A stretch of DNA of 64,000 nt from Dehalococcoidia bacterium. Its GTDB lineage: Bacteria > Chloroflexota > Dehalococcoidia > Lucifugimonadales > UBA3495. Within the stretch, counting starts at the first letter, position 1. The number at the start of each line of letters is the position of its first letter. Below, in pieces: positions 1-64,000 of the stretch. Below the pieces are notes generated by a model. That model did not search any database. It had not been told where the DNA came from and saw only the letters and a list, made by a program, of their open reading frames with translations. The position numbers and the translations under genes are program-made. The stretch is taken from positions 198,024-262,023 of the forward strand of contig CBDCQE010000003.1 of the NCBI GenBank assembly GCA_965220505.1, read 5' to 3'.

Positions 1-1
1 C

Positions 2-397
2 ACCTTCATGAACCTGTCCGGGGAGTCGGTAGGCTACCTGCTGGCGCGGTTCGGCGGGAAGCCAGCGGACCTGGTGATCGTGTACGACGAGATGGCGTTG
101 CCGTTGGGGCGCATCCGCCTGCGCGCGCGGGGTTCCGACGCCGGACACAACGGCATCAAGGACATCATCCGGACGGTGCGTACCATTGACTTCCCCCGGC
201 TGCGCATCGGCATCGGCGGGCCGGGAATGTCGGGCAGCGTCGACCACGTTCTGGGCCGGTTCTCGGATGAGGAGCAACCGGCGGTGAAGGCGTCCATTGA
301 GCGGGCCGCCGAGGCCGTGGAGTGCCTGCTTGCCGACGGGATCAACGTCGCGATGAACCGGTACAACACGGATCCGCAGGCCGAGCCGTCAGCGTAA
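2..397 (+). CDS. pth: peptidyl-tRNA hydrolase (C-terminal ~130 aa; 5' end outside window)
   Basis: Frame is open from the window edge. The TFMNLSGESVGYLL, LRARGSDAGHNGIKDI and RLRIGIG segments match the conserved Pth core. Stop at 395-397. Confidence 0.9.
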   Translation, partial: TFMNLSGESVGYLLARFGGKPADLVIVYDEMALPLGRIRLRARGSDAGHNGIKDIIRTVRTIDFPRLRIGIGGPGMSGSVDHVLGRFSDEEQPAVKASIERAAEAVECLLADGINVAMNRYNTDPQAEPSA

Positions 398-465
398 ATT
401 AGCTACGGGTTCATGAAAGTGTCGAGAACAGGCAACCAACAACCACCCACCAGGGGTGCGCCGCG

Positions 466-2568
466 ATGGGCATAAGGCGACTGATTACCGGCGCGGCGTT
501 AGCCGCGTTTTTGCTGATCGGTCCGGCCTGCGACTCGGGCGTTCCCGCGTCGGAGACGTCAGTCGCTGAGCGCGCTTCCGGCGGGCCTTCCAGTCCGTCG
601 CCGCCGGCAGACCGTCAGGTTGAACCTCCGACACCGACCCGCGACGTCGTTCCCAGCGTCAACAGCGCCGGAGAGCCGCCAGGGGCGATAAAACCGGTGG
701 CAGTCGTTCCATCAACCGTTCCGGACGACGTGATGGTTGCTGCCGATTTTCCCGTTCCGCCGGATCGTGACCTGCTGGAGTTGGCCCGGCAATTGCGCTG
801 GGACGGAGTGGAACCCGACCCGCAGCCGGCGCGCTTCGCGGACGGCCTTCCCGAAGTCGGACACACGACGAACTTCTGGACGCTGGACTATCCACGCAGC
901 CGGATGGTGAGCAAGGAGTTTGTCCTGGCCGCCGTATCCGAGCACGCCTATTGGTGGATCGAACAGGGATTGAAGGTGGACGACGCTGACCTGCAACGGT
1001 CGGTCGCCGACGTGGAGGAGCAGATCTACCCGCGCGTTACGGCAGCCTTTGGCGCGGCGCCGGGCTGGGCCGCAGACCCGCAGCGGGGGCACATCATCAA
1101 CGGGAGGATACCGGGCGTTGGCGGGTACGTGTCGGGCGCGGACCCCTATCCGGCATCGGTGCAGCCGTACAGCAACGGTGTCCCCGCCATCTACATCAAC
1201 GCTCGGGAAATTCCCCTGGGCAGCCTGGAATACCTGACTGTGCTGGCCCACGAGCTCCAGCACGGCATCCACTGGTACGCGGACCCGGCGGAGGCCACGT
1301 GGCTCAACGAAGGGCTGTCCGAATTGGCCGTCACCGAAGCCGGGTATTCGCCGGGCAGCATGCGATACTACCTGCGGCGGCCCAATGCGTCGCTGGTCAA
1401 TTGGCCGAAGGATCTGGACGGCGATATCGGCCTGAATTACGGGGCGGCGGCGTTGTTTGTCCACTACCTGCGGGAGCGTTATGTCCCCGAGGGCGGTTTG
1501 CATGACCTCCTGGCCGGGCCGGACAACGGTATCGCCGCTGTGAACGCTTTTCTAGTGGAGCAGGGGGCCGAAACCGCCGGCGGAGAACCGGCCGATTTCC
1601 ACACGGTATTCGCCGACTGGATGGTGGCAAACCTGCTCGACAACGATCCGGGTCCGTTCGGATACGCGGGCCTGGATGTGGAGGCAGACACCACCAGGAC
1701 GGAAGGCGTGGGCGACGACGGGACGAAAGTGTCGCTCCCTCAGTACGGCATCGACTACATCGAAGTGAAGGATGCCAACGGCTACGGCACAGTGCACTTT
1801 GAAGGCGCCGGGGTAACCCAATTGCTGCCCACGGAAGTGCCCGAAGGCGGGTGCTGGTGGAGCAATCGGGGCGATGACACTTCATCAACGCTGACGCGCG
1901 AGCTGACGGTGCCGGCGGCAGGGTCAAGCGGCGAAGAACCGTCGCTGACGTTCCATCTCTGGTACGACATCGAGGAAGATTGGGACTATCTGTACGTTCA
2001 GGTATCCACCGATGACGGACTGACCTGGGACGCGCTTCCCGCCGAGGGCACGACCGACGCCAACCCGCTGGGCAACAGCTACGGCCACGGCTACACCGGA
2101 TCCGAAGGTTGGACCAAAGTGGCGGTTACGCTGACCGACTACGCCGGCCAGAAAGCGCAGGTGCGGTTCCACCACGTGACGGACGACGCCATCCACGGCA
2201 TCGGGGCCTGCGTGCACGACATGGCGTTTTCGTGGGACACCGGCGCGCCGGATGGAGAGGACTGGCGGGCGGACGGCTTCGTTCCGGTCAACAATCGGGT
2301 GCGGCAGGACTGGATCGTATGGGTTGTCGAGGACAGCGCGGAGCCGTCCGCGACGAGGATGGAACTGGAGTGGGACGCCGACAGCCAGCAGTATGCCGGT
2401 CACGTTGTCCATTCGCCGGTGGCCGACGGCGGGCGGTTGGTAGTGGCGGTGGCGCCGACGGCGCCGGCCACCATGGAGCGGGCCCGGTACCGGGTCTGGA
2501 GCAGGGATGGGCGGATCAGGGACGGGGAAGGTGTCCTGGGGCCGCCAAGCCAGCAAGGGCCCGGGTGA
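466..2568 (+). CDS. secreted zinc metallopeptidase (gluzincin HExxH...WLNEG; InhA-like C-terminal region)
   Basis: 700-aa ORF with a hydrophobic leader ending LLIGPAC. HELQH at 1249-1263, with WLNEGLSE starting at 1300 (Glu 16 residues after the second His). C-terminal LWYDIEEDWDYLYVQVSTDDGLTW motif as in secreted InhA-type peptidases. Confidence 0.75.
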   Translation: MGIRRLITGAALAAFLLIGPACDSGVPASETSVAERASGGPSSPSPPADRQVEPPTPTRDVVPSVNSAGEPPGAIKPVAVVPSTVPDDVMVAADFPVPPDRDLLELARQLRWDGVEPDPQPARFADGLPEVGHTTNFWTLDYPRSRMVSKEFVLAAVSEHAYWWIEQGLKVDDADLQRSVADVEEQIYPRVTAAFGAAPGWAADPQRGHIINGRIPGVGGYVSGADPYPASVQPYSNGVPAIYINAREIPLGSLEYLTVLAHELQHGIHWYADPAEATWLNEGLSELAVTEAGYSPGSMRYYLRRPNASLVNWPKDLDGDIGLNYGAAALFVHYLRERYVPEGGLHDLLAGPDNGIAAVNAFLVEQGAETAGGEPADFHTVFADWMVANLLDNDPGPFGYAGLDVEADTTRTEGVGDDGTKVSLPQYGIDYIEVKDANGYGTVHFEGAGVTQLLPTEVPEGGCWWSNRGDDTSSTLTRELTVPAAGSSGEEPSLTFHLWYDIEEDWDYLYVQVSTDDGLTWDALPAEGTTDANPLGNSYGHGYTGSEGWTKVAVTLTDYAGQKAQVRFHHVTDDAIHGIGACVHDMAFSWDTGAPDGEDWRADGFVPVNNRVRQDWIVWVVEDSAEPSATRMELEWDADSQQYAGHVVHSPVADGGRLVVAVAPTAPATMERARYRVWSRDGRIRDGEGVLGPPSQQGPG

Positions 2569-3178
2569 GCAGGCATTCGGCGAATTCGGGCAGGCCGCCG
2601 GAGCGGTCGCAGGTGAAGCAGCGCCAGGTCACCGCGGGCAGCGAAACTTGCAGCGACGCCGGGTTACTGCAGAATGGACAGGCGCCCCGCATCTTCCGGC
2701 GCTGGCGGGTGGTATTGCCAAGGTGGGACAGGGGCGTGAACGCGCCGACCAACTGGAGCAATCTTCCCCGGCGCACCGGCCCGGTTGGGTCGTCTCCCAT
2801 ATTTCGGCTACCCCGGCGGCGCAATTCCGCGAGCAGGTCCGGCGCGATGGCCGGCAATTGCTCCCGGATGCGCCGGTCGACTTGCCACGGACCAGGCCCC
2901 AAGCCGGCGGCCCGTGCGGACACGACCACCAGGGTGTACAGTCCCGCGCTGCTCAGGACCGGCAAGCCGGAGGCCAGGTCACCGTTGGACGCTGCCCAAA
3001 GGTGAGCCATGAACTGGTGCAGATGGTCGTCCGTGTAGTCCGGAAACCGCGTCGCCGGCCATTCCGCAGGAGTATCGTCATCTCCCGCAAGATATAGGTA
3101 ACTGTCCGTCGGAAACGAACTGGTCACAATGAAGGAAACCTCCGGTGATGGTTGACTCCACGATATGGAATCATGCAC
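2516..3178 (-). CDS. hypothetical protein with C-terminal CHC2-like (primase-type) zinc finger
   Basis: 220-aa ORF co-directional with nudC, 75 nt downstream of it. C-terminal CPFCSNPASLQVSLPAVTWRCFTCDRSGGLPEF resembles the CPFHxExTPSFxV...CFGCGxxGD CHC2 pattern. The N-terminal ~160 aa is unrecognised. The 3' end overlaps the convergent peptidase gene by 53 nt. Confidence 0.5.
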   Translation of the reverse strand: MHDSISWSQPSPEVSFIVTSSFPTDSYLYLAGDDDTPAEWPATRFPDYTDDHLHQFMAHLWAASNGDLASGLPVLSSAGLYTLVVVSARAAGLGPGPWQVDRRIREQLPAIAPDLLAELRRRGSRNMGDDPTGPVRRGRLLQLVGAFTPLSHLGNTTRQRRKMRGACPFCSNPASLQVSLPAVTWRCFTCDRSGGLPEFAECLLTRALAGLAAPGHLPRP

Positions 3179-3253
3179 CGGAGGCGCAACGGGCCGATGT
3201 CAGCAGATTTTCGCCTGAACGGCAGTTGCTCGCTGAGGATGGCGATCCAGAGT

Positions 3254-4189
3254 CTACCCACTCGATGCGCCGGTGGCCCACGACTTGATCAGGTGGTGAG
3301 CAATGGCAATGGGTCCGGGCACAGTCAGTTCCTCGCTGCGGCCTTCCAGGGCCAACAGGACCTCCGAGCGGTCGAACCAGCGGACGTCGGTCATCTCCTC
3401 GTCGTCCATGTTGATGTCGGTGGTGTCGGCCTCGGCCAGGCACCCTATCATCAGCGAGGACGGGAAGGGCCACGGCTGGGACGAATGGTAGCGGACGTTC
3501 TTGACCTTGATACCGGCTTCCTCCATGACCTCGCGGGCCACGGCCTCTTCAATGGCCTCGCCCTGGTCCATGAAGCCGGCCAGGGCGGAGTAGGCGCGCA
3601 TGCGTTGCAGCCTTCCCCGGGACTGGCCCAGCAGGCAGCGGTCGCGTTCCACGTCGGCCACGACGGTGATCACCACCGGGTCGGTGCGGGGGAAATGCTG
3701 GGCGTTGCAGGCCGGGCACTGTCGAACCTGGCCGCCGCGTTTCTTGTCCGTGGCATGGCCGCACACGGAGCAGAACCCGTGACGCAAGTTCCAGTCCAAT
3801 TGCGCGCGGGCGTGGGACAGCAGGCCGGTGTTGGGGCCGGACATGGTCTCGCCGGCGGTGCGACAATCCTCGAAGCGCCAGCCTGTCTCTTCCTCCACCC
3901 GGTCGGCCGCGCCAGCGGACTTGGACAGGTCAATGGAGAAGTGAGCCACGTCGTCCAGCAGACCCAGAAAGATCCATTCCGCTTCGGGAGGCAACGAGCG
4001 CAACATGGCCGGGCTGAGCCAGCCCAGTTCGGGCGGGGTCTGGTCAGTCAAGAGCACGTTGAGGTTGCGGAAGGGCAGGAACCTGCTGGCCGGATCCGCG
4101 GCCTGTTGCAGTATCCAGTCCTCGTCGCGGCGCTCAGCCTCACCGCGATTGATGGGGTTGTCGGCAAAGATGTGGGGTGGGTAAGTCAT
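3254..4189 (-). CDS. nudC: NAD+ diphosphatase (NADH pyrophosphatase), Nudix family with zinc ribbon
   Basis: CSVCGHATDKKRGGQVRQCPACNAQHFPRTDP zinc ribbon, followed by a canonical Nudix box GFMDQGEAIEEAVAREVMEEAGI (Gx5Ex7REUxEExGU). Confidence 0.85.
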   Translation of the reverse strand: MTYPPHIFADNPINRGEAERRDEDWILQQAADPASRFLPFRNLNVLLTDQTPPELGWLSPAMLRSLPPEAEWIFLGLLDDVAHFSIDLSKSAGAADRVEEETGWRFEDCRTAGETMSGPNTGLLSHARAQLDWNLRHGFCSVCGHATDKKRGGQVRQCPACNAQHFPRTDPVVITVVADVERDRCLLGQSRGRLQRMRAYSALAGFMDQGEAIEEAVAREVMEEAGIKVKNVRYHSSQPWPFPSSLMIGCLAEADTTDINMDDEEMTDVRWFDRSEVLLALEGRSEELTVPGPIAIAHHLIKSWATGASSG

Positions 4190-4257
4190 ACGATTTCCTT
4201 AATCCAGTAACGGCGCCGCCAACGCAGAGGTTGTGTTGGTTCGGCATCATCTGGTAC

Positions 4258-6219
4258 TCAGACCACATCCGCGAGGATGTTTCGTTCCACGTACCGACGG
4301 AAAGCCGGCAAGTCAGTGAACACTCTGAAACCCTCGTCAGAAACTGCGCGTAGCACGGCGTCTTCCTCTTCGATAAGCAAAGCGACAGGCTCACTGAACC
4401 CAACTTGCATGCCCGCAGGCCAAGCCAAGTCTAGCGTAATAGGCTCACCAGGATACTCAGGAGTAATCTCGTAAGCTAATTCACCAGTAGGTAGACCGTT
4501 TTCGATTGCGAAACGATTGGCGTTCGCCAAGATCACTGCCTCATCATCCGGGTCCGGATCACTCGCCACGATGGAAGCAACAGGCTGCTGGAGTTTCATA
4601 TCAGCGGATATCATCTCAGCTGGAGGTATGACCCCGGCGCGCAACGTTGCCAGCATTTCGTTGGCAGCGCCGGCGAGTAGGCGGCGCCGTGCGTCAAGGA
4701 AACGGTGGTAGTTTTCCACCTTCCACAGCTCTGGATCCATGGGTATCCATTGGGACTCCAGTGTGCCAGGCCAGTTGGCGGCAACTTCCAGCATATATTC
4801 GGCGGGCATACGGTCGCCGAGGGCACGGTTGGTTTCCTGCGTTTGAAAGGCTATATTGCCTAAGTTATTGGCGTCTTTGGCGGAGATTCCATTGCGACCC
4901 AAGAAGGCTTTCGGGAAGATGTGATGCAATTCCAGGTTGGTATGGTCACCCAGACTGTGGTGCCGCAGCTGGTTGCCTGTACCCCAGTCGCGGGCATCCT
5001 GTATGCGAGACATAATGTACAGCAGCGGGTAGAACCGTGCTCTGGTGTAATTTAGGTCAAAGTCTTCGTGGGTGACCTCGCGCTCACCATGGCTCTGTCG
5101 CAGATTGCGCAGTAGGCCATCGAAGGGATCTGGCGCTTGCAGCGCGGCCAGGTCCTGGTTGATGACCGTTTCCGTCGGCCCGGCGTAACGGCCCCAGATG
5201 GCGACGCTCACGTACCAATGCAATAGTCGTGCCACCGTTGCCTGCTCGGGCCGATGCCCGCCGAGGTCCACCACGTACTTAACCATCACCGGGAACGCCG
5301 ATTTGCTGCTGTACACGCGGTCGGTGTCCATATGCAGGTGGGTGCGCATGACTTCGATCAGGTAATCAATCGCACGTTCCGTTTGTTGCAACGCATCCTG
5401 GATACGCTCAATGCCGTTCTTTTCCGGTACCAGCCGTTCAAACTCGGAGTTTTGGTTGACCACCGCGTTCATGCAGCGCAGCAGCCAGTCCAGGTTTGCG
5501 CCATTAGGTCCAAATCCGACGCTTTCCCACTTGCTCAGCCGTTGCTGCATCTCTGCGCGCGCGTCGGGCCAGCTGGCTGCTATGCGGGCCAGCGCCAAGT
5601 CGCCTTTGGACAACTTGGTGCCGCCGGAGTTAACCTTGTTGAATACGTCAACCACTACATCAGTTGTTTTGTCGGCGCCGGTAATCTCTAGTATGGGCAT
5701 ATCGAAGTTGCCGATTTGCCTCACTTTCAACCCGCGCTGCACGTAATCGCTCACGCTAACAGCGTATTCCGGATTACTGGTCAGAGAATTAATCCAGCCA
5801 TTATCATCCGCAAAGAGGGCGGTAACACTGACCCACAGCGGATCATTCTGCATCTTCACTGGAGCGAAAAAATCAAATTCTTCGCCTTCCAGGTTGAAGT
5901 ACAAGTCGGTAAAGGCTTTGGCGTCGCCCTCAAAGAAAACAGGCGGCTTCCCGCGAACCAAGCCGTAAAGGCTGGTTACTCGCTGCTGACCGTCCAACAG
6001 CAGCTTTATGGCACCTGATGTTCGTGCCCCACCATTGCCGCGCACTTCAACCTGTTCAGCATTGGTGGTCCAGGTCAGCAATGCTCCCACAGGGTACTCG
6101 TGGTACAACGAGTTCATTAGGTCTTTCACCTGCCGGCGCTTCCACACGTAGCCACGCTGAAACATTGGAAGAGCGAGGGACTCGTTGTCGATATTGTTGA
6201 GAATGTCAATAACTTTCAT
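4258..6219 (-). CDS. DUF262/DUF1524 (GmrSD-like) putative type IV / modification-dependent restriction endonuclease
   Basis: 653-aa ORF. The N-terminus has LPMFQRGYVW and LLLDGQQRVTSLYG (DGQQR, ParB-like DUF262). Later, LELHHIFPKAFL...NNLGNIAFQTQETNRALGDRMPAEY is a His-Me finger of DUF1524 type. Visibly lower GC than its neighbours. Confidence 0.8.
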   Translation of the reverse strand: MKVIDILNNIDNESLALPMFQRGYVWKRRQVKDLMNSLYHEYPVGALLTWTTNAEQVEVRGNGGARTSGAIKLLLDGQQRVTSLYGLVRGKPPVFFEGDAKAFTDLYFNLEGEEFDFFAPVKMQNDPLWVSVTALFADDNGWINSLTSNPEYAVSVSDYVQRGLKVRQIGNFDMPILEITGADKTTDVVVDVFNKVNSGGTKLSKGDLALARIAASWPDARAEMQQRLSKWESVGFGPNGANLDWLLRCMNAVVNQNSEFERLVPEKNGIERIQDALQQTERAIDYLIEVMRTHLHMDTDRVYSSKSAFPVMVKYVVDLGGHRPEQATVARLLHWYVSVAIWGRYAGPTETVINQDLAALQAPDPFDGLLRNLRQSHGEREVTHEDFDLNYTRARFYPLLYIMSRIQDARDWGTGNQLRHHSLGDHTNLELHHIFPKAFLGRNGISAKDANNLGNIAFQTQETNRALGDRMPAEYMLEVAANWPGTLESQWIPMDPELWKVENYHRFLDARRRLLAGAANEMLATLRAGVIPPAEMISADMKLQQPVASIVASDPDPDDEAVILANANRFAIENGLPTGELAYEITPEYPGEPITLDLAWPAGMQVGFSEPVALLIEEEDAVLRAVSDEGFRVFTDLPAFRRYVERNILADVV

Positions 6220-6788
6220 GGCCCGTTTCCAGTTGCATTGAAAACTCGTGGGATCATATCACATAGACGGATTTTTCCGGTTCGCAGTTTCGAGTGTCAC
6301 GTAAAGCGGTTATCCGCAGTTCGTGAGCCGCCGCCAGTCGTTGCCGCGCCGGGTCAACCACCAGCAGCGCGCCTTCCAGGGTGTACATACCGGGCTGCGC
6401 GGGGGCGCTTGCGTCGGTGAAAACGACTTGGTGGTCCCCTCAATTCCTGCCACGCTCACGCGGCTTTCCCGATGTCATCCTCCACAACGCTGCCGTCCGC
6501 CTGGGTTCCTGCTTTCGCAGGAATGACGCAGTTAGGCAGATGCCGTGGGTAGGTCATATAAATTCACCTGGCCGGTCATGCTCGGGTCTCGTTGGCTCAC
6601 GCACGGTGCGTCATGGGGCGTTTTATAACCCAAGCTTGCCAGTGCGACAAGGACTGGAGCAGTGTCGCGGATTTTCCGGTCGCCGCAACGCGTGTTGCCC
6701 GGCCACCACCAGCCAATTAGAATGCCCTCAAACTCAAGCAATGGCATTCCCAGTGGCAGGATTACACGCGAACAAGGAGGCCGGACAG

Positions 6789-8171
6789 ATGGCGCTTTGG
6801 AGACCCGACCCCACCTTCTACCCTTCGGCGCGGCTGGCGATGGAGGCTCCACAGGAGCGTCTGGCCTACGTCGCCGTCCTCAACCCAGGTTCGGGCGAAC
6901 CGGATGCGATGACCGTGGTGGACTGCGACCCCAACTCGGCCTCGTATTCCCAGGTGGTCCACTCATTGGAAATGCCCAACGTGGGCGACGAGTTACACCA
7001 TTTCAACTGGAACGCCTGCAGCGCGGCGCTCTGCCCCTCTTCGGCTCATCCCCATCTGGAGCGTCGTTACCTGGTAGTTCCCAGCCTGGCCAACAGCCGT
7101 ATCTACATCATCGACACGCAACCCGACCCGGAGCGGCCGCGGATCGTCAAGACCATTGAGGCCGAGCAGGTGCATCGGGCCGGCTACAGTCGCCCCCATA
7201 CCGTTCACTGCGGGCCGGACGCGATTTACGTCAGCGCCCTGGGCTCCGCGGAGGGAGATCGCCCCGGGGGCATCATGCTGCTGGACCACTATACCTTCGA
7301 GCCTATCGGGCCTTGGGAATTGGACCGGGGGCCGCAAGAACTGGCCTACGATTTCTGGTGGCACATCGGCATTGACACCATGATGACCAGCGAATGGGGA
7401 ACTCCTGAGATGTTCGAAAGCGGGGCCCGGCTTGAGGACGTAGTGGGCCAGAATTATGGCCACGTCCTGCACTTCTGGGATATGCGCCGCCGCGCTCACC
7501 GCCAGGCAGTCGACCTGGGAGCGCAGCATCAGATGGCCCTTGAGCTGCGCCCGGCACACAACCCGACCCGGCACTACGGCTTCTGCGGAGTGGTCGTGAG
7601 CACCGAGGACCTGTCGGGCTCAATCTTCCTGTGGCACCGCGACGGCGACCAGTGGGCTGCGACCAAGGTGATTTCCATCCCGGCCGAACCTGCCGACGCC
7701 TCGGAGTTGCCACCGGCGTTGCAGCCATTGGGCGCGGTACCTCCCCTGATCACCGACATCGACCTGTCGCTGGACGACCGTTTCCTCTACATCTCGTGCT
7801 GGGGCACCGGCAAGCTGCTGCAGTTCGACGTTTCGGACCCCTTCAACCCCAAGCAGACCGGCGAGTTGGAAATGGGTGGTGTCGTCCGCCAGGCTCCCCA
7901 TCCCAACGGAGCCGCCCTGACCGGCGGGCCGCAGATGGTGGAAATCAGTCGTGACGGTCGTCGGGTTTATCTCACCAATTCCCTGTATTCCTCCTGGGAC
8001 GACCAGTTCTATCCTAACGGGCTGAATGGTTGGCTCAGCCGCATCGACGTGAACCCTGAGGGCGGTATGTCGGTCAACCCCGATTTCTTCGTCGATTACG
8101 GTAAGACACGCACCCACCAGGTGCGGCTGCAGGGAGGCGACGCCTCGTCCGATACGTACTGCTTCCCATAG
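6789..8171 (+). CDS. selenium-binding protein (SBP56) family / methanethiol-oxidase-like protein
   Basis: MALWRPDPTFYPSARLAMEAPQERLAYVAVLNP..., ELHHFNWNACSAALCP and SRIYIIDTQPDP are characteristic of the SBP56 family. The start was moved to the ATG at 6789, which follows AAGGAGG (6773-6779). The 408-nt upstream extension in the ORF track looks non-coding. Confidence 0.85.
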   Translation: MALWRPDPTFYPSARLAMEAPQERLAYVAVLNPGSGEPDAMTVVDCDPNSASYSQVVHSLEMPNVGDELHHFNWNACSAALCPSSAHPHLERRYLVVPSLANSRIYIIDTQPDPERPRIVKTIEAEQVHRAGYSRPHTVHCGPDAIYVSALGSAEGDRPGGIMLLDHYTFEPIGPWELDRGPQELAYDFWWHIGIDTMMTSEWGTPEMFESGARLEDVVGQNYGHVLHFWDMRRRAHRQAVDLGAQHQMALELRPAHNPTRHYGFCGVVVSTEDLSGSIFLWHRDGDQWAATKVISIPAEPADASELPPALQPLGAVPPLITDIDLSLDDRFLYISCWGTGKLLQFDVSDPFNPKQTGELEMGGVVRQAPHPNGAALTGGPQMVEISRDGRRVYLTNSLYSSWDDQFYPNGLNGWLSRIDVNPEGGMSVNPDFFVDYGKTRTHQVRLQGGDASSDTYCFP

Positions 8172-8208
8172 CGGACGCAATCACGTCGGCTTTTGGGCCG
8201 TCGGAGCG

Positions 8209-8928
8209 GTGATGCCGGCAGTGCTGCTGCACGCCCTCATCCCCGATCCGGCGGCCCTCGCGTCGCTGGGGCCGTGGCTGGGACTGGCGGCGCTGGGCCT
8301 GTTCCACGGTCTGAACCCGGCCATGGGGTGGCTGTTCGCGGTGGCCCTGGCTTTGCAACGGCAACGCCCGATCCAGTTGTACACGGCCACGGGATACATC
8401 GCCGTCGGCCATTTGGCATCCGTGGCCGTGGTCATGGCGGCGCTGCTACTGGCCGGGGCGTTTCTGCCGTTGCGGTGGGTGCGGATCGCTGCCGGCGCGA
8501 TATTGCTGGGGTTCGGCCTGTTCCGATTGGCGCTTTACTACCGGCATCCCCGCTGGGTGGGCATGAACGTGGACGGCCGGGATTTGATCGTGTGGTCGTT
8601 TTTGATGGCGACGGCCCACGGCGCAGGGCTGATGCTGGCGCCCGTGGCGTTGGCCCTGACCGGACCGGGCGCTCAGTCGGGGATCGCCGGCGACCTGGGC
8701 GAGCACGGCGGCTTTCTCTCATTGACGGACGCCCCGATATGGTGGCTGGTTGGTCTCCTGATGCACACCATAGTCATGCTGATGGCAATGCTGGCAGCAG
8801 CGGCGGTGGTCTATTATCAGGTTGGCCTGGCGTTTTTGCGGAGGGGGTGGATCAACCTTGACCTGCTGTGGGCCGGCTCTCTGGTCGCGGCCGGCCTGAT
8901 CACGCTGGTATGGGCGCTGGTAGACTAG
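8209..8928 (+). CDS. polytopic membrane protein of unknown function
   Basis: 239-aa ORF, 38 nt after the SBP56 gene, with about six hydrophobic helices. The FHGLNPAMGW motif is vaguely metal-transporter-like. Function not assignable. Confidence 0.6.
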   Translation: MMPAVLLHALIPDPAALASLGPWLGLAALGLFHGLNPAMGWLFAVALALQRQRPIQLYTATGYIAVGHLASVAVVMAALLLAGAFLPLRWVRIAAGAILLGFGLFRLALYYRHPRWVGMNVDGRDLIVWSFLMATAHGAGLMLAPVALALTGPGAQSGIAGDLGEHGGFLSLTDAPIWWLVGLLMHTIVMLMAMLAAAAVVYYQVGLAFLRRGWINLDLLWAGSLVAAGLITLVWALVD

Positions 8929-9034
8929 CCGCCAATTCCCCGGATCGGCCGATGCAAACGTGGGTGGATGGGTTCAGGTATCCCAGTTGGTGAATCGGCG
9001 GTATTGCACCCAGCGGGGCCCGGTCCATTCGCCG

Positions 9035-9841
9035 TCAGTCGGCAGCCGCTGACGGGTACTCCGGCCGGCGGCGTTCCCGCAGGGCGGCCAGGCCCTCCTT
9101 CACGTCGTCGCCGAAGAAGCCCAGGGCCTCGGCCAGCAGGGAGTAGTCGAAAGAGGTGTGGCCGGCCTGACGGAGCCATTGGTTCAGGGCGCGCTTGGTG
9201 AAGCGGATGGCGGGCTGAGGTCCGTCGGCCAGGCGGCGGGCGACGCGCATGGCGGTTTCCATCAGCTCGTCCCGGGGCACGGCCATGCTGACCAGCCCGA
9301 TGCGCTCGGCCTCCTTGCCATCCAGGAAATCACAGGTGAGCAGGTAGTACTTGGCCTTGGCCATGCCGCAGAGCAGGGGCCAGATGATGGCGGCGTGGTC
9401 GCCGGCGGCGACGCCCAGGCGGATATGCCCGTCGGTGATGCGCGCGTCCTCGGCGGCGATGGAAATGTCGGCCATGAGGGCGACGGCCAGGCCCGCGCCC
9501 ACGGCCACGCCGTTGATGGCGGAGATGACCGGCTTGTCCAGGTTCAGGATGTTGTAGACGATGTCGCCGGCCTCTTTGGTATTCTGGGCGACGATGGTCG
9601 GGTTGTCGATGGCCTGCTCGATCATCTCGAAATCGCCGCCGGCCGAGAAAGCCTCGCCGGCGCCGGTAACCACGGCGACTCGTATCTCCGGGTCGGCGCC
9701 AATGTCCAACCAGATGCGGCTGAGCTCGTTATGCAGACGGAAGTTGGTGGAGTTAAGGGTCTCAGGACGGTTCATCGTGAGGGTGATGATGCCGTCGGAC
9801 TTTTCGATGAGCAGGTGCTGGTAGGAGGAGTAATCGGTCAT
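9035..9841 (-). CDS. enoyl-CoA hydratase/isomerase (crotonase) family protein
   Basis: [45 protein letters not shown] and [15 protein letters not shown] are crotonase-fold motifs. Start set at the ATG at 9841 (Met34 of the tracked ORF). Confidence 0.9.
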
Positions 9842-9875
9842 TGCGAATATCTCACGGGCAGGTTGTCGAAAGATG

Positions 9876-10388
9876 TCATTCTCCGCTGTCAGTTTGCGTC
9901 GGCTCGAAATCGGGCGGCAGGTCAAATGTCGGACGCCCATCCGGACGGTGGCTGTGGGACAGAATGGCCATCATCAGTTGGTAGTGGTTGCGTTGCATCT
10001 GGAGCTGCATCTGCGTGACCGTGTTTTTCAACTCGTTGATAGAGGTTTGCAGAGCCTCCGTCTTTTCGTTGATAGAGGTTTGCAGAGCCTCCGTCTTTTC
10101 GTTGATAGAGGTTTGCAGAGCCTCCGTCTTTTCGTTGATAGAGGTTTGCAGAGCCTCCGTCTTTTCGTTGATAGAGGTTTGCAGAGCCTCCGTCTTTTCG
10201 TTGATAGAGGTTTGCAGAGCCTCCGTCTTCTCAGTCAGCGAAGTCCTGTTTCCGGCCACTTCTGAATCCAGCCTGCCTATGTCGCGCAAGATGCTTCCCA
10301 TGCGGTTCCATAGAGCCATCATCGCGCCGAGCATGAACAGAAGGACGGCACCGTAGATAATGGAGGGGATGAGTTCGGTTATCGGCAT
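9876..10388 (-). CDS. membrane-anchored protein with six tandem 11-residue repeats (KTEALQTSINE)
   Basis: N-terminal TM helix ITELIPSIIYGAVLLFMLGAMMALW, then a 6x hendecad repeat encoded by 33-bp tandem repeats. Lower GC (~48% in the repeat unit). Start could be 10388 or 10430. Confidence 0.65.
   Translation of the reverse strand: MPITELIPSIIYGAVLLFMLGAMMALWNRMGSILRDIGRLDSEVAGNRTSLTEKTEALQTSINEKTEALQTSINEKTEALQTSINEKTEALQTSINEKTEALQTSINEKTEALQTSINELKNTVTQMQLQMQRNHYQLMMAILSHSHRPDGRPTFDLPPDFEPTQTDSGE
10035..10232. repeat. 6 x 33-bp direct tandem repeat (gttgatagaggtttgcagagcctccgtcttttc)
   Basis: Read directly. Units start at 10035, 10068, 10101, 10134, 10167 and 10200. Five are identical and the last has one substitution (cttctc). 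There are no spacers, so this is not CRISPR. Confidence 0.95.
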
Positions 10389-10432
10389 TTTCGGTACCCT
10401 GCATTTACGAGTGATTACGAAGCGCCACAATG

Positions 10433-11635
10433 CTACCAGACGATTTGTGCCTCTTGCAGCGCGGTGAGTTCAGTTTCATCCATGCCCAGCAGGCCGCAGA
10501 AGACCTCGTGGTTGTGCTCGCCGAGGTCGGGCGTCCAGCGCAGCGGATCGGTGGGAGTCTCGGAGAAGCGCCAGGGTGGGGCCACGGCGCGCTGCTCGCC
10601 CTTCTCGGCATGAACGGTGGAGGGGAAGGCTTCGCGTTGGGCAAGGTGCGGGTCGGACATGAGCTGGTCCGCAGATAGCGACGGGAAAGCAGCGATGCCG
10701 GCGGATTGCAACAGGTCCGTCACCTCTTCGGCGGTGCGTGTGGCCGTCCATTCGGACACACGCTGCTCCAGGGTGTCCTGGTTATGCCAGCGCAGGAAGG
10801 CGTCGCCGTATTCGTCGGCATCCGCCCATGCGGGATTGTCCATGGCCCTTTTGAGCGAGCGCCATTGGTCGTCGTCCGCCACCGCGATGGTCACCCACTG
10901 GTCTTCGCCGAGGCAGGGGAACACGCCGTGGGGCACCATGGTGTCGTCCCGGTTGCCCAGGCGCGCGGTGTCCCGCTCGTTCATGGCGGTATCCATGAGG
11001 GTATGACCCATGAAGGCCGTGGCAATGTCCCGCACGGCGACGTCAGCGCGCTGACCTACCTGGTGGCTGCGGTGAGCGCACAGCGCGGCGACCGCCGAGA
11101 AGGCCGCCATCATGCCGCCGGTGTGGTCCATGGCATGGCGCAGCTCCACCGGCGGCCCATCGGGATAGCCGGTGAGGTAGCCAAGGCCCCCCAGCGCGGC
11201 GAACATCGGCGCGTAGCCAGCGTAACGGGCCTCGGGGCCGGTCTGCCCGTTGGAAGACAGGGACACCATGATGATGTCGGGCTTGATCTCACGCAGCTGG
11301 GGATACCCCAGGCCCAGGCGGTCCATGACGCCGGGCCGGAAGTTCTCCAGCACCACGTCGGATATACGCACCAGGTCGTAGGCCAGCTCCAGAGCACGCG
11401 CCTCCTTGAGGTTGAGGGTGACGGACCGCTTGCTGGCGTTGACCTGCTCAAAGGACGACGGGGGTTTGCCGTACATGGCATGGGGCCGGCGCGTAATGTC
11501 CAGGCGCGCCGCCGATTCGACCTTGATTACGTCGGCGCCCAGAGAGGCCAGGATCATGCCGGCGAAGGGTCCGGCGGCGTGCACGGAGAAATCGGCGACG
11601 CGCACGCCGGAGAGGGGAGCGGATGAGTTGGTCAT
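10433..11635 (-). CDS. CoA-transferase family III (CaiB/BaiF-like)
   Basis: MTNSSAPLSGVRVADFSVHAAGPFAGMILASLGADVIKVE N-terminus and PDLGEHNHEVFCGLLG C-terminus are typical of family III CoA-transferases. Start set at the ATG at 11635. Confidence 0.9.
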   Translation of the reverse strand: MTNSSAPLSGVRVADFSVHAAGPFAGMILASLGADVIKVESAARLDITRRPHAMYGKPPSSFEQVNASKRSVTLNLKEARALELAYDLVRISDVVLENFRPGVMDRLGLGYPQLREIKPDIIMVSLSSNGQTGPEARYAGYAPMFAALGGLGYLTGYPDGPPVELRHAMDHTGGMMAAFSAVAALCAHRSHQVGQRADVAVRDIATAFMGHTLMDTAMNERDTARLGNRDDTMVPHGVFPCLGEDQWVTIAVADDDQWRSLKRAMDNPAWADADEYGDAFLRWHNQDTLEQRVSEWTATRTAEEVTDLLQSAGIAAFPSLSADQLMSDPHLAQREAFPSTVHAEKGEQRAVAPPWRFSETPTDPLRWTPDLGEHNHEVFCGLLGMDETELTALQEAQIVW

Positions 11636-11741
11636 GTTCACCGCCTGTTGGCTACGCGGCCGCTGAGCCGTTCTGGTATTTCCATCCCTAGCTCCACCCG
11701 GCGACGCCAACAAAGACGCCGCCGGGAAATCCCGCCTGCGG

Positions 11742-12560
11742 CTAGTAGTACACGGCGTTGCCGGTGCCCCCGCCGGCCGCGATCAGCTCGCCGGTGATGG
11801 CCCAGGCCTTGTCGGAGGCGAGGAAGGCGGTCAGGTAACCGATTTCTGAGGCGTCGACCATGCGGCAGATGTGGTTGCCGCGCGCCGAGCCGGGGGAGAA
11901 GTCCTGCGCTTCGGCCTCCTCCGGGGACACGCCCAACTGCTCGGCGCGGGCGGCCAGGAGGCTGGGCGTGCGCTCGGTGCGCGTGGTACCCGGATGGATG
12001 CAGTTCACGGTGATGCCGAACTGGCCCAACTGCGCGGCCAGGGTCTTGGTCATGTGCACCAGCGAGGTGTTGCGCGCGCCGCCGCTGAGGTTGCCGGCGT
12101 TGCGGGCGTTGAGTCCGCTGATGTTGATGATGCGCCCGTAGCCCTGGGCCTTGAGCAGAGGGATGGCGGCCCGGGAGCAGCGCAGGGCTCCGACGAACTT
12201 CACGTCGAAGTCGCTGATTAGGTCCTCGTCGATGAGGTCCTCGATGGGTCCGGTGGCCGACGGCGAGCCGCCGGGAAGGGACGCGCTGTTGACCAGGATG
12301 TGTAGCCCGCCCAGCGCGTCGGCCGCCTCGTTGATGACCCGATCCACCTGCTCGCGGTTGGTTGCATCGAACGACATGGGGATGGCGCGGCGTCCGGTGG
12401 TCTCGGCGATCTCGGCGGCGGTCGCCTCCAGATCGGGCATGGAGCGCGAGCCGACCACCACGTCGGCGCCCTCGCGGGCCAGTTCCAGCGCAATCGCCTT
12501 GCCGATGCCGCGGCTGGCGCCGCCCACAAATGCCAGTTTGCCTTCTAGTCCAAAATCCAT
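11742..12560 (-). CDS. short-chain dehydrogenase/reductase (SDR)
   Basis: KLAFVGGASRGIGKAIALELAREGADVVVGSR Rossmann motif (TGxxxGxG-like) with an SDR-length ORF. Confidence 0.9.
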   Translation of the reverse strand: MDFGLEGKLAFVGGASRGIGKAIALELAREGADVVVGSRSMPDLEATAAEIAETTGRRAIPMSFDATNREQVDRVINEAADALGGLHILVNSASLPGGSPSATGPIEDLIDEDLISDFDVKFVGALRCSRAAIPLLKAQGYGRIINISGLNARNAGNLSGGARNTSLVHMTKTLAAQLGQFGITVNCIHPGTTRTERTPSLLAARAEQLGVSPEEAEAQDFSPGSARGNHICRMVDASEIGYLTAFLASDKAWAITGELIAAGGGTGNAVYY

Positions 12561-12807
12561 GAGGAATAGCCTCCGTTAGGATGTGCGATGCGAACGCGCC
12601 GGAAGGGGCGGGCTCGCTGGAATAGGGGGATTATACAAGGCAAAATCCCGCTGCATGAAGGCATAACAGGGCCCGGCAGCCTCGCACTTGGGGCTCCCGA
12701 CGGTTGCCCCTGAGGTCAGAAGCACGACCGCATGGCCTGTCGTTCCCGATGCCGCTACTGTCGGCGAAGAATTTTGCTTGGTAGACGTTACGGATGGATT
12801 TATCGAT

Positions 12808-12813
12808 TATAAT
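12808..12813 (+). promoter_or_regulatory. candidate -10 box (TATAAT) upstream of the putative retron ncRNA
   Basis: A perfect TATAAT lies 8 nt upstream of the left inverted-repeat arm (12822). No convincing -35 at 17-bp spacing. Confidence 0.35.
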
Positions 12814-12821
12814 GCATTATT

Positions 12822-12984
12822 GAGTTGCCCACGGTAGATTAATCATTGCCGCTGATCCAGCGGTGACCTCTTCCAAGGTTCGCTTTAGCTCGCTATCGCA
12901 ATCCCAGGTTGTTGTAGTTAGTCTGTCTCGTGTCGCATGGTCAATGTGGCGGCGAGGAATGTGAAAATCGACCGTGGGCATCTC
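12822..12984 (+). ncRNA. candidate retron msr-msd non-coding RNA region bounded by a1/a2-like inverted repeats
   Basis: Left arm gagttgcccacggtagatt (12822-12840) is the reverse complement of right arm aatcgaccgtgggcatctc (12966-12984) at 17/19 positions, with a perfect 10-bp core tgcccacggt/accgtgggca. The right arm ends 20 nt before the RT start codon. There is an internal hairpin ccgctg-atc-cagcgg at 12849-12863. No experimental or covariance support. Confidence 0.35.
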
Positions 12985-13004
12985 GTGATTTTGGAGGGGA
13001 GACT

Positions 13005-14573
13005 GTGGACCTGACTTTGACACGAAACCCCAGCGATTATCAGGAACTGTTTCGGAACTTAGGCCATCCGAAAGACGTTGCCGATTTGCTCGAGGTTCCA
13101 TACCAAACTCTCAATTACTGGATTTACGCTACAAATGAGGATAAGAGATATACCACGTTCCACATTCCCAAAAAAACAGGTGGTCACCGCCAAATTGACG
13201 TGCCTAACGACAACATCAATATTCTGCAACAGAAGTTGAACACAGTTCTGCAGTCAGTTTACCGAGTTCGACCTAGTGCACATGGATTTGTCACTGGCAG
13301 GAGTGTCAAATCCAATGCTCAGCAACACATTCAAAAATTTTGGGTATTTAACTTAGACCTCGACAATTTCTTTCACACAATACATTTTGGTCGAGTCCGG
13401 GGCATGTTCATGGCCAACCCGTACAACCTTCCAGAACGAGTGGCGACTGTACTGGCTCATTTGTGCTGCCACCAAGGCCGCTTGGCTCAAGGTGCCCCGA
13501 CGTCACCTGTTGTTAGCAACATGATCTGCGCCAAGATGGATAGCCAACTCCAGCGCTTAGCCCACGATACCAGATCATGGTACACCCGCTACGCGGATGA
13601 CATCACGTTTTCCACCAGACGTAAAAGGTTTCCTACGGATTTGGCATCGCTGAACGAACTCGGTCAAGTGCAGATCGGCCATCGTTTGGTTGAGCTAATC
13701 GAACAGAACGGTTTCATGGTCAATAGAGACAAAGTTCGATTGCGGGGGCAACATCAACGCCAAGAGGTGACCGGGGTTACGGTAAACGACATCACGAATG
13801 TCCCTAAGCGCTTTGCGAACCAAATCCGGGCCATGCTGTACGCGTGGAAACGATTCGGCTTGGAAGCCGCTCAGCGAGATTGGGAAGAAAAATATGACCA
13901 TAAGAACAGAGGCCCGGGGCATTCTGCTCCTCGCTTCGAGCTCGTTTTGAAAGGAAAGATCGAATACTTGGGAATGATCAAAGGGCATGAGGCACCAACG
14001 TATCTCAAGTTCATGGACCAACTGGGCGACTTGGATTCTCGCCTTGCTCATGGACGTGGGACTCCGCTACATTTGCTTCTACGAAAATACCGTGAACTTG
14101 AAGCCGACTCATCACACCGACAGGGCAGAGGATATCAATTTGAAGACGTTATGAACGAACTGTTCACGCTATGCGGAGTAGCAGTATCAAAAAGTTTTAC
14201 AAGGAACGACGGCGGCGAACAGATCGATGGCGCTTTCGAGCTAGACGGATCATATTATTTGGTAGAGTGCAAATGGCGCGAAGCTTTGACACGCCAAGCC
14301 GAGGTCGACGCGTTTTCAGGTAAGATAGGGAGATCGGGGGATCATACTGGCGGTTTGTTTATATCAGTGAACGGATGGACCGATCACGTGCTAGGGCTAA
14401 CCAAACAAAACAGAGACAAAAGCGTGTTTTTCATGGACGGACTTGACGTATCCACGGTCCTTTCGGGAGAACTAGATTTCATTGATCTTCTTAGGGAGAA
14501 AATCAACGCACTCAACATTAAAGCAGAGCCTTTCGTTAGTGCGAAGTCGATCATTGGTAGCCGGCAAGACTAA
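13005..14573 (+). CDS. retron-type reverse transcriptase fused to C-terminal Mrr-like PD-(D/E)xK nuclease domain
   Basis: RT motifs:
- HGFVTGRSVKSNAQQH (NAxxH at 13314-13328)
- FNLDLDNFFHTI
- LAQGAPTSPVVSNMICAKMD
- YTRYADDITFS (YADD at 13590-13601)
- QEVTGVTV (VTG at 13767-13775)
These are collinear with Ec86-type retron RTs.
The C-terminal ~170 aa contains GYQFEDVMNELF...GEQIDGAFELDGSYYLVECKW...GGLFISVNGWT (D at 14226, E-x-K at 14265-14273).
Start chosen as the GTG at 13005, after GGAGGGGAG (12993-13001). The tracked ORF starts at 12930. Confidence 0.88.
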   Translation: MDLTLTRNPSDYQELFRNLGHPKDVADLLEVPYQTLNYWIYATNEDKRYTTFHIPKKTGGHRQIDVPNDNINILQQKLNTVLQSVYRVRPSAHGFVTGRSVKSNAQQHIQKFWVFNLDLDNFFHTIHFGRVRGMFMANPYNLPERVATVLAHLCCHQGRLAQGAPTSPVVSNMICAKMDSQLQRLAHDTRSWYTRYADDITFSTRRKRFPTDLASLNELGQVQIGHRLVELIEQNGFMVNRDKVRLRGQHQRQEVTGVTVNDITNVPKRFANQIRAMLYAWKRFGLEAAQRDWEEKYDHKNRGPGHSAPRFELVLKGKIEYLGMIKGHEAPTYLKFMDQLGDLDSRLAHGRGTPLHLLLRKYRELEADSSHRQGRGYQFEDVMNELFTLCGVAVSKSFTRNDGGEQIDGAFELDGSYYLVECKWREALTRQAEVDAFSGKIGRSGDHTGGLFISVNGWTDHVLGLTKQNRDKSVFFMDGLDVSTVLSGELDFIDLLREKINALNIKAEPFVSAKSIIGSRQD

Positions 14574-14621
14574 CGGTGGATCAACTACTTGCCAGTTCGT
14601 AGCGCCCTCACTGAAAACTGC

Positions 14622-14638
14622 GGACTATCTTATAGTCC
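14622..14638 (+). terminator. weak hairpin downstream of the RT gene (ggactat-ctt-atagtcc)
   Basis: 7-bp perfect stem with a 3-nt loop, followed by tatatt, 49 nt after the RT stop. AT-rich stem and no strong U-tract. Confidence 0.35.
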
Positions 14639-14710
14639 TATATTGCTAACTGGCTAACGGCAGGCGGCTGGGGTATTTTCCATTTCTGCTCCCGTTGACA
14701 ACAAACGCCA

Positions 14711-15060
14711 CTATATCGCTCCCGCCAGTCTCAGCGCCGCCAGCTCCCTCGCCGCATACCCCAGCAGCCCGCAGTACACCTCCGCGTTGTGCTTGCCCTG
14801 CATGGTCTCATTCCGCTCCGCCTATCCCGGATGGCCCCGAGCATAACTTCTGCCTTCGTCAGGCGGGGTTTCGGGCCAAATTCCTGACCCCCGTTCGACC
14901 TGGCCGACGACCGATTTCGCCGGGAAAATGCGTCGTCTCCCTTGGGCCTCCCGCTCGAAGGCGACGTTCGAGTTCATTACTCCCTGCCGTCCCCGCCAAA
15001 ATTTCTCCTGACAGCGCGGCGAAAGGGTCAGGTACCGACGACGCCCTTTGATCCAGTCTG
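14711..15060 (-). pseudogene. degenerate fragment of a family III CoA-transferase (C-terminal end only)
   Basis: The minus-strand translation ends ...MQGKHNAEVYCGLLGYAARELAALRLAGAI* (stop at 14711-14713), closely paralleling the C-terminus LGEHNHEVFCGLLGMDETELTALQ of the intact gene at 10433-11635. Upstream pieces (VVGQVERGSGIWPETPPD) are in another frame and interrupted by stops. Confidence 0.5.
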
Positions 15061-15071
15061 CCGGCTACCTC

Positions 15072-15884
15072 TCACAAACACCGCTCCGCCTCGGAACGGA
15101 TGTAGTCCCGGAACTGCTGGGGCAGCCCGGCAGCCTCGGCGGCCTGCGCGTTTTCCTGAATGCGCTCCGGGCGGGAGGTGGTGGGTATGGCCGAACTCAC
15201 GCGTTGGTCGGAAATTACCCAGGCCAGCAGGGCCTGGGCCCAGGTGCTGATGCCGTAGTCCCGCAGCGGCGTGAGGTCCGGCTGATGTTTCAGGTCCAGG
15301 ACGTAGCGGCCCTTCTGCAACGGCTCCATCACCAGGATGCCGGTGCCCAGTTCCTCGGCCAGGGGCAGCAGTTCGTCCTCAACGTCCCGGTTCATCACGT
15401 TATAGGGGATCTGGACCGTGTCCACTCGACCCTGGCGCATCAGGTCCATGATGGTGGGGTAGGCATCAGGCACCATGGCAGACACCCCCAGCATGCCGAT
15501 CCTGCCCTCTCCCTTGAGCCGCTCCAGAGTGGGGAGGTGAGTCTGCCAGTCGATCATGTTGTGGACTTGGAATAGATCGATGTAGTCGGTATGCAACAGT
15601 TCGAAGGAACGGGCGATTTGGGCTTCGCCAGCCTCCTTGCCCTCGGTGAGCACCTTGGTGGCAATATAGAACCGGTCGCGGCGGTCCTCAGTGATCTCGC
15701 CCAGGACCTGCTCCGCGTTGCCGTACCAGGCGGCGGTGTCGATCAGGTTCACGTCGCTGTCCAGGCAGTTGTCCACGATCTGCCTTCGGACGGCGATCTC
15801 ATCCTGGTCGGCAACATCGAAGGTTCGTAATGTGCCCAGGCCGATGACTGAAACGTCCAGGTTGCCAAGTTTGCGGAATTCCAT
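15072..15884 (-). CDS. aldo/keto reductase
   Basis: MEFRKLGNLDVSVIGLGTLRTF..., IDTAAWYGNAEQVLG and LHTDYIDLFQVHN are AKR motifs. Start set at the ATG at 15884; the upstream extension of the tracked ORF looks non-coding. Confidence 0.85.
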   Translation of the reverse strand: MEFRKLGNLDVSVIGLGTLRTFDVADQDEIAVRRQIVDNCLDSDVNLIDTAAWYGNAEQVLGEITEDRRDRFYIATKVLTEGKEAGEAQIARSFELLHTDYIDLFQVHNMIDWQTHLPTLERLKGEGRIGMLGVSAMVPDAYPTIMDLMRQGRVDTVQIPYNVMNRDVEDELLPLAEELGTGILVMEPLQKGRYVLDLKHQPDLTPLRDYGISTWAQALLAWVISDQRVSSAIPTTSRPERIQENAQAAEAAGLPQQFRDYIRSEAERCL

Positions 15885-16168
15885 CTTTGTTGACCTCGCC
15901 CAGGTGTCTAATGCAATCATGTACACAGGGGATGCGCGGGATTTATCCCCAGCGGTTGTACCACTTACCACGCCAGCCCGACCAGTCCCGAGCATGGCCC
16001 ATGTCCCAGCATCAGCCCTGGATCGGTTCCCGTCCACATTGATGGAAAGCGAATACGCGTGAGACGTGCCCGGCTCTGGACGGCCACGCGCCAGCGGAGT
16101 ATCTTGCGGCTTGGTACTCCCGGGCTGAGGTTTCAGCAACATGACCCAGAGAACGACGAGGTTGAACC

Positions 16169-17524
16169 ATGCCTGAACTCCACGAGCTTTCGGTGGTGGA
16201 AGCCGCCGCGCAGATTCGCGAAGGAACCCTGTCGCCGGTGGCGCTGGTAGAGTCGTTGCTGGCACGCATTGACGCGCTGGACGGCGACCTGCGGGCGTGG
16301 GTCACAATTGACCGGGAAGCGGTGCTCTCGGCGGCCCGGCAGCGGGAGGCTGAGGTCCAGCGGGGTGACCCGCTCGGACTGATCCACGGCGTTCCTGTCG
16401 GCTTGAAGGACATCTTCTTCACCGAGGGCATGCTCACTGCCTGCGGATCGAAGGTGTACTCCGACTTCGTGCCCGATTTTGACGCTACCTCGGTGGCCAA
16501 CATCAAGGCGGCCGGCGGGATCATCCTGGGCAAGGCGGTCACCACCGAATTTGCCTCCTCCGACCCCTCACCGACGCGCAACCCGTGGAACCTGGAGCAC
16601 ACGCCCGGCGGTTCCAGCAGCGGATCATCTGCGGCGGTGGCGGCGCGGATGGTTCCGGCCGCTCTCGGCTCGCAGACCGGCGGGTCTACCTGCCGGCCGG
16701 CCGCGTACAACGGCATCGTGGGCGTGAAGCCCACCTACGGGCGCATCTCACGGTACGGGGTGGCCCCGTTAAGCTGGTCGCTGGACCACGTGGGCATCCT
16801 GACCCGAACCGTGGCCGACGCCTCCTTGATGCTGACCGTACTCAGCGGCGCGGACGACAACGACCCCGGCAGCCTGCGCGAACCCGTGCCCGACTTCGCC
16901 GCGCAGATGGCCGAGCATGATCGGCCCCCGCGCATCGGGCTGGTGCGGCAGTACTTCCAGGATTATGCCACGCCGGAAATGTGGTCGCACACGGAGGAAA
17001 TCGCGAACCGGCTGGCGGAGGCCGGGGCCGAGGTTGAGGAAATCCCGTTGCCCGACAGCTTCGCCGTAATCCACAGCGCCCAGCGTGTCGTGTCAAACGT
17101 CGAGTGCGCGGCAATCCACGGGGCCAATCACCGCACCCGCGCCGGCGACTACGGCCCGCGCATCCGGGCCGGCATGGAGATGGGCATGATCATGCCCACG
17201 CCGGCCTACCTGAAGGCCCAGCGGCTGCGACGGCAATTCCGTGCCGACCTGAGCGAGATGGCTGCAAAGGTTGACGTGGTGATGACGCCGGCCATGCCGG
17301 CGCCGGCTCCCCGGGATCTGAACACCACCGGCGATGCGGCGTTCCAGGCGCCGTGGTCGGCAGCAGGGTTGCCCACGGTGGTGGTCTCGACGGGCTTGAG
17401 CGAACTGGGCATGCCTATGGCGGTGCAGTTCGGCGGGCCGTGGGCCCAGGAGGGCAGGGTGCTGGGCGCCGCGCAGTGGTGCGAGCGGATTGCCGGGTTG
17501 AACCAGGCGCCGCCCATCGGTTGA
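16169..17524 (+). CDS. amidase (amidase-signature family, GatA-like)
   Basis: GVPVGLKDIFFTEG and the GGSSSGSSAAVAA amidase-signature Ser/Gly-rich stretch. Confidence 0.9.
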   Translation: MPELHELSVVEAAAQIREGTLSPVALVESLLARIDALDGDLRAWVTIDREAVLSAARQREAEVQRGDPLGLIHGVPVGLKDIFFTEGMLTACGSKVYSDFVPDFDATSVANIKAAGGIILGKAVTTEFASSDPSPTRNPWNLEHTPGGSSSGSSAAVAARMVPAALGSQTGGSTCRPAAYNGIVGVKPTYGRISRYGVAPLSWSLDHVGILTRTVADASLMLTVLSGADDNDPGSLREPVPDFAAQMAEHDRPPRIGLVRQYFQDYATPEMWSHTEEIANRLAEAGAEVEEIPLPDSFAVIHSAQRVVSNVECAAIHGANHRTRAGDYGPRIRAGMEMGMIMPTPAYLKAQRLRRQFRADLSEMAAKVDVVMTPAMPAPAPRDLNTTGDAAFQAPWSAAGLPTVVVSTGLSELGMPMAVQFGGPWAQEGRVLGAAQWCERIAGLNQAPPIG

Positions 17525-17536
17525 CATCATGTCACG

Positions 17537-18031
17537 CTAGATGAACTGCTGCTTGGCCCAACCCTCCTCGAAGGTTGTGTGGAAGAAGGGGGCCGACTTC
17601 TTGCTTTTGTACATCCACTTGCCTTCGACCCGCACGTATTCCTCTTCATCGAGACCGGCCCGCCACATCGCCTTGCCCGTGTCTCCCACGGTGCACGGCA
17701 TGAACAGGTACCACCGAGCCCGCGCCGTATCTCCCGTAACTTCGATCTGCGGGTTCAGCCCGTAATGCAACGCGAAGACGAAGTGGCCGGAAATTCCGCG
17801 AAAGAACTCGCGAATCGCCTCCCTGCCCTCGTATCTGCCCATGCCCTGGCTTTCCCAGGTGGCATCCTCGACAAACAAGGCGGCCAGCCGGTCCGGGTCG
17901 TAATTGTCGTCGCAAGCGGCGGCGTATTCCGCTTTGAGGTTGCGTAGCGCCTCAATATCCTCCAGGTGGCGAACCCTGTCCCGCAGTTCTTCCACGACCG
18001 CTAACAAGTCGGCTGCTTGATTGGTTGACAT
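17537..18031 (-). CDS. SnoaL-like / NTF2-fold protein
   Basis: MSTNQAADLLAVVEELRDRVRHLEDIEALRNLKAEYAAACD... is typical of SnoaL_4-type proteins. Start set at the ATG at 18031. Confidence 0.65.
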   Translation of the reverse strand: MSTNQAADLLAVVEELRDRVRHLEDIEALRNLKAEYAAACDDNYDPDRLAALFVEDATWESQGMGRYEGREAIREFFRGISGHFVFALHYGLNPQIEVTGDTARARWYLFMPCTVGDTGKAMWRAGLDEEEYVRVEGKWMYKSKKSAPFFHTTFEEGWAKQQFI

Positions 18032-18139
18032 GCGAATACCTCGTGTTGCCTCGCGCGAATTTCGTAGAAATCCAAGCCATGATGGGGCTTTAGCACACGG
18101 ACAGGGTTCCACCTTTCAAGGCTGCCGGAGCAGCGCTGG

Positions 18140-18481
18140 TTACTGGTTGGCCAGGGGGATGGTGCAGGTGACGCAGGCCTGGTCGCCGTGGGTAGCGGTG
18201 GTGTGACCCTGGCCGGTGGTATCCTCCACCAGGCGGGCGTCGCCGGGGCCGAATACGTGCTTGGAGCCGTCGCCCAAGCCAATCTCCAGTTGTCCCGACA
18301 GGACTATGACAAACTGGCGGCGCGGCGCCGTGTGCCAGTCGGAGAAACGACCGGCCGGGGCTTCACTGAAGCTGATGGTGGTGGTCTCCTGGGCGCTCTT
18401 CCAATCAGGCGTCTGGTCCAGGTCGATGGTCTCAATGTGGGACTGGCCGTCGTCGCCAGAGTAAAGTCTGAAGGTTCCCAT
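18140..18481 (-). CDS. cupin domain protein
   Basis: 113-aa ORF; the WHTAPRRQFVIVLSGQLEIGLGDGS...GPGD pattern is consistent with a cupin barrel. Confidence 0.65.
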   Translation of the reverse strand: MGTFRLYSGDDGQSHIETIDLDQTPDWKSAQETTTISFSEAPAGRFSDWHTAPRRQFVIVLSGQLEIGLGDGSKHVFGPGDARLVEDTTGQGHTTATHGDQACVTCTIPLANQ

Positions 18482-18515
18482 CCTGTTCCTCCGTTTTGGT
18501 CTGTACGGGATATGG

Positions 18516-19403
18516 TCACGCTGCGGCTGAAGTCTGCCGGGCTTCGACCCTGGCGATGAACTCCAGCAGATGCGCGGCGTAGAAGGTGGACTTCATGTGG
18601 TAGCGGTTGGTGGCGGCGATGCCGGGGAAGGTGTTGTCATGCTGACCGATGACCGCCCATTCCTCGTGGGTCCACGCCGACGGGAGCAGCTCCGCGTGGG
18701 GTACCAGTCGCTTCACGTTCTCCGCCGCAGACTTGTGGTGAACGTCGTCCGGCGTGTTGCCCTCGAAAGCCAGCACCGGGCAGGTGATGGACTCCAACTG
18801 CTCCTCAGTCAGGTCTCCCACCGGGTTGGGTTGTGAGAACTGGTCCCGCCAGCGGCGCATGACGGAACAGAACTCCTCGGGATCCATGGCAAGGATCCGT
18901 TCCCGGTTGTCAGCGTTGTCCCGGATGCGCTGCTCGAAAAACTCGGTGGCGGCCACGGCGGCCATCCCGCCCCGCTCCGCGGCCTCGATGTACTGTCCGT
19001 AGTAGCCGGGGGACATCAGTTCGGCGCTCCTCGGCCCGCCGGAGACTTCCCAGACAAATACACCCTTGACCACCTCCGGGTGCCGAACCGCCACCGTCAG
19101 GGAAGTGCGCGAACCGGCGGATCCCCCGGCCAGGTAAGCCGGGGCCGCGCCCAGGTATTTCAGCAGAGCCGCCATCTCCTCAGCCCAAAGGTGCTGCTCG
19201 GAAAGCTCGCCACCGATCACCACGTCGGACTTGCCGCAGTTGCGGCGGTCGTGGATGATGACATGGCAATGAGTCGACAGCAGGGCAGCCATGGGACGCA
19301 GGCCGTTGTGGTCCACCCGTCCGCCCGGCGTCAGCATGACCGTGGGGCCGGCGCCATACTCCTCGTAATACAGGTTGACTCCGTCTATGTTGGCGTAAGG
19401 CAC
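18516..19403 (-). CDS. alpha/beta hydrolase
   Basis: PTVMLTPGGR...HDRRNCGKSD and the nucleophile-elbow-like LAGGSAGS. Length is typical for the fold. Confidence 0.75.
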   Translation of the reverse strand: MPYANIDGVNLYYEEYGAGPTVMLTPGGRVDHNGLRPMAALLSTHCHVIIHDRRNCGKSDVVIGGELSEQHLWAEEMAALLKYLGAAPAYLAGGSAGSRTSLTVAVRHPEVVKGVFVWEVSGGPRSAELMSPGYYGQYIEAAERGGMAAVAATEFFEQRIRDNADNRERILAMDPEEFCSVMRRWRDQFSQPNPVGDLTEEQLESITCPVLAFEGNTPDDVHHKSAAENVKRLVPHAELLPSAWTHEEWAVIGQHDNTFPGIAATNRYHMKSTFYAAHLLEFIARVEARQTSAAA

Positions 19404-19475
19404 TGCTCACTCCTTTCTGTTTGAATACCGCGGCACACGTTGGGCCAGGACCGTGACACCGGCAGTTTAGCACCT

Positions 19476-19934
19476 TTATTCCTCGTCCTCTTTCCAGGAG
19501 ATGAAACGACCCGGGGAAATGACGATCAGGGTCAACCGTTCGTCCGCCAGAAGGTCTGCGGCGAACTCGGCGCCTCGCTCTTCCCCCTCGTAGAGCACGC
19601 ATGTCCGGCGCACCATGTCATCCAGCCCGCCGTCGGTGACCTCAGCCGTGCCCTCGATGGTCACAAACGAATAGGGGTGATCCGCGGTGGGGACGCACAG
19701 GGCCACGGCGGAATTGCGGCGAATGTTCCGCACCTTGACCGCCGCTCGGTCGGCCATCACCAAAGCCCGGCCGTTATCCCAAAGGAACCAGACCGGCGCC
19801 ACGTGGGGAGTGCCGGCGGCGTACATGGTGACCAACTGCGCCGTCAGGGGCTGGGACAGAAATTCATCCACCTCTGCTGAGTTCAGTGTTCCCAAGGTAT
19901 TTCCTCCTGCATCCTCTCGGATCCGCGATGCCAT
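19476..19934 (-). CDS. pyridoxamine 5'-phosphate oxidase-family (PPOX class, possibly F420-dependent) protein
   Basis: LVTMYAAGTPHVAPVWFLWDNGRALVMADRAAVKVRNIRRNSAVALCV matches the PPOX split-barrel pattern. Confidence 0.75.
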   Translation of the reverse strand: MASRIREDAGGNTLGTLNSAEVDEFLSQPLTAQLVTMYAAGTPHVAPVWFLWDNGRALVMADRAAVKVRNIRRNSAVALCVPTADHPYSFVTIEGTAEVTDGGLDDMVRRTCVLYEGEERGAEFAADLLADERLTLIVISPGRFISWKEDEE

Positions 19935-19951
19935 TCATCAAGATGCCGAAC

Positions 19952-20833
19952 CTATGATAGCGGAAATGTAGCCGATGGATCTCCAGCGGCAGTTAGGGAC
20001 GCGCTCATATCCCACAGCCTGGCGGCCAGGTCTGCATCGTAACTGATGCTGGAAGACGACACCGGGCGGCAGTCCACGAAATACTTGCCGGTCATGCTCT
20101 CCACTTCGGGCGATGCGGCCAGGTACACCGGGGTCTCCGCTCCCTTGTCTGGGGTAATGCCGCGAACTCCAATGAAGAAGTTGACCACACGACCCAGCAA
20201 CCCGTTGTTGCGGGCGATGTTGGTCCGCACCAGGCCGGGATGCAGGGCATTTGCCGTAATGGTCGCGCCTTCCAGACGCCGCGCCAACTCGTAGGTGAAC
20301 AGGATGTTGCAGAGCTTGGAACGTTTGTAGGCTGAATATCCCCCGTTACCTGAAGGCTCAGGCAGGTCTTCCAGCCGGAATCTGCCCGGCGATTCATGCG
20401 CACAAGAGGATACGTTGATAATCCGGGCCCGTGATGCTTTCCGCAGATGTTCGAGCAGCAAGCCGGTCAGCAGGAAGTAGCTGAGGTGGTTCAGCGCGAA
20501 GGTCATCTCGATGCCATCGGCGCTGCGCTTGTCGGACAGGAAGATGGCGCCGGCGTTGTTCAGCAGCACATCCAGATGGGGCGCCAACTCCATCGCCTCG
20601 GCTGCCACGCGACGCACCTCACGTTGGGACGAAAGGTCGGCCAACAGGCACTCCACTGCTGGGTTGTCCGTATCGGCGATGATCTGCCGCACTGCGGCTT
20701 CGGTCTTGGCGGCGTTGCGGCCTACGATGACCACCCTGGCTCCCATACGGGCCAACTCGCGGGAGGCTGCGTAGCCGATGCCGTCGCTGCCTCCGGTTAT
20801 GAGACAGATTTTGCCTGGCATCAAATTACTCAT
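19952..20833 (-). CDS. short-chain dehydrogenase/reductase (retinol-dehydrogenase-like)
   Basis: GKICLITGGSDGIGYAASRELARMGARVVIVGRN and YSAYKRSKL (YxxxK). Start set at the ATG at 20833, so the tRNA-derived repeat at 20938 is intergenic. Confidence 0.85.
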   Translation of the reverse strand: MSNLMPGKICLITGGSDGIGYAASRELARMGARVVIVGRNAAKTEAAVRQIIADTDNPAVECLLADLSSQREVRRVAAEAMELAPHLDVLLNNAGAIFLSDKRSADGIEMTFALNHLSYFLLTGLLLEHLRKASRARIINVSSCAHESPGRFRLEDLPEPSGNGGYSAYKRSKLCNILFTYELARRLEGATITANALHPGLVRTNIARNNGLLGRVVNFFIGVRGITPDKGAETPVYLAASPEVESMTGKYFVDCRPVSSSSISYDADLAARLWDMSASLTAAGDPSATFPLS

Positions 20834-20937
20834 CGAAGAACCTTGGGCATCGATTGCATTCTGCGCATGGCCTACAAGTCGGCAAAACAGCAAAAACGGC
20901 CCCATCTGGGGCCGCTTCTGACTAGGAAATCGGGAAT

Positions 20938-20959
20938 GTGGTGCCGAGGGGCGGATTCG
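20938..20959. repeat. 22-bp direct repeat identical to the 3' end of tRNA-Phe (candidate distal att site)
   Basis: gtggtgccgaggggcggattcg at 20938-20959 is identical to 31700-31721 (21 nt of the tRNA 3' end plus 1 nt), in the same orientation. Including the 4 nt immediately upstream of each copy, the match is 25 of 26. Confidence 0.75.
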
Positions 20960-21072
20960 CCATTCTGCGTGAAGTAGCGTTTTGTCGAAGCCTGTTTGGC
21001 GAGATTCCCTACTCAAAATCAAGAATTGGGGTCAGTGTAACACGGTCTGGTTATGTGGAGACGGGCAGGCGC

Positions 21073-22071
21073 CTACAAGTTTATTGAGGGTTCCTCGTAA
21101 TCCTTTAGCTTGTTGTAGATTTGAAGCCGGTGATGGTAGGACTCCAAAACTATGATCCGGTCGTCTGCGTCAACGTTGACCGCCACTGGCCGCCGGAACC
21201 GCCATTCAGGCTCCAGATCTGTCCGTCGCCTGGCTTTGATGATATCCGGATTGGCGTCGATGTAGGTCTGGGCCCATGGCGAAGGCTCTTGGGCGTCACC
21301 GACCAGCGCCGTAATATATTGGCCGTCGGCGGCGTAGATCTGGACTCGGTGGTTCCCCCAGTCGGTTACGTATACATCTCCATCTGAGTCCACAGCTACA
21401 CCGGATGGCCCTTTGAGCGAACCCACCCCGGCGCTGGAGCCTTCGAACTTAACGAGCAACTCTCCAGTAGGGGCGAATTTTTGCACCCGGTTATTTCCCC
21501 AATCCGCGACGTAGATGTTGTCCTGGCGGTCGATGCAGATTCCCCATGGCATCTCCAGATCTCCGTCACCGCCACCTCGCTTCCCGAATTTGGACTGAAA
21601 CTCACCGATCTGGTTGAAACTCTGCACCCGGTGATTCAGGCTGTCCACCACCCAAACGGTTCCCCGGGAGTCGAAAGCGATTCCTGACGGTCCGTTTAGC
21701 TGCCCGTCTCCGCTGCCGGGCCTGCCCCAGTGATATCGGTAACTACCCTCTTCACTGTAAATGGTTACCCGGTTGAGATACTCGTCCGAAACGAACACTC
21801 GGCCGGTACGGTCCAAATCAATTGACCGGGGCCAAACGAAGCGCCCGTCTTCCTCGCCGACGGAGCCGAACTGTCCTTGAAAATCGTGGTCAAAGTTGAT
21901 CTTGGTGACACGCTGACCCAATTGTTCCACACCGCGGCTCAACACATAAATGCGACCGTTCGATCCCAGGACGAAATCCTGGGGAGCCCAAAATCCCCAG
22001 CCGGCCTGACTGTACATGCCTATGCAGTAGCTGTAGTCATACACCCTGCCGGCAGCGACGGTGGTCAGCAT
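21073..22071 (-). CDS. NHL-repeat beta-propeller protein
   Basis: Six repeats of the type G.F..P.GIA.D..G.IYV.D..N.R.V.F (for example GPSGIAFDSRGTVWVVDSLNHRVQSF). Confidence 0.8.
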   Translation of the reverse strand: MLTTVAAGRVYDYSYCIGMYSQAGWGFWAPQDFVLGSNGRIYVLSRGVEQLGQRVTKINFDHDFQGQFGSVGEEDGRFVWPRSIDLDRTGRVFVSDEYLNRVTIYSEEGSYRYHWGRPGSGDGQLNGPSGIAFDSRGTVWVVDSLNHRVQSFNQIGEFQSKFGKRGGGDGDLEMPWGICIDRQDNIYVADWGNNRVQKFAPTGELLVKFEGSSAGVGSLKGPSGVAVDSDGDVYVTDWGNHRVQIYAADGQYITALVGDAQEPSPWAQTYIDANPDIIKARRRTDLEPEWRFRRPVAVNVDADDRIIVLESYHHRLQIYNKLKDYEEPSINL

Positions 22072-22107
22072 ATCCCCTCTCCCGCGAACTATTTTGGGGT
22101 CCCAAAG

Positions 22108-23250
22108 CTACATGAAGGACATTTGCTCGAAGTGTCCACCGACGATGGGTACAGGATCGAGTCCCAGCCACTTTTCCGCCAAAGTGGAGTAGAAGCCACG
22201 GAAATCATAGTTGGGCGCCAGGTCTCCCTGAGTGAGATCCCCCGGTTCCAGCGAGGGATACGTCCCGTACATTCCACCATTCACCCGGTCGCCAATGGCG
22301 AACGCTACCCCAGCCGCTCCGTGGTCGGTACCAGTGCCATTATCGCGGACGCGGCGCCCAAACTCGCTGAACAACATGATAACCACCTCGTTTGAGGCGT
22401 CGTGCTCACGCAGGTCGGCGAAGAAGTCGCGTATGGCAACGGAAATTTCCGTCCAAAGTTTTTCATGTGGTCCCAGCTGGTCATAGTGGGTGTCGAAGGG
22501 CCCGTGGGAGGTGTAAAAGACCTGGGTGCCCAAGCCGGCCAGATGCACTTGGGCCACGTCTCTGAGGCGCCTCGCGATGGAATTGTTGGCGTACTCCACG
22601 TTTGAAGAATAGGTTTCGGGAGCAACCCGGATGATGTCGGCTCCGCGCAACGCATCCCGTCCTGCCTGTCCCAGATATTCCATGGTCGGCCCGGTGCCGA
22701 TGGTTGGAGCGTACATGCGGGCAAAGGTCTCCAACAACTGGACACGATCTTGCTCGGAGGCGATTCCCGGATTTGATGAGAGTACGCCGTATGAAGGAAG
22801 GTGGTTGACAGAAGTAACAGGAACCCCCTTCATGGCCAGTGCCCGAGGCAAGCCCTGGCCCAAGTTAACTCCCTTCAGCACGTTCTCGCCGTCAGGGTCC
22901 AAGTCCCGGACGACCTTGGCGAGCCAGCCGTCAATACCGATGGAATCCGGCTCGCAGGTATGCCAGATGTCCATGGCGCGAAAGTGCGAACGGGGTGAAT
23001 TTTCAAACCCGATTCCGTGAATGATTGCCATGTTGCCCTGGTCGTAGATTTCTTTCAACGGCTCCGAATCGGCCCGGAATGCCAGTTGGTCATCTATGGG
23101 CAGTAATCGATCTTCAGGAACATGGACCTTGGGCCGGTTATCCCAATACAGGGGATTGCTATAAGGAACAATCGTATTGAGATAGTCGTTGGCCCCAGTC
23201 AGCTCCAGCACGACCAGCACGGGGTCTTTATGGGTTGATGCCATTTTCAT
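22108..23250 (-). CDS. DUF1501 (sulfatase-like) protein
   Basis: VLVVLELTGANDYLNTIVPY and the FSEFGRRVRDNGTGTDHG motif are typical of DUF1501. Confidence 0.85.
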   Translation of the reverse strand: MKMASTHKDPVLVVLELTGANDYLNTIVPYSNPLYWDNRPKVHVPEDRLLPIDDQLAFRADSEPLKEIYDQGNMAIIHGIGFENSPRSHFRAMDIWHTCEPDSIGIDGWLAKVVRDLDPDGENVLKGVNLGQGLPRALAMKGVPVTSVNHLPSYGVLSSNPGIASEQDRVQLLETFARMYAPTIGTGPTMEYLGQAGRDALRGADIIRVAPETYSSNVEYANNSIARRLRDVAQVHLAGLGTQVFYTSHGPFDTHYDQLGPHEKLWTEISVAIRDFFADLREHDASNEVVIMLFSEFGRRVRDNGTGTDHGAAGVAFAIGDRVNGGMYGTYPSLEPGDLTQGDLAPNYDFRGFYSTLAEKWLGLDPVPIVGGHFEQMSFM

Positions 23251-23279
23251 GTCCTTCTACATCAGTTGCATGCTCTTGC

Positions 23280-24695
23280 CTAGGCAAACTGATATTCTCG
23301 CGAGGCGGCGATCAAGGTCAAGATCCTGCTCACATTGTGCAATGTAGCGCTGAATTCTTCGTGGGTGCTCCAGCCTAGATCGCCACATTTTTCGGCATGG
23401 GCAATCAATTCAGAGTGGGTCGTCTTACTGACTTCCAACGGTCCCATCGCATCGAGACAAGCTTCCACTATCGCCTGGGGGGAATGATCCCCATGCACAT
23501 GCACATTCACCAACACCCGTTTGACGATAGCCTGCACGCCGGGTAGTGAGACGTCTCCAAATATCCTCGCGGCAAAGTTCACCCGGCGCATCAAAACGCC
23601 GGGGTCGATCCATTCTGAGCCTGTGTGCCAACCCTCCACGCTGGGAGGATTGAGCAGCCCCTGTCCCTGCCAACCGCACTCCAACGCCAAATTGTTGAGT
23701 CCTGGCTTGAAGCCTTCATAGTTGCCCGCCATACGCACAGTGCCAACGATCAATTCAGCCGGGCTTTTCACCCGGGCGAAGCGGGCATTCTTGAAGAACT
23801 CTGAGTTGAACAACGTTCGTAAAATAGACCGGATGTCGCCGCGGGATTCATTGTAGGCATCCGCCAACAACTCGATGGCTTCAGGGTCAACTGGTGGTGT
23901 AACGTTCCAACTGGCGACATGGGGCTCGTCGGCGACGAAGAACCTGTAGAGGTGACGGGCCAGGAACCGGGCCGTAGCCGGTTGGTCCGCAATAATGTCC
24001 ACGATGTCTTCGCCATTGAAGTTCCCGGTATACCCCAGGAAGGTCTTCTCCCGATCGTCGTGGTCCTCAGGTTTGTAGTCGAATAGCCAGTGGAAACGAC
24101 CGTAAGGATTACGGGGAATCTTTGGGGCAATCGTCCATCCGGTAAAGGCCCTGGCCGCTTCCCTGATATCATCCTCGGAGTAGTTTCCGACTCCGAGGGA
24201 GAAAAGCTCCAACAGCTCCCGCCCCCAGTTTTCATTTATGGCGCCGTCACGATTTCCCTGGTTGTCCAACCAGAAGATCATGGCTGGCGACTTTGCAACC
24301 TCTACCAGCAGGTCGCGGTAAGTACCCAATCCGTATTCACGGAAGATGGCAATCTGGCGAGTCAGCTCCAGTGGATTGTCCACCTTGGAGTTGCCGGTGG
24401 CGAACAACTGATGCCAGAAGAGGGCCATCTTCTCTTCCAGAGGCCGTTTGGTGTTGATCATCCGGAACACCCAATTGGCCTGATTTATTGGCAGCGCCCC
24501 GGCCCCCTCATAACCCGGGAAGAACCGGTACAGCAGTTCGTCGTCTATGGCCGGCTGCCGCTCTGGATGCAGAAGCTCCTCGACCACGGCTTCGTAGCCT
24601 TTGGAGACGCGCTCCTCCAGTTCCTCACGGGTATCACCGAAGCCTGCCCGTCTCATTAAATGGGCCATCAATCGAATGTCTTCTTGGTGGGGCAT
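23280..24695 (-). CDS. DUF1800 protein
   Basis: HLMRRAGFGDTREELE, MALFWHQLFATGNSKV and NENWGRELLELFSLGVGNYSEDDI are DUF1800 hallmarks. Usual pairing with DUF1501. Start set at the ATG at 24695, after GGAGAGG. Confidence 0.85.
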   Translation of the reverse strand: MPHQEDIRLMAHLMRRAGFGDTREELEERVSKGYEAVVEELLHPERQPAIDDELLYRFFPGYEGAGALPINQANWVFRMINTKRPLEEKMALFWHQLFATGNSKVDNPLELTRQIAIFREYGLGTYRDLLVEVAKSPAMIFWLDNQGNRDGAINENWGRELLELFSLGVGNYSEDDIREAARAFTGWTIAPKIPRNPYGRFHWLFDYKPEDHDDREKTFLGYTGNFNGEDIVDIIADQPATARFLARHLYRFFVADEPHVASWNVTPPVDPEAIELLADAYNESRGDIRSILRTLFNSEFFKNARFARVKSPAELIVGTVRMAGNYEGFKPGLNNLALECGWQGQGLLNPPSVEGWHTGSEWIDPGVLMRRVNFAARIFGDVSLPGVQAIVKRVLVNVHVHGDHSPQAIVEACLDAMGPLEVSKTTHSELIAHAEKCGDLGWSTHEEFSATLHNVSRILTLIAASREYQFA

Positions 24696-25393
24696 TGCCG
24701 CCTCTCCGTTTATCGAGCCCAGAACGCTAAGCCAGGCGCCGCTTCGCAACATATTAGGATTGGCCAAGTCGAATGTCAACAAAAAGCCGTAACAGGTAAC
24801 CGTTCAGAGTTGACGGCCCGTGGTAGCGGCGTTGGGAGCGATCATCAGCGCAAATCGCTGGTGGAGGCAGTCAGGTGCCCAGCCTGGGCGCTGATCGGCC
24901 AGGCGTGTGGCGGCATGGTGGACAGGTCAAACGCCGAGGACGGCGTCAGGAAGGGAGGGGCAGGGCGTGCAGTCTCGCCAGGGCAGAGCTGAACTGGTTT
25001 TGCCAGGGCCAGCCCTGAGGGAGATGCAGGGTGAGACGACGGGCTTTGCGGGTGAGGCGTCCGGCCAGGGAGAAGAAGCGTCGTCGGAGAGTCTTGGTGG
25101 TTGCCACCGGCTCTCCCAGACCGATGCGCGTGGTCCAGCGAGCCAGGTTATGGGCGATGACCCGGACGGTCAGCCAGGCGGCGTCGGGCTCACTCGCGAA
25201 GGGAGTGTAGCTGGTCTCGGCCACATCGGCCACGCCTTCCATCCAGTACGGGATGGGCGTCCACTCCGCCTCGGGTACGGCCTCGATGAGATTGCGCAGG
25301 GTCTGGTGCCGGCGTACGGTGATGGAGAAGCGGACACTCTTATCACGACAGGCGGCGACGATGGGGTGAGTGTAGAAGCCGCTGTCGGCCCGT

Positions 25394-25406
25394 CCGCCTG
25401 AGGCGG
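25394..25406. repeat. 13-bp perfect palindrome ccgcctgaggcgg (copy 1) inside the IS1380 remnant
   Basis: Read directly. Conceptual deletion of the 13 nt joins GATGPLI to RADSGFY in frame. Confidence 0.9.
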
Positions 25407-25480
25407 ATGAGCGGTCCGGTGGCTCCGGCGTAGCGCACCCGGCTGATCGTTTCACGCAGGAAGCGGGCCGCGCCCCGAGC

Positions 25481-25493
25481 CCGCCTGAGGCGG
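25481..25493. repeat. 13-bp perfect palindrome ccgcctgaggcgg (copy 2) inside the IS1380 remnant
   Basis: Read directly. Conceptual deletion of the 13 nt joins ARLRQGRAN to ARGAARFLRETISRVRY in frame. Confidence 0.9.
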
Positions 25494-26208
25494 ATTGGCC
25501 CGTCCCTGGCGCAGCCTTGCCATCAGTACGTCGCCGGTGCCGGCAGCGACGGCCAACAGCGGGTGATAGCCCCGCTGGCCAGCGCCGACGCCACCAGCGT
25601 CAGCAACTTGTCGCCCTCATTCGCCCGACCAGGTGCATCTCCCAGATCAACGTGGCGGTCCACCAGCTCGCCCAGCCCCAGATGGTGGACCAGGGTGATC
25701 GGTAGCAGCAGCCCGGCATTGGCCACCAGGCGGTGGTCATCAAAGGCGACGTGGATGCGGTCGGGGCGCTCAGGCGGTAGCATCCGATGGGTGCTCCTTG
25801 TTGCGGGTTGGTTTTCTGTTTCAAAAACCGTTATCCCCGAAGTGCAGGGGCACTTTCTCATCCCCTCACCACGGCGCCACACTCATCCTTTCGGTGGATT
25901 GGGGATAAGGCACATTGTGTGCCGGAGAGTGCGCCATGTATCGATGGTTCCTATACGATTCACGCAATTAACATAATTAAATCGCAGATATTCACGTGAT
26001 TTTCACAATCTGGTGATAATGTGGTTGGCATGGTCAGGTTGGGGTGTTCGCTGCTATAGACCTGCGGGCATCGCCACACCTCACGGCCACACATACACAA
26101 CGCTTTCTCCGGCGGCGTGATGGCTGCGCTCATAACTGGCGCAGTTGCCGTCGGAGGCATAACGACCGACCCGCGCGCGTTTCATGCCGACGCGGGAACC
26201 ATACGGAG

Positions 26209-29200
26209 ATGCCTATCATGGCCACAATAACGGCTTGGTCGAATGCTGTCCGCCTGTCTCTCGTCATCTCGCTGGTGTCATTGATCCCTCTCGTCGCGCT
26301 ATTGGCCGGCTACGACACCGTCCACGGGTCAGTGCCCAACCCGTCCCGCGGGTTTGACCTTGATCCAGACCACGATAACGCGCGCGGTGTCTGGTCCGGC
26401 GGTTCCACCATGTGGGTGGTGGACAACGCCGACGACCAGTTGATCGCATACTCCATGGCCACGGGCGCCCGGTTGGCGGACAAGGACATCGACCTGACCA
26501 GCTCCAACTCTAAACCGCAGGGCATCTGGTCGGACGGTTCCATCATCTGGGTGGTGGACTGGGACGATACCAAGCTCTACGCCTACAACCTGGACTCCGG
26601 CGCAAGGATGGAGAACCGGGACATTGACCTGACCGGCAGCAATGATGGGCCGCGGGGCGTGTGGGGTGCGTTCGGCATCATCATGGTGGTTGATAAGGAC
26701 GACGACCATGTCTACGCGTACAACCAGACCAGCGGGCAGCGTCAAACGGGCTATGAGTTCGACCTAGCCGCAGGCAACGACAATCCGTGGGGCCTGTGGG
26801 GCGGGAACAATGTCATATGGGTCACCGATACCAGCGATGACAGCGTTTATGCCTACGACCTGGTGGTGCGCACCCCCAAACCGCTCCTCAACCTCCGCCT
26901 TTCCCTGGAGAACCGGGACCCTCGCGGCGTCACGGGCAACAAAAGCCTCATGTGGGTGGTTGACGACGAGGACAAGCACGTCTACGCCATGCGCTACAAG
27001 GATTTCCGGCATCCCGACGACGAAATCGACATCAGCGGCGTGGTCATGCCCAAAGGCATCTGGACCGACGGCACGACCATATACGTGGTGGACACCGGAA
27101 TCGGAGGCGGCCCCGGGTTGGTTGCCTATAACGTTGGCGACGGGTCTCGCAACGCATCCAAGGACGTCGACCTCAGCCACACCGGCTACACGCCGATGTC
27201 TGTCTGGTCGGACGGTTCACAAGTTTGGGTGCAATTCGCGGAGCACAATTCGGTCAAAGTATATTCCCTGAGCACCGGCACCGAGATCTCCAGGAATTTC
27301 CCGATCATCCTGAGGCATGAGAACGGAGATGCCGCCGGCATCTGGTGCGACGGCGCCACCATGTGGGTCTCAGATTCCGGGGACGACAAGATCTACGCCT
27401 ACAACTTCGCTACCGGACTGGATCAGACCGACAAGGACTTCGATCTCGATTCCAAAAACACGGATCCCGGCCAGATCTGGGGCGACGGCGAGACCCTGTG
27501 GGTCATGGACGCCACGGACAAGCACGTCTACGCCTACGATCTGTCCACGGGCGCTCGCCGTGAGGGAAAAGAGTTTCGGCCCGTACCGGACAACAATAAC
27601 CTCAACGGAGCTATCACGGGCCACGGCCTGCGCTTCTGGGTGGTCGACACTCAGGACGACCACCTGTATGCCTACGGCAAGGCGAACACGCCGCCGTCGT
27701 TCAGCAGTAACTCGGCGGTTTTCAAAATACACCACACGCTGACCGGACACAACCTGATCGGTCCGGTACCAGAAGTCACCGAGGTTGACGAAGGTGACAC
27801 GCTGACCTACTCGATTTCGGGTACCGACAGCAGTCGATTCACCGTGGACTCCAGCACCGGAGATCTGTACACGAAACGCGACGCCGGAAGTTTTACCGCC
27901 GGCGCTGAGCTGTCAATCAAGGTATCCGTAAGCGACGGGAAGAACCTGCTCGACGGGGTGAGCTCCAGCAAGGACGACACGGTAAACGTGACCATCAGGG
28001 TACTGCAAAACGCCGATCCGGAATTCGTAACCGCCGACGGTTCGGTGTTCACGGTCAGCGAGGATGCCAGCGCCGGGGACACCGTCGCCCAACTGAACAT
28101 CGCCGACCTGGATGGCGACACGCCGTCCTATACGTTGACCTACCAAAATGGCGACGCCCACACTCCCTTCACGATCAGCGGCAACCAGATCAAAATCGCA
28201 ACCGGCGAAAGTCTGGATTACGAGAGCCAGGATTCCTACCAACTCACGCTGGACATCTCGGACGGCAAAGACGAGGACGGCAATTCCGACACCACTACCG
28301 ACGACAGCATCACGGTGGAAATCCAGGTCACCAACGTTGACGAAAGCGGCGAGGTCGCCCTGGGCAGCGCCCAACCGCAGGTCGACACGGCAATCGCTGC
28401 CTCCCTGACCGACCCGGACGGCGTGAACCTGGAGAATGGCAACCAGGTCAACTGGGTAGTGGAACGGAGCACTGACCCGGAATCGGGGACCTGGACCGAG
28501 GTGTCAGATACCGACGCCTCCAGCGCGACATTCGATTACACCCCGGTCACAGCGGACGTGGGAAATCACCTGCGGTTCGCCGCCAGTTACTGGGACAACG
28601 AATCGGATACCACCCGGAAGACGGCGCAGGTGATTTCCACGAACACCGTGCTGGCCGCGCCGCCATCTAACCTGCCGCCGGCATTCAACGAGAACGCGCC
28701 GATCACTCGTTCCTTTCCGGAAGACGCCGAAATCGGCGCCAACGTGGGGTTACCCGTGCAGGCCACCGACCCGGACGACGACACTCTCAGATACGGTTAC
28801 AACACTGTGGGTACCAGCCGATTCCAGGTAAATTCCGTGTCCGGCCAAATCAACATGAACTCCAACCTCTTGCTGAGTTACGAACGCAGACCCACTTCTT
28901 ACATCTGGGTTTTGGTCCGGGATAGCAAGGATCAGTACGGCAATGCTGACACCGAATGGGATGCATCCGCCCTGGTGAAAATCAACATCACGAACGTGGA
29001 AGAGGCCGGCGAGGTGGAACTGACTTCGGACAACCCCCAGGTTGCCGTGGAACTGGCCGCGTCGCTTACCGACCCAGACGGCTCCGTCACCAATCTCACC
29101 TGGCAATGGCAGACCGCCAGCAGCGCCCAAGCGACCACGTGGACGGATATCACCGTCGCCACGTCGGAAAAATACACTCCCGTTGCTGCCGACGTCGGCA

Positions 29201-30861
29201 AGTTCATCAGGGCGCAAGCTTCCTATGACGACGGCGAGGGCACGGGCAAGCAGGCCCATGGGATCGCCAGCCAGGCGGTGCAGGGACGGGCCTCTAATGG
29301 AGCGCCGGAGTTCGACGAAGGCAGCGCCGCGACGCGTTCCCTGTCCGAAGACGCAGTATCCGGCTCCTGGGTCGGCGACGGCGTTACGGCCACTGACCCG
29401 GAGAGCGACACGCTGACCTACTCTCTGGCCAGCGGGGACGACTCCGATCAGTTCGCCATCGATGCCGCCACTGGCCGGCTCCAGGTCGCTTCGGGCGCGA
29501 CCCTTGACTACGAGACCGATCCCTCGCTCACCGTGGTGGTGCAGGTCTCCGACGGACTGGACGCGGACCACAACCAGGACGCAGCCATTGACGACACCAT
29601 CACCGTCACCGTCAATCTCACCAACGTGGACGAGGCGGGTCGGGTGTTGCTGTCATCTCTAGAGCCCGAGGTGGACAGCGAGATCACGGCCACGCTGAAC
29701 GATCCGGACGGGAGTGTCAGCGCGAGCAATTGGCAGTGGACTAAATCGTCGGACGACGGCAGCACTTGGACGGATATCGTCGGCGCCATCTCCGCAACTT
29801 TTACGCCCACCTCAGACGAAGCTGAAATGCACCTGCGGGCCACGGTTTCCTACACCGACGGTGAGGGACCAGGCAAAAGCGCTTCCCGGGTGTCGACGGA
29901 TGCGGTGGAGCCCGCCGTAACCGAAGCCATCCAACCGGACCCACCCGGGACGTCCACGGACCCGCAGGGGATTGACACCAGTCTCACCTCGCTGACCCTC
30001 GCCGGCATACCCTTTTCCTTTGACAGCGACACCCTCTATTACGAAGTCAGCACCCCTAACTCGGACCGCCGCACCAGGGTAACCGCCGCGCCAACTGCCG
30101 AATCGGGCGTTTCGGTTTCGATTATCCCCTCCGACAGCAGGCCTTCCAGCAATGGCCACCAGGTCGATCTGAGCGTGGGCGTCAACTACGTCGTCGTAAC
30201 TGTGACCCACGACGAAAGCAGCGAGTTGAGAGTCTACGTGGTGCAGGTAACCCGGGAGCCGTTGGCGCTGACTCCGGAAGACGATTGTTCGCAATACATC
30301 GTTGATCTGGCGCCGGTCCATTGCGGTTCCACCAAGTTTGCGGACTATCGGATTGAGAGCAACGGGAGTTATAGCATCGACTGGAGCAAATGGGGCGACG
30401 CCCGCTCCAGCGTCACCGGATACACCGTGACCATCGAAGAGTATATGCGCCGGACCTACCACAAGAACGGACAGAGAGTGAGCGAAGCCGATCTGCAGAA
30501 CGTCTATGAGGGTTGCGAATTCAGCAACGACGCCTGGGCTTGTGAAGGCCCGTTGGTTGACGTTTACCACGTGGACGGCGCGGGACAGCCGACCCAGCGC
30601 CACACGGTATTGAGCAATACCCACCAGACGGAGCTGAGCGGCACGCTCGGGTTCACCGGCGTCAGGGACGCCCAGGAAACCTTCCACCGTTGGAGCGGGG
30701 ACCCTCATGATCCCAACAACGAGCCCACCGCCGTGGCGTACACCACCAAAACGTCCGAAGTTGACCGCTACCGGTTCGTCCCCCACACAGCAAACGGTGA
30801 CCTCAAAACCAAGAAAATCACGATCGCCGGCGTGGCCTTCGCAAACCCCTTCGCTCCGTAG
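26209..30861 (+). CDS. giant surface/adhesin-like protein: N-terminal anchor, ~10 propeller-like repeats, cadherin-like and DPDG modules, cadherin-like beta-sandwich
   Basis: Start at the ATG at 26209, after GGAG. TM/signal segment VRLSLVISLVSLIPLVALLAG.
- About ten ~46-aa repeats (GIWSDGSIIWVVDWDDTKLYAYNLDSGARMENRDIDL type), approx 26380-27690.
- Cadherin-like units (DEGDTLTYSISGTDSSRFTVDSSTGDLYT...), interleaved with LTDPDG...W.W...YTP...D.G..LR modules, approx 27700-29900. Confidence 0.85.
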   Translation: MPIMATITAWSNAVRLSLVISLVSLIPLVALLAGYDTVHGSVPNPSRGFDLDPDHDNARGVWSGGSTMWVVDNADDQLIAYSMATGARLADKDIDLTSSNSKPQGIWSDGSIIWVVDWDDTKLYAYNLDSGARMENRDIDLTGSNDGPRGVWGAFGIIMVVDKDDDHVYAYNQTSGQRQTGYEFDLAAGNDNPWGLWGGNNVIWVTDTSDDSVYAYDLVVRTPKPLLNLRLSLENRDPRGVTGNKSLMWVVDDEDKHVYAMRYKDFRHPDDEIDISGVVMPKGIWTDGTTIYVVDTGIGGGPGLVAYNVGDGSRNASKDVDLSHTGYTPMSVWSDGSQVWVQFAEHNSVKVYSLSTGTEISRNFPIILRHENGDAAGIWCDGATMWVSDSGDDKIYAYNFATGLDQTDKDFDLDSKNTDPGQIWGDGETLWVMDATDKHVYAYDLSTGARREGKEFRPVPDNNNLNGAITGHGLRFWVVDTQDDHLYAYGKANTPPSFSSNSAVFKIHHTLTGHNLIGPVPEVTEVDEGDTLTYSISGTDSSRFTVDSSTGDLYTKRDAGSFTAGAELSIKVSVSDGKNLLDGVSSSKDDTVNVTIRVLQNADPEFVTADGSVFTVSEDASAGDTVAQLNIADLDGDTPSYTLTYQNGDAHTPFTISGNQIKIATGESLDYESQDSYQLTLDISDGKDEDGNSDTTTDDSITVEIQVTNVDESGEVALGSAQPQVDTAIAASLTDPDGVNLENGNQVNWVVERSTDPESGTWTEVSDTDASSATFDYTPVTADVGNHLRFAASYWDNESDTTRKTAQVISTNTVLAAPPSNLPPAFNENAPITRSFPEDAEIGANVGLPVQATDPDDDTLRYGYNTVGTSRFQVNSVSGQINMNSNLLLSYERRPTSYIWVLVRDSKDQYGNADTEWDASALVKINITNVEEAGEVELTSDNPQVAVELAASLTDPDGSVTNLTWQWQTASSAQATTWTDITVATSEKYTPVAADVGKFIRAQASYDDGEGTGKQAHGIASQAVQGRASNGAPEFDEGSAATRSLSEDAVSGSWVGDGVTATDPESDTLTYSLASGDDSDQFAIDAATGRLQVASGATLDYETDPSLTVVVQVSDGLDADHNQDAAIDDTITVTVNLTNVDEAGRVLLSSLEPEVDSEITATLNDPDGSVSASNWQWTKSSDDGSTWTDIVGAISATFTPTSDEAEMHLRATVSYTDGEGPGKSASRVSTDAVEPAVTEAIQPDPPGTSTDPQGIDTSLTSLTLAGIPFSFDSDTLYYEVSTPNSDRRTRVTAAPTAESGVSVSIIPSDSRPSSNGHQVDLSVGVNYVVVTVTHDESSELRVYVVQVTREPLALTPEDDCSQYIVDLAPVHCGSTKFADYRIESNGSYSIDWSKWGDARSSVTGYTVTIEEYMRRTYHKNGQRVSEADLQNVYEGCEFSNDAWACEGPLVDVYHVDGAGQPTQRHTVLSNTHQTELSGTLGFTGVRDAQETFHRWSGDPHDPNNEPTAVAYTTKTSEVDRYRFVPHTANGDLKTKKITIAGVAFANPFAP

Positions 30862-31119
30862 CCGGCAGGCTGCGCCTCGTCAAACCGGCGACATCCCTCA
30901 CGCGTGCCCTGCTGGTCATCGCGAGGAGCGAAGTCCGCCTCTGGCGGACTCGCAATGACAGCTCTGACGAAAATGGGTACGCGCGAGTGACCGCCGGTGA
31001 AGGCTGCGCAATCCGGCATGTGCGGGTTGATCGCAACCGGTCCACGTAGGTCCTGATCCAGACGCTCTTCGCGCCCAATCCGGCCCAACGCGCCAACGGA
31101 CCGGTGAAACCCACGCGGT

Positions 31120-31614
31120 ATGATGGGGCACCTTGTCCGAACTCTCCGACTGGACGAGGCCCACGCCTACGACGGCGCGCTGGGCACCCACTGCCTCTAC
31201 CTGCTGCACCGCCTGCAGCAGAAGCGCCGGGAGCTCATGGCGCAGCTCGAGCCGCTGCGGGTGATCGCCGCCAGTGCCACCATCCACAACCCGGCTCAGC
31301 ATCTCGAAACGCTGACCGGTCTCGCCTTCCAGTTGGTGAACGACCGCTACAATGGCAGCCCCCGGTCCGAGCTCACCGTGCAGCACGTGGTCGGCCGGGA
31401 TCCTCGCGACGAGGGCTGGCGGGACTTGCAGGCGGCGGTGCGGGAGGTGACCAGTGAGGGTCCCGACTGGGACTACATCGCCTTCATCGACGACCGGCAG
31501 CTGGCGGAGCGGTCCGCCGTGGGCATCGAAGCGGCCAGGAGCATCACCTGGGGCTGTTCCCCAATCGCGGCGCCCTGCGCGTTTGGTACTGTGCTGACCT
31601 GTCCAGCAACGTAG
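31120..31614 (+). pseudogene. fragment of a DEAD/DEAH-box superfamily-2 helicase (motifs II-III only)
   Basis: RLDEAHAYDGALGTHCLYLLHRL (DEAH box region) and RVIAASATIHNPAQHLETLTG (SAT motif) resemble YprA/Lhr-like helicases. Only ~165 aa are present: no Walker A upstream and no complete C-lobe. Confidence 0.5.
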
Positions 31615-31700
31615 GCTCGTGTCGGTTTGTCCCACGTTGCGACGGGTCAGCGAGCGATCCCAGCTATTTTTGAACTTGGATGGCGATCCTATTCAGAAAG

Positions 31701-31777
31701 TGGTGCCGAGGGGCGGATTCGAACCACCGACACCGGCATTTTCAGTGCCGTGCTCTACCAGGCTGAGCTACCTCGGC
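31701..31777 (-). tRNA. tRNA-Phe (anticodon GAA), CCA encoded
   Basis: Reverse complement is GCCGAGGTAGCTCAGCCTGGTAGAGCACGGCACTGAAAATGCCGGTGTCGGTGGTTCGAATCCGCCCCTCGGCACCA. It folds by eye into a cloverleaf with a 7-bp acceptor stem, anticodon loop CTGAAAA and T-loop TTCGAAT. Confidence 0.95.
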
Positions 31778-32016
31778 TGAAGGGAGGTTAATCATAGACG
31801 GCGGCATCGGCCGTGTCAATTCAGTCTGCTCGTTCGCAAGCGTCTCGCAATGACAAACCGGGTACGCGTTCGGAGCGGGCTGACCGGGGCAGGCATAGCA
31901 CCATCACGCCGGGGCCCCGCTGTCTGCAGACCGCCGCATGGGGTAGAATGCCCGGCACGCCTAACGCCTTTCCCGGAGCCGCAGAGCGGAGCCGACCGAC
32001 CGCCGCCAGGTGCGAT

Positions 32017-32724
32017 ATGACCACGCCCGACACCTTCGCCAAGACGCCCCCAGCCCCGGGCCGCTTCCGGTTGCCCGACATCCCCGAGCGGGAACCCGAC
32101 GACATGACATCCGCCGAGCACCTCAGCGAAACCGGCCTGCACCACCATCTGAAGCAGTTCCTGGGCAATCCCGAGACCACCATCGTGTCCGGGGAGAAGT
32201 ACATGATGGCCAGGCGTGGCGCCGAGATGAGGTATCCCGACCTGATGGTGGCCTTCGATGTGGACCCGGCCGCCTACCGGGAGACCAACGGCTACGTGAT
32301 CTCGGAGCAGGGCAAGCCGCCGGACCTGGTGCTCGAGATAGCATCCCGGCGAACGGCACGAATTGACGTTGGGGCGAAGCGCGAGTTCTACGAGAGGCTG
32401 GGGATACCGGAGTACTGGCGGTTCGACGCTACGGGTGAGTTCCACGGCGCGAGACTGGCTGGCGACCGGCTGGTGGACGGGCGGTACGAACCAATCGACA
32501 TCGCCGAGTTGGCTGGCGAAGTGTTGCAGGGCCATAGCGAGGTACTGAACCTGGACTGGCGATGGGAAGAAGGCCAACTGGGCTGCTACGATCCCGCGAC
32601 GGCGTTGCACATCGCCACCTTTGACACCGAGCGTGCCCGCGCTGACGCCGCCGAGGCCGAACTCGCCGCCGTGAGCGCCCGGGTCCGCGAGCTGGAGGCG
32701 CTGCTGCGCCAGCAGAATCCCTGA
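32017..32724 (+). CDS. Uma2-family (DUF820) putative endonuclease
   Basis: RYPDLMVAFDVDP...PPDLVLEIASRRTARIDVGAKREFYERLGIPEYWRFD matches the Uma2/DUF820 PD-(D/E)xK-like core. Start set at the ATG at 32017. Confidence 0.85.
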   Translation: MTTPDTFAKTPPAPGRFRLPDIPEREPDDMTSAEHLSETGLHHHLKQFLGNPETTIVSGEKYMMARRGAEMRYPDLMVAFDVDPAAYRETNGYVISEQGKPPDLVLEIASRRTARIDVGAKREFYERLGIPEYWRFDATGEFHGARLAGDRLVDGRYEPIDIAELAGEVLQGHSEVLNLDWRWEEGQLGCYDPATALHIATFDTERARADAAEAELAAVSARVRELEALLRQQNP

Positions 32725-32798
32725 CGCCCGGGGTGACAACATCCCAAAATCGCCCGGCGGCGCATAATGCTGCCTGTGGAACAGCGCCCTGAAGGGGA

Positions 32799-33077
32799 GT
32801 GAAAATGGCTACGCCAGCCCGCCGCCCGCGCGAGGAGACCGCCCGCCTGGGCAAGGAGATCTACCAGCGAGACATACGGCCGCTGGTCGAGGCCGATCAC
32901 CACGGGAAGGTCATCGCCATTGACGTGGACAGCGGGGACTACGCCGTCGCCGATACTGCGAGTGCTGCGGCGAAGCGCCTCCGGGCAGAGCGCCCCGACG
33001 CCGGTGTCTGGCTGATGCGGGTTGGATACCCAACGCTGCGGCGCTTCGGGGGCTATTACTCGCGGAGGCCCGGGTGA
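32799..33077 (+). CDS. small conserved protein, partner of the retropepsin-like protease (paralog at 52407-52664)
   Basis: 92-aa ORF whose stop overlaps the protease start (ATGA at 33074-33077). Alignable by eye with the 85-aa ORF at 52407-52664 (IY..DI..LVE....GK......V..G.Y...D......GYPT). Confidence 0.6.
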   Translation: MKMATPARRPREETARLGKEIYQRDIRPLVEADHHGKVIAIDVDSGDYAVADTASAAAKRLRAERPDAGVWLMRVGYPTLRRFGGYYSRRPG

Positions 33078-33445
33078 TAGAGGGGACCGTGAATGCTCAC
33101 TATGAAGCTGTCATCGCCCTTCCACTGCTGGGACCAGCGGGGCGGGTGCGGGAAATCGAGGTTGTGATCGACACCGGCTACAACGGCTTCCTGACTTTGC
33201 CTCCGGACTTGGTGGCAGAGTTGGAGCTGCCATTGGTGGGTACAAGCCAGGCGACACTGGCCAACGGGGACATGGAGGACTTCAATGTTCACGATGTCAC
33301 GGTGCTGTGGGACGGTATGCCGAGAGATATAGAAGCCGACGGGATGGGAGTAGTCCCCCTCGTCGGCATGGCCCTCCTCGACGGCCACAACTTGAACATT
33401 GCAGTGGCCGACGGCGGACGTGTCGTCATCGAAGCCATGGCGTGA
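33074..33445 (+). CDS. clan AA (retropepsin-like) aspartic protease
   Basis: 123-aa ORF with VVIDTGYNGFLTLP (D-T-G catalytic motif) and a C-terminal LLDGHNLNIAVADGGRVVIE, typical of bacterial single-domain retropepsin-like proteins. Confidence 0.8.
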   Translation: MIEGTVNAHYEAVIALPLLGPAGRVREIEVVIDTGYNGFLTLPPDLVAELELPLVGTSQATLANGDMEDFNVHDVTVLWDGMPRDIEADGMGVVPLVGMALLDGHNLNIAVADGGRVVIEAMA

Positions 33446-33504
33446 CGCCGCGCCGAACCCCGGTCATAGCGCACCCCGCCGGGACAGGCAATGGTCCCTA
33501 GTGT

Positions 33505-33537
33505 GAGGCCCGCAGTCGCGGGCCTCTTTTCGTTTTG
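33505..33537 (+). terminator. rho-independent terminator after the protease operon
   Basis: gaggcccgc-agtc-gcgggcctc (9-bp perfect GC-rich stem) followed by ttttcgtttt. Confidence 0.75.
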
Positions 33538-33579
33538 GCGCGCCTCGCCCGCGTGCGCACCCGCTTTCGTTGGGGAGTT

Positions 33580-33689
33580 GTCAGAAGCAGGATTTGCGGG
33601 ATTTTGTGATTGGACAGGATTGGGAGGGCTTCATCAGGGAACGGTTCCAATTCTGGTAATCCTCAAATCTTGAAAATCCTGCTTCTGAC
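33580..33689. repeat. 110-bp palindromic MITE-like repeat, copy A
   Basis: gtcagaagcaggatttgcggg...aaaatcctgcttctgac. The termini are inverted repeats. Intergenic. Highly similar to the copies at 37049 and 62200. Confidence 0.9.
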
Positions 33690-33881
33690 GGTTCCGTGCC
33701 GGACGCCGGCGGCTGGGCGGGTGATTTGGGCGCAAATGGGGGGAATCGGGCGAAATCGGGGTGAGGTTATGGAGATGTGATCAAAAACTCGCAGTAGATT
33801 GTGCTTCGGTCATGCAGTTTTGCGGTATAGTACGGGCCGAGTTACGGTGACGAGACCAGCCGGACTAGGAGGGCACTCACC

Positions 33882-36800
33882 ATGTTCCGCCGTGAAAACC
33901 CCATACCTGTCAGCCCCCCTCCGATCTTTAGGATAGTGAAACTTACATCGTGGCGCGCGCTGTTCGCGCTGCTGGCGATTGGGCTGCTGGCCGCAGGAGT
34001 GGCCGGCTTTTTCATGTCCGGCGCAGTCGCACAGGCCCAGGAGCAGGAGACGGTCCTGCCGTCCAGCTACGATGCCGACGGCGACGGGCTGATTGAGATC
34101 AGCAGCCTGGACCAGCTCAACGCCGTCCGTTGGGACCTGGACGGCGACGGCGTACCCTCGGCAGGCAACGCGGACGCCTATTCCGCCGTCTTCCCGGTTG
34201 CCGACGAAGGCTCGGTATGCCCCGCCGACGCCACCTGTACAGGGTACGAGCTGACGACAGACCTGGACTTCGACGAGAACGATGACGGTGAAATCACCAG
34301 CGCCGACAGCGCATACTGGAACGACGGGGTGGGGTGGACCCCCATCGGCGGGTATGCCGCCGTGTTCGAAGGCAACGGCCACACCATCGCCAACCTGTTC
34401 ATCAGACGCGCAGCCGATTACGCGGGGCTGTTCGGCTCAGTGGGAGACGGCGGCATAGTGCGCAACTTGGCGCTTACGGGCGTATCCGTCAGCGGTGGGG
34501 ACTTCGTGGGCGGGCTGGCTGGATACAGCACTGGAGCGATCATCGCCAGCTACGCCACGGGTTCGGTCAACGGTAGTTCCTCAGTGGGAGGTCTGGCTGG
34601 ATACAACACTGGAAGGATCGTCTCCAGCCATGCTGCGGGTTCGGTCAGCGGCACAAACGACGTGGGCGGTTTGGTTGGATACAACATTGGAGGGATCATC
34701 GCCAGCTACGCCACGAGTTCGGTCAGCGGTAGTTCCTCCGTAGGGGGCTTGGCCGGGAAAGGCCAGGGCAGGATTATCAACGCCAGCTACGCCACGGGTT
34801 CGGTCAGCGGTAGTTTCTCCGTGGGGGGACTGGTCGGACATAACAGTGCAAAGATCAGCGCCAGTTACGCCACGGGCTCGGTCAGCGGTAAATCCGACGC
34901 GGGTGGCCTGATCGGAAAAAACAGTGGAAGGATCAGCGCCAGTTACGCCACGGGTTCGGTCAACGGCACACAGGCTGTGGGCGGCCTGGTTGGAGAAAAC
35001 ACCGGAAGGATCAGCGCCAGCTACGCCATGGGCTCGGCCAGCGGTACAAAAGGCGTGGGCGGCTTGACCGGATACCACACATACGGAGGGATCAAAGCCA
35101 GTTACGCCACGGGTTCGGTCAGCGGCACAGAATATGCAGGTGGCCTGGTTGGATATTACCACTCTTACCTTGGAACGATCAGCGCCAGCTACTTCGACGC
35201 TCAGACATCCGGCCGGGCGATTGCCGTGGGCAATGACGATACCGACAAAAACGGGGCCATCGACGGCGCTGAGACCGCCTCCTCCGGCGCCACTCCCCAG
35301 ACCACTGCCGCGCTCCAGTCCCCCACCGGGTATACCGGCATTTACTCCGACTGGAACCTGGACCTGAACGCCAACTCTCAGCCGGATAGCCCCTGGGACT
35401 TCGGCACGGCGTCCCAGTATCCGGCGTTGAAGGGGGCCTCCAACTGGCAGGATTTTGGCTATCAGACGCGCCGGCCGCTCTCCCTGACCTCCAGTATCTC
35501 CGGGCTCCAGGCAACGCTGAGTTGGGACGACATCACCGAAACGGCGTGGACCGGCACGCCACGGGCATCCTACGCCCTTTATAGGGACGGCGAGAAGGTG
35601 CCCGACTACGACGAAAGTTCACGCTCCTACACCGATACTAGCCTCACCCTGGGCCAGCAGTACACCTACCAGGTGGCTCTGCTGCTGGACGGTGTGGAAC
35701 ACCGCCGCAGCAACGAGGTCTTTACAACGATCAGCGAACCGCTCTCCTTTGGCGACGCACAGCACTACAATTACTACTGGTATCAGAACCAGCACAACGG
35801 CCGGCTGGACCTGCCCACGGCCACAGGCGGCGTTCTTCCACTGACCTACACTGTCAGCCCCGACCTGTCCCCCGGCCTGGTCTTTGACTCTGGCTATCTC
35901 ACCATCGATGGAATTCCCACCGAGACCCAGGAGCGCATCCAGTACGCCTACACGGTCACCGACGCCAACGGCGACACGGCGTCGCTGTCCTTCAGCATCC
36001 TGGTGGCGCCGGATCCAACGACGGTCGCCGAGACCAGCCCGGTGACGGTGAGCGCAACCAGCCTTTCCATCCGCGAGGGCGACCCCGCCGCAACCTACAC
36101 CGTGACGCTGGAGGTGGGGCCTACGGAGAACGTGGTCATCGCGATCAGCAGCAACAACGGCGACGTTACGGCGCAGCCGTCCAGCCTCACCTTCACCACC
36201 GGCAACTGGCAGACGGCACAGACAGTAAGCGTCAGCGCCGGCCAGGACGACGACCGGGTGGACGACACCGCCACCTTCAGCCACAGCGCCAGCGGCGGCA
36301 ACTACGACGGCGTTACGGTGGCGTCCGTAACCGTCAGCGTAACCGACGATGACAGCGACCGGGAGGTGCTGCGGGACTTCTACAACGCCACCGGCGGTCA
36401 GAGCTGGACCAACATCGGCAACTGGCTGAGCGACAAACCGCTGGGTGAGTGGCACGGTGTAACCACCAACGGATCGGGGCAAGTAACTGGGCTGGCCCTC
36501 CGGGACAACGGACTGAGCGGGTCGCTGCCCGCCACATTGGGCAAGATGGAACACCTGCAAGTCCTGTCCCTGGACCGCAACAACATCAGCGGTAGCCTAC
36601 CCGCCGAGTTCGGCAACCTGTCCAACCTGACCCGGCTGGCGATGAACCGGAACAGTCTCAGCGGTGCCATACCGTCGCAGTTGGGCAACCTGTCCAACCT
36701 GGGCATCATCGGCTTGGCGCGGAACAGCCTGAGCGGGTCGCTGCCCACCAGCCTGGGCAACCTGAGCAGTTTGACCAAGGTGTCGCTGCACGACAACACC

Positions 36801-36971
36801 GGGTTGAGCGGGGCGCTGCCGTCGGGGTTCACCAACCTGGCGAACCTGCAACGGCTGGCCATCGCCAACACCGGGTTGTGTCTCCCGGACACCCAGGCGT
36901 TCGACGACTGGCTGGCCGGCGTTCCCGACAAGCCCGGGATCGACGGGCTGACGGACTGCGCCTCGCCATAG
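33882..36971 (+). CDS. large secreted protein with GLUG-motif repeats, Calx-beta-like module and C-terminal plant-type leucine-rich repeats
   Basis: Signal/TM segment WRALFALLAIGLLAAGVAGFF.
- DGDGLIEISSLDQLNAVRWDLDGDG.
- More than 12 repeats of ASYATGSVSGxxxVGGLVGxNxGxI (GLUG), approx 34400-35200.
- SLSIREGDPAATYTVTL...VTVSVTDDD (Calx-beta-like), approx 36040-36350.
- LRRNT-like REVLRDFYNATGGQSWTN, then LSGSLPxxLGNLSNLxxLxLxxNSLSG repeats, approx 36360-36900. Confidence 0.85.
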   Translation: MFRRENPIPVSPPPIFRIVKLTSWRALFALLAIGLLAAGVAGFFMSGAVAQAQEQETVLPSSYDADGDGLIEISSLDQLNAVRWDLDGDGVPSAGNADAYSAVFPVADEGSVCPADATCTGYELTTDLDFDENDDGEITSADSAYWNDGVGWTPIGGYAAVFEGNGHTIANLFIRRAADYAGLFGSVGDGGIVRNLALTGVSVSGGDFVGGLAGYSTGAIIASYATGSVNGSSSVGGLAGYNTGRIVSSHAAGSVSGTNDVGGLVGYNIGGIIASYATSSVSGSSSVGGLAGKGQGRIINASYATGSVSGSFSVGGLVGHNSAKISASYATGSVSGKSDAGGLIGKNSGRISASYATGSVNGTQAVGGLVGENTGRISASYAMGSASGTKGVGGLTGYHTYGGIKASYATGSVSGTEYAGGLVGYYHSYLGTISASYFDAQTSGRAIAVGNDDTDKNGAIDGAETASSGATPQTTAALQSPTGYTGIYSDWNLDLNANSQPDSPWDFGTASQYPALKGASNWQDFGYQTRRPLSLTSSISGLQATLSWDDITETAWTGTPRASYALYRDGEKVPDYDESSRSYTDTSLTLGQQYTYQVALLLDGVEHRRSNEVFTTISEPLSFGDAQHYNYYWYQNQHNGRLDLPTATGGVLPLTYTVSPDLSPGLVFDSGYLTIDGIPTETQERIQYAYTVTDANGDTASLSFSILVAPDPTTVAETSPVTVSATSLSIREGDPAATYTVTLEVGPTENVVIAISSNNGDVTAQPSSLTFTTGNWQTAQTVSVSAGQDDDRVDDTATFSHSASGGNYDGVTVASVTVSVTDDDSDREVLRDFYNATGGQSWTNIGNWLSDKPLGEWHGVTTNGSGQVTGLALRDNGLSGSLPATLGKMEHLQVLSLDRNNISGSLPAEFGNLSNLTRLAMNRNSLSGAIPSQLGNLSNLGIIGLARNSLSGSLPTSLGNLSSLTKVSLHDNTGLSGALPSGFTNLANLQRLAIANTGLCLPDTQAFDDWLAGVPDKPGIDGLTDCASP

Positions 36972-37007
36972 GCGCAGGGCAGCCACGGTGCCAACCAACC
37001 ACGGAAG

Positions 37008-37032
37008 CGCGGACGTTACAGTCCGCGTTTCC
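37008..37032 (+). terminator. possible terminator hairpin after the GLUG/LRR gene
   Basis: cgcggac-gttaca-gtccgcg followed by tttcc. Short U-tract. Confidence 0.45.
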
Positions 37033-37048
37033 ATTGGCGGGGGGGAAC

Positions 37049-37158
37049 GTCAGCAGCAGGATTTGCGGGATTTTATGATTGGGCGGGATTGGGAGAGTTC
37101 CAGCGCAGAACGGTTCCAATCCTGATAATCACGAAATCTTGAAAATCCTGCTGCCGAC
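37049..37158. repeat. 110-bp palindromic MITE-like repeat, copy B
   Basis: gtcagcagcaggatttgcgggattttatgattgggcgggattgggag...ccaatcctgataatcacgaaatcttgaaaatcctgctgccgac. Intergenic, between the GLUG/LRR gene and rpsA. Confidence 0.9.
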
Positions 37159-37335
37159 GACTTACGAAAGGGAGGTACGCGGGCCTCCGGGTTTTGCGGT
37201 TGCAATTTGTGTGCGGTATAAGTATTATTAGGCAGGCGAATTGTGGGGAAAGTGATCCAAGCGAGAACGAAGTACCTGCTCAACCTGTGCGGCCGCGTAA
37301 CCGGCCGTAAGCCAGAGTAAGGAGCAGCTTAACTG

Positions 37336-38436
37336 ATGGTAGCCCAGGACCCGAACGTAGTCGAAGTCACAGACATGTCTCAACTCCCGGAGTCGGCGTT
37401 TTCGCCGAGGGAGTACCGGAGAGGCGACCTGGTGACCGGCGAGATAGTGCGCATCGATGACGAGGGCATGGTCATCAGCGCCGGCCTCAAGACCGAGGGC
37501 ATCGTTCCGCCACAGGAGATGCGCACACTTACCGACGAGAAGCGAGAACAGATGCAGCCGGGCACCAACGTGATTGTCATTCACCTGAACAATCGCGGGC
37601 CCGGAGGAATGGCGGTATTCTCATACGACCAGGCGCAGGAAAAGCAGGTCTGGGAAGACCTGATTGAGCTGCACAAGCAGGACTCCGAACTGGCGGCCAA
37701 GGTGGTGCAGCACAACAAGGGCGGCCTGGTGGTCGACTGGCAGGGAGTGCGCGGCTTTGTCCCCTTCTCCCAGATGGCGCCGGTGCCGAAGGAAGGCCGC
37801 ATCGAACACCTGGACGCCAGGATCGGCGAGGACGCGCGGTTCAACATTCTTGAGCTGGACGCCCAGCGCGAAAAACTGGTGCTGACCGAGCGGCGGATCT
37901 GGCGACAGTTGCGCAACGCGGCCAAGGAGCGCCTGCTGGAAGAACTGCAGGAGGGCCAGATCGTCCAGGGCACGGTCCGGTCGATGCGCGGGTTCGGCGC
38001 CTTCGTCGACCTGGGCGACGCGGAGGGGCTGGTCCCCATCTCCGAGCTGTCCTGGTCCATGATCAAGTCGCCGGAAGAAGTGGTCAGCGTGGGTGACGAC
38101 CTCACCCTCAAGGTGCTGCGGGTGGACCGGGAGAACAGCAAGATCTCCCTGAGCCTGAAGCGGACCCAGCCGGAGCCGTGGGACACCGTTCCGGAGCGGT
38201 ACCACGTTGGCGACATTGTCGACGGGACCGTCACCCGCCTCATGGACTTCGGTGCCTTCGTCAAGCTTGAAGACTGGGTCGAGGGCCTGGTGCATATCTC
38301 CGAGCTGTCGGCTCGCCGGATGGAGCACCCCCGGGAGATCGTCTACCAGGGTCAGCAGATCAAGGTGCAGATCCTGAGCATCGACACCGAGCGCAAGCGG
38401 ATGAGCCTGAGCTACCGCAAGGTGTACGGCCTATAG
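37336..38436 (+). CDS. rpsA: 30S ribosomal protein S1 (four S1 domains)
   Basis: Repeated S1/OB motifs: GDLVTGEIVRIDDEGMVISAG, GFVPFSQM, GQIVQGTVRSMRGFGAFVDLGDAEGLVPISELS, GDIVDGTVTRLMDFGAFVKLEDWVEGLVHISELS. Confidence 0.9.
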   Translation: MVAQDPNVVEVTDMSQLPESAFSPREYRRGDLVTGEIVRIDDEGMVISAGLKTEGIVPPQEMRTLTDEKREQMQPGTNVIVIHLNNRGPGGMAVFSYDQAQEKQVWEDLIELHKQDSELAAKVVQHNKGGLVVDWQGVRGFVPFSQMAPVPKEGRIEHLDARIGEDARFNILELDAQREKLVLTERRIWRQLRNAAKERLLEELQEGQIVQGTVRSMRGFGAFVDLGDAEGLVPISELSWSMIKSPEEVVSVGDDLTLKVLRVDRENSKISLSLKRTQPEPWDTVPERYHVGDIVDGTVTRLMDFGAFVKLEDWVEGLVHISELSARRMEHPREIVYQGQQIKVQILSIDTERKRMSLSYRKVYGL

Positions 38437-38469
38437 CCGAACCACCCAGCGCAAAGGCAAAAGTGATTT

Positions 38470-38500
38470 AGGGGCGAAAGTTTTCGCCCCTATTTTGTTC
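38470..38500. terminator. bidirectional rho-independent terminator (aggggcgaa-agtt-ttcgcccct)
   Basis: 9-bp perfect stem at 38470-38478 / 38483-38491, followed by attttgttc. Lies between the convergent rpsA and the 38490-39281 gene, and contains the stop codon of the latter. Confidence 0.75.
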
Positions 38501-39281
38501 TTTGCAGCGCCGGCAGGTCGGCGATGTTCATGATGAAGAGGCCCGGGTCGGCGGCGTGGGCATCGTCGCGCAACGCCTGGAGCCGCTCCAAGCCCCGCCG
38601 GGTGTCGCTGGCGACACGAGCCGGGTGCCACTTGCGGATGCGACGCTTGAACAGCCAGTAAGTGAATTCCTGCCAGGCGACCAGGGAAAGGCACTCAGGC
38701 TCCCAACCCCAGGCTCCTCCGGCATCGGCGAGGAACTCAGGCACGAGGTTGGCGCGGGTATCGCCGTAGAGATTGCGGTAGGCGTCCTCCACCACGTCGT
38801 CGCTGTCGCCGTAGCAGCGGGCCAGCCGGCTCTTGCGGATGGAGTCTTCCGTGACCAGTTGCAAGGCCTCTTCGACTACCACGCCATACCAGAAATTCAG
38901 GTGGGCGGTGTACCGGTAGGGCCCGATGAGTTGACGGAACCGTTCCGCGCCGATGTCTTCGGGCAGACGCCCGTAGAACAGCAGGGTTTCCAACTCCCCC
39001 GGTGGGACGGCATCGGGGATTGCAAGGCTGAGACGATGGGCCAGGGTGAGCCAGTCCAGCGCTTCGCCGCCGATGACGTAACGCCAGGTTCGTCCCCAGA
39101 TTTCCTCGTGGGGGAGGCTCCAGCGCCCGATGGCGTCCAGCAGCGCGATGTGCCACGGCTCGGCGCGGCCGGCGCGGGAGCGCAACCGCTCGATGACGTG
39201 CTCGTATTCCGGGAGACCTGCGGCGCCGTCATGCGCCGGTGAGATTACCGCGATCCCGGTGTCGTCCACCGTAAAAGTCAT
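38490..39281 (-). CDS. hypothetical protein translationally coupled to PolX
   Basis: 264-aa ORF starting MTFTVDDTGIAVISP. Its ATG overlaps the PolX stop (ATGA at 39278-39281). No motif recognised. Confidence 0.6.
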   Translation of the reverse strand: MTFTVDDTGIAVISPAHDGAAGLPEYEHVIERLRSRAGRAEPWHIALLDAIGRWSLPHEEIWGRTWRYVIGGEALDWLTLAHRLSLAIPDAVPPGELETLLFYGRLPEDIGAERFRQLIGPYRYTAHLNFWYGVVVEEALQLVTEDSIRKSRLARCYGDSDDVVEDAYRNLYGDTRANLVPEFLADAGGAWGWEPECLSLVAWQEFTYWLFKRRIRKWHPARVASDTRRGLERLQALRDDAHAADPGLFIMNIADLPALQRTK

Positions 39282-41077
39282 GGTCGGGATACCGCGGCCC
39301 GCCGGCCCTCTACCATAGCCGCGAAGCGTTCGGGCCGCTGGCCTTTCGGCGCCCGAAGCCACGCGAGGAACTCGCTGGCCGGATAGGTGTTCAGGACATG
39401 CTCCGGCCCGCACCGGGCGCGGCGGGCGACGGCCACCCCAAAGGTGCGGTTGGTCAGCCCGTCGATATGGTGCGAGTCGGTGTTGATCACCAGGGGGACG
39501 CCCAACTCGCGAGCGCGGGCCGCGTGGGTGTCCTTGAGGTCCAGGCGCTCCGGGGCGGCGTTGATTTCCATGGCGGTGCCGGTGTCGCGGGCGGTTTGCA
39601 GCAGTGCCTCGATATCGAACTCAACCGGGTCGCGGCGGCCGAGCAGGCGCGCGGATGCATGGCCGATGACGTTGACGTGAGGGTTCTCCATGGCGCGGAT
39701 GATGCGCCGGGTCATGGTGTCCCGGTCCTGGTTCATGGCGTTGTGAATGGAGGCGATGACCCAGTCCAGCATGCCCAACACGTCGTCGGGAAAGTCCATG
39801 GCGCCCTCGGCGCGAATGTCCACCTCCGAGCCGCAGAGGATGGTCATGTCGTATCGGGACTGGAGGCCCTTCAGGATTTCGATCTGGCGGGCCAGACGGT
39901 CGGGGGTCAGGCCGTTGGCGACGCCGAGGCCCTGGGAGTGGTCGGTGAGGGCCATGTACTCGTAGCCCATGGCGGCCACGGCGGCGACCATTTCTTCCAG
40001 GGGGAATTTGCCGTCGCTCCAGTCGCTGTGGAGGTGCAGGTCGCCGCGGAGGTCGGCCGCAGTGACCAGGTTGGGCAGGTTGTCGTCGCGGGCGGCGTCC
40101 AACTCGTCGGCGCCGCGGCGGAGTTCCGGCGGTATCCAGGGCAGGTCGAGACGGCCGTAGAAAGACTCCTCGTCGGGGAACCGCTCGGTCTCGCCGCTTT
40201 CAATGACCGTGATGCCGTATTCGTTCAGGGACAAACCCCGGCGGTTGGCGTAATCGCGCAGACGGATGTTGTGCTGCTGGCTCCCCGTGAAGTACTGGAG
40301 CATTGCTCCCATGGCGTCGGGCTCGCCGATGCGCAGGTCAATCTGGATGCCTGGGTCGACGATCACGGAGGTCTTGGAGTCGCCCTGAACGAGGACCTCA
40401 CGGACTGATGGCAGGGCGGCCAGGGCCGGGCCGGTCTCTTCGGGGTTCTCCGAAACCGCGATGAGGTCGAGGTCGCCGATGGTTTCTTCCCAGCGGCGTA
40501 GCGAACCGGCCGGGGTGATGCTCACTAGACCGGCACAAGTGTCGAAGAGTTGGGATGTTACCGCGGCGCAGGTCTCGGAGGCGATACCCAACGGAGTGCG
40601 ATCGGATCGCATTCGCTGGGCCTGGATGTGGCGCAGGATGTTTGCCACGGAACGCTTGCCCAGGCGGGGCAGTTGTTCGAGCCGGCCGTCCAATGCGGCC
40701 TGCTCCAGTTCGGCGACGGAGCCGATACCCAGCTCGCCCACGGCGGCTTTCACGGTCTTGGGTCCCATGCCGGGAACTTCGAGCAGTTCCAGGACGTTCG
40801 GCGGCAGCTCCTCGGCCAGGCGGTCGTAGGCCGCAACGTGGCCCGTCGCCACGTACTCCTGCACCTTCTCGCTGATGGCCTTGCCGACGCCGGGGATTTT
40901 CTTCAGGTCGTCGCCGGCGGAGGCCGCCGCGGCCAGCGACCAACTGAGCTGTTCGATGGTGTTGGCGGCGCGCTGGTAGGCACGAATCTTGAAGACGGTG
41001 TCACCCTTGATCTCCAACATGGCTGCCATGTTGTTGAACAGCTGGACGATGTCTTCATTGGTGATCTGCGTGGTCAT
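39278..41077 (-). CDS. family X DNA polymerase with C-terminal PHP domain
   Basis: ITNEDIVQLFNNMAAMLEIKGDTVFKIRAYQRAANTIE (PolX N-terminus), HhH motifs (IPGVGKAISEKV, VPGMGPKTV) and PHP motifs (DLHLHSDWSDG, ALTDHS, INTDSH). Start could be 41077 or 41089. Confidence 0.9.
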   Translation of the reverse strand: MTTQITNEDIVQLFNNMAAMLEIKGDTVFKIRAYQRAANTIEQLSWSLAAAASAGDDLKKIPGVGKAISEKVQEYVATGHVAAYDRLAEELPPNVLELLEVPGMGPKTVKAAVGELGIGSVAELEQAALDGRLEQLPRLGKRSVANILRHIQAQRMRSDRTPLGIASETCAAVTSQLFDTCAGLVSITPAGSLRRWEETIGDLDLIAVSENPEETGPALAALPSVREVLVQGDSKTSVIVDPGIQIDLRIGEPDAMGAMLQYFTGSQQHNIRLRDYANRRGLSLNEYGITVIESGETERFPDEESFYGRLDLPWIPPELRRGADELDAARDDNLPNLVTAADLRGDLHLHSDWSDGKFPLEEMVAAVAAMGYEYMALTDHSQGLGVANGLTPDRLARQIEILKGLQSRYDMTILCGSEVDIRAEGAMDFPDDVLGMLDWVIASIHNAMNQDRDTMTRRIIRAMENPHVNVIGHASARLLGRRDPVEFDIEALLQTARDTGTAMEINAAPERLDLKDTHAARARELGVPLVINTDSHHIDGLTNRTFGVAVARRARCGPEHVLNTYPASEFLAWLRAPKGQRPERFAAMVEGRRAAVSRP

Positions 41078-41195
41078 GGTCAATACCATACCACCGGCCG
41101 GCGAAGGCGGGCAAGGAAGGCTGGCGGCGGTTCCCCGCAAAACAGGGGCGCCTGCTCGCGCAGACGCCCCCGCGTAGTGCCAGGTGTGAAACCGG

Positions 41196-43478
41196 CTAGC
41201 TGCTGGCCCCCTCCAGGTTCTTCATGTGGTTCATGGCGCTGCCGGCCCGGAACCACGCGATCTGGGTGTCGTTCAGCGTGTGCCGCAGGTTGAGCGTTTC
41301 CTCGGAGCCGTCGGCGTGCTTGAGGACCGCCTGGACCGGGCGGTCCGGCGCCAGGTCGTTGAGACCAACCAGGCTCATGCGGTCATCCTCCAGCACGCGG
41401 TCCCAATCCGCCGGGTCCTCGAAGGTGAGAGGCAGCAACCCCTGCTTCTTCAAGTTCGACTCGTGGATGCGGGCGAAGCTGCGGGTGATGATGGCCGCGG
41501 CCCCCAGCATGCGGGGCGACAGCGCAGCGTGCTCGCGGCTGGAGCCCTCGCCGTAGTTCTCGTCGCCGATGGCGACCCAGCGGATGCCCTGGGCGCTGTA
41601 GGCCCGGGCGATCTCCGGAATAGGCATGATTTCCTCGCCGGAGAGCTGGTTCTTGCCGGTGCCGGTGTCGTCGGTGTAGGCGTTGTTGGCGCCGAGGAAC
41701 ATGTTGTCGCTGAGGTTGTTCAGGTGCCCACGGAAACGGAGCCACGGCCCGGCCGGCGAGATGGAGTCAGTCGTGGTCTTGCCTTCGGTCTTCACCAGGA
41801 TCGGTACGTCTTCGAAGTCGTTGCCATCCCACGGATCCCACGGGTCCAGGACCTGCAGCCGGTTGCTGTTGGGGTCGACGCGGACCTCAACGTCGCTGCC
41901 GTCTTCCGGCGGCTCGACGTACATGTCGGTGCCCGGGTCAAAGCCGGTGGGCGGCACCTCGGGGGCCTCGGACGGCGGCTGGAGCATGAACTCGTTGCCG
42001 TTGGCGTCCACCAGTGGGTCGGTCAGCGGGTTGAAGGAGAGGCTGCCGCCCAGACCCATGGCCACGGCCAGCTCGGGGCTGGCGATGAAGTTCATGGTGC
42101 CGGCGTTGCCGTCGTTGCGGCTGGGGAAGTTGCGGTTGTAGGAGGTGACGATGCTGTTGTCCGTGCCGCGAGCCTCCGGCCGGTTCCACTGGCCGATGCA
42201 GGGACCGCAGGCGTTGGCCAGCACGGTTGCGCCGATGGCTTCCAGCGCGGCCTGCTGACCGTCGCGCTCGATGGTGGCGCGGACCTGCTCGGAACCGGGG
42301 GTCACCAACAGACCTGAAGCGGCGGACACTCCGTGGGCAGCGGCCTGTCGGGCCACGTCGGCGCAGCGTTCCATGTCTTCGTAGGAGGAGTTGGTGCAGC
42401 TGCCGACCAGCGCCACGGACACCCGCTCCGGGAAGCCTTCCTGTTGGGCCTCAGCGGCCAGCGCGGAAATCGGCCGCGCCCGGTCGGGCGAGTGGGGGCC
42501 GGTAACATGGGGTTCCAGTGTGGATAGGTCAATCTCGACGATCTGGTCGTAGAACTGCTCCGGCTGCTCCTCGACCTCGGGGTCGGACTGGAGCAGGTGT
42601 TTGTACTCCTCAGCGATTGCGACCAGATCCTCGCGGCCGGTGGCGCGGAGGTAGGTGGCCATGCGCTCGTCGTAGGGGAACACGTCGCCGGTGGCGCCCA
42701 GTTCGGCGCCCATGTTGCAGATGGTGCCCTTGCCGGTGGCGGAGATGGAGGCGGCGCCGGGTCCGAAGTATTCGATGATGGCGTTGGTGCCGCCGGACAC
42801 GGTGAGCTCGTAGGCCAGCTTGATGATGACGTCCTTGGGCGCGGTCCAGCCGCTCATGGAGCCGGTGAGCTTGACGCCGATGATGCGCGGATAGCGCACT
42901 TCCCAGGGGAGGCCGGCCATCACGTCGGCCGCGTCCGCTCCGCCCACGCCGATGGCCAGGGAGCCCAGGCCGCCGCCGTTGACGGTGTGCGAGTCGGTCC
43001 CGATGATCAGGGCGCCGGGGAAGGCGTACTTTTCGAGTACCACCTGGTGGATGATGCCGGAGCCGGGCTTCCAGAAACCCATGCCGAAGCGGCGGCTGGC
43101 GGATTCGAGGAACTGGTAGACCTCGTTGCTCTCATTGAGAGCGTCCTGGAGGTCGGAGGAGGCGCCGACGCGGGCCTGGATGAGGTGGTCGCAGTGCACG
43201 GTGGTCGGAACCGCCACGCGATCGCGGCCGGACTGCATGAACTGCAGGATGGCCATCTGTCCCGTCACGTCCTGATGGGCCACTCGGTCGGGACGGAGGT
43301 TGATGTAGCTGTCGCCAGGGCGCAGGTCGGCGTCGGCAACGTCGTCCAGATGAGAGAGCAATAGCTTCTCAGCCATGGTCAGGGGGCGGTTGAGCCTGCC
43401 CCGCACCTGGGCCAGCTTCTCGTCCATTTTTCGGTAGGTTTCCCGCACGAATTCCGGAGTGGAATCGATATTGCTCAT
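41196..43478 (-). CDS. aconitate hydratase (about 760 aa, mitochondrial-type/AcnA-like)
   Basis: IGTDSHTVNGGGLGSLAIGVGGADA, VGSCTNSSYEDM and ANACGPCIGQW are the Fe-S ligand motifs. Confidence 0.95.
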   Translation of the reverse strand: MSNIDSTPEFVRETYRKMDEKLAQVRGRLNRPLTMAEKLLLSHLDDVADADLRPGDSYINLRPDRVAHQDVTGQMAILQFMQSGRDRVAVPTTVHCDHLIQARVGASSDLQDALNESNEVYQFLESASRRFGMGFWKPGSGIIHQVVLEKYAFPGALIIGTDSHTVNGGGLGSLAIGVGGADAADVMAGLPWEVRYPRIIGVKLTGSMSGWTAPKDVIIKLAYELTVSGGTNAIIEYFGPGAASISATGKGTICNMGAELGATGDVFPYDERMATYLRATGREDLVAIAEEYKHLLQSDPEVEEQPEQFYDQIVEIDLSTLEPHVTGPHSPDRARPISALAAEAQQEGFPERVSVALVGSCTNSSYEDMERCADVARQAAAHGVSAASGLLVTPGSEQVRATIERDGQQAALEAIGATVLANACGPCIGQWNRPEARGTDNSIVTSYNRNFPSRNDGNAGTMNFIASPELAVAMGLGGSLSFNPLTDPLVDANGNEFMLQPPSEAPEVPPTGFDPGTDMYVEPPEDGSDVEVRVDPNSNRLQVLDPWDPWDGNDFEDVPILVKTEGKTTTDSISPAGPWLRFRGHLNNLSDNMFLGANNAYTDDTGTGKNQLSGEEIMPIPEIARAYSAQGIRWVAIGDENYGEGSSREHAALSPRMLGAAAIITRSFARIHESNLKKQGLLPLTFEDPADWDRVLEDDRMSLVGLNDLAPDRPVQAVLKHADGSEETLNLRHTLNDTQIAWFRAGSAMNHMKNLEGASS

Positions 43479-43594
43479 TGTGTTCGCTCCTCCTCGAGTT
43501 TAGCCCCGCTGGATCGGCCCGCCGGCGCGTCGTCAATCACGCAAGTTGTCCGTGTTGTAGAACGCCGCGGCGGGCGACCAGGCCCGGGGAGATG

Positions 43595-44422
43595 TTACAG
43601 GGTTACCTTTTCGCCATGCTGATCAATCAGGTCCATGAAGAGACGATGACGCAGGGGATTGTTTGCCGGGTTTTCCGAGCGCCGCAGGTAGATGCGGTAC
43701 ACGGTCGCCAGGTCGTCGTCCCGCAGCCAGATGGAGTAGCTCGGCATCCCGTTGCGCAGTTGTCGAAACAGAAACTCCACCTGGCGGATCCGGCTTAGTT
43801 GCAGTGACACCTGACCATCGCCGTCCGTCGCCAGCAGGGCGATGTCTCCGGTTGGGTCGGCTCTCCCGCTGCCATCCACGAATTGCAGGCTGTCCAGCGA
43901 GGCGGGAATGGAGACGGTGGCGGCCGGATTGTGCACCATGACTACGGCTTCGGCCAGACCCACGGGAGCATCGCCCATCCCCCGGCTGCAATCCGACAGG
44001 ATTTGCCGTAGCAGGTCAACGTTGGCCGGAGGGTTGGACCCGCCGAGGGAGTGGATGGGAACGGCGGTCTCCGGCAGGTGGTCGGACAGGACCTCGTTCA
44101 AGTCGTCCGGAATGGGGGCGAATCTCACCCGTCCGCGCCGGGTGACGGTCGCTTCGCCTGTGATCGAGCCGTACAGCGCTTTTTCACCAGACCAGCGGCG
44201 GGCCACGTCGAAGCGCGGGCCGTAGGTGCATCCCAGGATGCATCCGGCCGTGGTGACCTGCGCGCGATCGTCTCCCCAGTGTCTTACGGCAGTACGAAAG
44301 TCCCCCAGGACGTCCTCGGCGTTGCGGCCGCGATGATACCAGCGGCCGCAGCCGTACTCGTCAGTACAGACGACAACGTTGACTTCGGGGCGAGCGGACC
44401 GCTGCGGGTCGGATGCGGACAT
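43595..44422 (-). CDS. hypothetical protein (Cys-containing ferredoxin/thioredoxin-like N-terminus)
   Basis: 275-aa ORF with coding-like composition; VVVCTDEYGCGRW...AGCILGCTYGP. Function not assignable. Confidence 0.5.
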   Translation of the reverse strand: MSASDPQRSARPEVNVVVCTDEYGCGRWYHRGRNAEDVLGDFRTAVRHWGDDRAQVTTAGCILGCTYGPRFDVARRWSGEKALYGSITGEATVTRRGRVRFAPIPDDLNEVLSDHLPETAVPIHSLGGSNPPANVDLLRQILSDCSRGMGDAPVGLAEAVVMVHNPAATVSIPASLDSLQFVDGSGRADPTGDIALLATDGDGQVSLQLSRIRQVEFLFRQLRNGMPSYSIWLRDDDLATVYRIYLRRSENPANNPLRHRLFMDLIDQHGEKVTL

Positions 44423-44509
44423 CTGAGAACGTGTGAACCGTTAAATGTGCGCCCGGCGGCCAAGCGCCGGGCGCACGACGGGGTCGGTGTACGCCGGGCG
44501 GCGCGTCGA

Positions 44510-44752
44510 CTACTTGCTGAAGTAGTCGTAATTTATCTTGATATATTCTTCGTACATGGACGGCACGGCTTCTTCGGCGAAGATGGCCGTGACCGGGCAC
44601 ACTGGTTCGCAGGCGGCACAATCGATGCACTCATCGGGACTGATGAAGTACATGTCATCGTCGTCGGTGGTGTAAATGCAGTCCACCGGACAAACGTCGA
44701 CACACGCGGCGTCTTTTACGCCCACGCATGGCTCGGTAATGATGTAGGTCAT
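44510..44752 (-). CDS. ferredoxin (7Fe-type: 3Fe-4S plus 4Fe-4S)
   Basis: MTYIITEPCVGVKDAACVDVCPVDCIY...CIDCAACEPVCPVTAI. Start set at the ATG at 44752. Confidence 0.9.
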   Translation of the reverse strand: MTYIITEPCVGVKDAACVDVCPVDCIYTTDDDDMYFISPDECIDCAACEPVCPVTAIFAEEAVPSMYEEYIKINYDYFSK

Positions 44753-44908
44753 AGCGGCATTCCCTCGGGTGATGTGCTGTGGGTCGACAGTGGCAAACCG
44801 AAATTCGGGCCACAACTCACGCGTGCCGGAATTATAGCACGGCGGGTAGGCAATGCAAACGCGCAGGGTGGCCCGGAGCGCTGATCGGAGGCATCCCAGC
44901 CGGCCGGT

Positions 44909-45343
44909 CTACACCCGGGTGAAGCGCTTTTTGGTCGAGAGGGTGACGAAGGTCTGAGTCTTTTGCACTCCATCTATTACGCCGATGCGGGTGCGCAGGA
45001 AGTCGCCAAGGCTTTCAGCGGATTCCAGGGCGGTCCAGACGAATACGTCGTAGGGGCCGGTGGCGACGACGACATAGTGCGCCTCGTCGAGATTGGCGAT
45101 GCACTCCGCGACGGAATCGGACTTGCCCGGGCCGGTTTCCAGACCGATCAGGGCGGTGGTGCCGTAGCCCATTTTTTCGAGGTTGGGGACTGCCACCACG
45201 TGAACGATGTCTTCTTTTATCAGGCGGCGCAACCGGCGGCGCACGGTGCCTTCGCTGACACCCACTGCGCGCGCAATCTTGGCGTTGGACGCACGCCCGT
45301 CCGATTGCAGGATACCGATGATCTTCAGGTCAAGTTCATCCAT
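44909..45343 (-). CDS. Lrp/AsnC family transcriptional regulator
   Basis: MDELDLKIIGILQSDGRASNAKIARAVGVSEGTVRRRLRRL HTH plus a C-terminal RAM-like domain. Confidence 0.9.
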   Translation of the reverse strand: MDELDLKIIGILQSDGRASNAKIARAVGVSEGTVRRRLRRLIKEDIVHVVAVPNLEKMGYGTTALIGLETGPGKSDSVAECIANLDEAHYVVVATGPYDVFVWTALESAESLGDFLRTRIGVIDGVQKTQTFVTLSTKKRFTRV

Positions 45344-45567
45344 TGGTTGGCAGACTCCGTCCTAGGTATGCAGTCACATTCCTACGCTCAATAGCGCAGA
45401 TATTTGGCACAAGATAATATTCGTTGTTGCTGCGGTTGTCAACCATCAAAGAGACGATGATAAACATTATCGATTTATTCGTGACGGATTCGCTGCTTTT
45501 TCTCCGCTTTCGACGCAGCATTAACGTAATGACCGACGGCATAGCGGGAAGTTCCCGTTTTTGGGCG

Positions 45568-46524
45568 TCAACCCATGCTGAGTGTGCCCACGCCACCTAC
45601 AATCATCACTATGGACGCAGCTTTTACCGACAGCACGCGGGGGCTCAGCGACTCGTCCAGGAACTGCCAGCGCATGCGGGATAGGAGTGTGGAGGCGATG
45701 AACACGAACAGCGGTCGGGTCGCCAGGACCGCCGCCACCAGGGAGGCGGGGCCCAGGCTGTACGCGTAGACTCCCAGCAGGATGGATACCGCCGGCATCA
45801 GCGACTCGCCGAACAGGAGCATTGCCAGGACGCCCGGCTGTTTCACTGCGGACCACAGGCGGGGACCGCCGCTCAACCCGACGCAGAAGAACACCGCGCC
45901 CACCGTGGCCTGCTGGATCCCGAATACCGTCAGCACGGGAAGCTCAGCGTTCAGCGCGGCCTTGGCCACTACGAAGCTGGAGGCGGCGCACATCGCGCTG
46001 AGGATCAGCAGCGCCGGTCCGTAGACTGTGCCGCGGTCGCGCAGGTCGAAAATTGCGGTACTCGGAATCGCCAATCCCGCCCCGATCCGCCCGAAGGGCC
46101 GTTCCTGGAACAGCCGCACCGAGATGAGCACGGCACCCGCCACCACCAGGGCGATGCCGAACCATTGGGCGGGCGATATGTGCTCACCCAGGAACATCAG
46201 GGCCAGAATGGCGACGAAAATCGGATTAGTCTGGGAAATGGCGACGGCTCGCGAGGCCTCCATGAGACGGAGGCCGCGGAACAGGAGGACCACGGAGCAA
46301 CCCATGAACAGGCCAGCTACCGCGGGAGTCATCGCCACCTGCCAGGTAGTGCCGGCCGGAACCCCCACAATCGCAGCCACGATGGTGCCGTAGATCAGTC
46401 CGGTGGCCCCGCACCACAGGCACAGGGGCGGCACGCCGTTCAGGTGGAACGACAGCAGGCGCTTGTCGCAGACGCTGACGAAGCAAAATGCCAGGGCTGA
46501 GCCCAGCGCGAGCAGCGGCCACAT
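45568..46524 (-). CDS. EamA/DMT-family transporter
   Basis: About ten predicted TM helices, 318 aa, with the duplicated EamA-like architecture. Confidence 0.75.
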   Translation of the reverse strand: MWPLLALGSALAFCFVSVCDKRLLSFHLNGVPPLCLWCGATGLIYGTIVAAIVGVPAGTTWQVAMTPAVAGLFMGCSVVLLFRGLRLMEASRAVAISQTNPIFVAILALMFLGEHISPAQWFGIALVVAGAVLISVRLFQERPFGRIGAGLAIPSTAIFDLRDRGTVYGPALLILSAMCAASSFVVAKAALNAELPVLTVFGIQQATVGAVFFCVGLSGGPRLWSAVKQPGVLAMLLFGESLMPAVSILLGVYAYSLGPASLVAAVLATRPLFVFIASTLLSRMRWQFLDESLSPRVLSVKAASIVMIVGGVGTLSMG

Positions 46525-46668
46525 TACTCTAGGATAGCCTCGCGATTGGTTTCTGCGCTGCCGTGTCGAGCAAATTGACGCGAGACCGTCGCCGTCGCGA
46601 ACGCCGAGCGTCCGTCTCGTTGGCCGCCGAACACCCGTGGCCGGTCTATGCGGGACAAAGCGACAGGT

Positions 46669-47055
46669 TCAGACGCGGCAGTGGCCGTCGCATCGGCCCA
46701 GCCAGTTGCTGATGCGCATCCGGTTGCGCGCGAAGCCACGATAGAAGAGATCAAAGGCGGGGCGGGCCGGCCACCATTGGGTCCAACCCAGCATCCAGCC
46801 CAGGCCGGCCCGGCGGTAACCCTCGCGGAGGCTTTCCATGCCCACCGTGATGCTGCCGTCCGGTTTGATGCCGTACATGGCGGACTGGACCTGATCGGCG
46901 TCCAGTCCCCATGTTGCGGCGTCGAAATCCCCGGCGGAGATGTCCACGGGCTCGATGGCGTCGGGTCGGCGGCGGTACAGGTTCATCACCTCACGGCTGC
47001 ACATGGGGCATGACCCGTCGTATAGCATACGGAAACGATCACTCATCGCCGGCAT
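46669..47055 (-). CDS. thiol-disulfide oxidoreductase DCC family (DUF393)
   Basis: LYDGSCPMCSREV motif near the N-terminus; ~128 aa. Confidence 0.8.
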   Translation of the reverse strand: MPAMSDRFRMLYDGSCPMCSREVMNLYRRRPDAIEPVDISAGDFDAATWGLDADQVQSAMYGIKPDGSITVGMESLREGYRRAGLGWMLGWTQWWPARPAFDLFYRGFARNRMRISNWLGRCDGHCRV

Positions 47056-47086
47056 CCCCGCTGAGGCTTTGGGTTGCCCGGGTGGG

Positions 47087-48013
47087 TCAGTCGTCAGCCG
47101 GCGTGAGCACGGCAGCGTCGGCAGCTATCTGCGCGGCCTGCGCGGCGGCCAGGCTGGCCACGTCAGTGCCCACGTCCTGCACGCCGTACTTCTTTTCCAG
47201 CTCGTAAATGGCATCCAGGCCAAGTACGGAAGCGACGTCCCAGCGGGTGCCGTAGCGGTCCGGGTTCACCTTGCCGTCGCTCATGAGCTCTTCGTACGCG
47301 GCTCGCACCTGCTTGTAAATGAGCCAGATGGTGCTGCCGCAGATCATGATCTTGTAACCCAGTTCGTCCATGGTCTGCGTCGTGGCCAAGTCGCCGTTGT
47401 ACATGCGCGGCACGTCGGCCAGGTCGGCGGCGTAGCGCTGGATGTCGTCCTGGGACTTGATGCCGTCGACGAAGACCAGGTCGGCCCCGGCCTCGACGTA
47501 GGCGCGGCACCGGCTGACGGTATCCTCCCAGCCGGTGACGGCGTACGCGTCGCAGCGGGCGATGATGACGAAATCGGGGTCGGTTCGGGCGTCCAGCGCG
47601 GCATGGATCTTCTGGACGTGTTCCTCCACCGGGACGACCTGCTTCCCGGCGAAGAAGCCGCACTTCTTGGGGAACACCTGATCCTCCAGGTGTATCGCGG
47701 CCACGCCGGCGGACTCGTACTCGCGAACGGTGCGGTGCACGTTGAGCGGGTTGCCGTAGCCGGTGTCGGCGTCGCAGATCACCGGGATGTTGATGGCGTC
47801 CGCGATATACTTGGCGTTGGCGACCATTTCAGTCATGGTCAGCAGGCCAACGTCGGGGAAGCCTCGTTCGGCGGCAGTGCCGGCCCCGGTCATGTACACG
47901 GCCTGGTGTCCGACGTCTTCGGCGATGCGGGCGTGCAGGGCATTGAGCACGAAGGGGGCGACGACCATCCGGTCGGATGCGAGCATCTGGCGCAGCTTGG
48001 CAGTGGCTTTCAT
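47087..48013 (-). CDS. isocitrate lyase / PEP mutase family enzyme (methylisocitrate-lyase or CPEP-mutase-like)
   Basis: VICDADTGYGNPLNV and AAIHLEDQVFPKKCG motifs. Start set at the ATG at 48013. Confidence 0.85.
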   Translation of the reverse strand: MKATAKLRQMLASDRMVVAPFVLNALHARIAEDVGHQAVYMTGAGTAAERGFPDVGLLTMTEMVANAKYIADAINIPVICDADTGYGNPLNVHRTVREYESAGVAAIHLEDQVFPKKCGFFAGKQVVPVEEHVQKIHAALDARTDPDFVIIARCDAYAVTGWEDTVSRCRAYVEAGADLVFVDGIKSQDDIQRYAADLADVPRMYNGDLATTQTMDELGYKIMICGSTIWLIYKQVRAAYEELMSDGKVNPDRYGTRWDVASVLGLDAIYELEKKYGVQDVGTDVASLAAAQAAQIAADAAVLTPADD

Positions 48014-48038
48014 AGTTGCAAAACCTCCACGGTCTAAA

Positions 48039-48073
48039 TTTACATGGATGTACAAGATGAACGGGATTAGGAT
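48039..48073. repeat. left inverted repeat bracketing the GxxExxY gene
   Basis: tttacatggatgtacaagatgaacgggattagg matches the reverse complement of 48461-48493 (tttacatggatggacaggataaacaggatgg) at about 24 of 29 positions. Confidence 0.7.
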
Positions 48074-48456
48074 TTGAGGGCAGGATAGTCACTTCTGCGG
48101 GTAAAGCGGCGATATTGGAGTTTAGGATTGCCAAAGTTGATCAACAATCCCACGGGAATGCCAGTGGCGTTGAGGTAGTTGATTATCTGCGCTTCGTTTT
48201 GTGGCGTCAGTGCTGGCACTGCTTTGAGTTCGACAATCACACTCTCACCAACCAGCAAGTCTGCGTAAAAGTCTCCGACTGGCCGGCCGCGGAAACACAC
48301 GCTGATAGGCACCTGCGCTTGAACTCTAACGCCGGCATCCGACAGGGCAACAATCATAGCCTTCTCGTACACCGATTCCAGGAAACCGGCGCCGAGCTCA
48401 TTGCTAACGGCAAAAGCACACCCGATTATCTTCCTGGTCAAATCCGAATGTATCAT
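48067..48456 (-). CDS. GxxExxY-family protein (PD-(D/E)xK-like small protein)
   Basis: MIHSDLTRKIIGCAFAVSNELGAGFLESVYEKAM (G-F-L-E-S-V-Y) ...DLLVGESVIVELKAV...QIINYL...GLLINFG. Start set at the ATG at 48456. Confidence 0.85.
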   Translation of the reverse strand: MIHSDLTRKIIGCAFAVSNELGAGFLESVYEKAMIVALSDAGVRVQAQVPISVCFRGRPVGDFYADLLVGESVIVELKAVPALTPQNEAQIINYLNATGIPVGLLINFGNPKLQYRRFTRRSDYPALKS

Positions 48457-48460
48457 CGTT

Positions 48461-48493
48461 CCATCCTGTTTATCCTGTCCATCCATGTAAAAA
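48461..48493. repeat. right inverted repeat bracketing the GxxExxY gene
   Basis: ccatcctgtttatcctgtccatccatgtaaaaa. Phased atcctg units. A related solo copy lies at 54301-54330. Confidence 0.7.
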
Positions 48494-48504
48494 TTCATAT
48501 CCGG

Positions 48505-49206
48505 TCAGAAGATACGGTCGGTTTCTTCCACCAGCGGGGGCAGGAGGGCTTCCATCCAGGGAACCATGTCGCGGAGGACTTCCACCGGGATTTCGTGGCC
48601 CATGTTGTACTCGTTATAGGACAGGTTGTAGTGCTCCGCGTCGAGAAATTCCCGGGTCCGGCGCGCGCTGTCCATCGAAACCATCTGGTCATGCAGGCCG
48701 TGGGCGACGAAAACCGGCTGTTTGCGGTGGTCTGGCAAGCGCGGTCGCAGGATCTCGGGGTCCGGCAGGGATGCGCTGAGGGCGACCAGCGCAACGAACT
48801 TGTCCGGCCGCTCCAGGCCCATGCGGTAGGTCATGCCGCCGCCCTGGGAGAAGCCCAACAGCACGGCCCGGTCTTCCTGCGCCCGAAACTCTTTCAGCAC
48901 CTCTGAAAAGAAGGCATCCAGGAGCGACTCCGCCTGGTCGAAATGCTCCTCGGTCGCCTGGCCCCGGGGCGGATGCCAGCCGTAGCCGATCATACCGGGG
49001 GCCAGTTCAAAGGGGATCGGCGCGTTGGGGCATACGTACACGTAGCCCTTGCGGTTGATGGACGGGGCGAGGCCGGCGAGGTCCTGCATGTTGGCGCCAA
49101 AACCGTGCAGCATGACCACCACTGGGTAGTCGGCGTCGTAATCGTCAGGAAAGATGACGAGATAGTGGAGGCCGTCGTCGGCTACCCTGCGCTGTTCGGC
49201 GTGCAT
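48505..49206 (-). CDS. alpha/beta hydrolase (phospholipase/carboxylesterase family)
   Basis: VVVMLHGFGAN, nucleophile elbow LLGFSQGGGM, and C-terminal VFVAHGLHDQMV...H. Confidence 0.8.
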   Translation of the reverse strand: MHAEQRRVADDGLHYLVIFPDDYDADYPVVVMLHGFGANMQDLAGLAPSINRKGYVYVCPNAPIPFELAPGMIGYGWHPPRGQATEEHFDQAESLLDAFFSEVLKEFRAQEDRAVLLGFSQGGGMTYRMGLERPDKFVALVALSASLPDPEILRPRLPDHRKQPVFVAHGLHDQMVSMDSARRTREFLDAEHYNLSYNEYNMGHEIPVEVLRDMVPWMEALLPPLVEETDRIF

Positions 49207-49545
49207 CAGTCAGGCTCCTTTGTGTCGATACGCGACGGGGGAATAGCCCAATCGTAACATATCGGAGCCCAGGGACCCTTTGGGGAAGCAGGCGCCGGGC
49301 ACGCCGGCGGCGGGTCAGCGCCGTCAACAGCCGGGTTGGCCGGGGTTTCCGCAGCAAATGCGCCGGGAGGCTATCTTGCGCCGCACGTTGGCAGCCGCCA
49401 GGGCCAACACCTGACGCCACGGCAGGCCGGCGCCGCGCAGGTTCGTGAACGCTGATCCCGGGCCATCCGGACGATTAGGCTCGTGGCGGTGTGGATGACC
49501 GTGTTCGGGTTCCTGGTCTGCCATGGGCGGTTTCCGATGCGGCGT

Positions 49546-50301
49546 TCAGGCCCGGGTGACGGCGGCGTTAGTGTCGCCGCTGCCGAACACGCCGAAGGGG
49601 TTGAGAGAACGCGGCGCATCATAGACGTCCATCCGCTCGGTGCGTTTCAGCCAGCCAACCACGGCGTAGGTGATCGGGGTGGCGGCGACCTCGTACAGCG
49701 ACTTGGCGATCCAGGCGCATACGGCGGCGTTGAACACCGGCAGCCACGAGCCGTCCGGGCCAACCCACAAGCCCGAAACTCCGAAGGCGATAGTGAAGAA
49801 CAGGATGGAGTCGATGCCCTGTCCGACCACGGTGGAAGATATGGTGCGGAGCCACAGGAAGCGCCCCCGGGTGCGGTTCTTGAGCAGCACCATGACGACG
49901 GCGTTGGAAAACTCGCCCACGATGTAAGCAACGAAGGAACCGAGCATGATCCACCCGGTTGCCCCCAGAATGGTCTCGTATTCCGCCTGGTTTTCCCAGA
50001 AGACCGCGCCGGGAATCATGCCTCCAACCCAGAAGAGGAGCACCATCAACAGGTTGCACACGAAGCCCAGCCAGATGACGCCACGAGCCACGCGGAACCC
50101 GTACACCTCGGTTAGGATGTCGCTGATTATGTAGCCAATGGGGAAGCAGACGATGGCTGCCGACACCACGAACAGGTCGCTGCCGATAAAGTTGAACGGC
50201 AGGGTGAACAGAGACACCGGCTTGATGGCGATGATGTTGCTGACCAACAGCACCGTCACCGCCAACGCCGCGATGATGACCAGTTTCCCGGAGAATTGCA
50301 A
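49546..50301 (-). CDS. yhhQ: queuosine-precursor transporter (YhhQ / DUF165 family)
   Basis: IAIKPVSLF...FPIGYIISDILTEVYGFRVARGVIWLGFVCNLLM matches YhhQ. The tracked ATG at 50394 would overlap glnA by 64 nt. A TTG at 50301 preceded by GAGAGGA is the more plausible start, but this is uncertain. Confidence 0.75.
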   Translation of the reverse strand: MQFSGKLVIIAALAVTVLLVSNIIAIKPVSLFTLPFNFIGSDLFVVSAAIVCFPIGYIISDILTEVYGFRVARGVIWLGFVCNLLMVLLFWVGGMIPGAVFWENQAEYETILGATGWIMLGSFVAYIVGEFSNAVVMVLLKNRTRGRFLWLRTISSTVVGQGIDSILFFTIAFGVSGLWVGPDGSWLPVFNAAVCAWIAKSLYEVAATPITYAVVGWLKRTERMDVYDAPRSLNPFGVFGSGDTNAAVTRA

Positions 50302-50330
50302 AAGTGTCCTCTCTGGCAGGGGAGCCGGGC

Positions 50331-51671
50331 CTACAGCAGCGGCAGGTAGCGTGAGATCTCGTAATCGGTGACGGTAGAGCGGTATTGTTCCCACTCCTGT
50401 TTCTTGTTGCGTATCAGGGTTTCGAAGACGAAATCACCCAGTGTCTTGCGCAGCAGGTCGCTGTCTTCAGCCAGCGCGATGGCCTCGCCCATGCTGGTGG
50501 GCAGCCGCCCGATGCCGCGGGCAGTACGCTCCTCGGCGGACATGGAAGCCACGTTGCCGGTGATGGGAGACGGCAGCGGGTATTCTTCCTCGATACCCTT
50601 CATGCCGGCGGCCAGCAGCGCGCTGAACGCCAGGTACGGGTTGCAGGCCGGGTCCGGGGCGCGGTACTCCACACGCAGGGAGGTCTCGTAGCCGGCCTTG
50701 TACGAGGGCACCCGTATGAGGTCCAGGCGGTTGGACATGGTCCAGGACACGTGCACCGGAGCCTCGTATCCGGGCACCAGGCGCTTGTAGGAGTTCACCC
50801 ACTGGTTGGTCACCAGGGTGATCTCGGAGGCATGGCGCAGGAGGCCCGCGATGAACCGCTTGCCGATGACGGACAGGTGCAGGTCGTCGTCCGGGTCGTA
50901 GAAGGCGTTGTTGTTGCCGCGGAACAGCGACTGGTGGGTGTGCATCCCGCTGCCGTTGGCCGTGGAAAACGGCTTGGGCATGAACGAGGCGTAGACCCCC
51001 TGTTGCTGGGCCAGTTCCTTGATGACCATGCGGGCGGTCATGACGTTGTCGGCCATGGTCAGAGCATCGGTGTACTGGAGGTCGATTTCATGCTGGCTGG
51101 GCGCGCCCTCGTGGTGGGAGTATTTTACGGGGATACCCATTTCGGCCAGGTTGAGCACGGTGTCCCGCCGCAGGTCGGAAGCGGGGTTGCTGGAGAGTTG
51201 GTCGTAATACCCGTAGGTGTCCAGGGGTTCCGGCGTTTCGGCGTCCCGCAGGTAGAAATATTCCAGCTCGGGCCCCACGTAGTAGATGTAGCCTAGGCTG
51301 GCCAGACGCTCCAGATTGCGCTTCAGCACGTGGCGCGGATCTCCGATGAACGGCTCCCCCCTGGGGGTGCGGACGTCGCAGAAAATGCGGGCCACGGCGT
51401 TGCGCCGGGGGCGCCAGGGCAGGAGCGTGAAGGTGGTCGGGTCCGGGAAGGCGCGCATATCGCTTTCCGTGTCGGTGCTATAGCCCTCGATGGCCGCGCC
51501 GTCGAAGCCGACGCCCAGCTCCAGGGCATCCTCCAGGTCATCCACGGTGATGGCGAATCCCTTGAGGTTTCCCAGGATGTCGGTGAACCACAGGCGGATG
51601 AACTTGACGTCGAAGTCGCGGGCGCTGCGGAGCACGTACTCGCGCTCGGCGGCGTGGTGGTCAGTCAGCAC
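50331..51671 (-). CDS. glnA: glutamine synthetase, type I
   Basis: VKFIRLWFTDILGNLKGFAI, FMPKPFSTANGSGMHTHQSLF and the NRLDLIRVP...RVEYRAPDPACNPYLAF motifs. Confidence 0.95.
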   Translation of the reverse strand: MLTDHHAAEREYVLRSARDFDVKFIRLWFTDILGNLKGFAITVDDLEDALELGVGFDGAAIEGYSTDTESDMRAFPDPTTFTLLPWRPRRNAVARIFCDVRTPRGEPFIGDPRHVLKRNLERLASLGYIYYVGPELEYFYLRDAETPEPLDTYGYYDQLSSNPASDLRRDTVLNLAEMGIPVKYSHHEGAPSQHEIDLQYTDALTMADNVMTARMVIKELAQQQGVYASFMPKPFSTANGSGMHTHQSLFRGNNNAFYDPDDDLHLSVIGKRFIAGLLRHASEITLVTNQWVNSYKRLVPGYEAPVHVSWTMSNRLDLIRVPSYKAGYETSLRVEYRAPDPACNPYLAFSALLAAGMKGIEEEYPLPSPITGNVASMSAEERTARGIGRLPTSMGEAIALAEDSDLLRKTLGDFVFETLIRNKKQEWEQYRSTVTDYEISRYLPLL

Positions 51672-51689
51672 GGGACATCTCCTGATGCT

Positions 51690-51950
51690 TTAGTTTCTAA
51701 AACGGGGCGGGATGTTGCCGTCCAAGGCGGAAAGGAACTCTGAATCGGTTACGCCAGATTTACGGATCATATCCGTTACCGTGCCCAGCGGGATAATGCC
51801 CCGGTGCCTTGGGATAAAAACCGTCAATCCTAATCCTTCATGGCTCAACTTATTGTGAGGCCCTCGACCACTGCCATCGTGCCTAAATCCCAGCCGCAGG
51901 TACGCTGCTCGCACTTCACGCTCTCGCAGGTTACGAAAATACGGTGGCAT
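51690..51950 (-). CDS. hicA: HicA-family toxin (mRNA interferase)
   Basis: REVRAAYLRLGFRHDGSGRGPHNKLSHE...TVFIPRHRGIIPLGTVTDMIRKSGV follows the HicA pattern (GSH...P.H...I..GTL..I.K..G). Its start overlaps the hicB stop by 1 nt (TGATG at 51948-51952). Confidence 0.75.
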   Translation of the reverse strand: MPPYFRNLREREVRAAYLRLGFRHDGSGRGPHNKLSHEGLGLTVFIPRHRGIIPLGTVTDMIRKSGVTDSEFLSALDGNIPPRFRN

Positions 51951-52306
51951 CAGATAACCGGAAAAACTACGCCTTCAAAACGAGGGTTGCTCCGGATTTC
52001 CTCTTCAGTCATAAATCGTGGTTCAATCCAATGGAATTCGGTAACCCCGCCCCTCTCTTGGTACTCCCAAAGCGAGACTTTCTTCTCGTATTCCGTTTGC
52101 TCCGGATCGAGGATCACTGCTGGAGGCCGACCCGGTTCTTCTTCCAAGTATAATGCCATGGCGTCGGCAATCATCATCAGAGCCTCCTCGCGGGTCTGGC
52201 CGTCGGAGACGCAGCCGCGCATGGCGAGACAAACCGCCGTCCACCAAAGATTATCCGGGTGGTCGAGGTTCGGGTATTTGACCAGCACCACTTCGTACTT
52301 TGCCAT
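51950..52306 (-). CDS. hicB: HicB-like antitoxin (N-terminal HicB fold; unrecognised C-terminal tail)
   Basis: MAKYEVVLVKYPNLDHPDNLWWTAVCLAMRGCVSDGQTREEALMMIADAMALYLEE matches the HicB N-terminal domain. ATG at 52306 follows GAGGAG. Confidence 0.7.
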   Translation of the reverse strand: MAKYEVVLVKYPNLDHPDNLWWTAVCLAMRGCVSDGQTREEALMMIADAMALYLEEEPGRPPAVILDPEQTEYEKKVSLWEYQERGGVTEFHWIEPRFMTEEEIRSNPRFEGVVFPVI

Positions 52307-52406
52307 CACACTCACTCCTCTTCCACCTCGCGCTTGATGTCGTCCCAATGCACCATACGCTTGGAGATTCCCTTGCCACGCCCCGGAATTGGCATAACAG
52401 ATTTCC

Positions 52407-52664
52407 CTAAGGCCGCTCGTTGAAAGTCGTCGGGTAGCCGATGCGGAAGGCAAAGTGGGGCGGCATTTCGCCCTTGGGAATTTGGTGTTTCTCGGCCATT
52501 CTAAAGTCGGCAAGCCCCAGCCGGTCGTCAATTTCATAGTGGCCGGTTTCCACGTTGAGCACCAGGTACTTGCCGTTGAGCTCAGGTTCCACCAGATGCT
52601 TGATGTCGGCGTTGTAGATGCCCCAGGCTCTTTTCCGCAGGCTCTCCGGATTGTCGGCAGCCAT
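52407..52664 (-). CDS. small conserved protein, paralog of 32799-33077 (no adjacent protease)
   Basis: 85-aa ORF. IYNADIKHLVEPELNGKYLVLNVETGHYEIDD...FRIGYPT aligns with IYQRDIRPLVEADHHGKVIAIDVDSGDYAVAD...MRVGYPT. Confidence 0.55.
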   Translation of the reverse strand: MAADNPESLRKRAWGIYNADIKHLVEPELNGKYLVLNVETGHYEIDDRLGLADFRMAEKHQIPKGEMPPHFAFRIGYPTTFNERP

Positions 52665-52693
52665 ATCATCCTCCCCGCGTGTTGCAGTTGCAG

Positions 52694-52719
52694 TAGGGGC
52701 GAATGATCATTCGCCCCTA
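52694..52719. terminator. 26-nt perfect palindrome taggggcgaatgatcattcgccccta downstream of amt
   Basis: Read directly. About 100 nt after the amt stop on the minus strand. Same aggggcgaa/ttcgcccct arms as the terminator at 38470. Confidence 0.6.
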
Positions 52720-52822
52720 CGTCACTGCTCTCGCCCCAGCATGTGGCAATTGTATCACCGGGCGTCAGGCATCGAAGTGCTTGAAGAATTTGACTTGTAG
52801 TCCACCCAGCCGACAAATCAAC

Positions 52823-54043
52823 CTAGATGTTCATCCTCTCGCCATGCTGGGTCAGGTCCACGCCAATCTCCTCTTCCTGGTCAGTGACCCGCAGGCCGAT
52901 GGTGTACTTGAGGGCAAGCAGGATGATGGCGGAAATCACGAAGGACCAGGCGAAAGCGGCGGCAATGCCGATGATCTGGTAGAGAATTTGCTCAATGCGC
53001 GTGACGTCGGCGTCCAGCGCGCCGAAGCCGATGCCGACGAAAATTCCCGTTGCCAGCGCGCCCCACATGCCGCCAATGCCGTGGATGCCGAACACGTCCA
53101 GCGAGTCGTCGATGCGGAACTTGTGCACCAGTTCAACGGCGATGAAGCAGGCTCCGCCGGCGCCGGCGCCGATGATGATGGCGGGCATGACACCCACAAA
53201 ACCGGCGGCGGGAGTGATCGCCACCAGGCCGGCCACCGCGCCGGCCGCCGCGCCGCTAGCCGACGGGCGCTTGGTGATGAACCAGGAGATGATGGACCAG
53301 GAGGACATGGCGGTGGCCGCCGCCACGTTGGTAACCACGAAGGCATTGGCCGCGTCGGCGGAGCTGAGGTTGAAACTGCTGCCGGCGTTGAAGCCGAACC
53401 AGCCGAACCAGAGCAGGCCGGCGCCCAGCAGCACCAGCGGAACGTTGTCGGGAGCCAGGGTCGCCGTGCCGAAGCCGCTGCGGCGTCCCACGATCAGCGC
53501 GGCAGCCAGGGCGGCCGTGCCCGACGCGATATGGACCACGGTGCCGCCGGCGAAGTCCAGGGCAAATCCGGCTTCGCTCATCCCCAGCAGTGGGCCCAGG
53601 TTGCCCAGCCATCCGCCGCCCCAAACCCAGTGACACAGTGGGGCGTAGACGATGGTCACCCACAGCGCGGCGAAGATGATGTAGGACTGGAACTTGAACC
53701 GCTCGGCAAAGCCGCCGGCGATCAGCGCGACGGTGATGATGGCGAACATGCCCTGGAAGATCATAAATGCCTGTTCGTCCAGGCCGACGCCGATCATGCC
53801 GAACTTGGTGAGGTCACCCACGAAGCCCAGGCCGCCGACGCTGGTGCTGAAAGCCAGGCTGTAACCCCAGAGCACCCACAGCACGCTGACCACCCCGATG
53901 GCGGTGATCGAGTGCATCATCGTGCCGATCACGTTCTTGTGGCGCACCAGCCCGCCGTAGAACAGCGCCAGGCCGGGCACCATAAGGAACACCAGAGCGG
54001 CTGATATCAGGAAAGAAAATACTTCCAGCTCAGTGAATTCCAT
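52823..54043 (-). CDS. amt: ammonium transporter
   Basis: ALVFLMVPGLALFYGGLVRHKN, FAGGTVVHIASG and DDSLDVFGIHGIGGMWGAL motifs. Start set at the ATG at 54043, after GGGGAGAAAGAG. Confidence 0.95.
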   Translation of the reverse strand: MEFTELEVFSFLISAALVFLMVPGLALFYGGLVRHKNVIGTMMHSITAIGVVSVLWVLWGYSLAFSTSVGGLGFVGDLTKFGMIGVGLDEQAFMIFQGMFAIITVALIAGGFAERFKFQSYIIFAALWVTIVYAPLCHWVWGGGWLGNLGPLLGMSEAGFALDFAGGTVVHIASGTAALAAALIVGRRSGFGTATLAPDNVPLVLLGAGLLWFGWFGFNAGSSFNLSSADAANAFVVTNVAAATAMSSWSIISWFITKRPSASGAAAGAVAGLVAITPAAGFVGVMPAIIIGAGAGGACFIAVELVHKFRIDDSLDVFGIHGIGGMWGALATGIFVGIGFGALDADVTRIEQILYQIIGIAAAFAWSFVISAIILLALKYTIGLRVTDQEEEIGVDLTQHGERMNI

Positions 54044-54300
54044 ATCTCTTTCTCCCCACTGATGTTGGTCGCCAATGGTGATTGGTCGCATCGCCGTCGC
54101 GGCCCGCTCAGGAGCGGATGACCATGCCGGGAACGGTGGCACCGCGATGCGTGGATCGGCCAACGATTTACCGCATAAATTTAGGTATCCGGTGTTACGG
54201 ACGAATGACGTAATTGTTACAAAGATGTTTCGGGGCAGCCGGCAACTTCCGTTACGAAAGCTGCGCCGATGGCGAAATTGCACCTGCCCAGGGCTGTCAG

Positions 54301-54330
54301 CATCCTGCCCATCCTGTGCATCCATGCAAA
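54301..54330. repeat. solo copy of the atcctg-phased repeat seen flanking the GxxExxY gene
   Basis: catcctgcccatcctgtgcatccatgcaaa versus catcctgtttatcctgtccatccatgtaaa (48462-48491): about 25 of 30 identical. Confidence 0.65.
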
Positions 54331-54713
54331 TGTACCCCGGCAACCCCGCAAGCCGGTAGGCATGAGCGCTCACCCCGTGTGCTTAACAGCCGACATCGCC
54401 CCGCTGTTAGGATCGAAACGACAGAATCGGCGGCCTACTGTTGGCGGCCTCCGTCGACGACCAGTTCGGGAGCTTGGACGCGGCCATCCGCGTGTTCGCG
54501 GGCTATTTTACACTCAGCGCAACGCTGGTCTGGCTGGTGGGCCGGGTGAGAAACGTGGGCGCGCCCACGAGTGGGTGACCGGGTTTAGAACGTGTTGATG
54601 CTGGGATACCCTTGTTGGCATTCCACGAGACGGTAATATCTCCGCCTCTTATTGTATTGTCAAACCGCCTGTGCTCACCTTGGTTTAGGGTCAACTCAAA
54701 TGGCCGTTGACTT

Positions 54714-55127
54714 TCATTGCCTGGGAGGCGCAAACGGTCTCTCGATGTATGCGTCTTCCAAGTATAGCGTCGAGATATTTGCGGCGGTTGCCATGGCCTT
54801 GATCAACACAGTGACGTTTTGGGCAAGGAGGCCGCGTTTGCCCAGATCATTGTGCAATTTGGCTAACGCCGCCGTCACCTCGGGAAAACCGGCGAATACA
54901 ATCCACGCTTCATTCAACGCTATGAACGGCTCTCCATCGGTACCACGCAAAGAATCGGTCAAACGGTAGCGATAAGCAAAGAAGCGTCGCAGCACGTCCC
55001 GTCGAGTCTCTATTTCGTCCCTCCTCCACTGCCGATTCTGCAGTCACCAACTCTGCCAAACCGCGATGATCGCGATCGCCGCAGATACGACGGATATCAC
55101 TATCGGCAGCACAGTGGAAACACCCAT
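54714..55127 (-). pseudogene. small TM-anchored protein gene interrupted by an in-frame TGA
   Basis: ATG at 55127 gives MGVSTVLPIVISVVSAAIAIIAVWQSW, then TGA (55044-55046), then the same frame continues LQNRQWRRDEIETRRDVLRRFFAYRYRL...ALNEAWIVFAGFPEVTAALAKLHNDL to the stop at 54714. Lower GC than the surroundings. Confidence 0.45.
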
Positions 55128-55268
55128 AATTTGCCCCTATTGCGTGGGACAAAGTGGTGGAGTTAGTCGCTGCGACGCCGGACCTCATCGCCTGCGCCAT
55201 CGTGGTCCACATAGTGAGCTGTACCCGACAATAGTAGACCCCTGTGCCTCAGCCAAATCCAGACGCAT

Positions 55269-56360
55269 TTAGAAGCACGCGAACCCAACCACCACCGCCC
55301 CCGGCTCCCCTGGCGCGTCGTCCCCCTTCGTAATATCTCGGTCAAACACCCGCGCTGGCGAGTTTCCCGCCACGTCTTCCAGGCGCGGCTCTACCACCAA
55401 CGCGTACTCGCCGGTCTGCCAGGGGGCGTCCGGTGTGAAGCTCCATCTCCACTCACCCAAACCGACCTTACCCACGCCCTCTACGGTACTGCCGTCTCCA
55501 TCCCGTACTGACAGGCAGTGCTGCAACAGCCCGTGGTCCAGCGGCCGGTCGAACTCAACCCGCAAGGCATCCTGCGAGCCGGAGGCCGGAGGGGTCAACC
55601 GCCAGGCGACCGGGTTGATGCGTGACCGTAGAGCCGGCCCGATGCTGTAGGTGCGTTCCGCCCCGGCCCGAAGCGGCTGGCCTGTCGCATCGCGAAACGA
55701 CGGGTCGATGCTGATCCGGACCGTTGTGCCCTCCACCAGCGGGTAGCCCAACTCCAGGTTGGGCACCAGGCCGCGCTTGATGCGGCCGGGATCCAGCAAC
55801 ATGGTCAGGCGTTTGCGCTGGGCATCCCACAGCTCCGGCTCGGGCGGCAGGAAGACGCCTTCCAGCGTTTCGCCGGTGTCTGCGCTACTGACCGTTATGG
55901 CGCGCGCCGCCCAGCCCTCGCTCATCGGGGCGGAGAAGTGCACGTACACCCGCAGCAGGTTGACCGGCAACTCGGCGGCGGTGGGGTATATTGCCACGAC
56001 CTCCGTGGTGGACGCCACCTCCGGCGATGGCCGCACGATCTCCCAGATCTCGGCGCGTTCCGTGTCGCCGGCGGACCCAACCAACAGGGAATAGCGCACC
56101 CCGCCGGCGAAGGGGAAGCGCGGCACGAAGCACATTGACCCGCCTTCGACCACGAACCGGCCGGCGACCGGCGGAACGGTCAGCTTACCGCCCCCTGAAG
56201 TCAGGGCCTCGCTGGGATATACGGCCAGACGCCGGGACAATGCGCCGGCGTCCAGCCCCTCCAACTCGCTTAGTTCCGCCGCGGCCCGGCCGCTGATTTT
56301 CAGGCAGTCGCGTCCCTCGTGCTGCGCCCACTCCAGTTGCAGGTCGCGGCCGTGGGTCAC
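55269..56360 (-). CDS. hypothetical protein (possible Ig-like/beta-sandwich domains)
   Basis: 363-aa ORF with coding-like composition. GTG start overlaps the stop of the upstream gene (GTGA at 56357-56360). Confidence 0.6.
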   Translation of the reverse strand: MTHGRDLQLEWAQHEGRDCLKISGRAAAELSELEGLDAGALSRRLAVYPSEALTSGGGKLTVPPVAGRFVVEGGSMCFVPRFPFAGGVRYSLLVGSAGDTERAEIWEIVRPSPEVASTTEVVAIYPTAAELPVNLLRVYVHFSAPMSEGWAARAITVSSADTGETLEGVFLPPEPELWDAQRKRLTMLLDPGRIKRGLVPNLELGYPLVEGTTVRISIDPSFRDATGQPLRAGAERTYSIGPALRSRINPVAWRLTPPASGSQDALRVEFDRPLDHGLLQHCLSVRDGDGSTVEGVGKVGLGEWRWSFTPDAPWQTGEYALVVEPRLEDVAGNSPARVFDRDITKGDDAPGEPGAVVVGFACF

Positions 56361-57445
56361 AGCGTCGCGGTGGCGTAGGTGCGCAGGTGGCTGCCGTCAT
56401 CGTCCTGCTGGAGCATCACCACGGCGTCACCATTCAGGTTCGCCATGCGCTTCACGCCGGGATGGGGCAGCAACTGGCGCGGCACGCCGACGCCCGGCGT
56501 GACCGGGTCGGCCGGCGAGGCGTCCAGCGAATCATCCGGCACCGTGAGCGGACCCTGCACGTCGATATCCTTGCAGGCGATCTTGAACAGCGGGTGCCGG
56601 TCGTTGCAGACCAGCAGGTACTCGCCGCCGTCATGCTCATAGGAAATGAGGTCAATCGGATGGTTGTGGGAACCCAACTCGGCCACGGTCTTGCCCATGA
56701 CGTGCTTTTCGGTGTCGAAATCGGCCAGGGTGAACTGCACCACGGGCGTGCAGGTGTAGCTGGCCAGGATGCTGGTGTTGTCCTGGTAGGGCACGAAGGC
56801 GCGGATTGGCGCCGCCGTCTCGTACACGCCATGGGAAACGTGGAATATCTCCAGCGAGTTGGACTTGGCCTCGCCATTGAACGGGAAGGGGATCCGCCGC
56901 AGGGTGGACGTGAACTCCTCGTTGGAGGTGCCGGCCACGATGAGCAGGCCGTCAACGTAGGACATGTCCGTCACCGTCACCGTGCGCAACTGCATTCGTG
57001 TGACCAGGCGGGGGTCGTCCGCGTCGGCGGCATCCGTGATGTCGTACTGCGAAAAAGCCACGTCCTCCAGCGCCACGTCGCCGATGGAGCCGTCGCCGGA
57101 CACCCTGATTATCACCGGTACCGCGTCGTCGCCGCTGCCCCGCAAGACGGAACAGTACACGTTGCTCGAGGTCGGGTGCACCGCGATGTCCCGTATGGTC
57201 ACATCCTCCCGGGAGCAACCCAGGTACGACGCCAGGGATGCATCGAAGTTGTCGAGGTTCACGTCCTGCGGTTCGCCGTTGTCAGTGTCGCCGACATCAA
57301 TGGCGAAAATCGACGCGCCCACGTTGTCGGCGGCGAACAGCAAACCCTCGGGACCGAAGGCCAGCGGGCCCACCGATTTGATCGCCGGCGTGCCGACGTT
57401 CAGGCCGAATTTTTCCAGATCTGTAGCGGATTCGAGACCAACCAT
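56357..57445 (-). CDS. hypothetical protein (possibly beta-propeller-like)
   Basis: 362-aa ORF, first gene of a two-gene unit. No motif recognised. Confidence 0.6.
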   Translation of the reverse strand: MVGLESATDLEKFGLNVGTPAIKSVGPLAFGPEGLLFAADNVGASIFAIDVGDTDNGEPQDVNLDNFDASLASYLGCSREDVTIRDIAVHPTSSNVYCSVLRGSGDDAVPVIIRVSGDGSIGDVALEDVAFSQYDITDAADADDPRLVTRMQLRTVTVTDMSYVDGLLIVAGTSNEEFTSTLRRIPFPFNGEAKSNSLEIFHVSHGVYETAAPIRAFVPYQDNTSILASYTCTPVVQFTLADFDTEKHVMGKTVAELGSHNHPIDLISYEHDGGEYLLVCNDRHPLFKIACKDIDVQGPLTVPDDSLDASPADPVTPGVGVPRQLLPHPGVKRMANLNGDAVVMLQQDDDGSHLRTYATATL

Positions 57446-57609
57446 GTCAACCTCCTACGCTATGCGGCTCGTATTTTCAGCGAGTGTAGCATTCGTTCCC
57501 CTGCACCGCCACCGACGGACAGAAATCGTCGGGATTTTGCTATACTCTCGCCGTTCGCCGACACCAATCAAGCTACAGCGCCGGCACAACGTCGGGAGGG
57601 GATGTTGCA

Positions 57610-57978
57610 ATGACTACCGAACGTCGCAGAGGAACCGTCACTCTACGCCAGGTCAGCGGCTCGGCCCGATCGAAAAAGGTCAGGGTGGAGCTGGGCGAGG
57701 AGTCCGCTTTCACCGATCTCCCTGCCCCGGTGAAGGTGGGCGATGCCAATTATTTCCTGGTGCGCGGCCGCGACGGTTACAAGCTGCTGTCCACCATATG
57801 CCCGCACCAGGGCGGCGAGATCGAGGACGAGGGCGACGAGTTGTTCGTCTGCGACGGCCACGGCTGGCAGTACGAAAAGGGCGAGGGCACCTGCGTCAAC
57901 CGCCCCGATTTCCGCATGAAGGCGTTTCTGGTTACCCAGCAGGAAGGCCGGCTGGTGGCACTGGTCCCTGACGAATAG
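57610..57978 (+). CDS. Rieske (2Fe-2S) domain protein
   Basis: CPHQGGEI...(17 residues)...CDGHGWQY is the CxH...CxxH Rieske ligand pattern. RBS GGGAGGGG upstream. Confidence 0.8.
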   Translation: MTTERRRGTVTLRQVSGSARSKKVRVELGEESAFTDLPAPVKVGDANYFLVRGRDGYKLLSTICPHQGGEIEDEGDELFVCDGHGWQYEKGEGTCVNRPDFRMKAFLVTQQEGRLVALVPDE

Positions 57979-58061
57979 GCCGCTCGGCCATCGGAATGAA
58001 ACCGGCCCCGGAGCGTGAAGCCCCGGGGCCGTTGCTTTGCAGCGTCGTGATCCTGGTACGC

Positions 58062-59738
58062 CTATCCGACCATGTCGTAGCTGCGCAGCAGCTTGCCGGG
58101 CAGCGCGTTGGTGCACTCGTTCTCCACGAACGTCACCACGCCGTTGACCAGGATGTAGCGGATGCCGGTGGGCTTCTGCACCAGCCGCTTCTCGCCGCCG
58201 GGGAAGTCGGTCTCGAAGCGCGGCTTGTCGTACAGCAGTCCCAGCTCTTCCATGTTGTAGATCATGACGTCCGCGTAGTCGCCGACGCGGAGGGTGCCGC
58301 GCCCCTTCATGTCGGAGAACCAGGCGGGCAACGCGCTCATCTTCTGGTGGGCTTCTTCCAGGCTCATCAGCTCGTTGTCGCGGATCCAGTGGCCCAGGAA
58401 GTACACCGGCCACACGCTGTTGACCAGGAACCGCGTGTGCGCGCCGCCGTCCGACACCGAGATGTGGACGTACGGGTTGACCAGCCGCTCGGCCCGCGCG
58501 TCGTCGCCCTGCCCGCCGGCGGGATGGGCGAACTCGGTCTCGAGGTCCTCGTCCAGGGCGATGTCCAGGAACACGTCCAGCGGGTGCTTGCCCTCGGCCT
58601 CGGCGATGTCGGCGATGGACAGGCCCTCGTACTTGAGGTTCCGCTCCAGCGCGACCTCGACCACCTGTACCTGCGTCCAGTCGGTGCGCGCGTGGGGCCG
58701 CTCGATGACGTCGCGTTTCATGCCCGAGCGGATGCCGTCCTCAGAGAGCTTGGCGATGCGCTCCTCCTTGGTGCCCACCAGCGGCTGCACCCAGTTGGGC
58801 ATGTAGTCGAACAGGTTGTACTCGGAGAGCTTGAACTCGGCGATGGTCGGCACCGAGCCTTGCTGCGCCAGCACGGGCAGCCCTTCCTGCCGGACCTCCT
58901 CCAGCCAGTCGTAGCCCTCCTCGTCGCCCAGCGCGACGTGCAGCGGGCGGCCGCTCATGCGCACCATCTCCGCCAGCATCTCCCGCTGGCCGGGACGGTC
59001 GTCGGAGATGCCGATGGTCCAGCCCAGGTGGCCCACGCCGAACTGGCTTAGGACCTGGGACAGGGCGTAGAACTCCTCGGGCGATGCCACGTGGCTGGGC
59101 AGCCAACTGCCGTCCTCGGGCCGGTCCTCCAGGTTCTTGTCGGCGGACAGTCCGAACGCCCCCGCCTTCATGGAGTCGTACAGGATCTGCTTCATCTGGT
59201 TCAGCTCGGCCTCGGTGACCGAGGTGCGCTCCCGCGCCGGGATCATGCCCAGCACGTAGCCCCGCAGCGGGGAGAAGGGCACCAGCGCGCCGACGTTCAC
59301 CCCCAGGCCCTGGCGGTCCAGGCTGTCCATGTATTCGGGGAAGGTCTCCCAGTCCCAGCGCATCCCCAGCCGCATGGACTCCAGCGGTATCGCCTCGATG
59401 CGGTTCATCATGCGCATGTTGAGGTCCCGGTCCTCGGGCCGGGTCGGCGCGAACCCGAAGCCGCACTGCCCCACCGTCAGTGAGGTCACGCCGAACCATC
59501 CCGACAGCGACGCGTAGGGGTCCCAGTTCAGCTGCGCGTCGTAGTGCGTGTGCAGGTCCACGGCCCCCGGCGCGACGATGCACCCGCTGGCGTCCAGCTC
59601 TTTGGCGCCGGCCGAGCTGATGCGCCCGCTGATCATGGCCACCCGCCCGTCCTTGATGCCGACGTCGGCGCGGATGCGGGGCAGGCCGGTGCCGTCGATT
59701 ACGGTTCCACCGCGAATTACCAAGTCAAACTCCGGCAT
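58062..59738 (-). CDS. N-acyl-D-amino-acid deacylase (D-aminoacylase) family amidohydrolase
   Basis: FDLVIRGGTVIDGTGLPRIRADVGIKDGRVAMI...APGAVDLHTHYD, and later SVSDGGAHTRF. Confidence 0.85.
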   Translation of the reverse strand: MPEFDLVIRGGTVIDGTGLPRIRADVGIKDGRVAMISGRISSAGAKELDASGCIVAPGAVDLHTHYDAQLNWDPYASLSGWFGVTSLTVGQCGFGFAPTRPEDRDLNMRMMNRIEAIPLESMRLGMRWDWETFPEYMDSLDRQGLGVNVGALVPFSPLRGYVLGMIPARERTSVTEAELNQMKQILYDSMKAGAFGLSADKNLEDRPEDGSWLPSHVASPEEFYALSQVLSQFGVGHLGWTIGISDDRPGQREMLAEMVRMSGRPLHVALGDEEGYDWLEEVRQEGLPVLAQQGSVPTIAEFKLSEYNLFDYMPNWVQPLVGTKEERIAKLSEDGIRSGMKRDVIERPHARTDWTQVQVVEVALERNLKYEGLSIADIAEAEGKHPLDVFLDIALDEDLETEFAHPAGGQGDDARAERLVNPYVHISVSDGGAHTRFLVNSVWPVYFLGHWIRDNELMSLEEAHQKMSALPAWFSDMKGRGTLRVGDYADVMIYNMEELGLLYDKPRFETDFPGGEKRLVQKPTGIRYILVNGVVTFVENECTNALPGKLLRSYDMVG

Positions 59739-59979
59739 AACGTTTCCTCCCGATAGCGGCGTGCTGTGAATTCAATCTGCCCCGCCTGACGACAAGAGCA
59801 ACTTGCGATGGCCGGAGTGTAAATACGCTGTATTCCAATGTCAAATAATGGCTGAATTCGGCAATCGTTAAGGCAGTAATGGCTCAATTTCGTCCATACT
59901 AATCCCGCAGCGCGTCGCACCGGCCGCCCGGCCAACCTGATACCATGCGCGCCACCACATCGTGAGGAGCGCGCTCCAG

Positions 59980-60864
59980 ATGGCAGACCACCTAATCTCC
60001 GCCGCCGATCCCCATCCCCGACGCCGGGTGCCGGCCCTGGACGTGGAGCTGTCCACCGTTGATACCGGGCAGGGCGACCCGGTGGTGTTTCTGCACGGCA
60101 ACCCCACCTCGTCCTATCTGTGGCGCAACGTCATCCCCCACGTGGCCGGCAGGGCCCGCTGCCTGGCTCCCGACCTGCCGGGCATGGGCGAGTCGGACCG
60201 CGCTCCGGACGGCTCCTACCGCTTCGTGGACCACGCCCGCTACCTGGACGCGTGGTTCGATGCCCTGGGCCTGACCGAGAACGTCACCCTGGTGTGCCAC
60301 GACTGGGGTTCGGCCCTGGCGTTCCACTGGGCCAATCGACACCGGGAGCGGGTCAAGGGAATCGCCTACATGGAGGCCATCGTGCGGCCCCTGGCGTGGG
60401 AGGAGTGGCCCGAGCGTTCCCGCGGGCTGTTCCAGTCCATGCGCTCACTGGACGGCGAGCAGATCATCCTGGAGCGCAACGTGTTCGTCGAGCGCATCCT
60501 GCCGGCCAGCGTGATCCGCGGCCTGACCGAGGACGAGATGGAGGTCTACCGCCGTCCCTACGTCGAGCCCGGCGAGTCGCGCCGGCCGACCCTCACCTGG
60601 CCTCGCCAGATCCCCCTGGACGGCGAGCCCGCCGACGTGGTGGCAATCGTCGACGACTACTCCCAATGGCTGTCCACCAGCAACGTCCCCAAGCTATTCA
60701 TCAACGCCGACCCGGGCACCATCCTCATCGGCGCCCAACGCGAGCACTGCCGCGCCTGGCCCAACCAGACCCAGGTCACCGTCCCCGGCTACCACTTCAT
60801 CCAGGAAGACTCCCCCGCGGAAATCGGCCACGCCATCGCAGACTGGTTGGCCGCGCTGGGGTAG
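59980..60864 (+). CDS. haloalkane dehalogenase (HLD-II, DhaA-like)
   Basis: DPVVFLHGNPTSSYLWRNVIPH, VCHDWGSALAFHWA (nucleophile Asp), and a C-terminal PGYHFIQEDSP (catalytic His). ATG at 59980 follows GAGGAG. Confidence 0.9.
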   Translation: MADHLISAADPHPRRRVPALDVELSTVDTGQGDPVVFLHGNPTSSYLWRNVIPHVAGRARCLAPDLPGMGESDRAPDGSYRFVDHARYLDAWFDALGLTENVTLVCHDWGSALAFHWANRHRERVKGIAYMEAIVRPLAWEEWPERSRGLFQSMRSLDGEQIILERNVFVERILPASVIRGLTEDEMEVYRRPYVEPGESRRPTLTWPRQIPLDGEPADVVAIVDDYSQWLSTSNVPKLFINADPGTILIGAQREHCRAWPNQTQVTVPGYHFIQEDSPAEIGHAIADWLAALG

Positions 60865-60882
60865 TGGCGTTGTCAGGTCCGT

Positions 60883-62034
60883 TCAGAAGAGGGCATACCC
60901 CGGCCGCTGCCGCAGCACAGCGCGACCTCCGGCCACGCGGTCCAGGCTGCTCATGGGCTTGCGCCGGTTTTGACGCAGCGGAGCGCTCACCGCGTGCAGA
61001 TAGCTCAGTATCTCGCCATTGGACCGCCAGAAACCCGTCTCGTGATAGGGAACCCCGTGGTCGGCGCAGAACGACTTGATCACGGGCTGTGCATCCTTCA
61101 GCCGGTTGCGAGGCATGTTGGGGAAGAGGTGGTGCTCAATCTGGTAGTTCAACCCGCCGTACATGTAATCGACGACAGGGTTGGGAATGACGTTCCGGGA
61201 TGTCAGCACCTGCTGCCGCAGGTGATCGAGCTCGGTATCGGGTCCCAGGATCGGCATTCCCTTGTGATTGGGAGCAAACACTGAGCCCAGGTGCAATCCG
61301 GTCAGAGATCGATGGACTACGATGAACAGGACCCCGTGCCAGAAGGGCAAGAATGCGAAAACCAGGGCCAGATAGGCCGCAATCGCGGTTGCCACGACGA
61401 TGGGTTCCAGGACCGGATGCTTCAGCCCCTTCGGCCGCGCCAGGAAGACGATGCCCGCGAACAGCAGACTGTACGACGTGAACATGAGCATCGGATAGAA
61501 CCAGAAGGCTTGATGGCGGACGAAGAACCGCGCAACTCCCCACGACTCCAGAGCCTGCCCGCGGGTGAAAGCAAAAACCGAAACCTCGATGTCGCCATCA
61601 TGCCCGATCTGGTTAGGGCTGACGTGATGCTTGATGTGCTTTTCTTGCCACCAACTGGGCGCCATACCCGTGACCAGCGCCGCCAGCATCATGAGCATGT
61701 CGTTACGCTTCACCGACCGGAAGACCTGACGGTGTCCGGAGTCGTGCCCCAGGAAGGCGAACTGGCCGAACGCGATTGCCATCAGCCCCGCGTTCAGCAT
61801 CTGCACCCACAAGCTGTCAACAACGACCAGTATGACCGCACTGGCGATGAGAAGCGCGAATGCGACTGCTACCTTGACCGCGTAATAAGCGTATTGCCGA
61901 TCCAGGAGCCCGTGCTCCAATATCAAACGCCGTAGCTTGAAATATTCCTCGTTGCGTTGCCGTCTATCCAAAATGCCCGCCGTGGCGTCTGCGAGTACCC
62001 GGTTGCCTGCTGGTTCGCTGTGCGGCGGGCCCAC
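60883..62034 (-). CDS. membrane fatty-acid desaturase
   Basis: Three His boxes: HDSGHRQ, HIKHHVSPN and QIEHHLFP. Confidence 0.9.
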   Translation of the reverse strand: MGPPHSEPAGNRVLADATAGILDRRQRNEEYFKLRRLILEHGLLDRQYAYYAVKVAVAFALLIASAVILVVVDSLWVQMLNAGLMAIAFGQFAFLGHDSGHRQVFRSVKRNDMLMMLAALVTGMAPSWWQEKHIKHHVSPNQIGHDGDIEVSVFAFTRGQALESWGVARFFVRHQAFWFYPMLMFTSYSLLFAGIVFLARPKGLKHPVLEPIVVATAIAAYLALVFAFLPFWHGVLFIVVHRSLTGLHLGSVFAPNHKGMPILGPDTELDHLRQQVLTSRNVIPNPVVDYMYGGLNYQIEHHLFPNMPRNRLKDAQPVIKSFCADHGVPYHETGFWRSNGEILSYLHAVSAPLRQNRRKPMSSLDRVAGGRAVLRQRPGYALF

Positions 62035-62199
62035 CGTATCGTTGGCGATAATCCTTCTCTCTTTATCTGCTGCTGCGGAGTGGTCGAAATCTCGTATCCA
62101 GATACGCAGTGTGAAAATGTGGCGCCAGTATACCCCCGTGGTTCGCGCGGTGCCAGCAGCGGTCGCGCCTGATGAGTGCCCCGCTTGCGGCGCGGGAAC

Positions 62200-62309
62200 G
62201 TCAGAAGCAGGATTTGCGGGATTTTATGATTTGGCAGGATTGGGAGAGATCCATCACAGAACGGTACCAATCCTGATAATCACCAAATCTTGAAAATCAT
62301 GGTTCTGAC
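62200..62309. repeat. 110-bp palindromic MITE-like repeat, copy C
   Basis: gtcagaagcaggatttgcgggattttatgatttggcaggattgggag...ccaatcctgataatcaccaaatcttgaaaatcatggttctgac. Lies in the divergent intergenic region between the desaturase and the helicase. Confidence 0.9.
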
Positions 62310-62498
62310 GATTTACGGAACTGCGTACGCACGAGACCACAGCGACGCTGACCACGGTGGGACGCTGTTACAATGGACATGTCCGATAAATTGCATTGAT
62401 GGTTTTTGCGGCAACGAACTTCATCATAATGCACGGTTTTGCTCGGCGCGGGGCGCCGCCCATTCTTTTCCTGTCGAGACCAAGGAGTCTTTCTCTAC

Positions 62499-63974
62499 AT
62501 GCCATTTCAACCCCGTCAGACTGGTACACACTCCAATAATCGCAAACATAACAGCAGCGCACAGATCAACCGACCACAGCGGCACGCCGCCGTTTGCGCG
62601 GACTGCCGAGACGACACCACCGTTCCTTTCCGGCCGACAGAGGGTCGGCCTGTTTATTGTCCCTCCTGCCTGTACCTGCGGCGCAACGGCGTCGCTTCTT
62701 CCCGTCCTGCGGAGGGTCGCAAGTCGGCATCTCTGGTGGCCTCCGCCGGTGAAAGCCGGTCTGAAGCCGCTGCACGCGAAGCCGTCTTTCCCGGCATGGT
62801 GCTGAATCCCGGGACCAGGACCGCCATCGCGGGCATGAACATCTCCGATCCCACGCCGATACAGGAACAGTCGATCCCGCCGTTGTTGGAAGGCCGCGAT
62901 CTCATTGGCCAGGCCCGCACCGGATCCGGCAAAACCCTGGCCTTTGCGGTCCCGTTGGTGGAACAATGCGACGCCACCGCCAGGCAGGTGCAGGCGCTGG
63001 TCCTGGTGCCGACCCGCGAGTTGGCCATCCAGGTGGGCGGCGTGGTAGAGGACCTCTCCCGACCGCAGGGCCTGCACGTCACCCTGTTGTACGGTGGGCG
63101 GTCGGTGGGCAAGGACCACCGGGCGTTGCAGCAGGGCGCGCAGATCATCATCGGCACCCCGGGCCGCACATTGGATCACGTCCGGCAGGGCAGCCTGAAG
63201 CTGAGATCGGTGCGATTCCTGGTGCTGGACGAAGCTGACGAGATGCTCGATAGGGGTTTCGCCCGCGACGTCGACGCCATTTTAAGCGAGACGCCGACGC
63301 AGCGGCAGACTGCGCTATTCTCGGCCACCGTGCCGGACTGGGTGGCGAAGACCGCCAGAAAACACCTCCATGATCCGGTCACCGTGGCAGTGGACGCCGA
63401 TTTGGAAACCCTGCCCAGCGTGGAACACCTGGTTTACAGCATCCAGAAGACCGACAAGATGGAGGCGCTGCGCCTCCTGCTGGATCGCCGGGACGGGGCG
63501 CCGGTCCTTGTGTTCGGGAAGACCAAGCACGGCGTTAAGAGACTGGCCAGACAACTGGATGAGGCAGGTTACCCGGTGGGCGCCCTGCAGGGCAATCTCA
63601 GCCAGGTCGCCCGCGAGCGGGTGATGCAGGACTTCCGCTCGGGGGTCGCGCCAATCCTCGTTGCCACCAACGTGGCGGCGCGCGGCCTGGACGTCGAGGG
63701 CATCGGACAGGTCATCAACTACGATCTCCCCGACTCGGAGCAGCTGTTCACCCACCGGGTGGGCCGCACCGGCCGCATGGGCCGCGCCGGCGAGGCCATC
63801 ACGTTCATCACGCCGGACGAAGACCGCAAGTGGCGCGAGATCGAGCGTGGCCTGGGTCGCCAGTTCACCCGCAAATCATGGACGCGGGAGCAGCGGTCAG
63901 CCAAGCGCCGCCGGAGGTCGGAGACCGAACGAGAAGTCGAGGCCAACGCGGTGCGGGTCAGGCCGGCCCGGTAG
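62499..63974 (+). CDS. DEAD-box ATP-dependent RNA helicase with N-terminal CxxC...CxxC zinc ribbon
   Basis: AQTGSGKT-type ARTGSGKTLAF, VLDEADEML, SAT and HRVGRTGRMG motifs. The N-terminal extension is CADCRDDTTVPFRPTEGRPVYCPSC. ATG at 62499 follows AAGGAG. Confidence 0.9.
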   Translation: MPFQPRQTGTHSNNRKHNSSAQINRPQRHAAVCADCRDDTTVPFRPTEGRPVYCPSCLYLRRNGVASSRPAEGRKSASLVASAGESRSEAAAREAVFPGMVLNPGTRTAIAGMNISDPTPIQEQSIPPLLEGRDLIGQARTGSGKTLAFAVPLVEQCDATARQVQALVLVPTRELAIQVGGVVEDLSRPQGLHVTLLYGGRSVGKDHRALQQGAQIIIGTPGRTLDHVRQGSLKLRSVRFLVLDEADEMLDRGFARDVDAILSETPTQRQTALFSATVPDWVAKTARKHLHDPVTVAVDADLETLPSVEHLVYSIQKTDKMEALRLLLDRRDGAPVLVFGKTKHGVKRLARQLDEAGYPVGALQGNLSQVARERVMQDFRSGVAPILVATNVAARGLDVEGIGQVINYDLPDSEQLFTHRVGRTGRMGRAGEAITFITPDEDRKWREIERGLGRQFTRKSWTREQRSAKRRRRSETEREVEANAVRVRPAR

Positions 63975-64000
63975 CCTGTACCTACGGTCTGTTTCGCCCG

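Follow-up and report, generated by a model that had tools for sequence, protein, structure and literature searches.

The 64-kb stretch of DNA analysed here (the window) is likely to carry a single-gene retron, in which an msr-msd noncoding RNA (ncRNA; about 12820-12985) is followed by a reverse transcriptase (RT) fused to a PD-(D/E)xK (Mrr-type) nuclease (13005-14573). This RT-Mrr fusion is absent from the current retron classification and is a variant within retron RT clade 8. Several retron features that can be assessed in sequence are present at the locus: RT motifs, a contiguous ncRNA on the same strand, pairing a1 and a2 arms, and the msr hairpin P1. An initial annotation of this DNA had tentatively proposed an msr-msd locus, and the proposal is supported by conservation, by covariation, and by the retron lineage of the RT. 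The features of the locus, in coordinates of the window, are as follows.

12808-12813, + strand: -10 box TATAAT, recognised by sequence and by positional recurrence
12819-12988, + strand: whole putative ncRNA (msr-msd), with the limits of covariance model R1 (130 bits, E 2e-30); fold z -5.5 to -5.7
12822-12840, + strand: a1, 5' arm of the closing stem; outer helix 12822-12835, inner GAUU 12837-12840
12837, + strand: branching-G candidate, in a UAGAUU context common to Ec67-family loci
12847-12865, + strand: msr hairpin P1, UGCCGCUG-AUC-CAGCGGUG; 8 bp; GAUCC loop motif; the most conserved part of the element
12866-12879, + strand: possible second msr hairpin P2 (ACCU...AGGU), present in the minimum-energy fold and weakly supported
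12879-12893, + strand: conserved 5' strand of the msd-domain stem (UUCGCUUUAGCUCGC), pairing with 12952-12965
12886-12957, + strand: putative msd template region, with two imperfect hairpins (12886-12925 and 12926-12957)
12952-12965, + strand: conserved 3' strand of the msd-domain stem (GCGAGGAAUGUGAA), the presumed template start
12966-12984, + strand: a2, 3' arm of the closing stem, pairing with a1
12993-12999, + strand: ribosome-binding site GGAGGGG, 5 nt ahead of the GTG start codon
13005-14573, + strand: RT-nuclease fusion gene, 522 aa; RT at about 13164-13784, helical thumb and linker to about 14120, putative Mrr_cat PD-(D/E)xK domain at about 14127-14444

The closing stem corresponds to an inverted repeat whose arms, 12822-12840 (GAGTTGCCCACGGTAGATT) and 12966-12984 (AATCGACCGTGGGCATCTC), are complementary at 17 of 19 positions, lie 125 nt apart, and include a perfect core of 10 bp (TGCCCACGGT / ACCGTGGGCA). 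The initial annotation had reported this repeat with its core and its 125 enclosed nucleotides, as well as the TATAAT at 12808-12813, and we find each of them as described. It had also placed the right arm 20 nt before a GTG preceded by a ribosome-binding site; these are the GTG at 13005 and the GGAGGGG at 12993-12999. The small hairpin that it had picked out at 12849-12863 (CCGCTG/CAGCGG) proves to be the best-conserved part of the element, and it covaries. Only three places in the window carry an inverted repeat that matches at 17 or more of 19 positions across a loop of 3-200 nt; 20 dinucleotide shuffles gave a mean of 0.15.

Folding bears out a stable structure. As RNA, the segment 12815-12995 (181 nt) reaches -72.6 kcal/mol, with the arms closing the structure (z = -5.5; none of 200 shuffles folds as well), and the opposite strand of the same segment folds less well, at -55.4 kcal/mol. 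When both strands of the 64-kb window were scanned with R1, the sole match was 12819-12988 on the + strand. An Rfam search at a permissive E-value returned no RNA family match at the element, and its one hit was a chance miRNA match inside the ORF.

Comparison among relatives provides the main evidence for the RNA. The comparison set comprises 22 loci with the complete RT-Mrr fusion, taken from metagenomes and from genomes of Dehalococcoidia, other Chloroflexota, and Syntrophorhabdales; the 22 full-length homologues that entered the RNA comparison are 35-82% identical. Their upstream regions were aligned with plain MAFFT, not fitted to structure (alignment A2), and a consensus structure was derived with RNAalifold. 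An element of 144-172 nt is found upstream of the start codon in all 22 loci, separated from it by a gap of about 0-25 nt. Across the RT-Mrr loci and the R1-positive loci described below, it always lies on the + strand relative to the RT and is contiguous with the RT gene.

The arms of the a1/a2 stem differ in sequence between loci yet remain complementary: compensatory double changes occur in 13 of 13 outer pairs across the 22 loci. Pairing is retained in 89% of a1/a2 cells, and in 77% for the inner four pairs. Over the whole structure, 85% of cells are paired; sliding the partner by 1-3 columns lowers this to 40-46%, and the observed pairing values were reached by none of 500 shuffles. The initial annotation had regarded a repeat that is not conserved upstream of homologous RTs as evidence against its reading; we find the opposite, a repeat that covaries in 22 loci. 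The a1/a2 geometry of an msr-msd that it had seen in the arms thus gains support from the 13 compensatory pairs, together with the retron-lineage RT downstream.

Inside the closing stem, P1 is paired in 95.5% of cells, with double changes at 3 pairs. Two of its positions are conserved as wobble pairs (U-G in 18/22 loci and G-U in 13/22), which are compatible only with RNA of the + strand; the + strand is therefore the RNA strand. The possible hairpin P2 is paired in 62% of cells across loci, and the partners of both its ACCU/AGGU pairing and an alternative AAGG/CUUU pairing are conserved. Downstream of P1, the conserved strands UUnGCUUUACGCUCGC and GCGAGGAAAGCGAAAAU pair and frame a variable insert; in the msd-domain stem, helices 5-7 are 78-93% paired. 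The insert, presumably the msd, varies in both sequence and length (45-70 nt) and forms one or two imperfect hairpins per locus.

Each of the 22 whole elements folds better than its own shuffles (z -3.2 to -7.1). The insert on its own is modestly structured, with a z of -3.4 in the window and a mean of -1.5 over the 22 loci, which is why the initial reading could see no long, clean msd hairpin; that observation was correct, and the two imperfect hairpins listed above occupy the segment. Classical retrons have long, stable msd stems, unlike the short and weakly structured msd part found here. The definition of retrons includes both single and double msd hairpins (PMC7736814).

The structure extends beyond the RT-Mrr loci. 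The covariance model R1, built from A2, also matches loci outside the model-building set, on the + strand and immediately 5' of their RTs, so that a model of the kind envisaged in the initial annotation recovers the element next to RTs that had no part in its construction. Scores for such loci reach 91.7 bits (L007), 74.3 (L015), 66.4 (L087), 61.6 (L089), and 59.8 (L088). With a threshold of E < 0.01 unless noted, and with C-terminal domains identified separately, the R1-positive loci are distributed as follows.

Toprim-like C-terminus (motif-based; no Pfam match): 17 of 22 loci
No C-terminal domain (short RTs, mainly from cyanobacteria): 12 loci
Trypsin-like protease C-terminus: 6 of 49 loci, among them L089 at 61.6 bits
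TIR C-terminus: 4 of 21 loci, weak; L057 at E 0.01
Caspase-like C-terminus: L093, weak, 22.1 bits
SLFN/AlbA_2 C-terminus: L018

An alignment of 55 homologous elements displays a conserved AUU at the end of a1, a UG...GAUCC...GC hairpin, and the string AAGGUU.GCUUUA. Applied with filters off to two Ec67-family loci, L172 and L173 (E. coli / Enterococcus), R1 found nothing significant, and its only matches immediately 5' of the RT reached 3-4 bits. We therefore do not claim homology with the Ec67 ncRNA at the sequence level; what links the element to a proven msr-msd is its topology and one short motif. With moderate confidence, we favour a wider reading in which these elements form an ncRNA family, marked by the GAUCC-loop hairpin and the GCUUUACGCUCGC...GCGAGGAAAGCGAAAAU frame, and in which the RT-Mrr loci represent an undescribed clade 8 retron type whose RT and Card1/Mrr-like nuclease would be guided or caged by an msDNA of about 80 nt. 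The same ncRNA would then be the common chassis of an effector-swapping sub-clade (Mrr, Toprim, trypsin-like protease, caspase, and SLFN/AlbA_2) that includes members of type XI.

The gene downstream of the element encodes an RT of retron lineage. Pfam RVT_1 matches residues 54-260 (1.9e-18). The best PADLOC matches are RT-Protease_XI, RT-TIR_XII, and RT-Toprim_I-C, over the RT part only, and the NCBIfam retron models likewise match the RT part only, all below their cut-offs; the best family matches in both collections are all retron RTs. The RT of retron Ec67/Eco2 is the best PDB match by sequence (5.8e-54, residues 21-285) and also the best fold match of the AlphaFold model (1e-22; mean pLDDT 78). 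Three RT motifs are invariant or nearly so among 26 homologues: NAQQH at 104-108 (the NAxxH of region X), YADD at 196-199, and VTG at 255-257 (region Y).

The C-terminus is a putative Mrr-type PD-(D/E)xK nuclease domain, a feature that the initial annotation had not seen. Pfam Mrr_cat matches residues 375-480 (1.4e-6; 28.8 bits against a cut-off of 21, range 28.8-30.9 bits). The predicted secondary structure (H372-389, E393-400, E406-413, E416-423, H431-444, and E448-454) gives the order alpha-beta-beta-beta-alpha-beta, which is that of the PD-(D/E)xK core. In a profile comparison, the D...ECK of this domain aligns to the PD-(D/E)xK domain of 8z4i, a CARF-dependent nuclease (E 4e-6). Residues D408 and E421 are invariant among the 26 homologues, and position 423 of the E421-C-K423 motif is K or R. 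The catalytic lysine is replaced by arginine in roughly one third of homologues, so an active nuclease cannot be assumed in every member of the family.

Well over 100 full-length homologues of the protein were found, at 47-82% identity, whereas an exact look-up of the protein itself gave no record. A longer ORF that begins at GTG 12930 was considered and rejected; the start at 13005 is preferred because homologues align from there, because it has a ribosome-binding site, and because 12930 lies within the conserved RNA. We also rejected the possibility that short C-terminal matches (199-272 aa) represent split systems: these sequences begin inside the RT thumb and are thus truncated gene calls.

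Neighbouring genes vary from locus to locus among the 22 RT-Mrr loci, and no partner gene is conserved, which points to a single-gene system. Two of the loci, L162 and L163, are syntenic with the window. Judged by its gene content and by the closest genomes, the window probably comes from a Chloroflexota member of marine or soil habitat. The G+C content of the cassette (45-52%) is far below that of its flanks (65-70%), which suggests horizontal acquisition. No flanking direct repeats of the target-site duplication kind were found around the cassette, and a plasmid collection contained no record with the full RT-Mrr fusion. The window also contains an unrelated MITE-like repeat with terminal inverted repeats. 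In a rough neighbour-joining tree of RT domains, computed without support values, 19 of the 22 Mrr-fused RTs fall into one nearly pure clade; in this unsupported tree the sister of that clade is the protease-fused L089, and TIR-fused RTs stand separately.

The promoter box recurs as well. In 14 of the 22 RT-Mrr loci, a TATAAT-like hexamer (5-6 matches of 6) begins 7-11 nt ahead of the R1 model start. Among 29 other R1-positive loci, 12 have one that begins 8-12 nt ahead of it; at other positions such a hexamer is seen in about one locus each. An extended form, TGTATAAT, is present in several loci. A promoter scanner made no call at 12808 because a matching -35 hexamer is absent there, no consensus -35 being present. 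From the box, transcription is predicted to start at about 12820-12822, the first base of a1, in keeping with the view of the initial annotation that TATAAT would set the start at the left arm.

These elements suggest how the system might operate. The ncRNA and the RT mRNA would be transcribed together from the promoter with the -10 box at 12808-12813. In the transcript, a1 (12822-12840) would pair with a2 (12966-12984) and enclose P1, possibly the second hairpin, and the variable msd domain. The RT would bind the msr, recognising the msr hairpin, and would prime at the inner end of a1, on the 2'-OH of a guanosine that is most likely G12837. From about 12965 it would copy the msd template leftwards and stop near the conserved GCUUUAG (about 12882-12888); by analogy with Eco2, reverse transcription probably terminates in the zone 12879-12893. 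The expected product is a branched msDNA of about 70-85 nt.

The choice of G12837 follows the Ec67 family. The branch point of Eco2 is G15, directly after a1 (PMC12916289). In the Ec67-family loci L172 and L173, a1 is followed by TA-G-ATTT, and positions 12833-12840 of the window read GGTA-G-ATT. On the strength of this shared context and of the position of G15, G12837 is our best candidate for the branching (priming) G, with a somewhat better than even chance of being the right one. Of the 22 loci, 15 have a G in this alignment column and 3 have it one position away; the remaining 4 (L083, L085, L099, and L170) lack it. An alternative candidate is G12848 at the base of P1, the sole invariant G nearby.

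In Eco2, the fused TOPRIM nuclease is caged by the msDNA; once a phage nuclease degrades that msDNA, tRNA cleavage is unleashed (PMC12916289). By analogy with this single-protein retron, the msDNA of the RT-Mrr system would stay bound and hold the Mrr-type nuclease in an inactive state. Degradation or alteration of the msDNA by a phage factor would then release the nuclease, which would cut nucleic acid and abort the infection. A role of the RT-Mrr retron in defence is thus proposed by analogy.

Three other explanations of the element were weighed. ncRNAs upstream of defence RTs also occur outside retrons, and the structured RNA could serve as template or cofactor of a non-retron reverse transcription of the DRT2 or DRT9 kind, which would yield no branched msDNA. 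DRT2 makes concatemeric cDNA by a rolling-circle mode, and DRT9 synthesises poly-dA. Structures of DRT2 and DRT9 are among the distant fold matches of the RT, and a short, weakly structured msd-like part and a priming G that is not invariant would both sit comfortably with such a mode. Nevertheless, we consider it unlikely. The Drt2 model scores 30 bits against a cut-off of 390 and Drt3a 27.8 against 200, the RT bears the NAxxH and VTG motifs specific to retrons, and the proteins nearest to it in sequence and fold are all retron RTs, with Abi and DRT proteins as distant fold matches only. Moreover, the a1/a2-msr-msd topology is the topology of retrons. A cis-regulatory leader, which would control translation or stability of the RT-nuclease mRNA and never be reverse transcribed, appears somewhat less probable again. 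The element does lie in the 5' UTR, 20 nt from the start codon and with no terminator between, and a fused nuclease would have to be kept under tight expression control. However, a leader has no need of a variable insert framed by conserved strands, nor would one expect it to co-evolve with the RT whatever effector domain is fused; in addition, the conserved RT active site implies that a template exists.

It is very improbable that the repeat arose by chance or acts at the level of DNA, for instance as a recombination site or as the terminal repeats of a transposon or MITE. The cassette looks horizontally acquired, and the unrelated MITE-like repeat shows that terminal inverted repeats exist in the window. 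Nonetheless, the arms covary instead of keeping their sequence, only one strand tolerates G-U pairs, the cassette has no flanking direct repeats that we could find, and the distance from the RT gene is fixed, always on the same strand. Chance is countered by the expectation of 0.15 such repeats per 64 kb. The single-gene retron is the preferred reading.

If functional, the RT-Mrr system gives the single-protein retrons of clade 8 a further effector domain, the fourth or a later one. R1 supplies a well-supported ncRNA model for a sub-clade in which the ncRNA was unknown or poorly defined, and it makes such loci recognisable in environmental genomes, in which names of the PGAP style go no further than "reverse transcriptase domain-containing protein." One RT-ncRNA chassis with five or more interchangeable effectors offers a natural experiment on how msDNA controls unrelated effectors. 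Because single-gene retrons are compact, an RT joined to a DNA/RNA nuclease in one protein, with a defined ncRNA of about 165 nt could also interest those who develop retron-based genome engineering.

Known clade 8 systems frame the position of the RT-Mrr fusion. The C-terminal fusions described for this clade are Toprim (type I-C), protease (type XI), and TIR (type XII), and the ncRNA could not be determined for types XI and XII (Mestre et al. 2020, PMC7736814). Our searches of the open-access literature turned up no retron RT with a fused Mrr, PD-(D/E)xK, or restriction endonuclease-like domain. The defining effectors of I-C, XI, and XII are missing here, so the system is a member of none of those named types.

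Retron-Eco2 (Ec67, type I-C1; a single RT-TOPRIM protein with an msr-msd; PDB 9I2F and 9LM3; PMC12916289) is the closest solved relative of the RT in both sequence and fold. The two systems share RT clade 8 (PMC7736814) and a layout in which the ncRNA lies directly upstream of one gene, which encodes an RT, then a helical thumb, then a C-terminal nuclease; the UAGAUU at the inner end of a1 is likewise found in Ec67-family loci. They differ in the effector, which is of the PD-(D/E)xK Mrr type here, the TOPRIM signature (EGxxD...DxD) being absent. The NCBIfam model retron_Ec67_fus reaches 333 bits against a cut-off of 450, over the RT part only, and R1 does not match Ec67-family ncRNAs. Hosts differ as well: Chloroflexota and other environmental lineages for the RT-Mrr system, enterobacteria or Bacillota for Eco2/Ec67.

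Type XI (RT with a trypsin-like protease) provides the best PADLOC profile, RT-Protease_XI, at 447 bits over the RT part, and the sister in the rough neighbour-joining tree, the protease-fused L089, has a homologous ncRNA (61.6 bits). In contrast to type XI, the protein has no Trypsin match, the RT-Protease_XI match ends at profile position 354 of 510, and 43 of the 49 protease-fused RTs sampled lack an R1 match. [quoted passage not shown] Unlike those lineages, the RT-Mrr loci carry the nuclease as a fusion and show no partner gene that is conserved.

With type XII (RT-TIR), the system shares the RT clade and the single-gene layout, and Retron_TIR_antiphage is the top NCBIfam match over the RT. 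That match, at 365 bits, is below the cut-off of 600, and unlike type XII the protein has no TIR domain match; TIR-fused RTs form a separate clade, with weak R1 matches in only 4 of 21. For the effector domain only, the likeness is to CARF nucleases of the Card1/Can2 type and to Mrr-family nucleases, given the alignment of D...ECK to 8z4i (E 4e-6) and an Mrr_cat match above the gathering threshold, although the lysine is replaced by arginine in some RT-Mrr members. Unlike those nucleases, the protein has neither a CARF sensor nor a DNA-binding N-terminal domain; the RT-msDNA module would be the regulator. The nuclease domain is what separates this system from the described retron types.

The ncRNA of the RT-Mrr fusion extends to some retrons whose RT carries a trypsin-like protease (type XI), for which no recognisable ncRNA was reported by Mestre et al. 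2020 (PMC7736814). R1, the covariance model built from 22 RT-Mrr loci, places elements directly upstream of four canonical protease-fused RTs (positions within each collected locus):

L089, 2326-2483: ncRNA homologue, R1 61.6 bits
L016, 2833-2982: ncRNA homologue, R1 31.7 bits
L023, 2782-2931: ncRNA homologue, R1 28.2 bits
L028, 2821-2974: ncRNA homologue, R1 24.4 bits

These elements are clear homologues of the window ncRNA; R1 had no match at the 43 other protease-fused RTs in the sample. Cyanobacterial relatives (L008-L010, L013, L014, and L036; Nostoc, Geminocystis) encode short RTs of ~360 aa that lack a fused effector, and in these loci a distance of 106-123 nt, instead of ~20 nt, separates the homologous ncRNA from the start codon downstream of it; such RTs may have no effector, or one encoded by a separate gene. 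Eight metagenomic clade-8-like RTs (L131, L135, L136, L138, L143, L149, L155, and L160) have in common a C-terminal domain of ~170 aa that matches nothing in Pfam, and their upstream regions gave no R1 hit.

Within the window, R1 does not match a dispersed intergenic repeat of ~112 nt, which has terminal inverted repeats of 18-19 nt (GTCAGAAGCAGGATTTGC ... GAAAATCCTGCTTCTGAC) and looks MITE- or REP-like. An ORF of 1029 aa (33882-36971) sits between its two full copies, and a separate minus-strand ORF contains tandem repeats:

33579-33690: intergenic repeat, full copy
37048-37159: intergenic repeat, full copy
62207-62225: intergenic repeat, 5' core only (third copy of the core)
9876-10430, minus strand: 184-aa ORF with tandem repeats

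The 184-aa ORF repeats the 11-residue unit TEALQTSINEK six times in tandem, following an apparent hydrophobic segment at the N-terminus, and its G+C content is 51-52%, compared with 65-70% in most surrounding genes.

The C-terminal nuclease module of the window RT (~150 aa) recurs, at 45-55% identity, in stand-alone proteins of ~314 aa that form a large family (P0182, P0186, and about 100 others, 305-320 aa) from bacteria and archaea, including Methanoperedens, Marsarchaeota, Neomarinimicrobiota, and Acidobacteriota. These proteins have an unannotated N-terminal domain of ~165 aa, gave no match to Pfam, and may constitute another defence effector family that has the nuclease module in common with the RT.

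Some close relatives of the window RT carry different C-terminal domains. In the RTs of L093 and L102, Pfam identifies a caspase-like Peptidase_C14 domain (4e-28); the RT of L018 has an SLFN/AlbA_2 domain (2e-13). An ncRNA of the same kind as that of the window precedes two of these genes, and the R1 search of L102 did not find the element:

L093, 2279-2462: ncRNA upstream of the RT with the caspase-like domain, R1 22.1 bits (weak)
L018, 2824-2973: ncRNA upstream of the SLFN/AlbA_2-fused RT, R1 46.4 bits

The 13-type retron scheme includes neither the caspase-like and SLFN/AlbA_2 fusions nor the RT-Mrr fusion of the window.

Follow-up and report, generated by a model that had tools for sequence, protein, structure and literature searches.

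The stretch of Dehalococcoidia DNA analysed here (the window, 64,000 nt) contains the 3' end of a tRNA-Phe gene twice, which raises the question of what set the second copy more than ten kilobases away from the gene. The original prediction described the interval as a decayed integrative island. We conclude that a foreign segment of 10.7 kb very probably inserted at the 3' end of tRNA-Phe in this uncultured marine SAR202-like bacterium, that its integrase has since been lost, and that the remnant is a mosaic. The repeat, the empty sites and polymorphism in relatives, and the lack of an integrase all sustain the prediction. One refinement is needed: the interior is composite, and its present content probably goes beyond the original cargo. 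The features of the locus are listed in Table 1.

Table 1. Features of the tRNA-Phe locus, in window coordinates, with the evidence for each.
Feature	Position	Strand	Evidence
Original intrinsic terminator of tRNA-Phe (13-pair stem, 8 G-C pairs, then T-rich tail)	20891..20920	-	homologous and colinear in 10 species
Displaced tRNA-Phe 3' fragment (attR repeat copy)	20938..20959	-	repeat search
Unique sequence of ~90 nt between operon module and displaced fragment (putative P arm of attR)	20960..21051	-	matches L048 only
Operon module (DUF1800 23280-24782, DUF1501 22108-23250, NHL 21073-22071)	21052..24813	-	Pfam
IS1380-family remnant, frameshifted, two internal deletions	24814..25905	-	six-frame translation, blastn
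Large cadherin-domain surface protein	26044..30861	+	Pfam Cadherin 8e-28, Cadherin-like 2e-8
SF2 (DEAH...SAT) helicase pseudogene, internal 400-bp fragment (ORF 31120-31614)	31150..31548	+	translation, blastn
Probably element-derived sequence of ~72 nt adjoining the intact gene on its 3' side (putative P' arm of attL)	31629..31699	-	differs from native trailer of closest relatives
Intact tRNA-Phe(GAA) (attL repeat copy is 31701-31721 plus base 31700)	31701..31777	-	ARAGORN, Rfam
Sigma-70-type promoter of tRNA-Phe (TTGACA, 17 nt spacer, TATGAT; 11/12 matches)	31791..31819	-	promoter scan; region kept in L017, L020, L048

The 22-mer GTGGTGCCGAGGGGCGGATTCG occurs exactly twice on the plus strand of the window, at 20938-20959 and 31700-31721, as predicted, and no further copies with up to three mismatches are present in the 64,000 nt. 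The two copies lie on the same strand in direct orientation, 10,762 nt apart. The second consists of the 21 nt at the 3' end of the tRNA gene, from C56 of the T-loop through CCA, plus a single trailer base (31700). ARAGORN and Rfam (RF00005, 67.9 bits) agree with the initial assignment of this gene to an intact tRNA-Phe(GAA). The repeat reaches 26 nt in the window if one mismatch is allowed; in the sister genome L048 it spans 26 nt without any mismatch. Read along the tRNA strand, the order is intact tRNA-Phe, 10.7 kb of other sequence and displaced 3' fragment, the orientation that had been proposed. The sequence of the tRNA is 100% identical to that of 39 Dehalococcoidia species.

The insertion has cut the transcription unit of tRNA-Phe in two. 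A near-consensus promoter lies just upstream of the intact gene, and its TTGACA...TATGAT region is kept both in two relatives with an empty site (L017 and L020) and in L048. The terminator is found just past the displaced fragment, 10.7 kb from the intact tRNA. The same terminator is located directly 3' of tRNA-Phe in L012, L017, L018, L020, L027, L029, L031, L035, L037 and L040.

The site is empty in ten related species, where promoter, tRNA-Phe and terminator are uninterrupted, trailer and terminator being contiguous with the tRNA. An attB site pieced together from the window sequence is colinear with L017, L040 and L020 throughout, terminator included. L017 (contig CBDBDS010000005.1) is the closest relative with an empty site (97.1% identity to the window, measured in the S1 gene close by). 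L048 (ENA ERZ21862620), which shows 97.4% identity in S1, has an occupied site featuring the same island and the same repeat. The island is polymorphic among near-equidistant relatives, present in L048 and absent in L017. Identity between the window and L048 ranges from 95.6 to 98.3% inside the island and from 94 to 97% in the flanks, a similarity that fits vertical co-inheritance of the island.

A second breakpoint occurs right after the terminator. The flank beyond it has no match in the empty-site genomes, and the SDR side is therefore not syntenic with them. An apparent microhomology (GCCGAC) is seen at this junction. Homology of the SDR flank to complete relatives (L001-L004) stops ~60 nt upstream of the SDR start. 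The SDR gene was considered as an anchor for the empty site and set aside, since none of its orthologs in these three complete relatives lies beside tRNA-Phe; the SDR flank is thus no conserved neighbour of the tRNA. The sequence TTTCTCAATAAGGG..., which follows tRNA-Phe in ~20 species, was taken as a conserved island end and rejected because it aligns with the terminator-type trailer, because it extends over ~170 nt at 73-76% identity, like an ordinary intergenic region, and because its distribution roughly follows the S1-gene tree. An inversion model based on a large protein encoded downstream of tRNA-Phe in L040 was dropped, as that protein is unrelated to the cadherin gene.

The inner flanks of both repeat copies are unique to the window and L048, except for a 72-nt match to L026. 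This match involves the putative P' arm, the only counterpart of which is the tRNA-Phe trailer of L026 (~80% identity), and which is conserved in L048. The putative P arm at the opposite end is unrelated to any tRNA-Phe locus compared. At 21010-21025, an inversely oriented motif of 13 nt resembles the trailer; its reading as a relic of an inverted tRNA-Phe locus was discarded, as ~1.3 such matches are expected (a rough estimate) and blastn gave no match at E<1e-4.

All the contents originally listed for the interval, namely an NHL/DUF1501/DUF1800 trio, a decayed IS1380 element, a surface protein and an SF2 helicase fragment by the tRNA, are present. The live genes of the island are the one encoding the cadherin-domain surface protein and the three-gene operon. 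The cadherin ORF spans 1605 residues from the first GTG and about 1550 from the likely Met start; the L048 ortholog is 1547 residues long. The N-terminal part of the protein contains repeats of about 45 residues. A gene encoding an LRR protein lies next door to the island. No recorded protein is an exact match to the SDR (with either of two alternative starts), NHL or helicase-fragment proteins of the window; the NHL protein falls in a cluster of 759 members. The helicase fragment is 83% identical at the DNA level to helicase genes in L044, L045 and L046, which are themselves fragmented. All 23 helicase homologs are 273 residues or shorter and carry PF00270 or PF00271.

The IS1380 copy survives as a remnant only of its DDE_Tnp_1_4 transposase gene, which aligns in three blastn pieces (74-80% identity) with the intact gene encoding the 441-residue IS1380 transposase (PF13701) of L045. 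L048 lacks the region corresponding to 25159-25938 of the window, and its orthologous IS1380 fragment carries PF13701. Comparison with L003 places the right end of the remnant at 24814, the left end being approximate; no target-site duplication was identified for the remnant. Between 21 and 25 kb, GC content falls to 0.54-0.58; about 0.63 is typical of the window, in which other low-GC patches also exist. The GC3 of the operon is 0.67, compared with 0.72-0.95 for probable-gene ORFs, a set pre-filtered at GC3 above 0.72. Tetranucleotide correlations are 0.68-0.80 versus 0.80-0.89 elsewhere. The compositional signal as a whole is weak and confounded by repeat-rich genes.

The DUF1800-DUF1501-NHL operon forms a 3.76-kb module, extending from its own promoter (24751-24779) to 24 nt past the stop codon, which is 95-98% identical in L003, L034, L049, L050 and L051 and ends at the same 3' boundary (window 21052) in all of them. 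The module occurs in at least five other genomic contexts, and its identity exceeds that of core genes nearby (90-93% for the SDR cluster versus L003, 92% for S1 versus L034). The operon and the IS1380 remnant upstream of it point the same way, and the 3' end of IS1380 plus the operon form a unit common to L003 and L051. In L034, L049 and L050, the operon has the same 3' boundary without any IS. Homology of the remnant to L003 ends at window position 25187, which is also a deletion joint with respect to the intact IS of L045; this coincidence suggests recombination between two IS copies. In L049, the operon is embedded in what is apparently ordinary chromosome, and part of the island interval may therefore not be element-derived. 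On comparison of these genomes, the operon with part of the IS1380 remnant appears to be an independently relocating module, and need not be original island cargo. The present island content is probably not all original cargo.

Some IS1380-family elements, such as ISEcp1, form transposition units that mobilise adjacent downstream genes. The module resembles these units in having an IS1380 remnant upstream of the operon in the same orientation, and in the recurrence of IS end and operon together in L003 and L051. In contrast, neither a target duplication nor an alternative right end was identified for the window module, and the operon is IS-free in L034 and L049. Similarly, neither target-site duplications nor alternative inverted repeats were identified at the module ends. 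The interval 21052-25905 cannot be classed as an ISEcp1-like transposition unit, as no flanking duplication or alternative end was identified and the operon is also found IS-free. One-ended transposition by IS1380 and recombination at IS ends would be candidate mechanisms for any movement of the operon.

The island had been described as devoid of an integrase, and the window, searched in all frames, yielded neither an integrase nor any trace of one. No integrase Pfam domain is present in the island ORFs, and phmmer searches of all frames, using XerD, lambda Int and the N-terminal domain of a P4-type integrase as queries, detected no tyrosine recombinase within their limited sensitivity. The same queries retrieved no integrase at 39 related tRNA-Phe loci, and a Pfam scan of 77 ORFs downstream of tRNA-Phe at these loci shows none among its 25 commonest families. 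A second core copy is likewise absent from the 8 kb covered at each of the 39 loci, and no excisionase was found in the window. The core 21-mer has no match in viral contigs, and the attR junction has a single match in JGI metagenomes, which is a chance match as there is no similarity outside the pattern. Plasmid collections contain nothing similar to the island, and megablast against a phage collection (50,697 records) gave no match. No intact progenitor or attP form was found in these viral contigs, metagenomes, plasmids and phages. Pfam identified neither phage domains nor relaxase, coupling protein or type IV secretion genes in the island ORFs; the island is thus not assignable to prophages, or to ICEs or integrative mobilisable elements.

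As a class, the island is of an ordinary and well-understood kind, a textbook tRNA-anchored relic that has lost its integrase. In tDNA islands, a regenerated target and a displaced fragment mark by definition the island ends, and the Islander catalogue comprises tyrosine-integrase islands in tRNA and tmRNA genes (PMC4383910). The window island shares with these a regenerated tRNA, a 3' fragment in direct orientation at the ends, an identity block from the T-loop to the 3' end and an empty site in relatives. It differs from them in having no integrase gene, an almost wholly eroded backbone and a mosaic content. Lacking an integrase, it would be missed by the standard search, which relies on an integrase and a tDNA fragment. 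It marks a blind spot of integrase-based island finders.

Two further comparisons are informative. In Enterobacteriaceae, islands at the phe-tRNA genes pheV and pheU are bordered on both sides by a short stretch of the tRNA 3' end, directly repeated, and these sites often contain degenerate islands. They share with the window island the tRNA species targeted and a direct repeat of the 3' end some 20 nt in length, but the window host belongs to an unrelated phylum (Chloroflexota, Dehalococcoidia), the cargo consists of surface and repeat proteins rather than virulence genes, and the likeness is one of organization. Closer to hand, L045 features an island at tRNA-Leu(CAA) with a P4-type integrase gene (Arm-DNA-bind_3 and Phage_int_M) cut by an intact IS1380, which leaves the N-terminal half. 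That island belongs to the same clade and also lies directly downstream of a tRNA 3' end; like the window island, it includes IS1380 sequence and a helicase pseudogene of the family described above (about 83% DNA identity). It differs in the tRNA targeted and in the integrase half retained, and no second copy of the tRNA-Leu 3' end was found within 17 kb. Islands formed by tRNA-targeting integrases of this kind, and their erosion by IS1380, do occur in the clade.

These data are best explained by the following series of events. A mobile element whose attP carried a copy of the tRNA-Phe 3' end would have integrated site-specifically into tRNA-Phe by means of a tyrosine integrase, the crossover lying within the T-loop or beyond it. 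A functional tRNA-Phe would have been rebuilt from element sequence at attL, and the native 3' end would have been moved with the terminator 10.7 kb away, to attR. Integration would predate the split of the window lineage from L048 (about 97% identity); the L017 lineage, which is just as close, either never had the island or lost it. Decay may have involved deletion of the integrase and most backbone genes, reduction of the helicase gene to a 400-bp piece, insertion and subsequent decay of an IS1380 copy, and arrival in the interval of the operon-sized DUF1800-DUF1501-NHL module attached to an IS1380 end. Both the agent, a tyrosine integrase, and the order of the decay events are what we infer from the arrangement. 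The island would today be fixed, vertically inherited and non-autonomous.

Other histories may be considered. An origin of the 22-mer by chance, or as a dispersed repeat unrelated to integration, is refuted: none of 100 shuffled sequences gave two matches, making a chance match as negligible as first supposed, only two copies occur in the window, a single copy is found at each of the 39 related loci, and the second copy is followed by the terminator of the tRNA itself. Very improbable is a scenario dispensing with an integrase, whereby DNA of another Dehalococcoidia, carrying its own tRNA-Phe and downstream region, entered by homologous recombination anchored in the tRNA and was joined illegitimately at the other end, with accidental duplication of the 3' end. 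A tRNA identical in 39 species is a good recombination anchor, the putative P' arm (72 nt) resembles the L026 trailer and starts like native trailers of other lineages (CTTTCTSAAT...), and the GCCGAC microhomology could reflect such a join. However, homologous recombination replaces sequence and does not duplicate it, the inner side of attR (20960-21051) has no relation to any tRNA-Phe locus, and integrase exchange between attP and attB characteristically leaves a clean direct duplication that begins precisely at the T-loop and stops just beyond CCA (PMC4383910).

A history of accretion at a hotspot is a serious candidate, if somewhat short of an even chance. It retains integration at tRNA-Phe and posits that the element has left no more than its two short arms, perhaps together with the helicase fragment, most of the 10.7 kb, including the operon module and possibly the cadherin gene, having arrived later by IS1380-associated transposition or recombination, which would make the interval a composite. 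It is favoured by the sharp and identical module boundaries in five other contexts at an identity exceeding that of core genes, by the joint recurrence of the IS1380 3' end and operon in L003 and L051, by the end of homology at the deletion joint (25187), and by the rapid gene turnover described at hotspots beside tRNA genes (PMC5635113). Conversely, the module ends show no identified target-site duplications or alternative inverted repeats, IS-free modules exist in L034 and L049, and the two occupied genomes, having the entire arrangement in common, reveal nothing about the succession of events.

Insertion of a foreign segment at tRNA-Phe, followed by loss of its integrase, remains our preferred reading. 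The locus is a record of site-specific integration at tRNA-Phe among uncultured SAR202-like Dehalococcoidia; its empty and occupied alleles are clean, occur in genomes about 97% identical, and could serve to date island gain and decay in the clade. The genes that survive encode cadherin-domain and NHL-repeat proteins. Among the features of the locus, the recurrent operon module alone might point to something new. Conceivably, though we think it unlikely, the DUF1800-DUF1501-NHL operon is a discrete mobile cassette exchanged among co-occurring SAR202-like Dehalococcoidia (at least six genomes, five neighbourhoods), and the eroded tRNA-Phe island a landing pad for surface and eukaryote-like repeat proteins (cadherin, NHL, and the LRR protein next door). 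It is likewise conceivable, if unlikely, that an integrase encoded elsewhere could still excise the island in trans through its two intact att arms. The names of several related MAGs hint at sponge metagenomes.

The 22-mer GTGGTGCCGAGGGGCGGATTCG occurs exactly twice in the window, at 20938-20959 (attR) and 31700-31721 (attL), as originally predicted; no further copies were found there with up to 3 mismatches allowed. Both ARAGORN and Rfam (67.9 bits) confirm that the second copy is the 3' end of tRNA-Phe(GAA) plus one base. Read along the tRNA, the repeat is CGAATCCGCCCCTCGGCACCA plus C, extending from the T-loop through the encoded CCA to include a single base of the trailer. The repeat is 26 nt long in the window if one mismatch is allowed, and 26 nt, all identical, in the related locus L048. 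Because transcription of tRNA-Phe heads toward lower coordinates, its strand carries, in order, intact tRNA, 10.7 kb of island and displaced 3' fragment. An element integrating in the 3' part of a tRNA gene would be expected to leave this geometry, and the predicted orientation thus holds. The features are listed in the table. Elsewhere in the window, ARAGORN calls a 99-nt tRNA-Arg(CCT) at 60178-60276 (plus strand), inside an alpha/beta-hydrolase ORF (59962-60864; Abhydrolase_1, 1e-33); Rfam reports no tRNA at this position, and the call is probably a false positive.

Features of the tRNA-Phe island and its borders in the window
Feature	Position	Strand	Description
tRNA-Phe promoter	31819-31791	minus	TTGACA, 17 nt, TATGAT; near-consensus; immediately upstream of the tRNA
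tRNA-Phe(GAA)	31701-31777	minus	ARAGORN; Rfam
Helicase fragment	31150-31548		DEAH and SAT motifs
Cadherin gene	26044-30861		Cadherin and Cadherin-like domains; ~45-aa N-terminal repeats
IS1380 remnant	24814 to about 25905		Three aligned pieces relative to the intact IS of L045; two internal deletions
DUF1800-DUF1501-NHL operon	21052-24813
Intrinsic terminator	20920-20891	minus	13-pair stem, 8 G-C pairs, T-rich tail

No intrinsic terminator in the region is stronger than the one 17 nt past the displaced fragment, and none of similar strength follows the intact tRNA-Phe. The promoter-tRNA-terminator unit is cut in two within the 3' end of the tRNA.

A scan for the exact 77-nt tRNA-Phe, with one genome kept per species, identified 39 loci, nearly all from Dehalococcoidia or SAR202 MAGs (3 are titled Chloroflexi or Chloroflexota only). 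Homologs of the SDR gene beside the island at ~90% identity are likewise annotated as Chloroflexota. In ten species (L012, L017, L018, L020, L027, L029, L031, L035, L037 and L040), tRNA-Phe runs directly into the trailer and terminator found after the fragment in the window (20878-20937). These are the empty sites that the original prediction had proposed to look for. When the tRNA of the window, with its upstream region, is joined to what follows the attR copy, the reconstructed attB is colinear with L017, L040 and L020 from promoter through terminator. The closest of the ten, L017, is 97.1% identical to the window in the nearby S1 gene and 96% across 6.5 kb. The occupied site is found in L048 (ENA ERZ21862620, a 421-kb contig), which is 94-98% identical to the window across 20 kb and shares its gene order (SDR; NHL, DUF1501, DUF1800; IS1380 fragment; cadherin protein; helicase fragment; tRNA-Phe; Uma2), with the 22-mer at both island ends, 9,998 nt apart. 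S1 identities among window, L048 and L017 (97.4, 97.1 and 96.2%) place the three at about equal distances, and the island is therefore polymorphic among close relatives, against the alternative of a conserved, non-polymorphic arrangement. Where present, the island diverges in pace with its flanks.

About 20 species feature a different sequence after tRNA-Phe, TTTCTCAATAAGGG... As a conserved island end this sequence was rejected. Since it can be aligned with the terminator-type trailer, extends for ~170 nt at 73-76% identity and roughly tracks the S1 tree, it is regarded as the native trailer of other lineages. The 72 nt after the intact tRNA (31629-31699) match only L026, at ~80%, and 20960-21051 matches only L048; if arms of the original attP survive, these two stretches are the best candidates. 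Just past the terminator (...TTTTGCCGAC), the window and L048 run into the SDR promoter region, with a breakpoint at 20877-20886, and L017, L040 and L020 have a common, different flank. The hexamer GCCGAC at this joint is common to both flank sequences. SDR orthologs do not lie close to tRNA-Phe in three complete relatives, and nearly all sampled species show rearrangement downstream of tRNA-Phe, a pattern published for hotspots (PMC5635113). The 4.28-Mb genome OZ242004.1, the source of L002 and L003, carries two SDR-PNPOx gene pairs ~21.7 kb apart with identical SDR proteins; hydrolase-cupin-SnoaL-amidase genes, as in the window, follow only one of them.

The composition of the island gives at most mild support for a foreign origin. 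GC content is 0.54-0.58 across 21-25 kb, compared with ~0.63 for the window, and GC3 is 0.67 for the three operon genes versus 0.72-0.95 for the listed probable-gene ORFs, which had been filtered for GC3 above 0.72. When tetranucleotide usage is correlated with the rest of the window, values of 0.68-0.80 are obtained for the island and 0.80-0.89 for most windows outside. The proposed k-mer and codon comparison thus reveals a weak deviation, but the lowest tetranucleotide values fall on repeat-rich genes, namely the cadherin gene and an LRR gene outside the island.

The operon, which tells more than any other part of the interior, is also found in other contexts. It is 98.3% identical in L003, where the neighbouring SDR cluster reaches only 90-93%, 96.1% in L034 (S1, 92.1%) and 95-97% in L049, L050 and L051. 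Its 3' boundary lies 24 nt past the NHL stop codon, at the same base in the window and in the four loci that reach it; the L003 locus ends inside the operon. The copies sit in five different neighbourhoods: past this boundary lie the P arm and tRNA fragment in the window and L048, a DUF2283 gene in L049 and L050, and a DUF418 gene in L051. In L034, the operon is 845 bp from tRNA-Phe and inverted relative to the tRNA and the window. In L003 and L051, an IS1380 3' end precedes the operon by 178 bp; the window and L048 are missing this 178-bp stretch, which in L003 is bounded by TCAAC and TCAGC. At 90% identity, the NHL protein belongs to a cluster of 759 members. The same boundary in varied neighbourhoods points to a self-contained module that relocates, sometimes with an IS1380 end. 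Of everything seen here, only this recurring module offers a lead to something out of the ordinary.

None of the other loci showed an ortholog of the cadherin gene. Toward its N terminus (26377-27671), the protein contains about ten degenerate 135-nt (45-aa) repeats with the pattern W..DG...WV.D..D..VYAY. L048 lacks window positions 25159-25938, part of the IS1380 remnant. The helicase fragment has 23 database homologs (P0121-P0143), none longer than 273 aa, on contigs of up to 4.6 Mb, some with PF00270 and others with PF00271; hence the family of 31120-31614 seems to be present only as (pseudogene) fragments in these genomes. Such fragments are often found beside PhD/PIN toxin-antitoxin pairs and transposases. 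In the related locus L045, they lie within an island directly downstream of tRNA-Leu(CAA), where, at 15262-17528, an intact IS1380 with a 441-aa transposase has truncated a P4-type integrase (Arm-DNA-bind_3 plus Phage_int_M) to 208 aa. Consequently, this clade has integrase islands that target tRNA genes and are eroded by IS1380, and the truncated integrase offers a snapshot of the decay inferred for the window island. The L045 locus yielded no second copy of the tRNA-Leu end.

As predicted, Pfam and phmmer searches revealed no integrase. Pfam identified no recombinase among island ORFs, and phmmer matched neither XerD nor lambda Int, nor the N-terminal half of the local P4-type integrase, to any stop-to-stop segment of the window or of the loci, a search whose sensitivity with the XerD and lambda Int queries is limited. 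Integrases are also absent from the 25 most frequent Pfam families of 77 ORFs downstream of tRNA-Phe in relatives. The 3' core had no match in viral contigs, and the attR junction had only a chance match in metagenomes. The island itself matched nothing in plasmid and phage collections.

Integration followed by decay is the simplest account of these data. An integrase-bearing element would have integrated site-specifically at tRNA-Phe before the window genome and L048 diverged from their common ancestor, and would then have lost its integrase and backbone, with IS1380 activity accompanying the decay and the operon module and cadherin gene being either acquired or retained. The main rival, really a refinement, holds that the island gained most of what it now contains by accretion, later than the original integration; the operon need not have arrived as cargo of the element behind the repeat. 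A repeat arising by chance is unlikely, since none of 100 dinucleotide-preserving shuffles contained a 22-mer match, in line with the original estimate. Nor is the 22-mer a dispersed repeat family, an origin that had been named as contrary to integration, because each of the 39 related tRNA-Phe loci has a single 3' core copy. Recombination without an integrase is unlikely. The window island has a regenerated tRNA and a displaced fragment at its ends, as do tDNA islands, which are defined by these features (PMC4383910). The integrase is the single defining feature that the window island lacks. The window island is accordingly classed as one that works like, and descends from, a tDNA island and is no longer a complete member. 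The kind is already known; the instance, in a little-studied clade, is new. The sequence given with this interpretation is SIGNIFICANCE.

Other observations concern the window outside the island. Its lowest-GC patch (0.49-0.53, 13-15 kb) contains a 547-aa ORF (12930-14573, plus strand) in which RVT_1 (2e-18) is fused to an Mrr_cat restriction-endonuclease domain (1.5e-6), and which may be a defence-type reverse transcriptase. Another low-GC patch (0.56-0.58) carries a 653-aa ORF (4258-6219, minus strand) with a GmrSD_N (DUF262-type restriction endonuclease) domain. A dispersed ~112-nt repeat, 84-91% identical between copies, occurs at 33580-33695, 37048-37159 and 62199-62310, as well as in L002 (1883-2019), L017 (6353-6473) and L048 (12647-12760). 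Two direct copies flank a 1029-aa GLUG/LRR gene (33882-36971), which is present in the window and L048 and absent in L017, where a single repeat copy is found.
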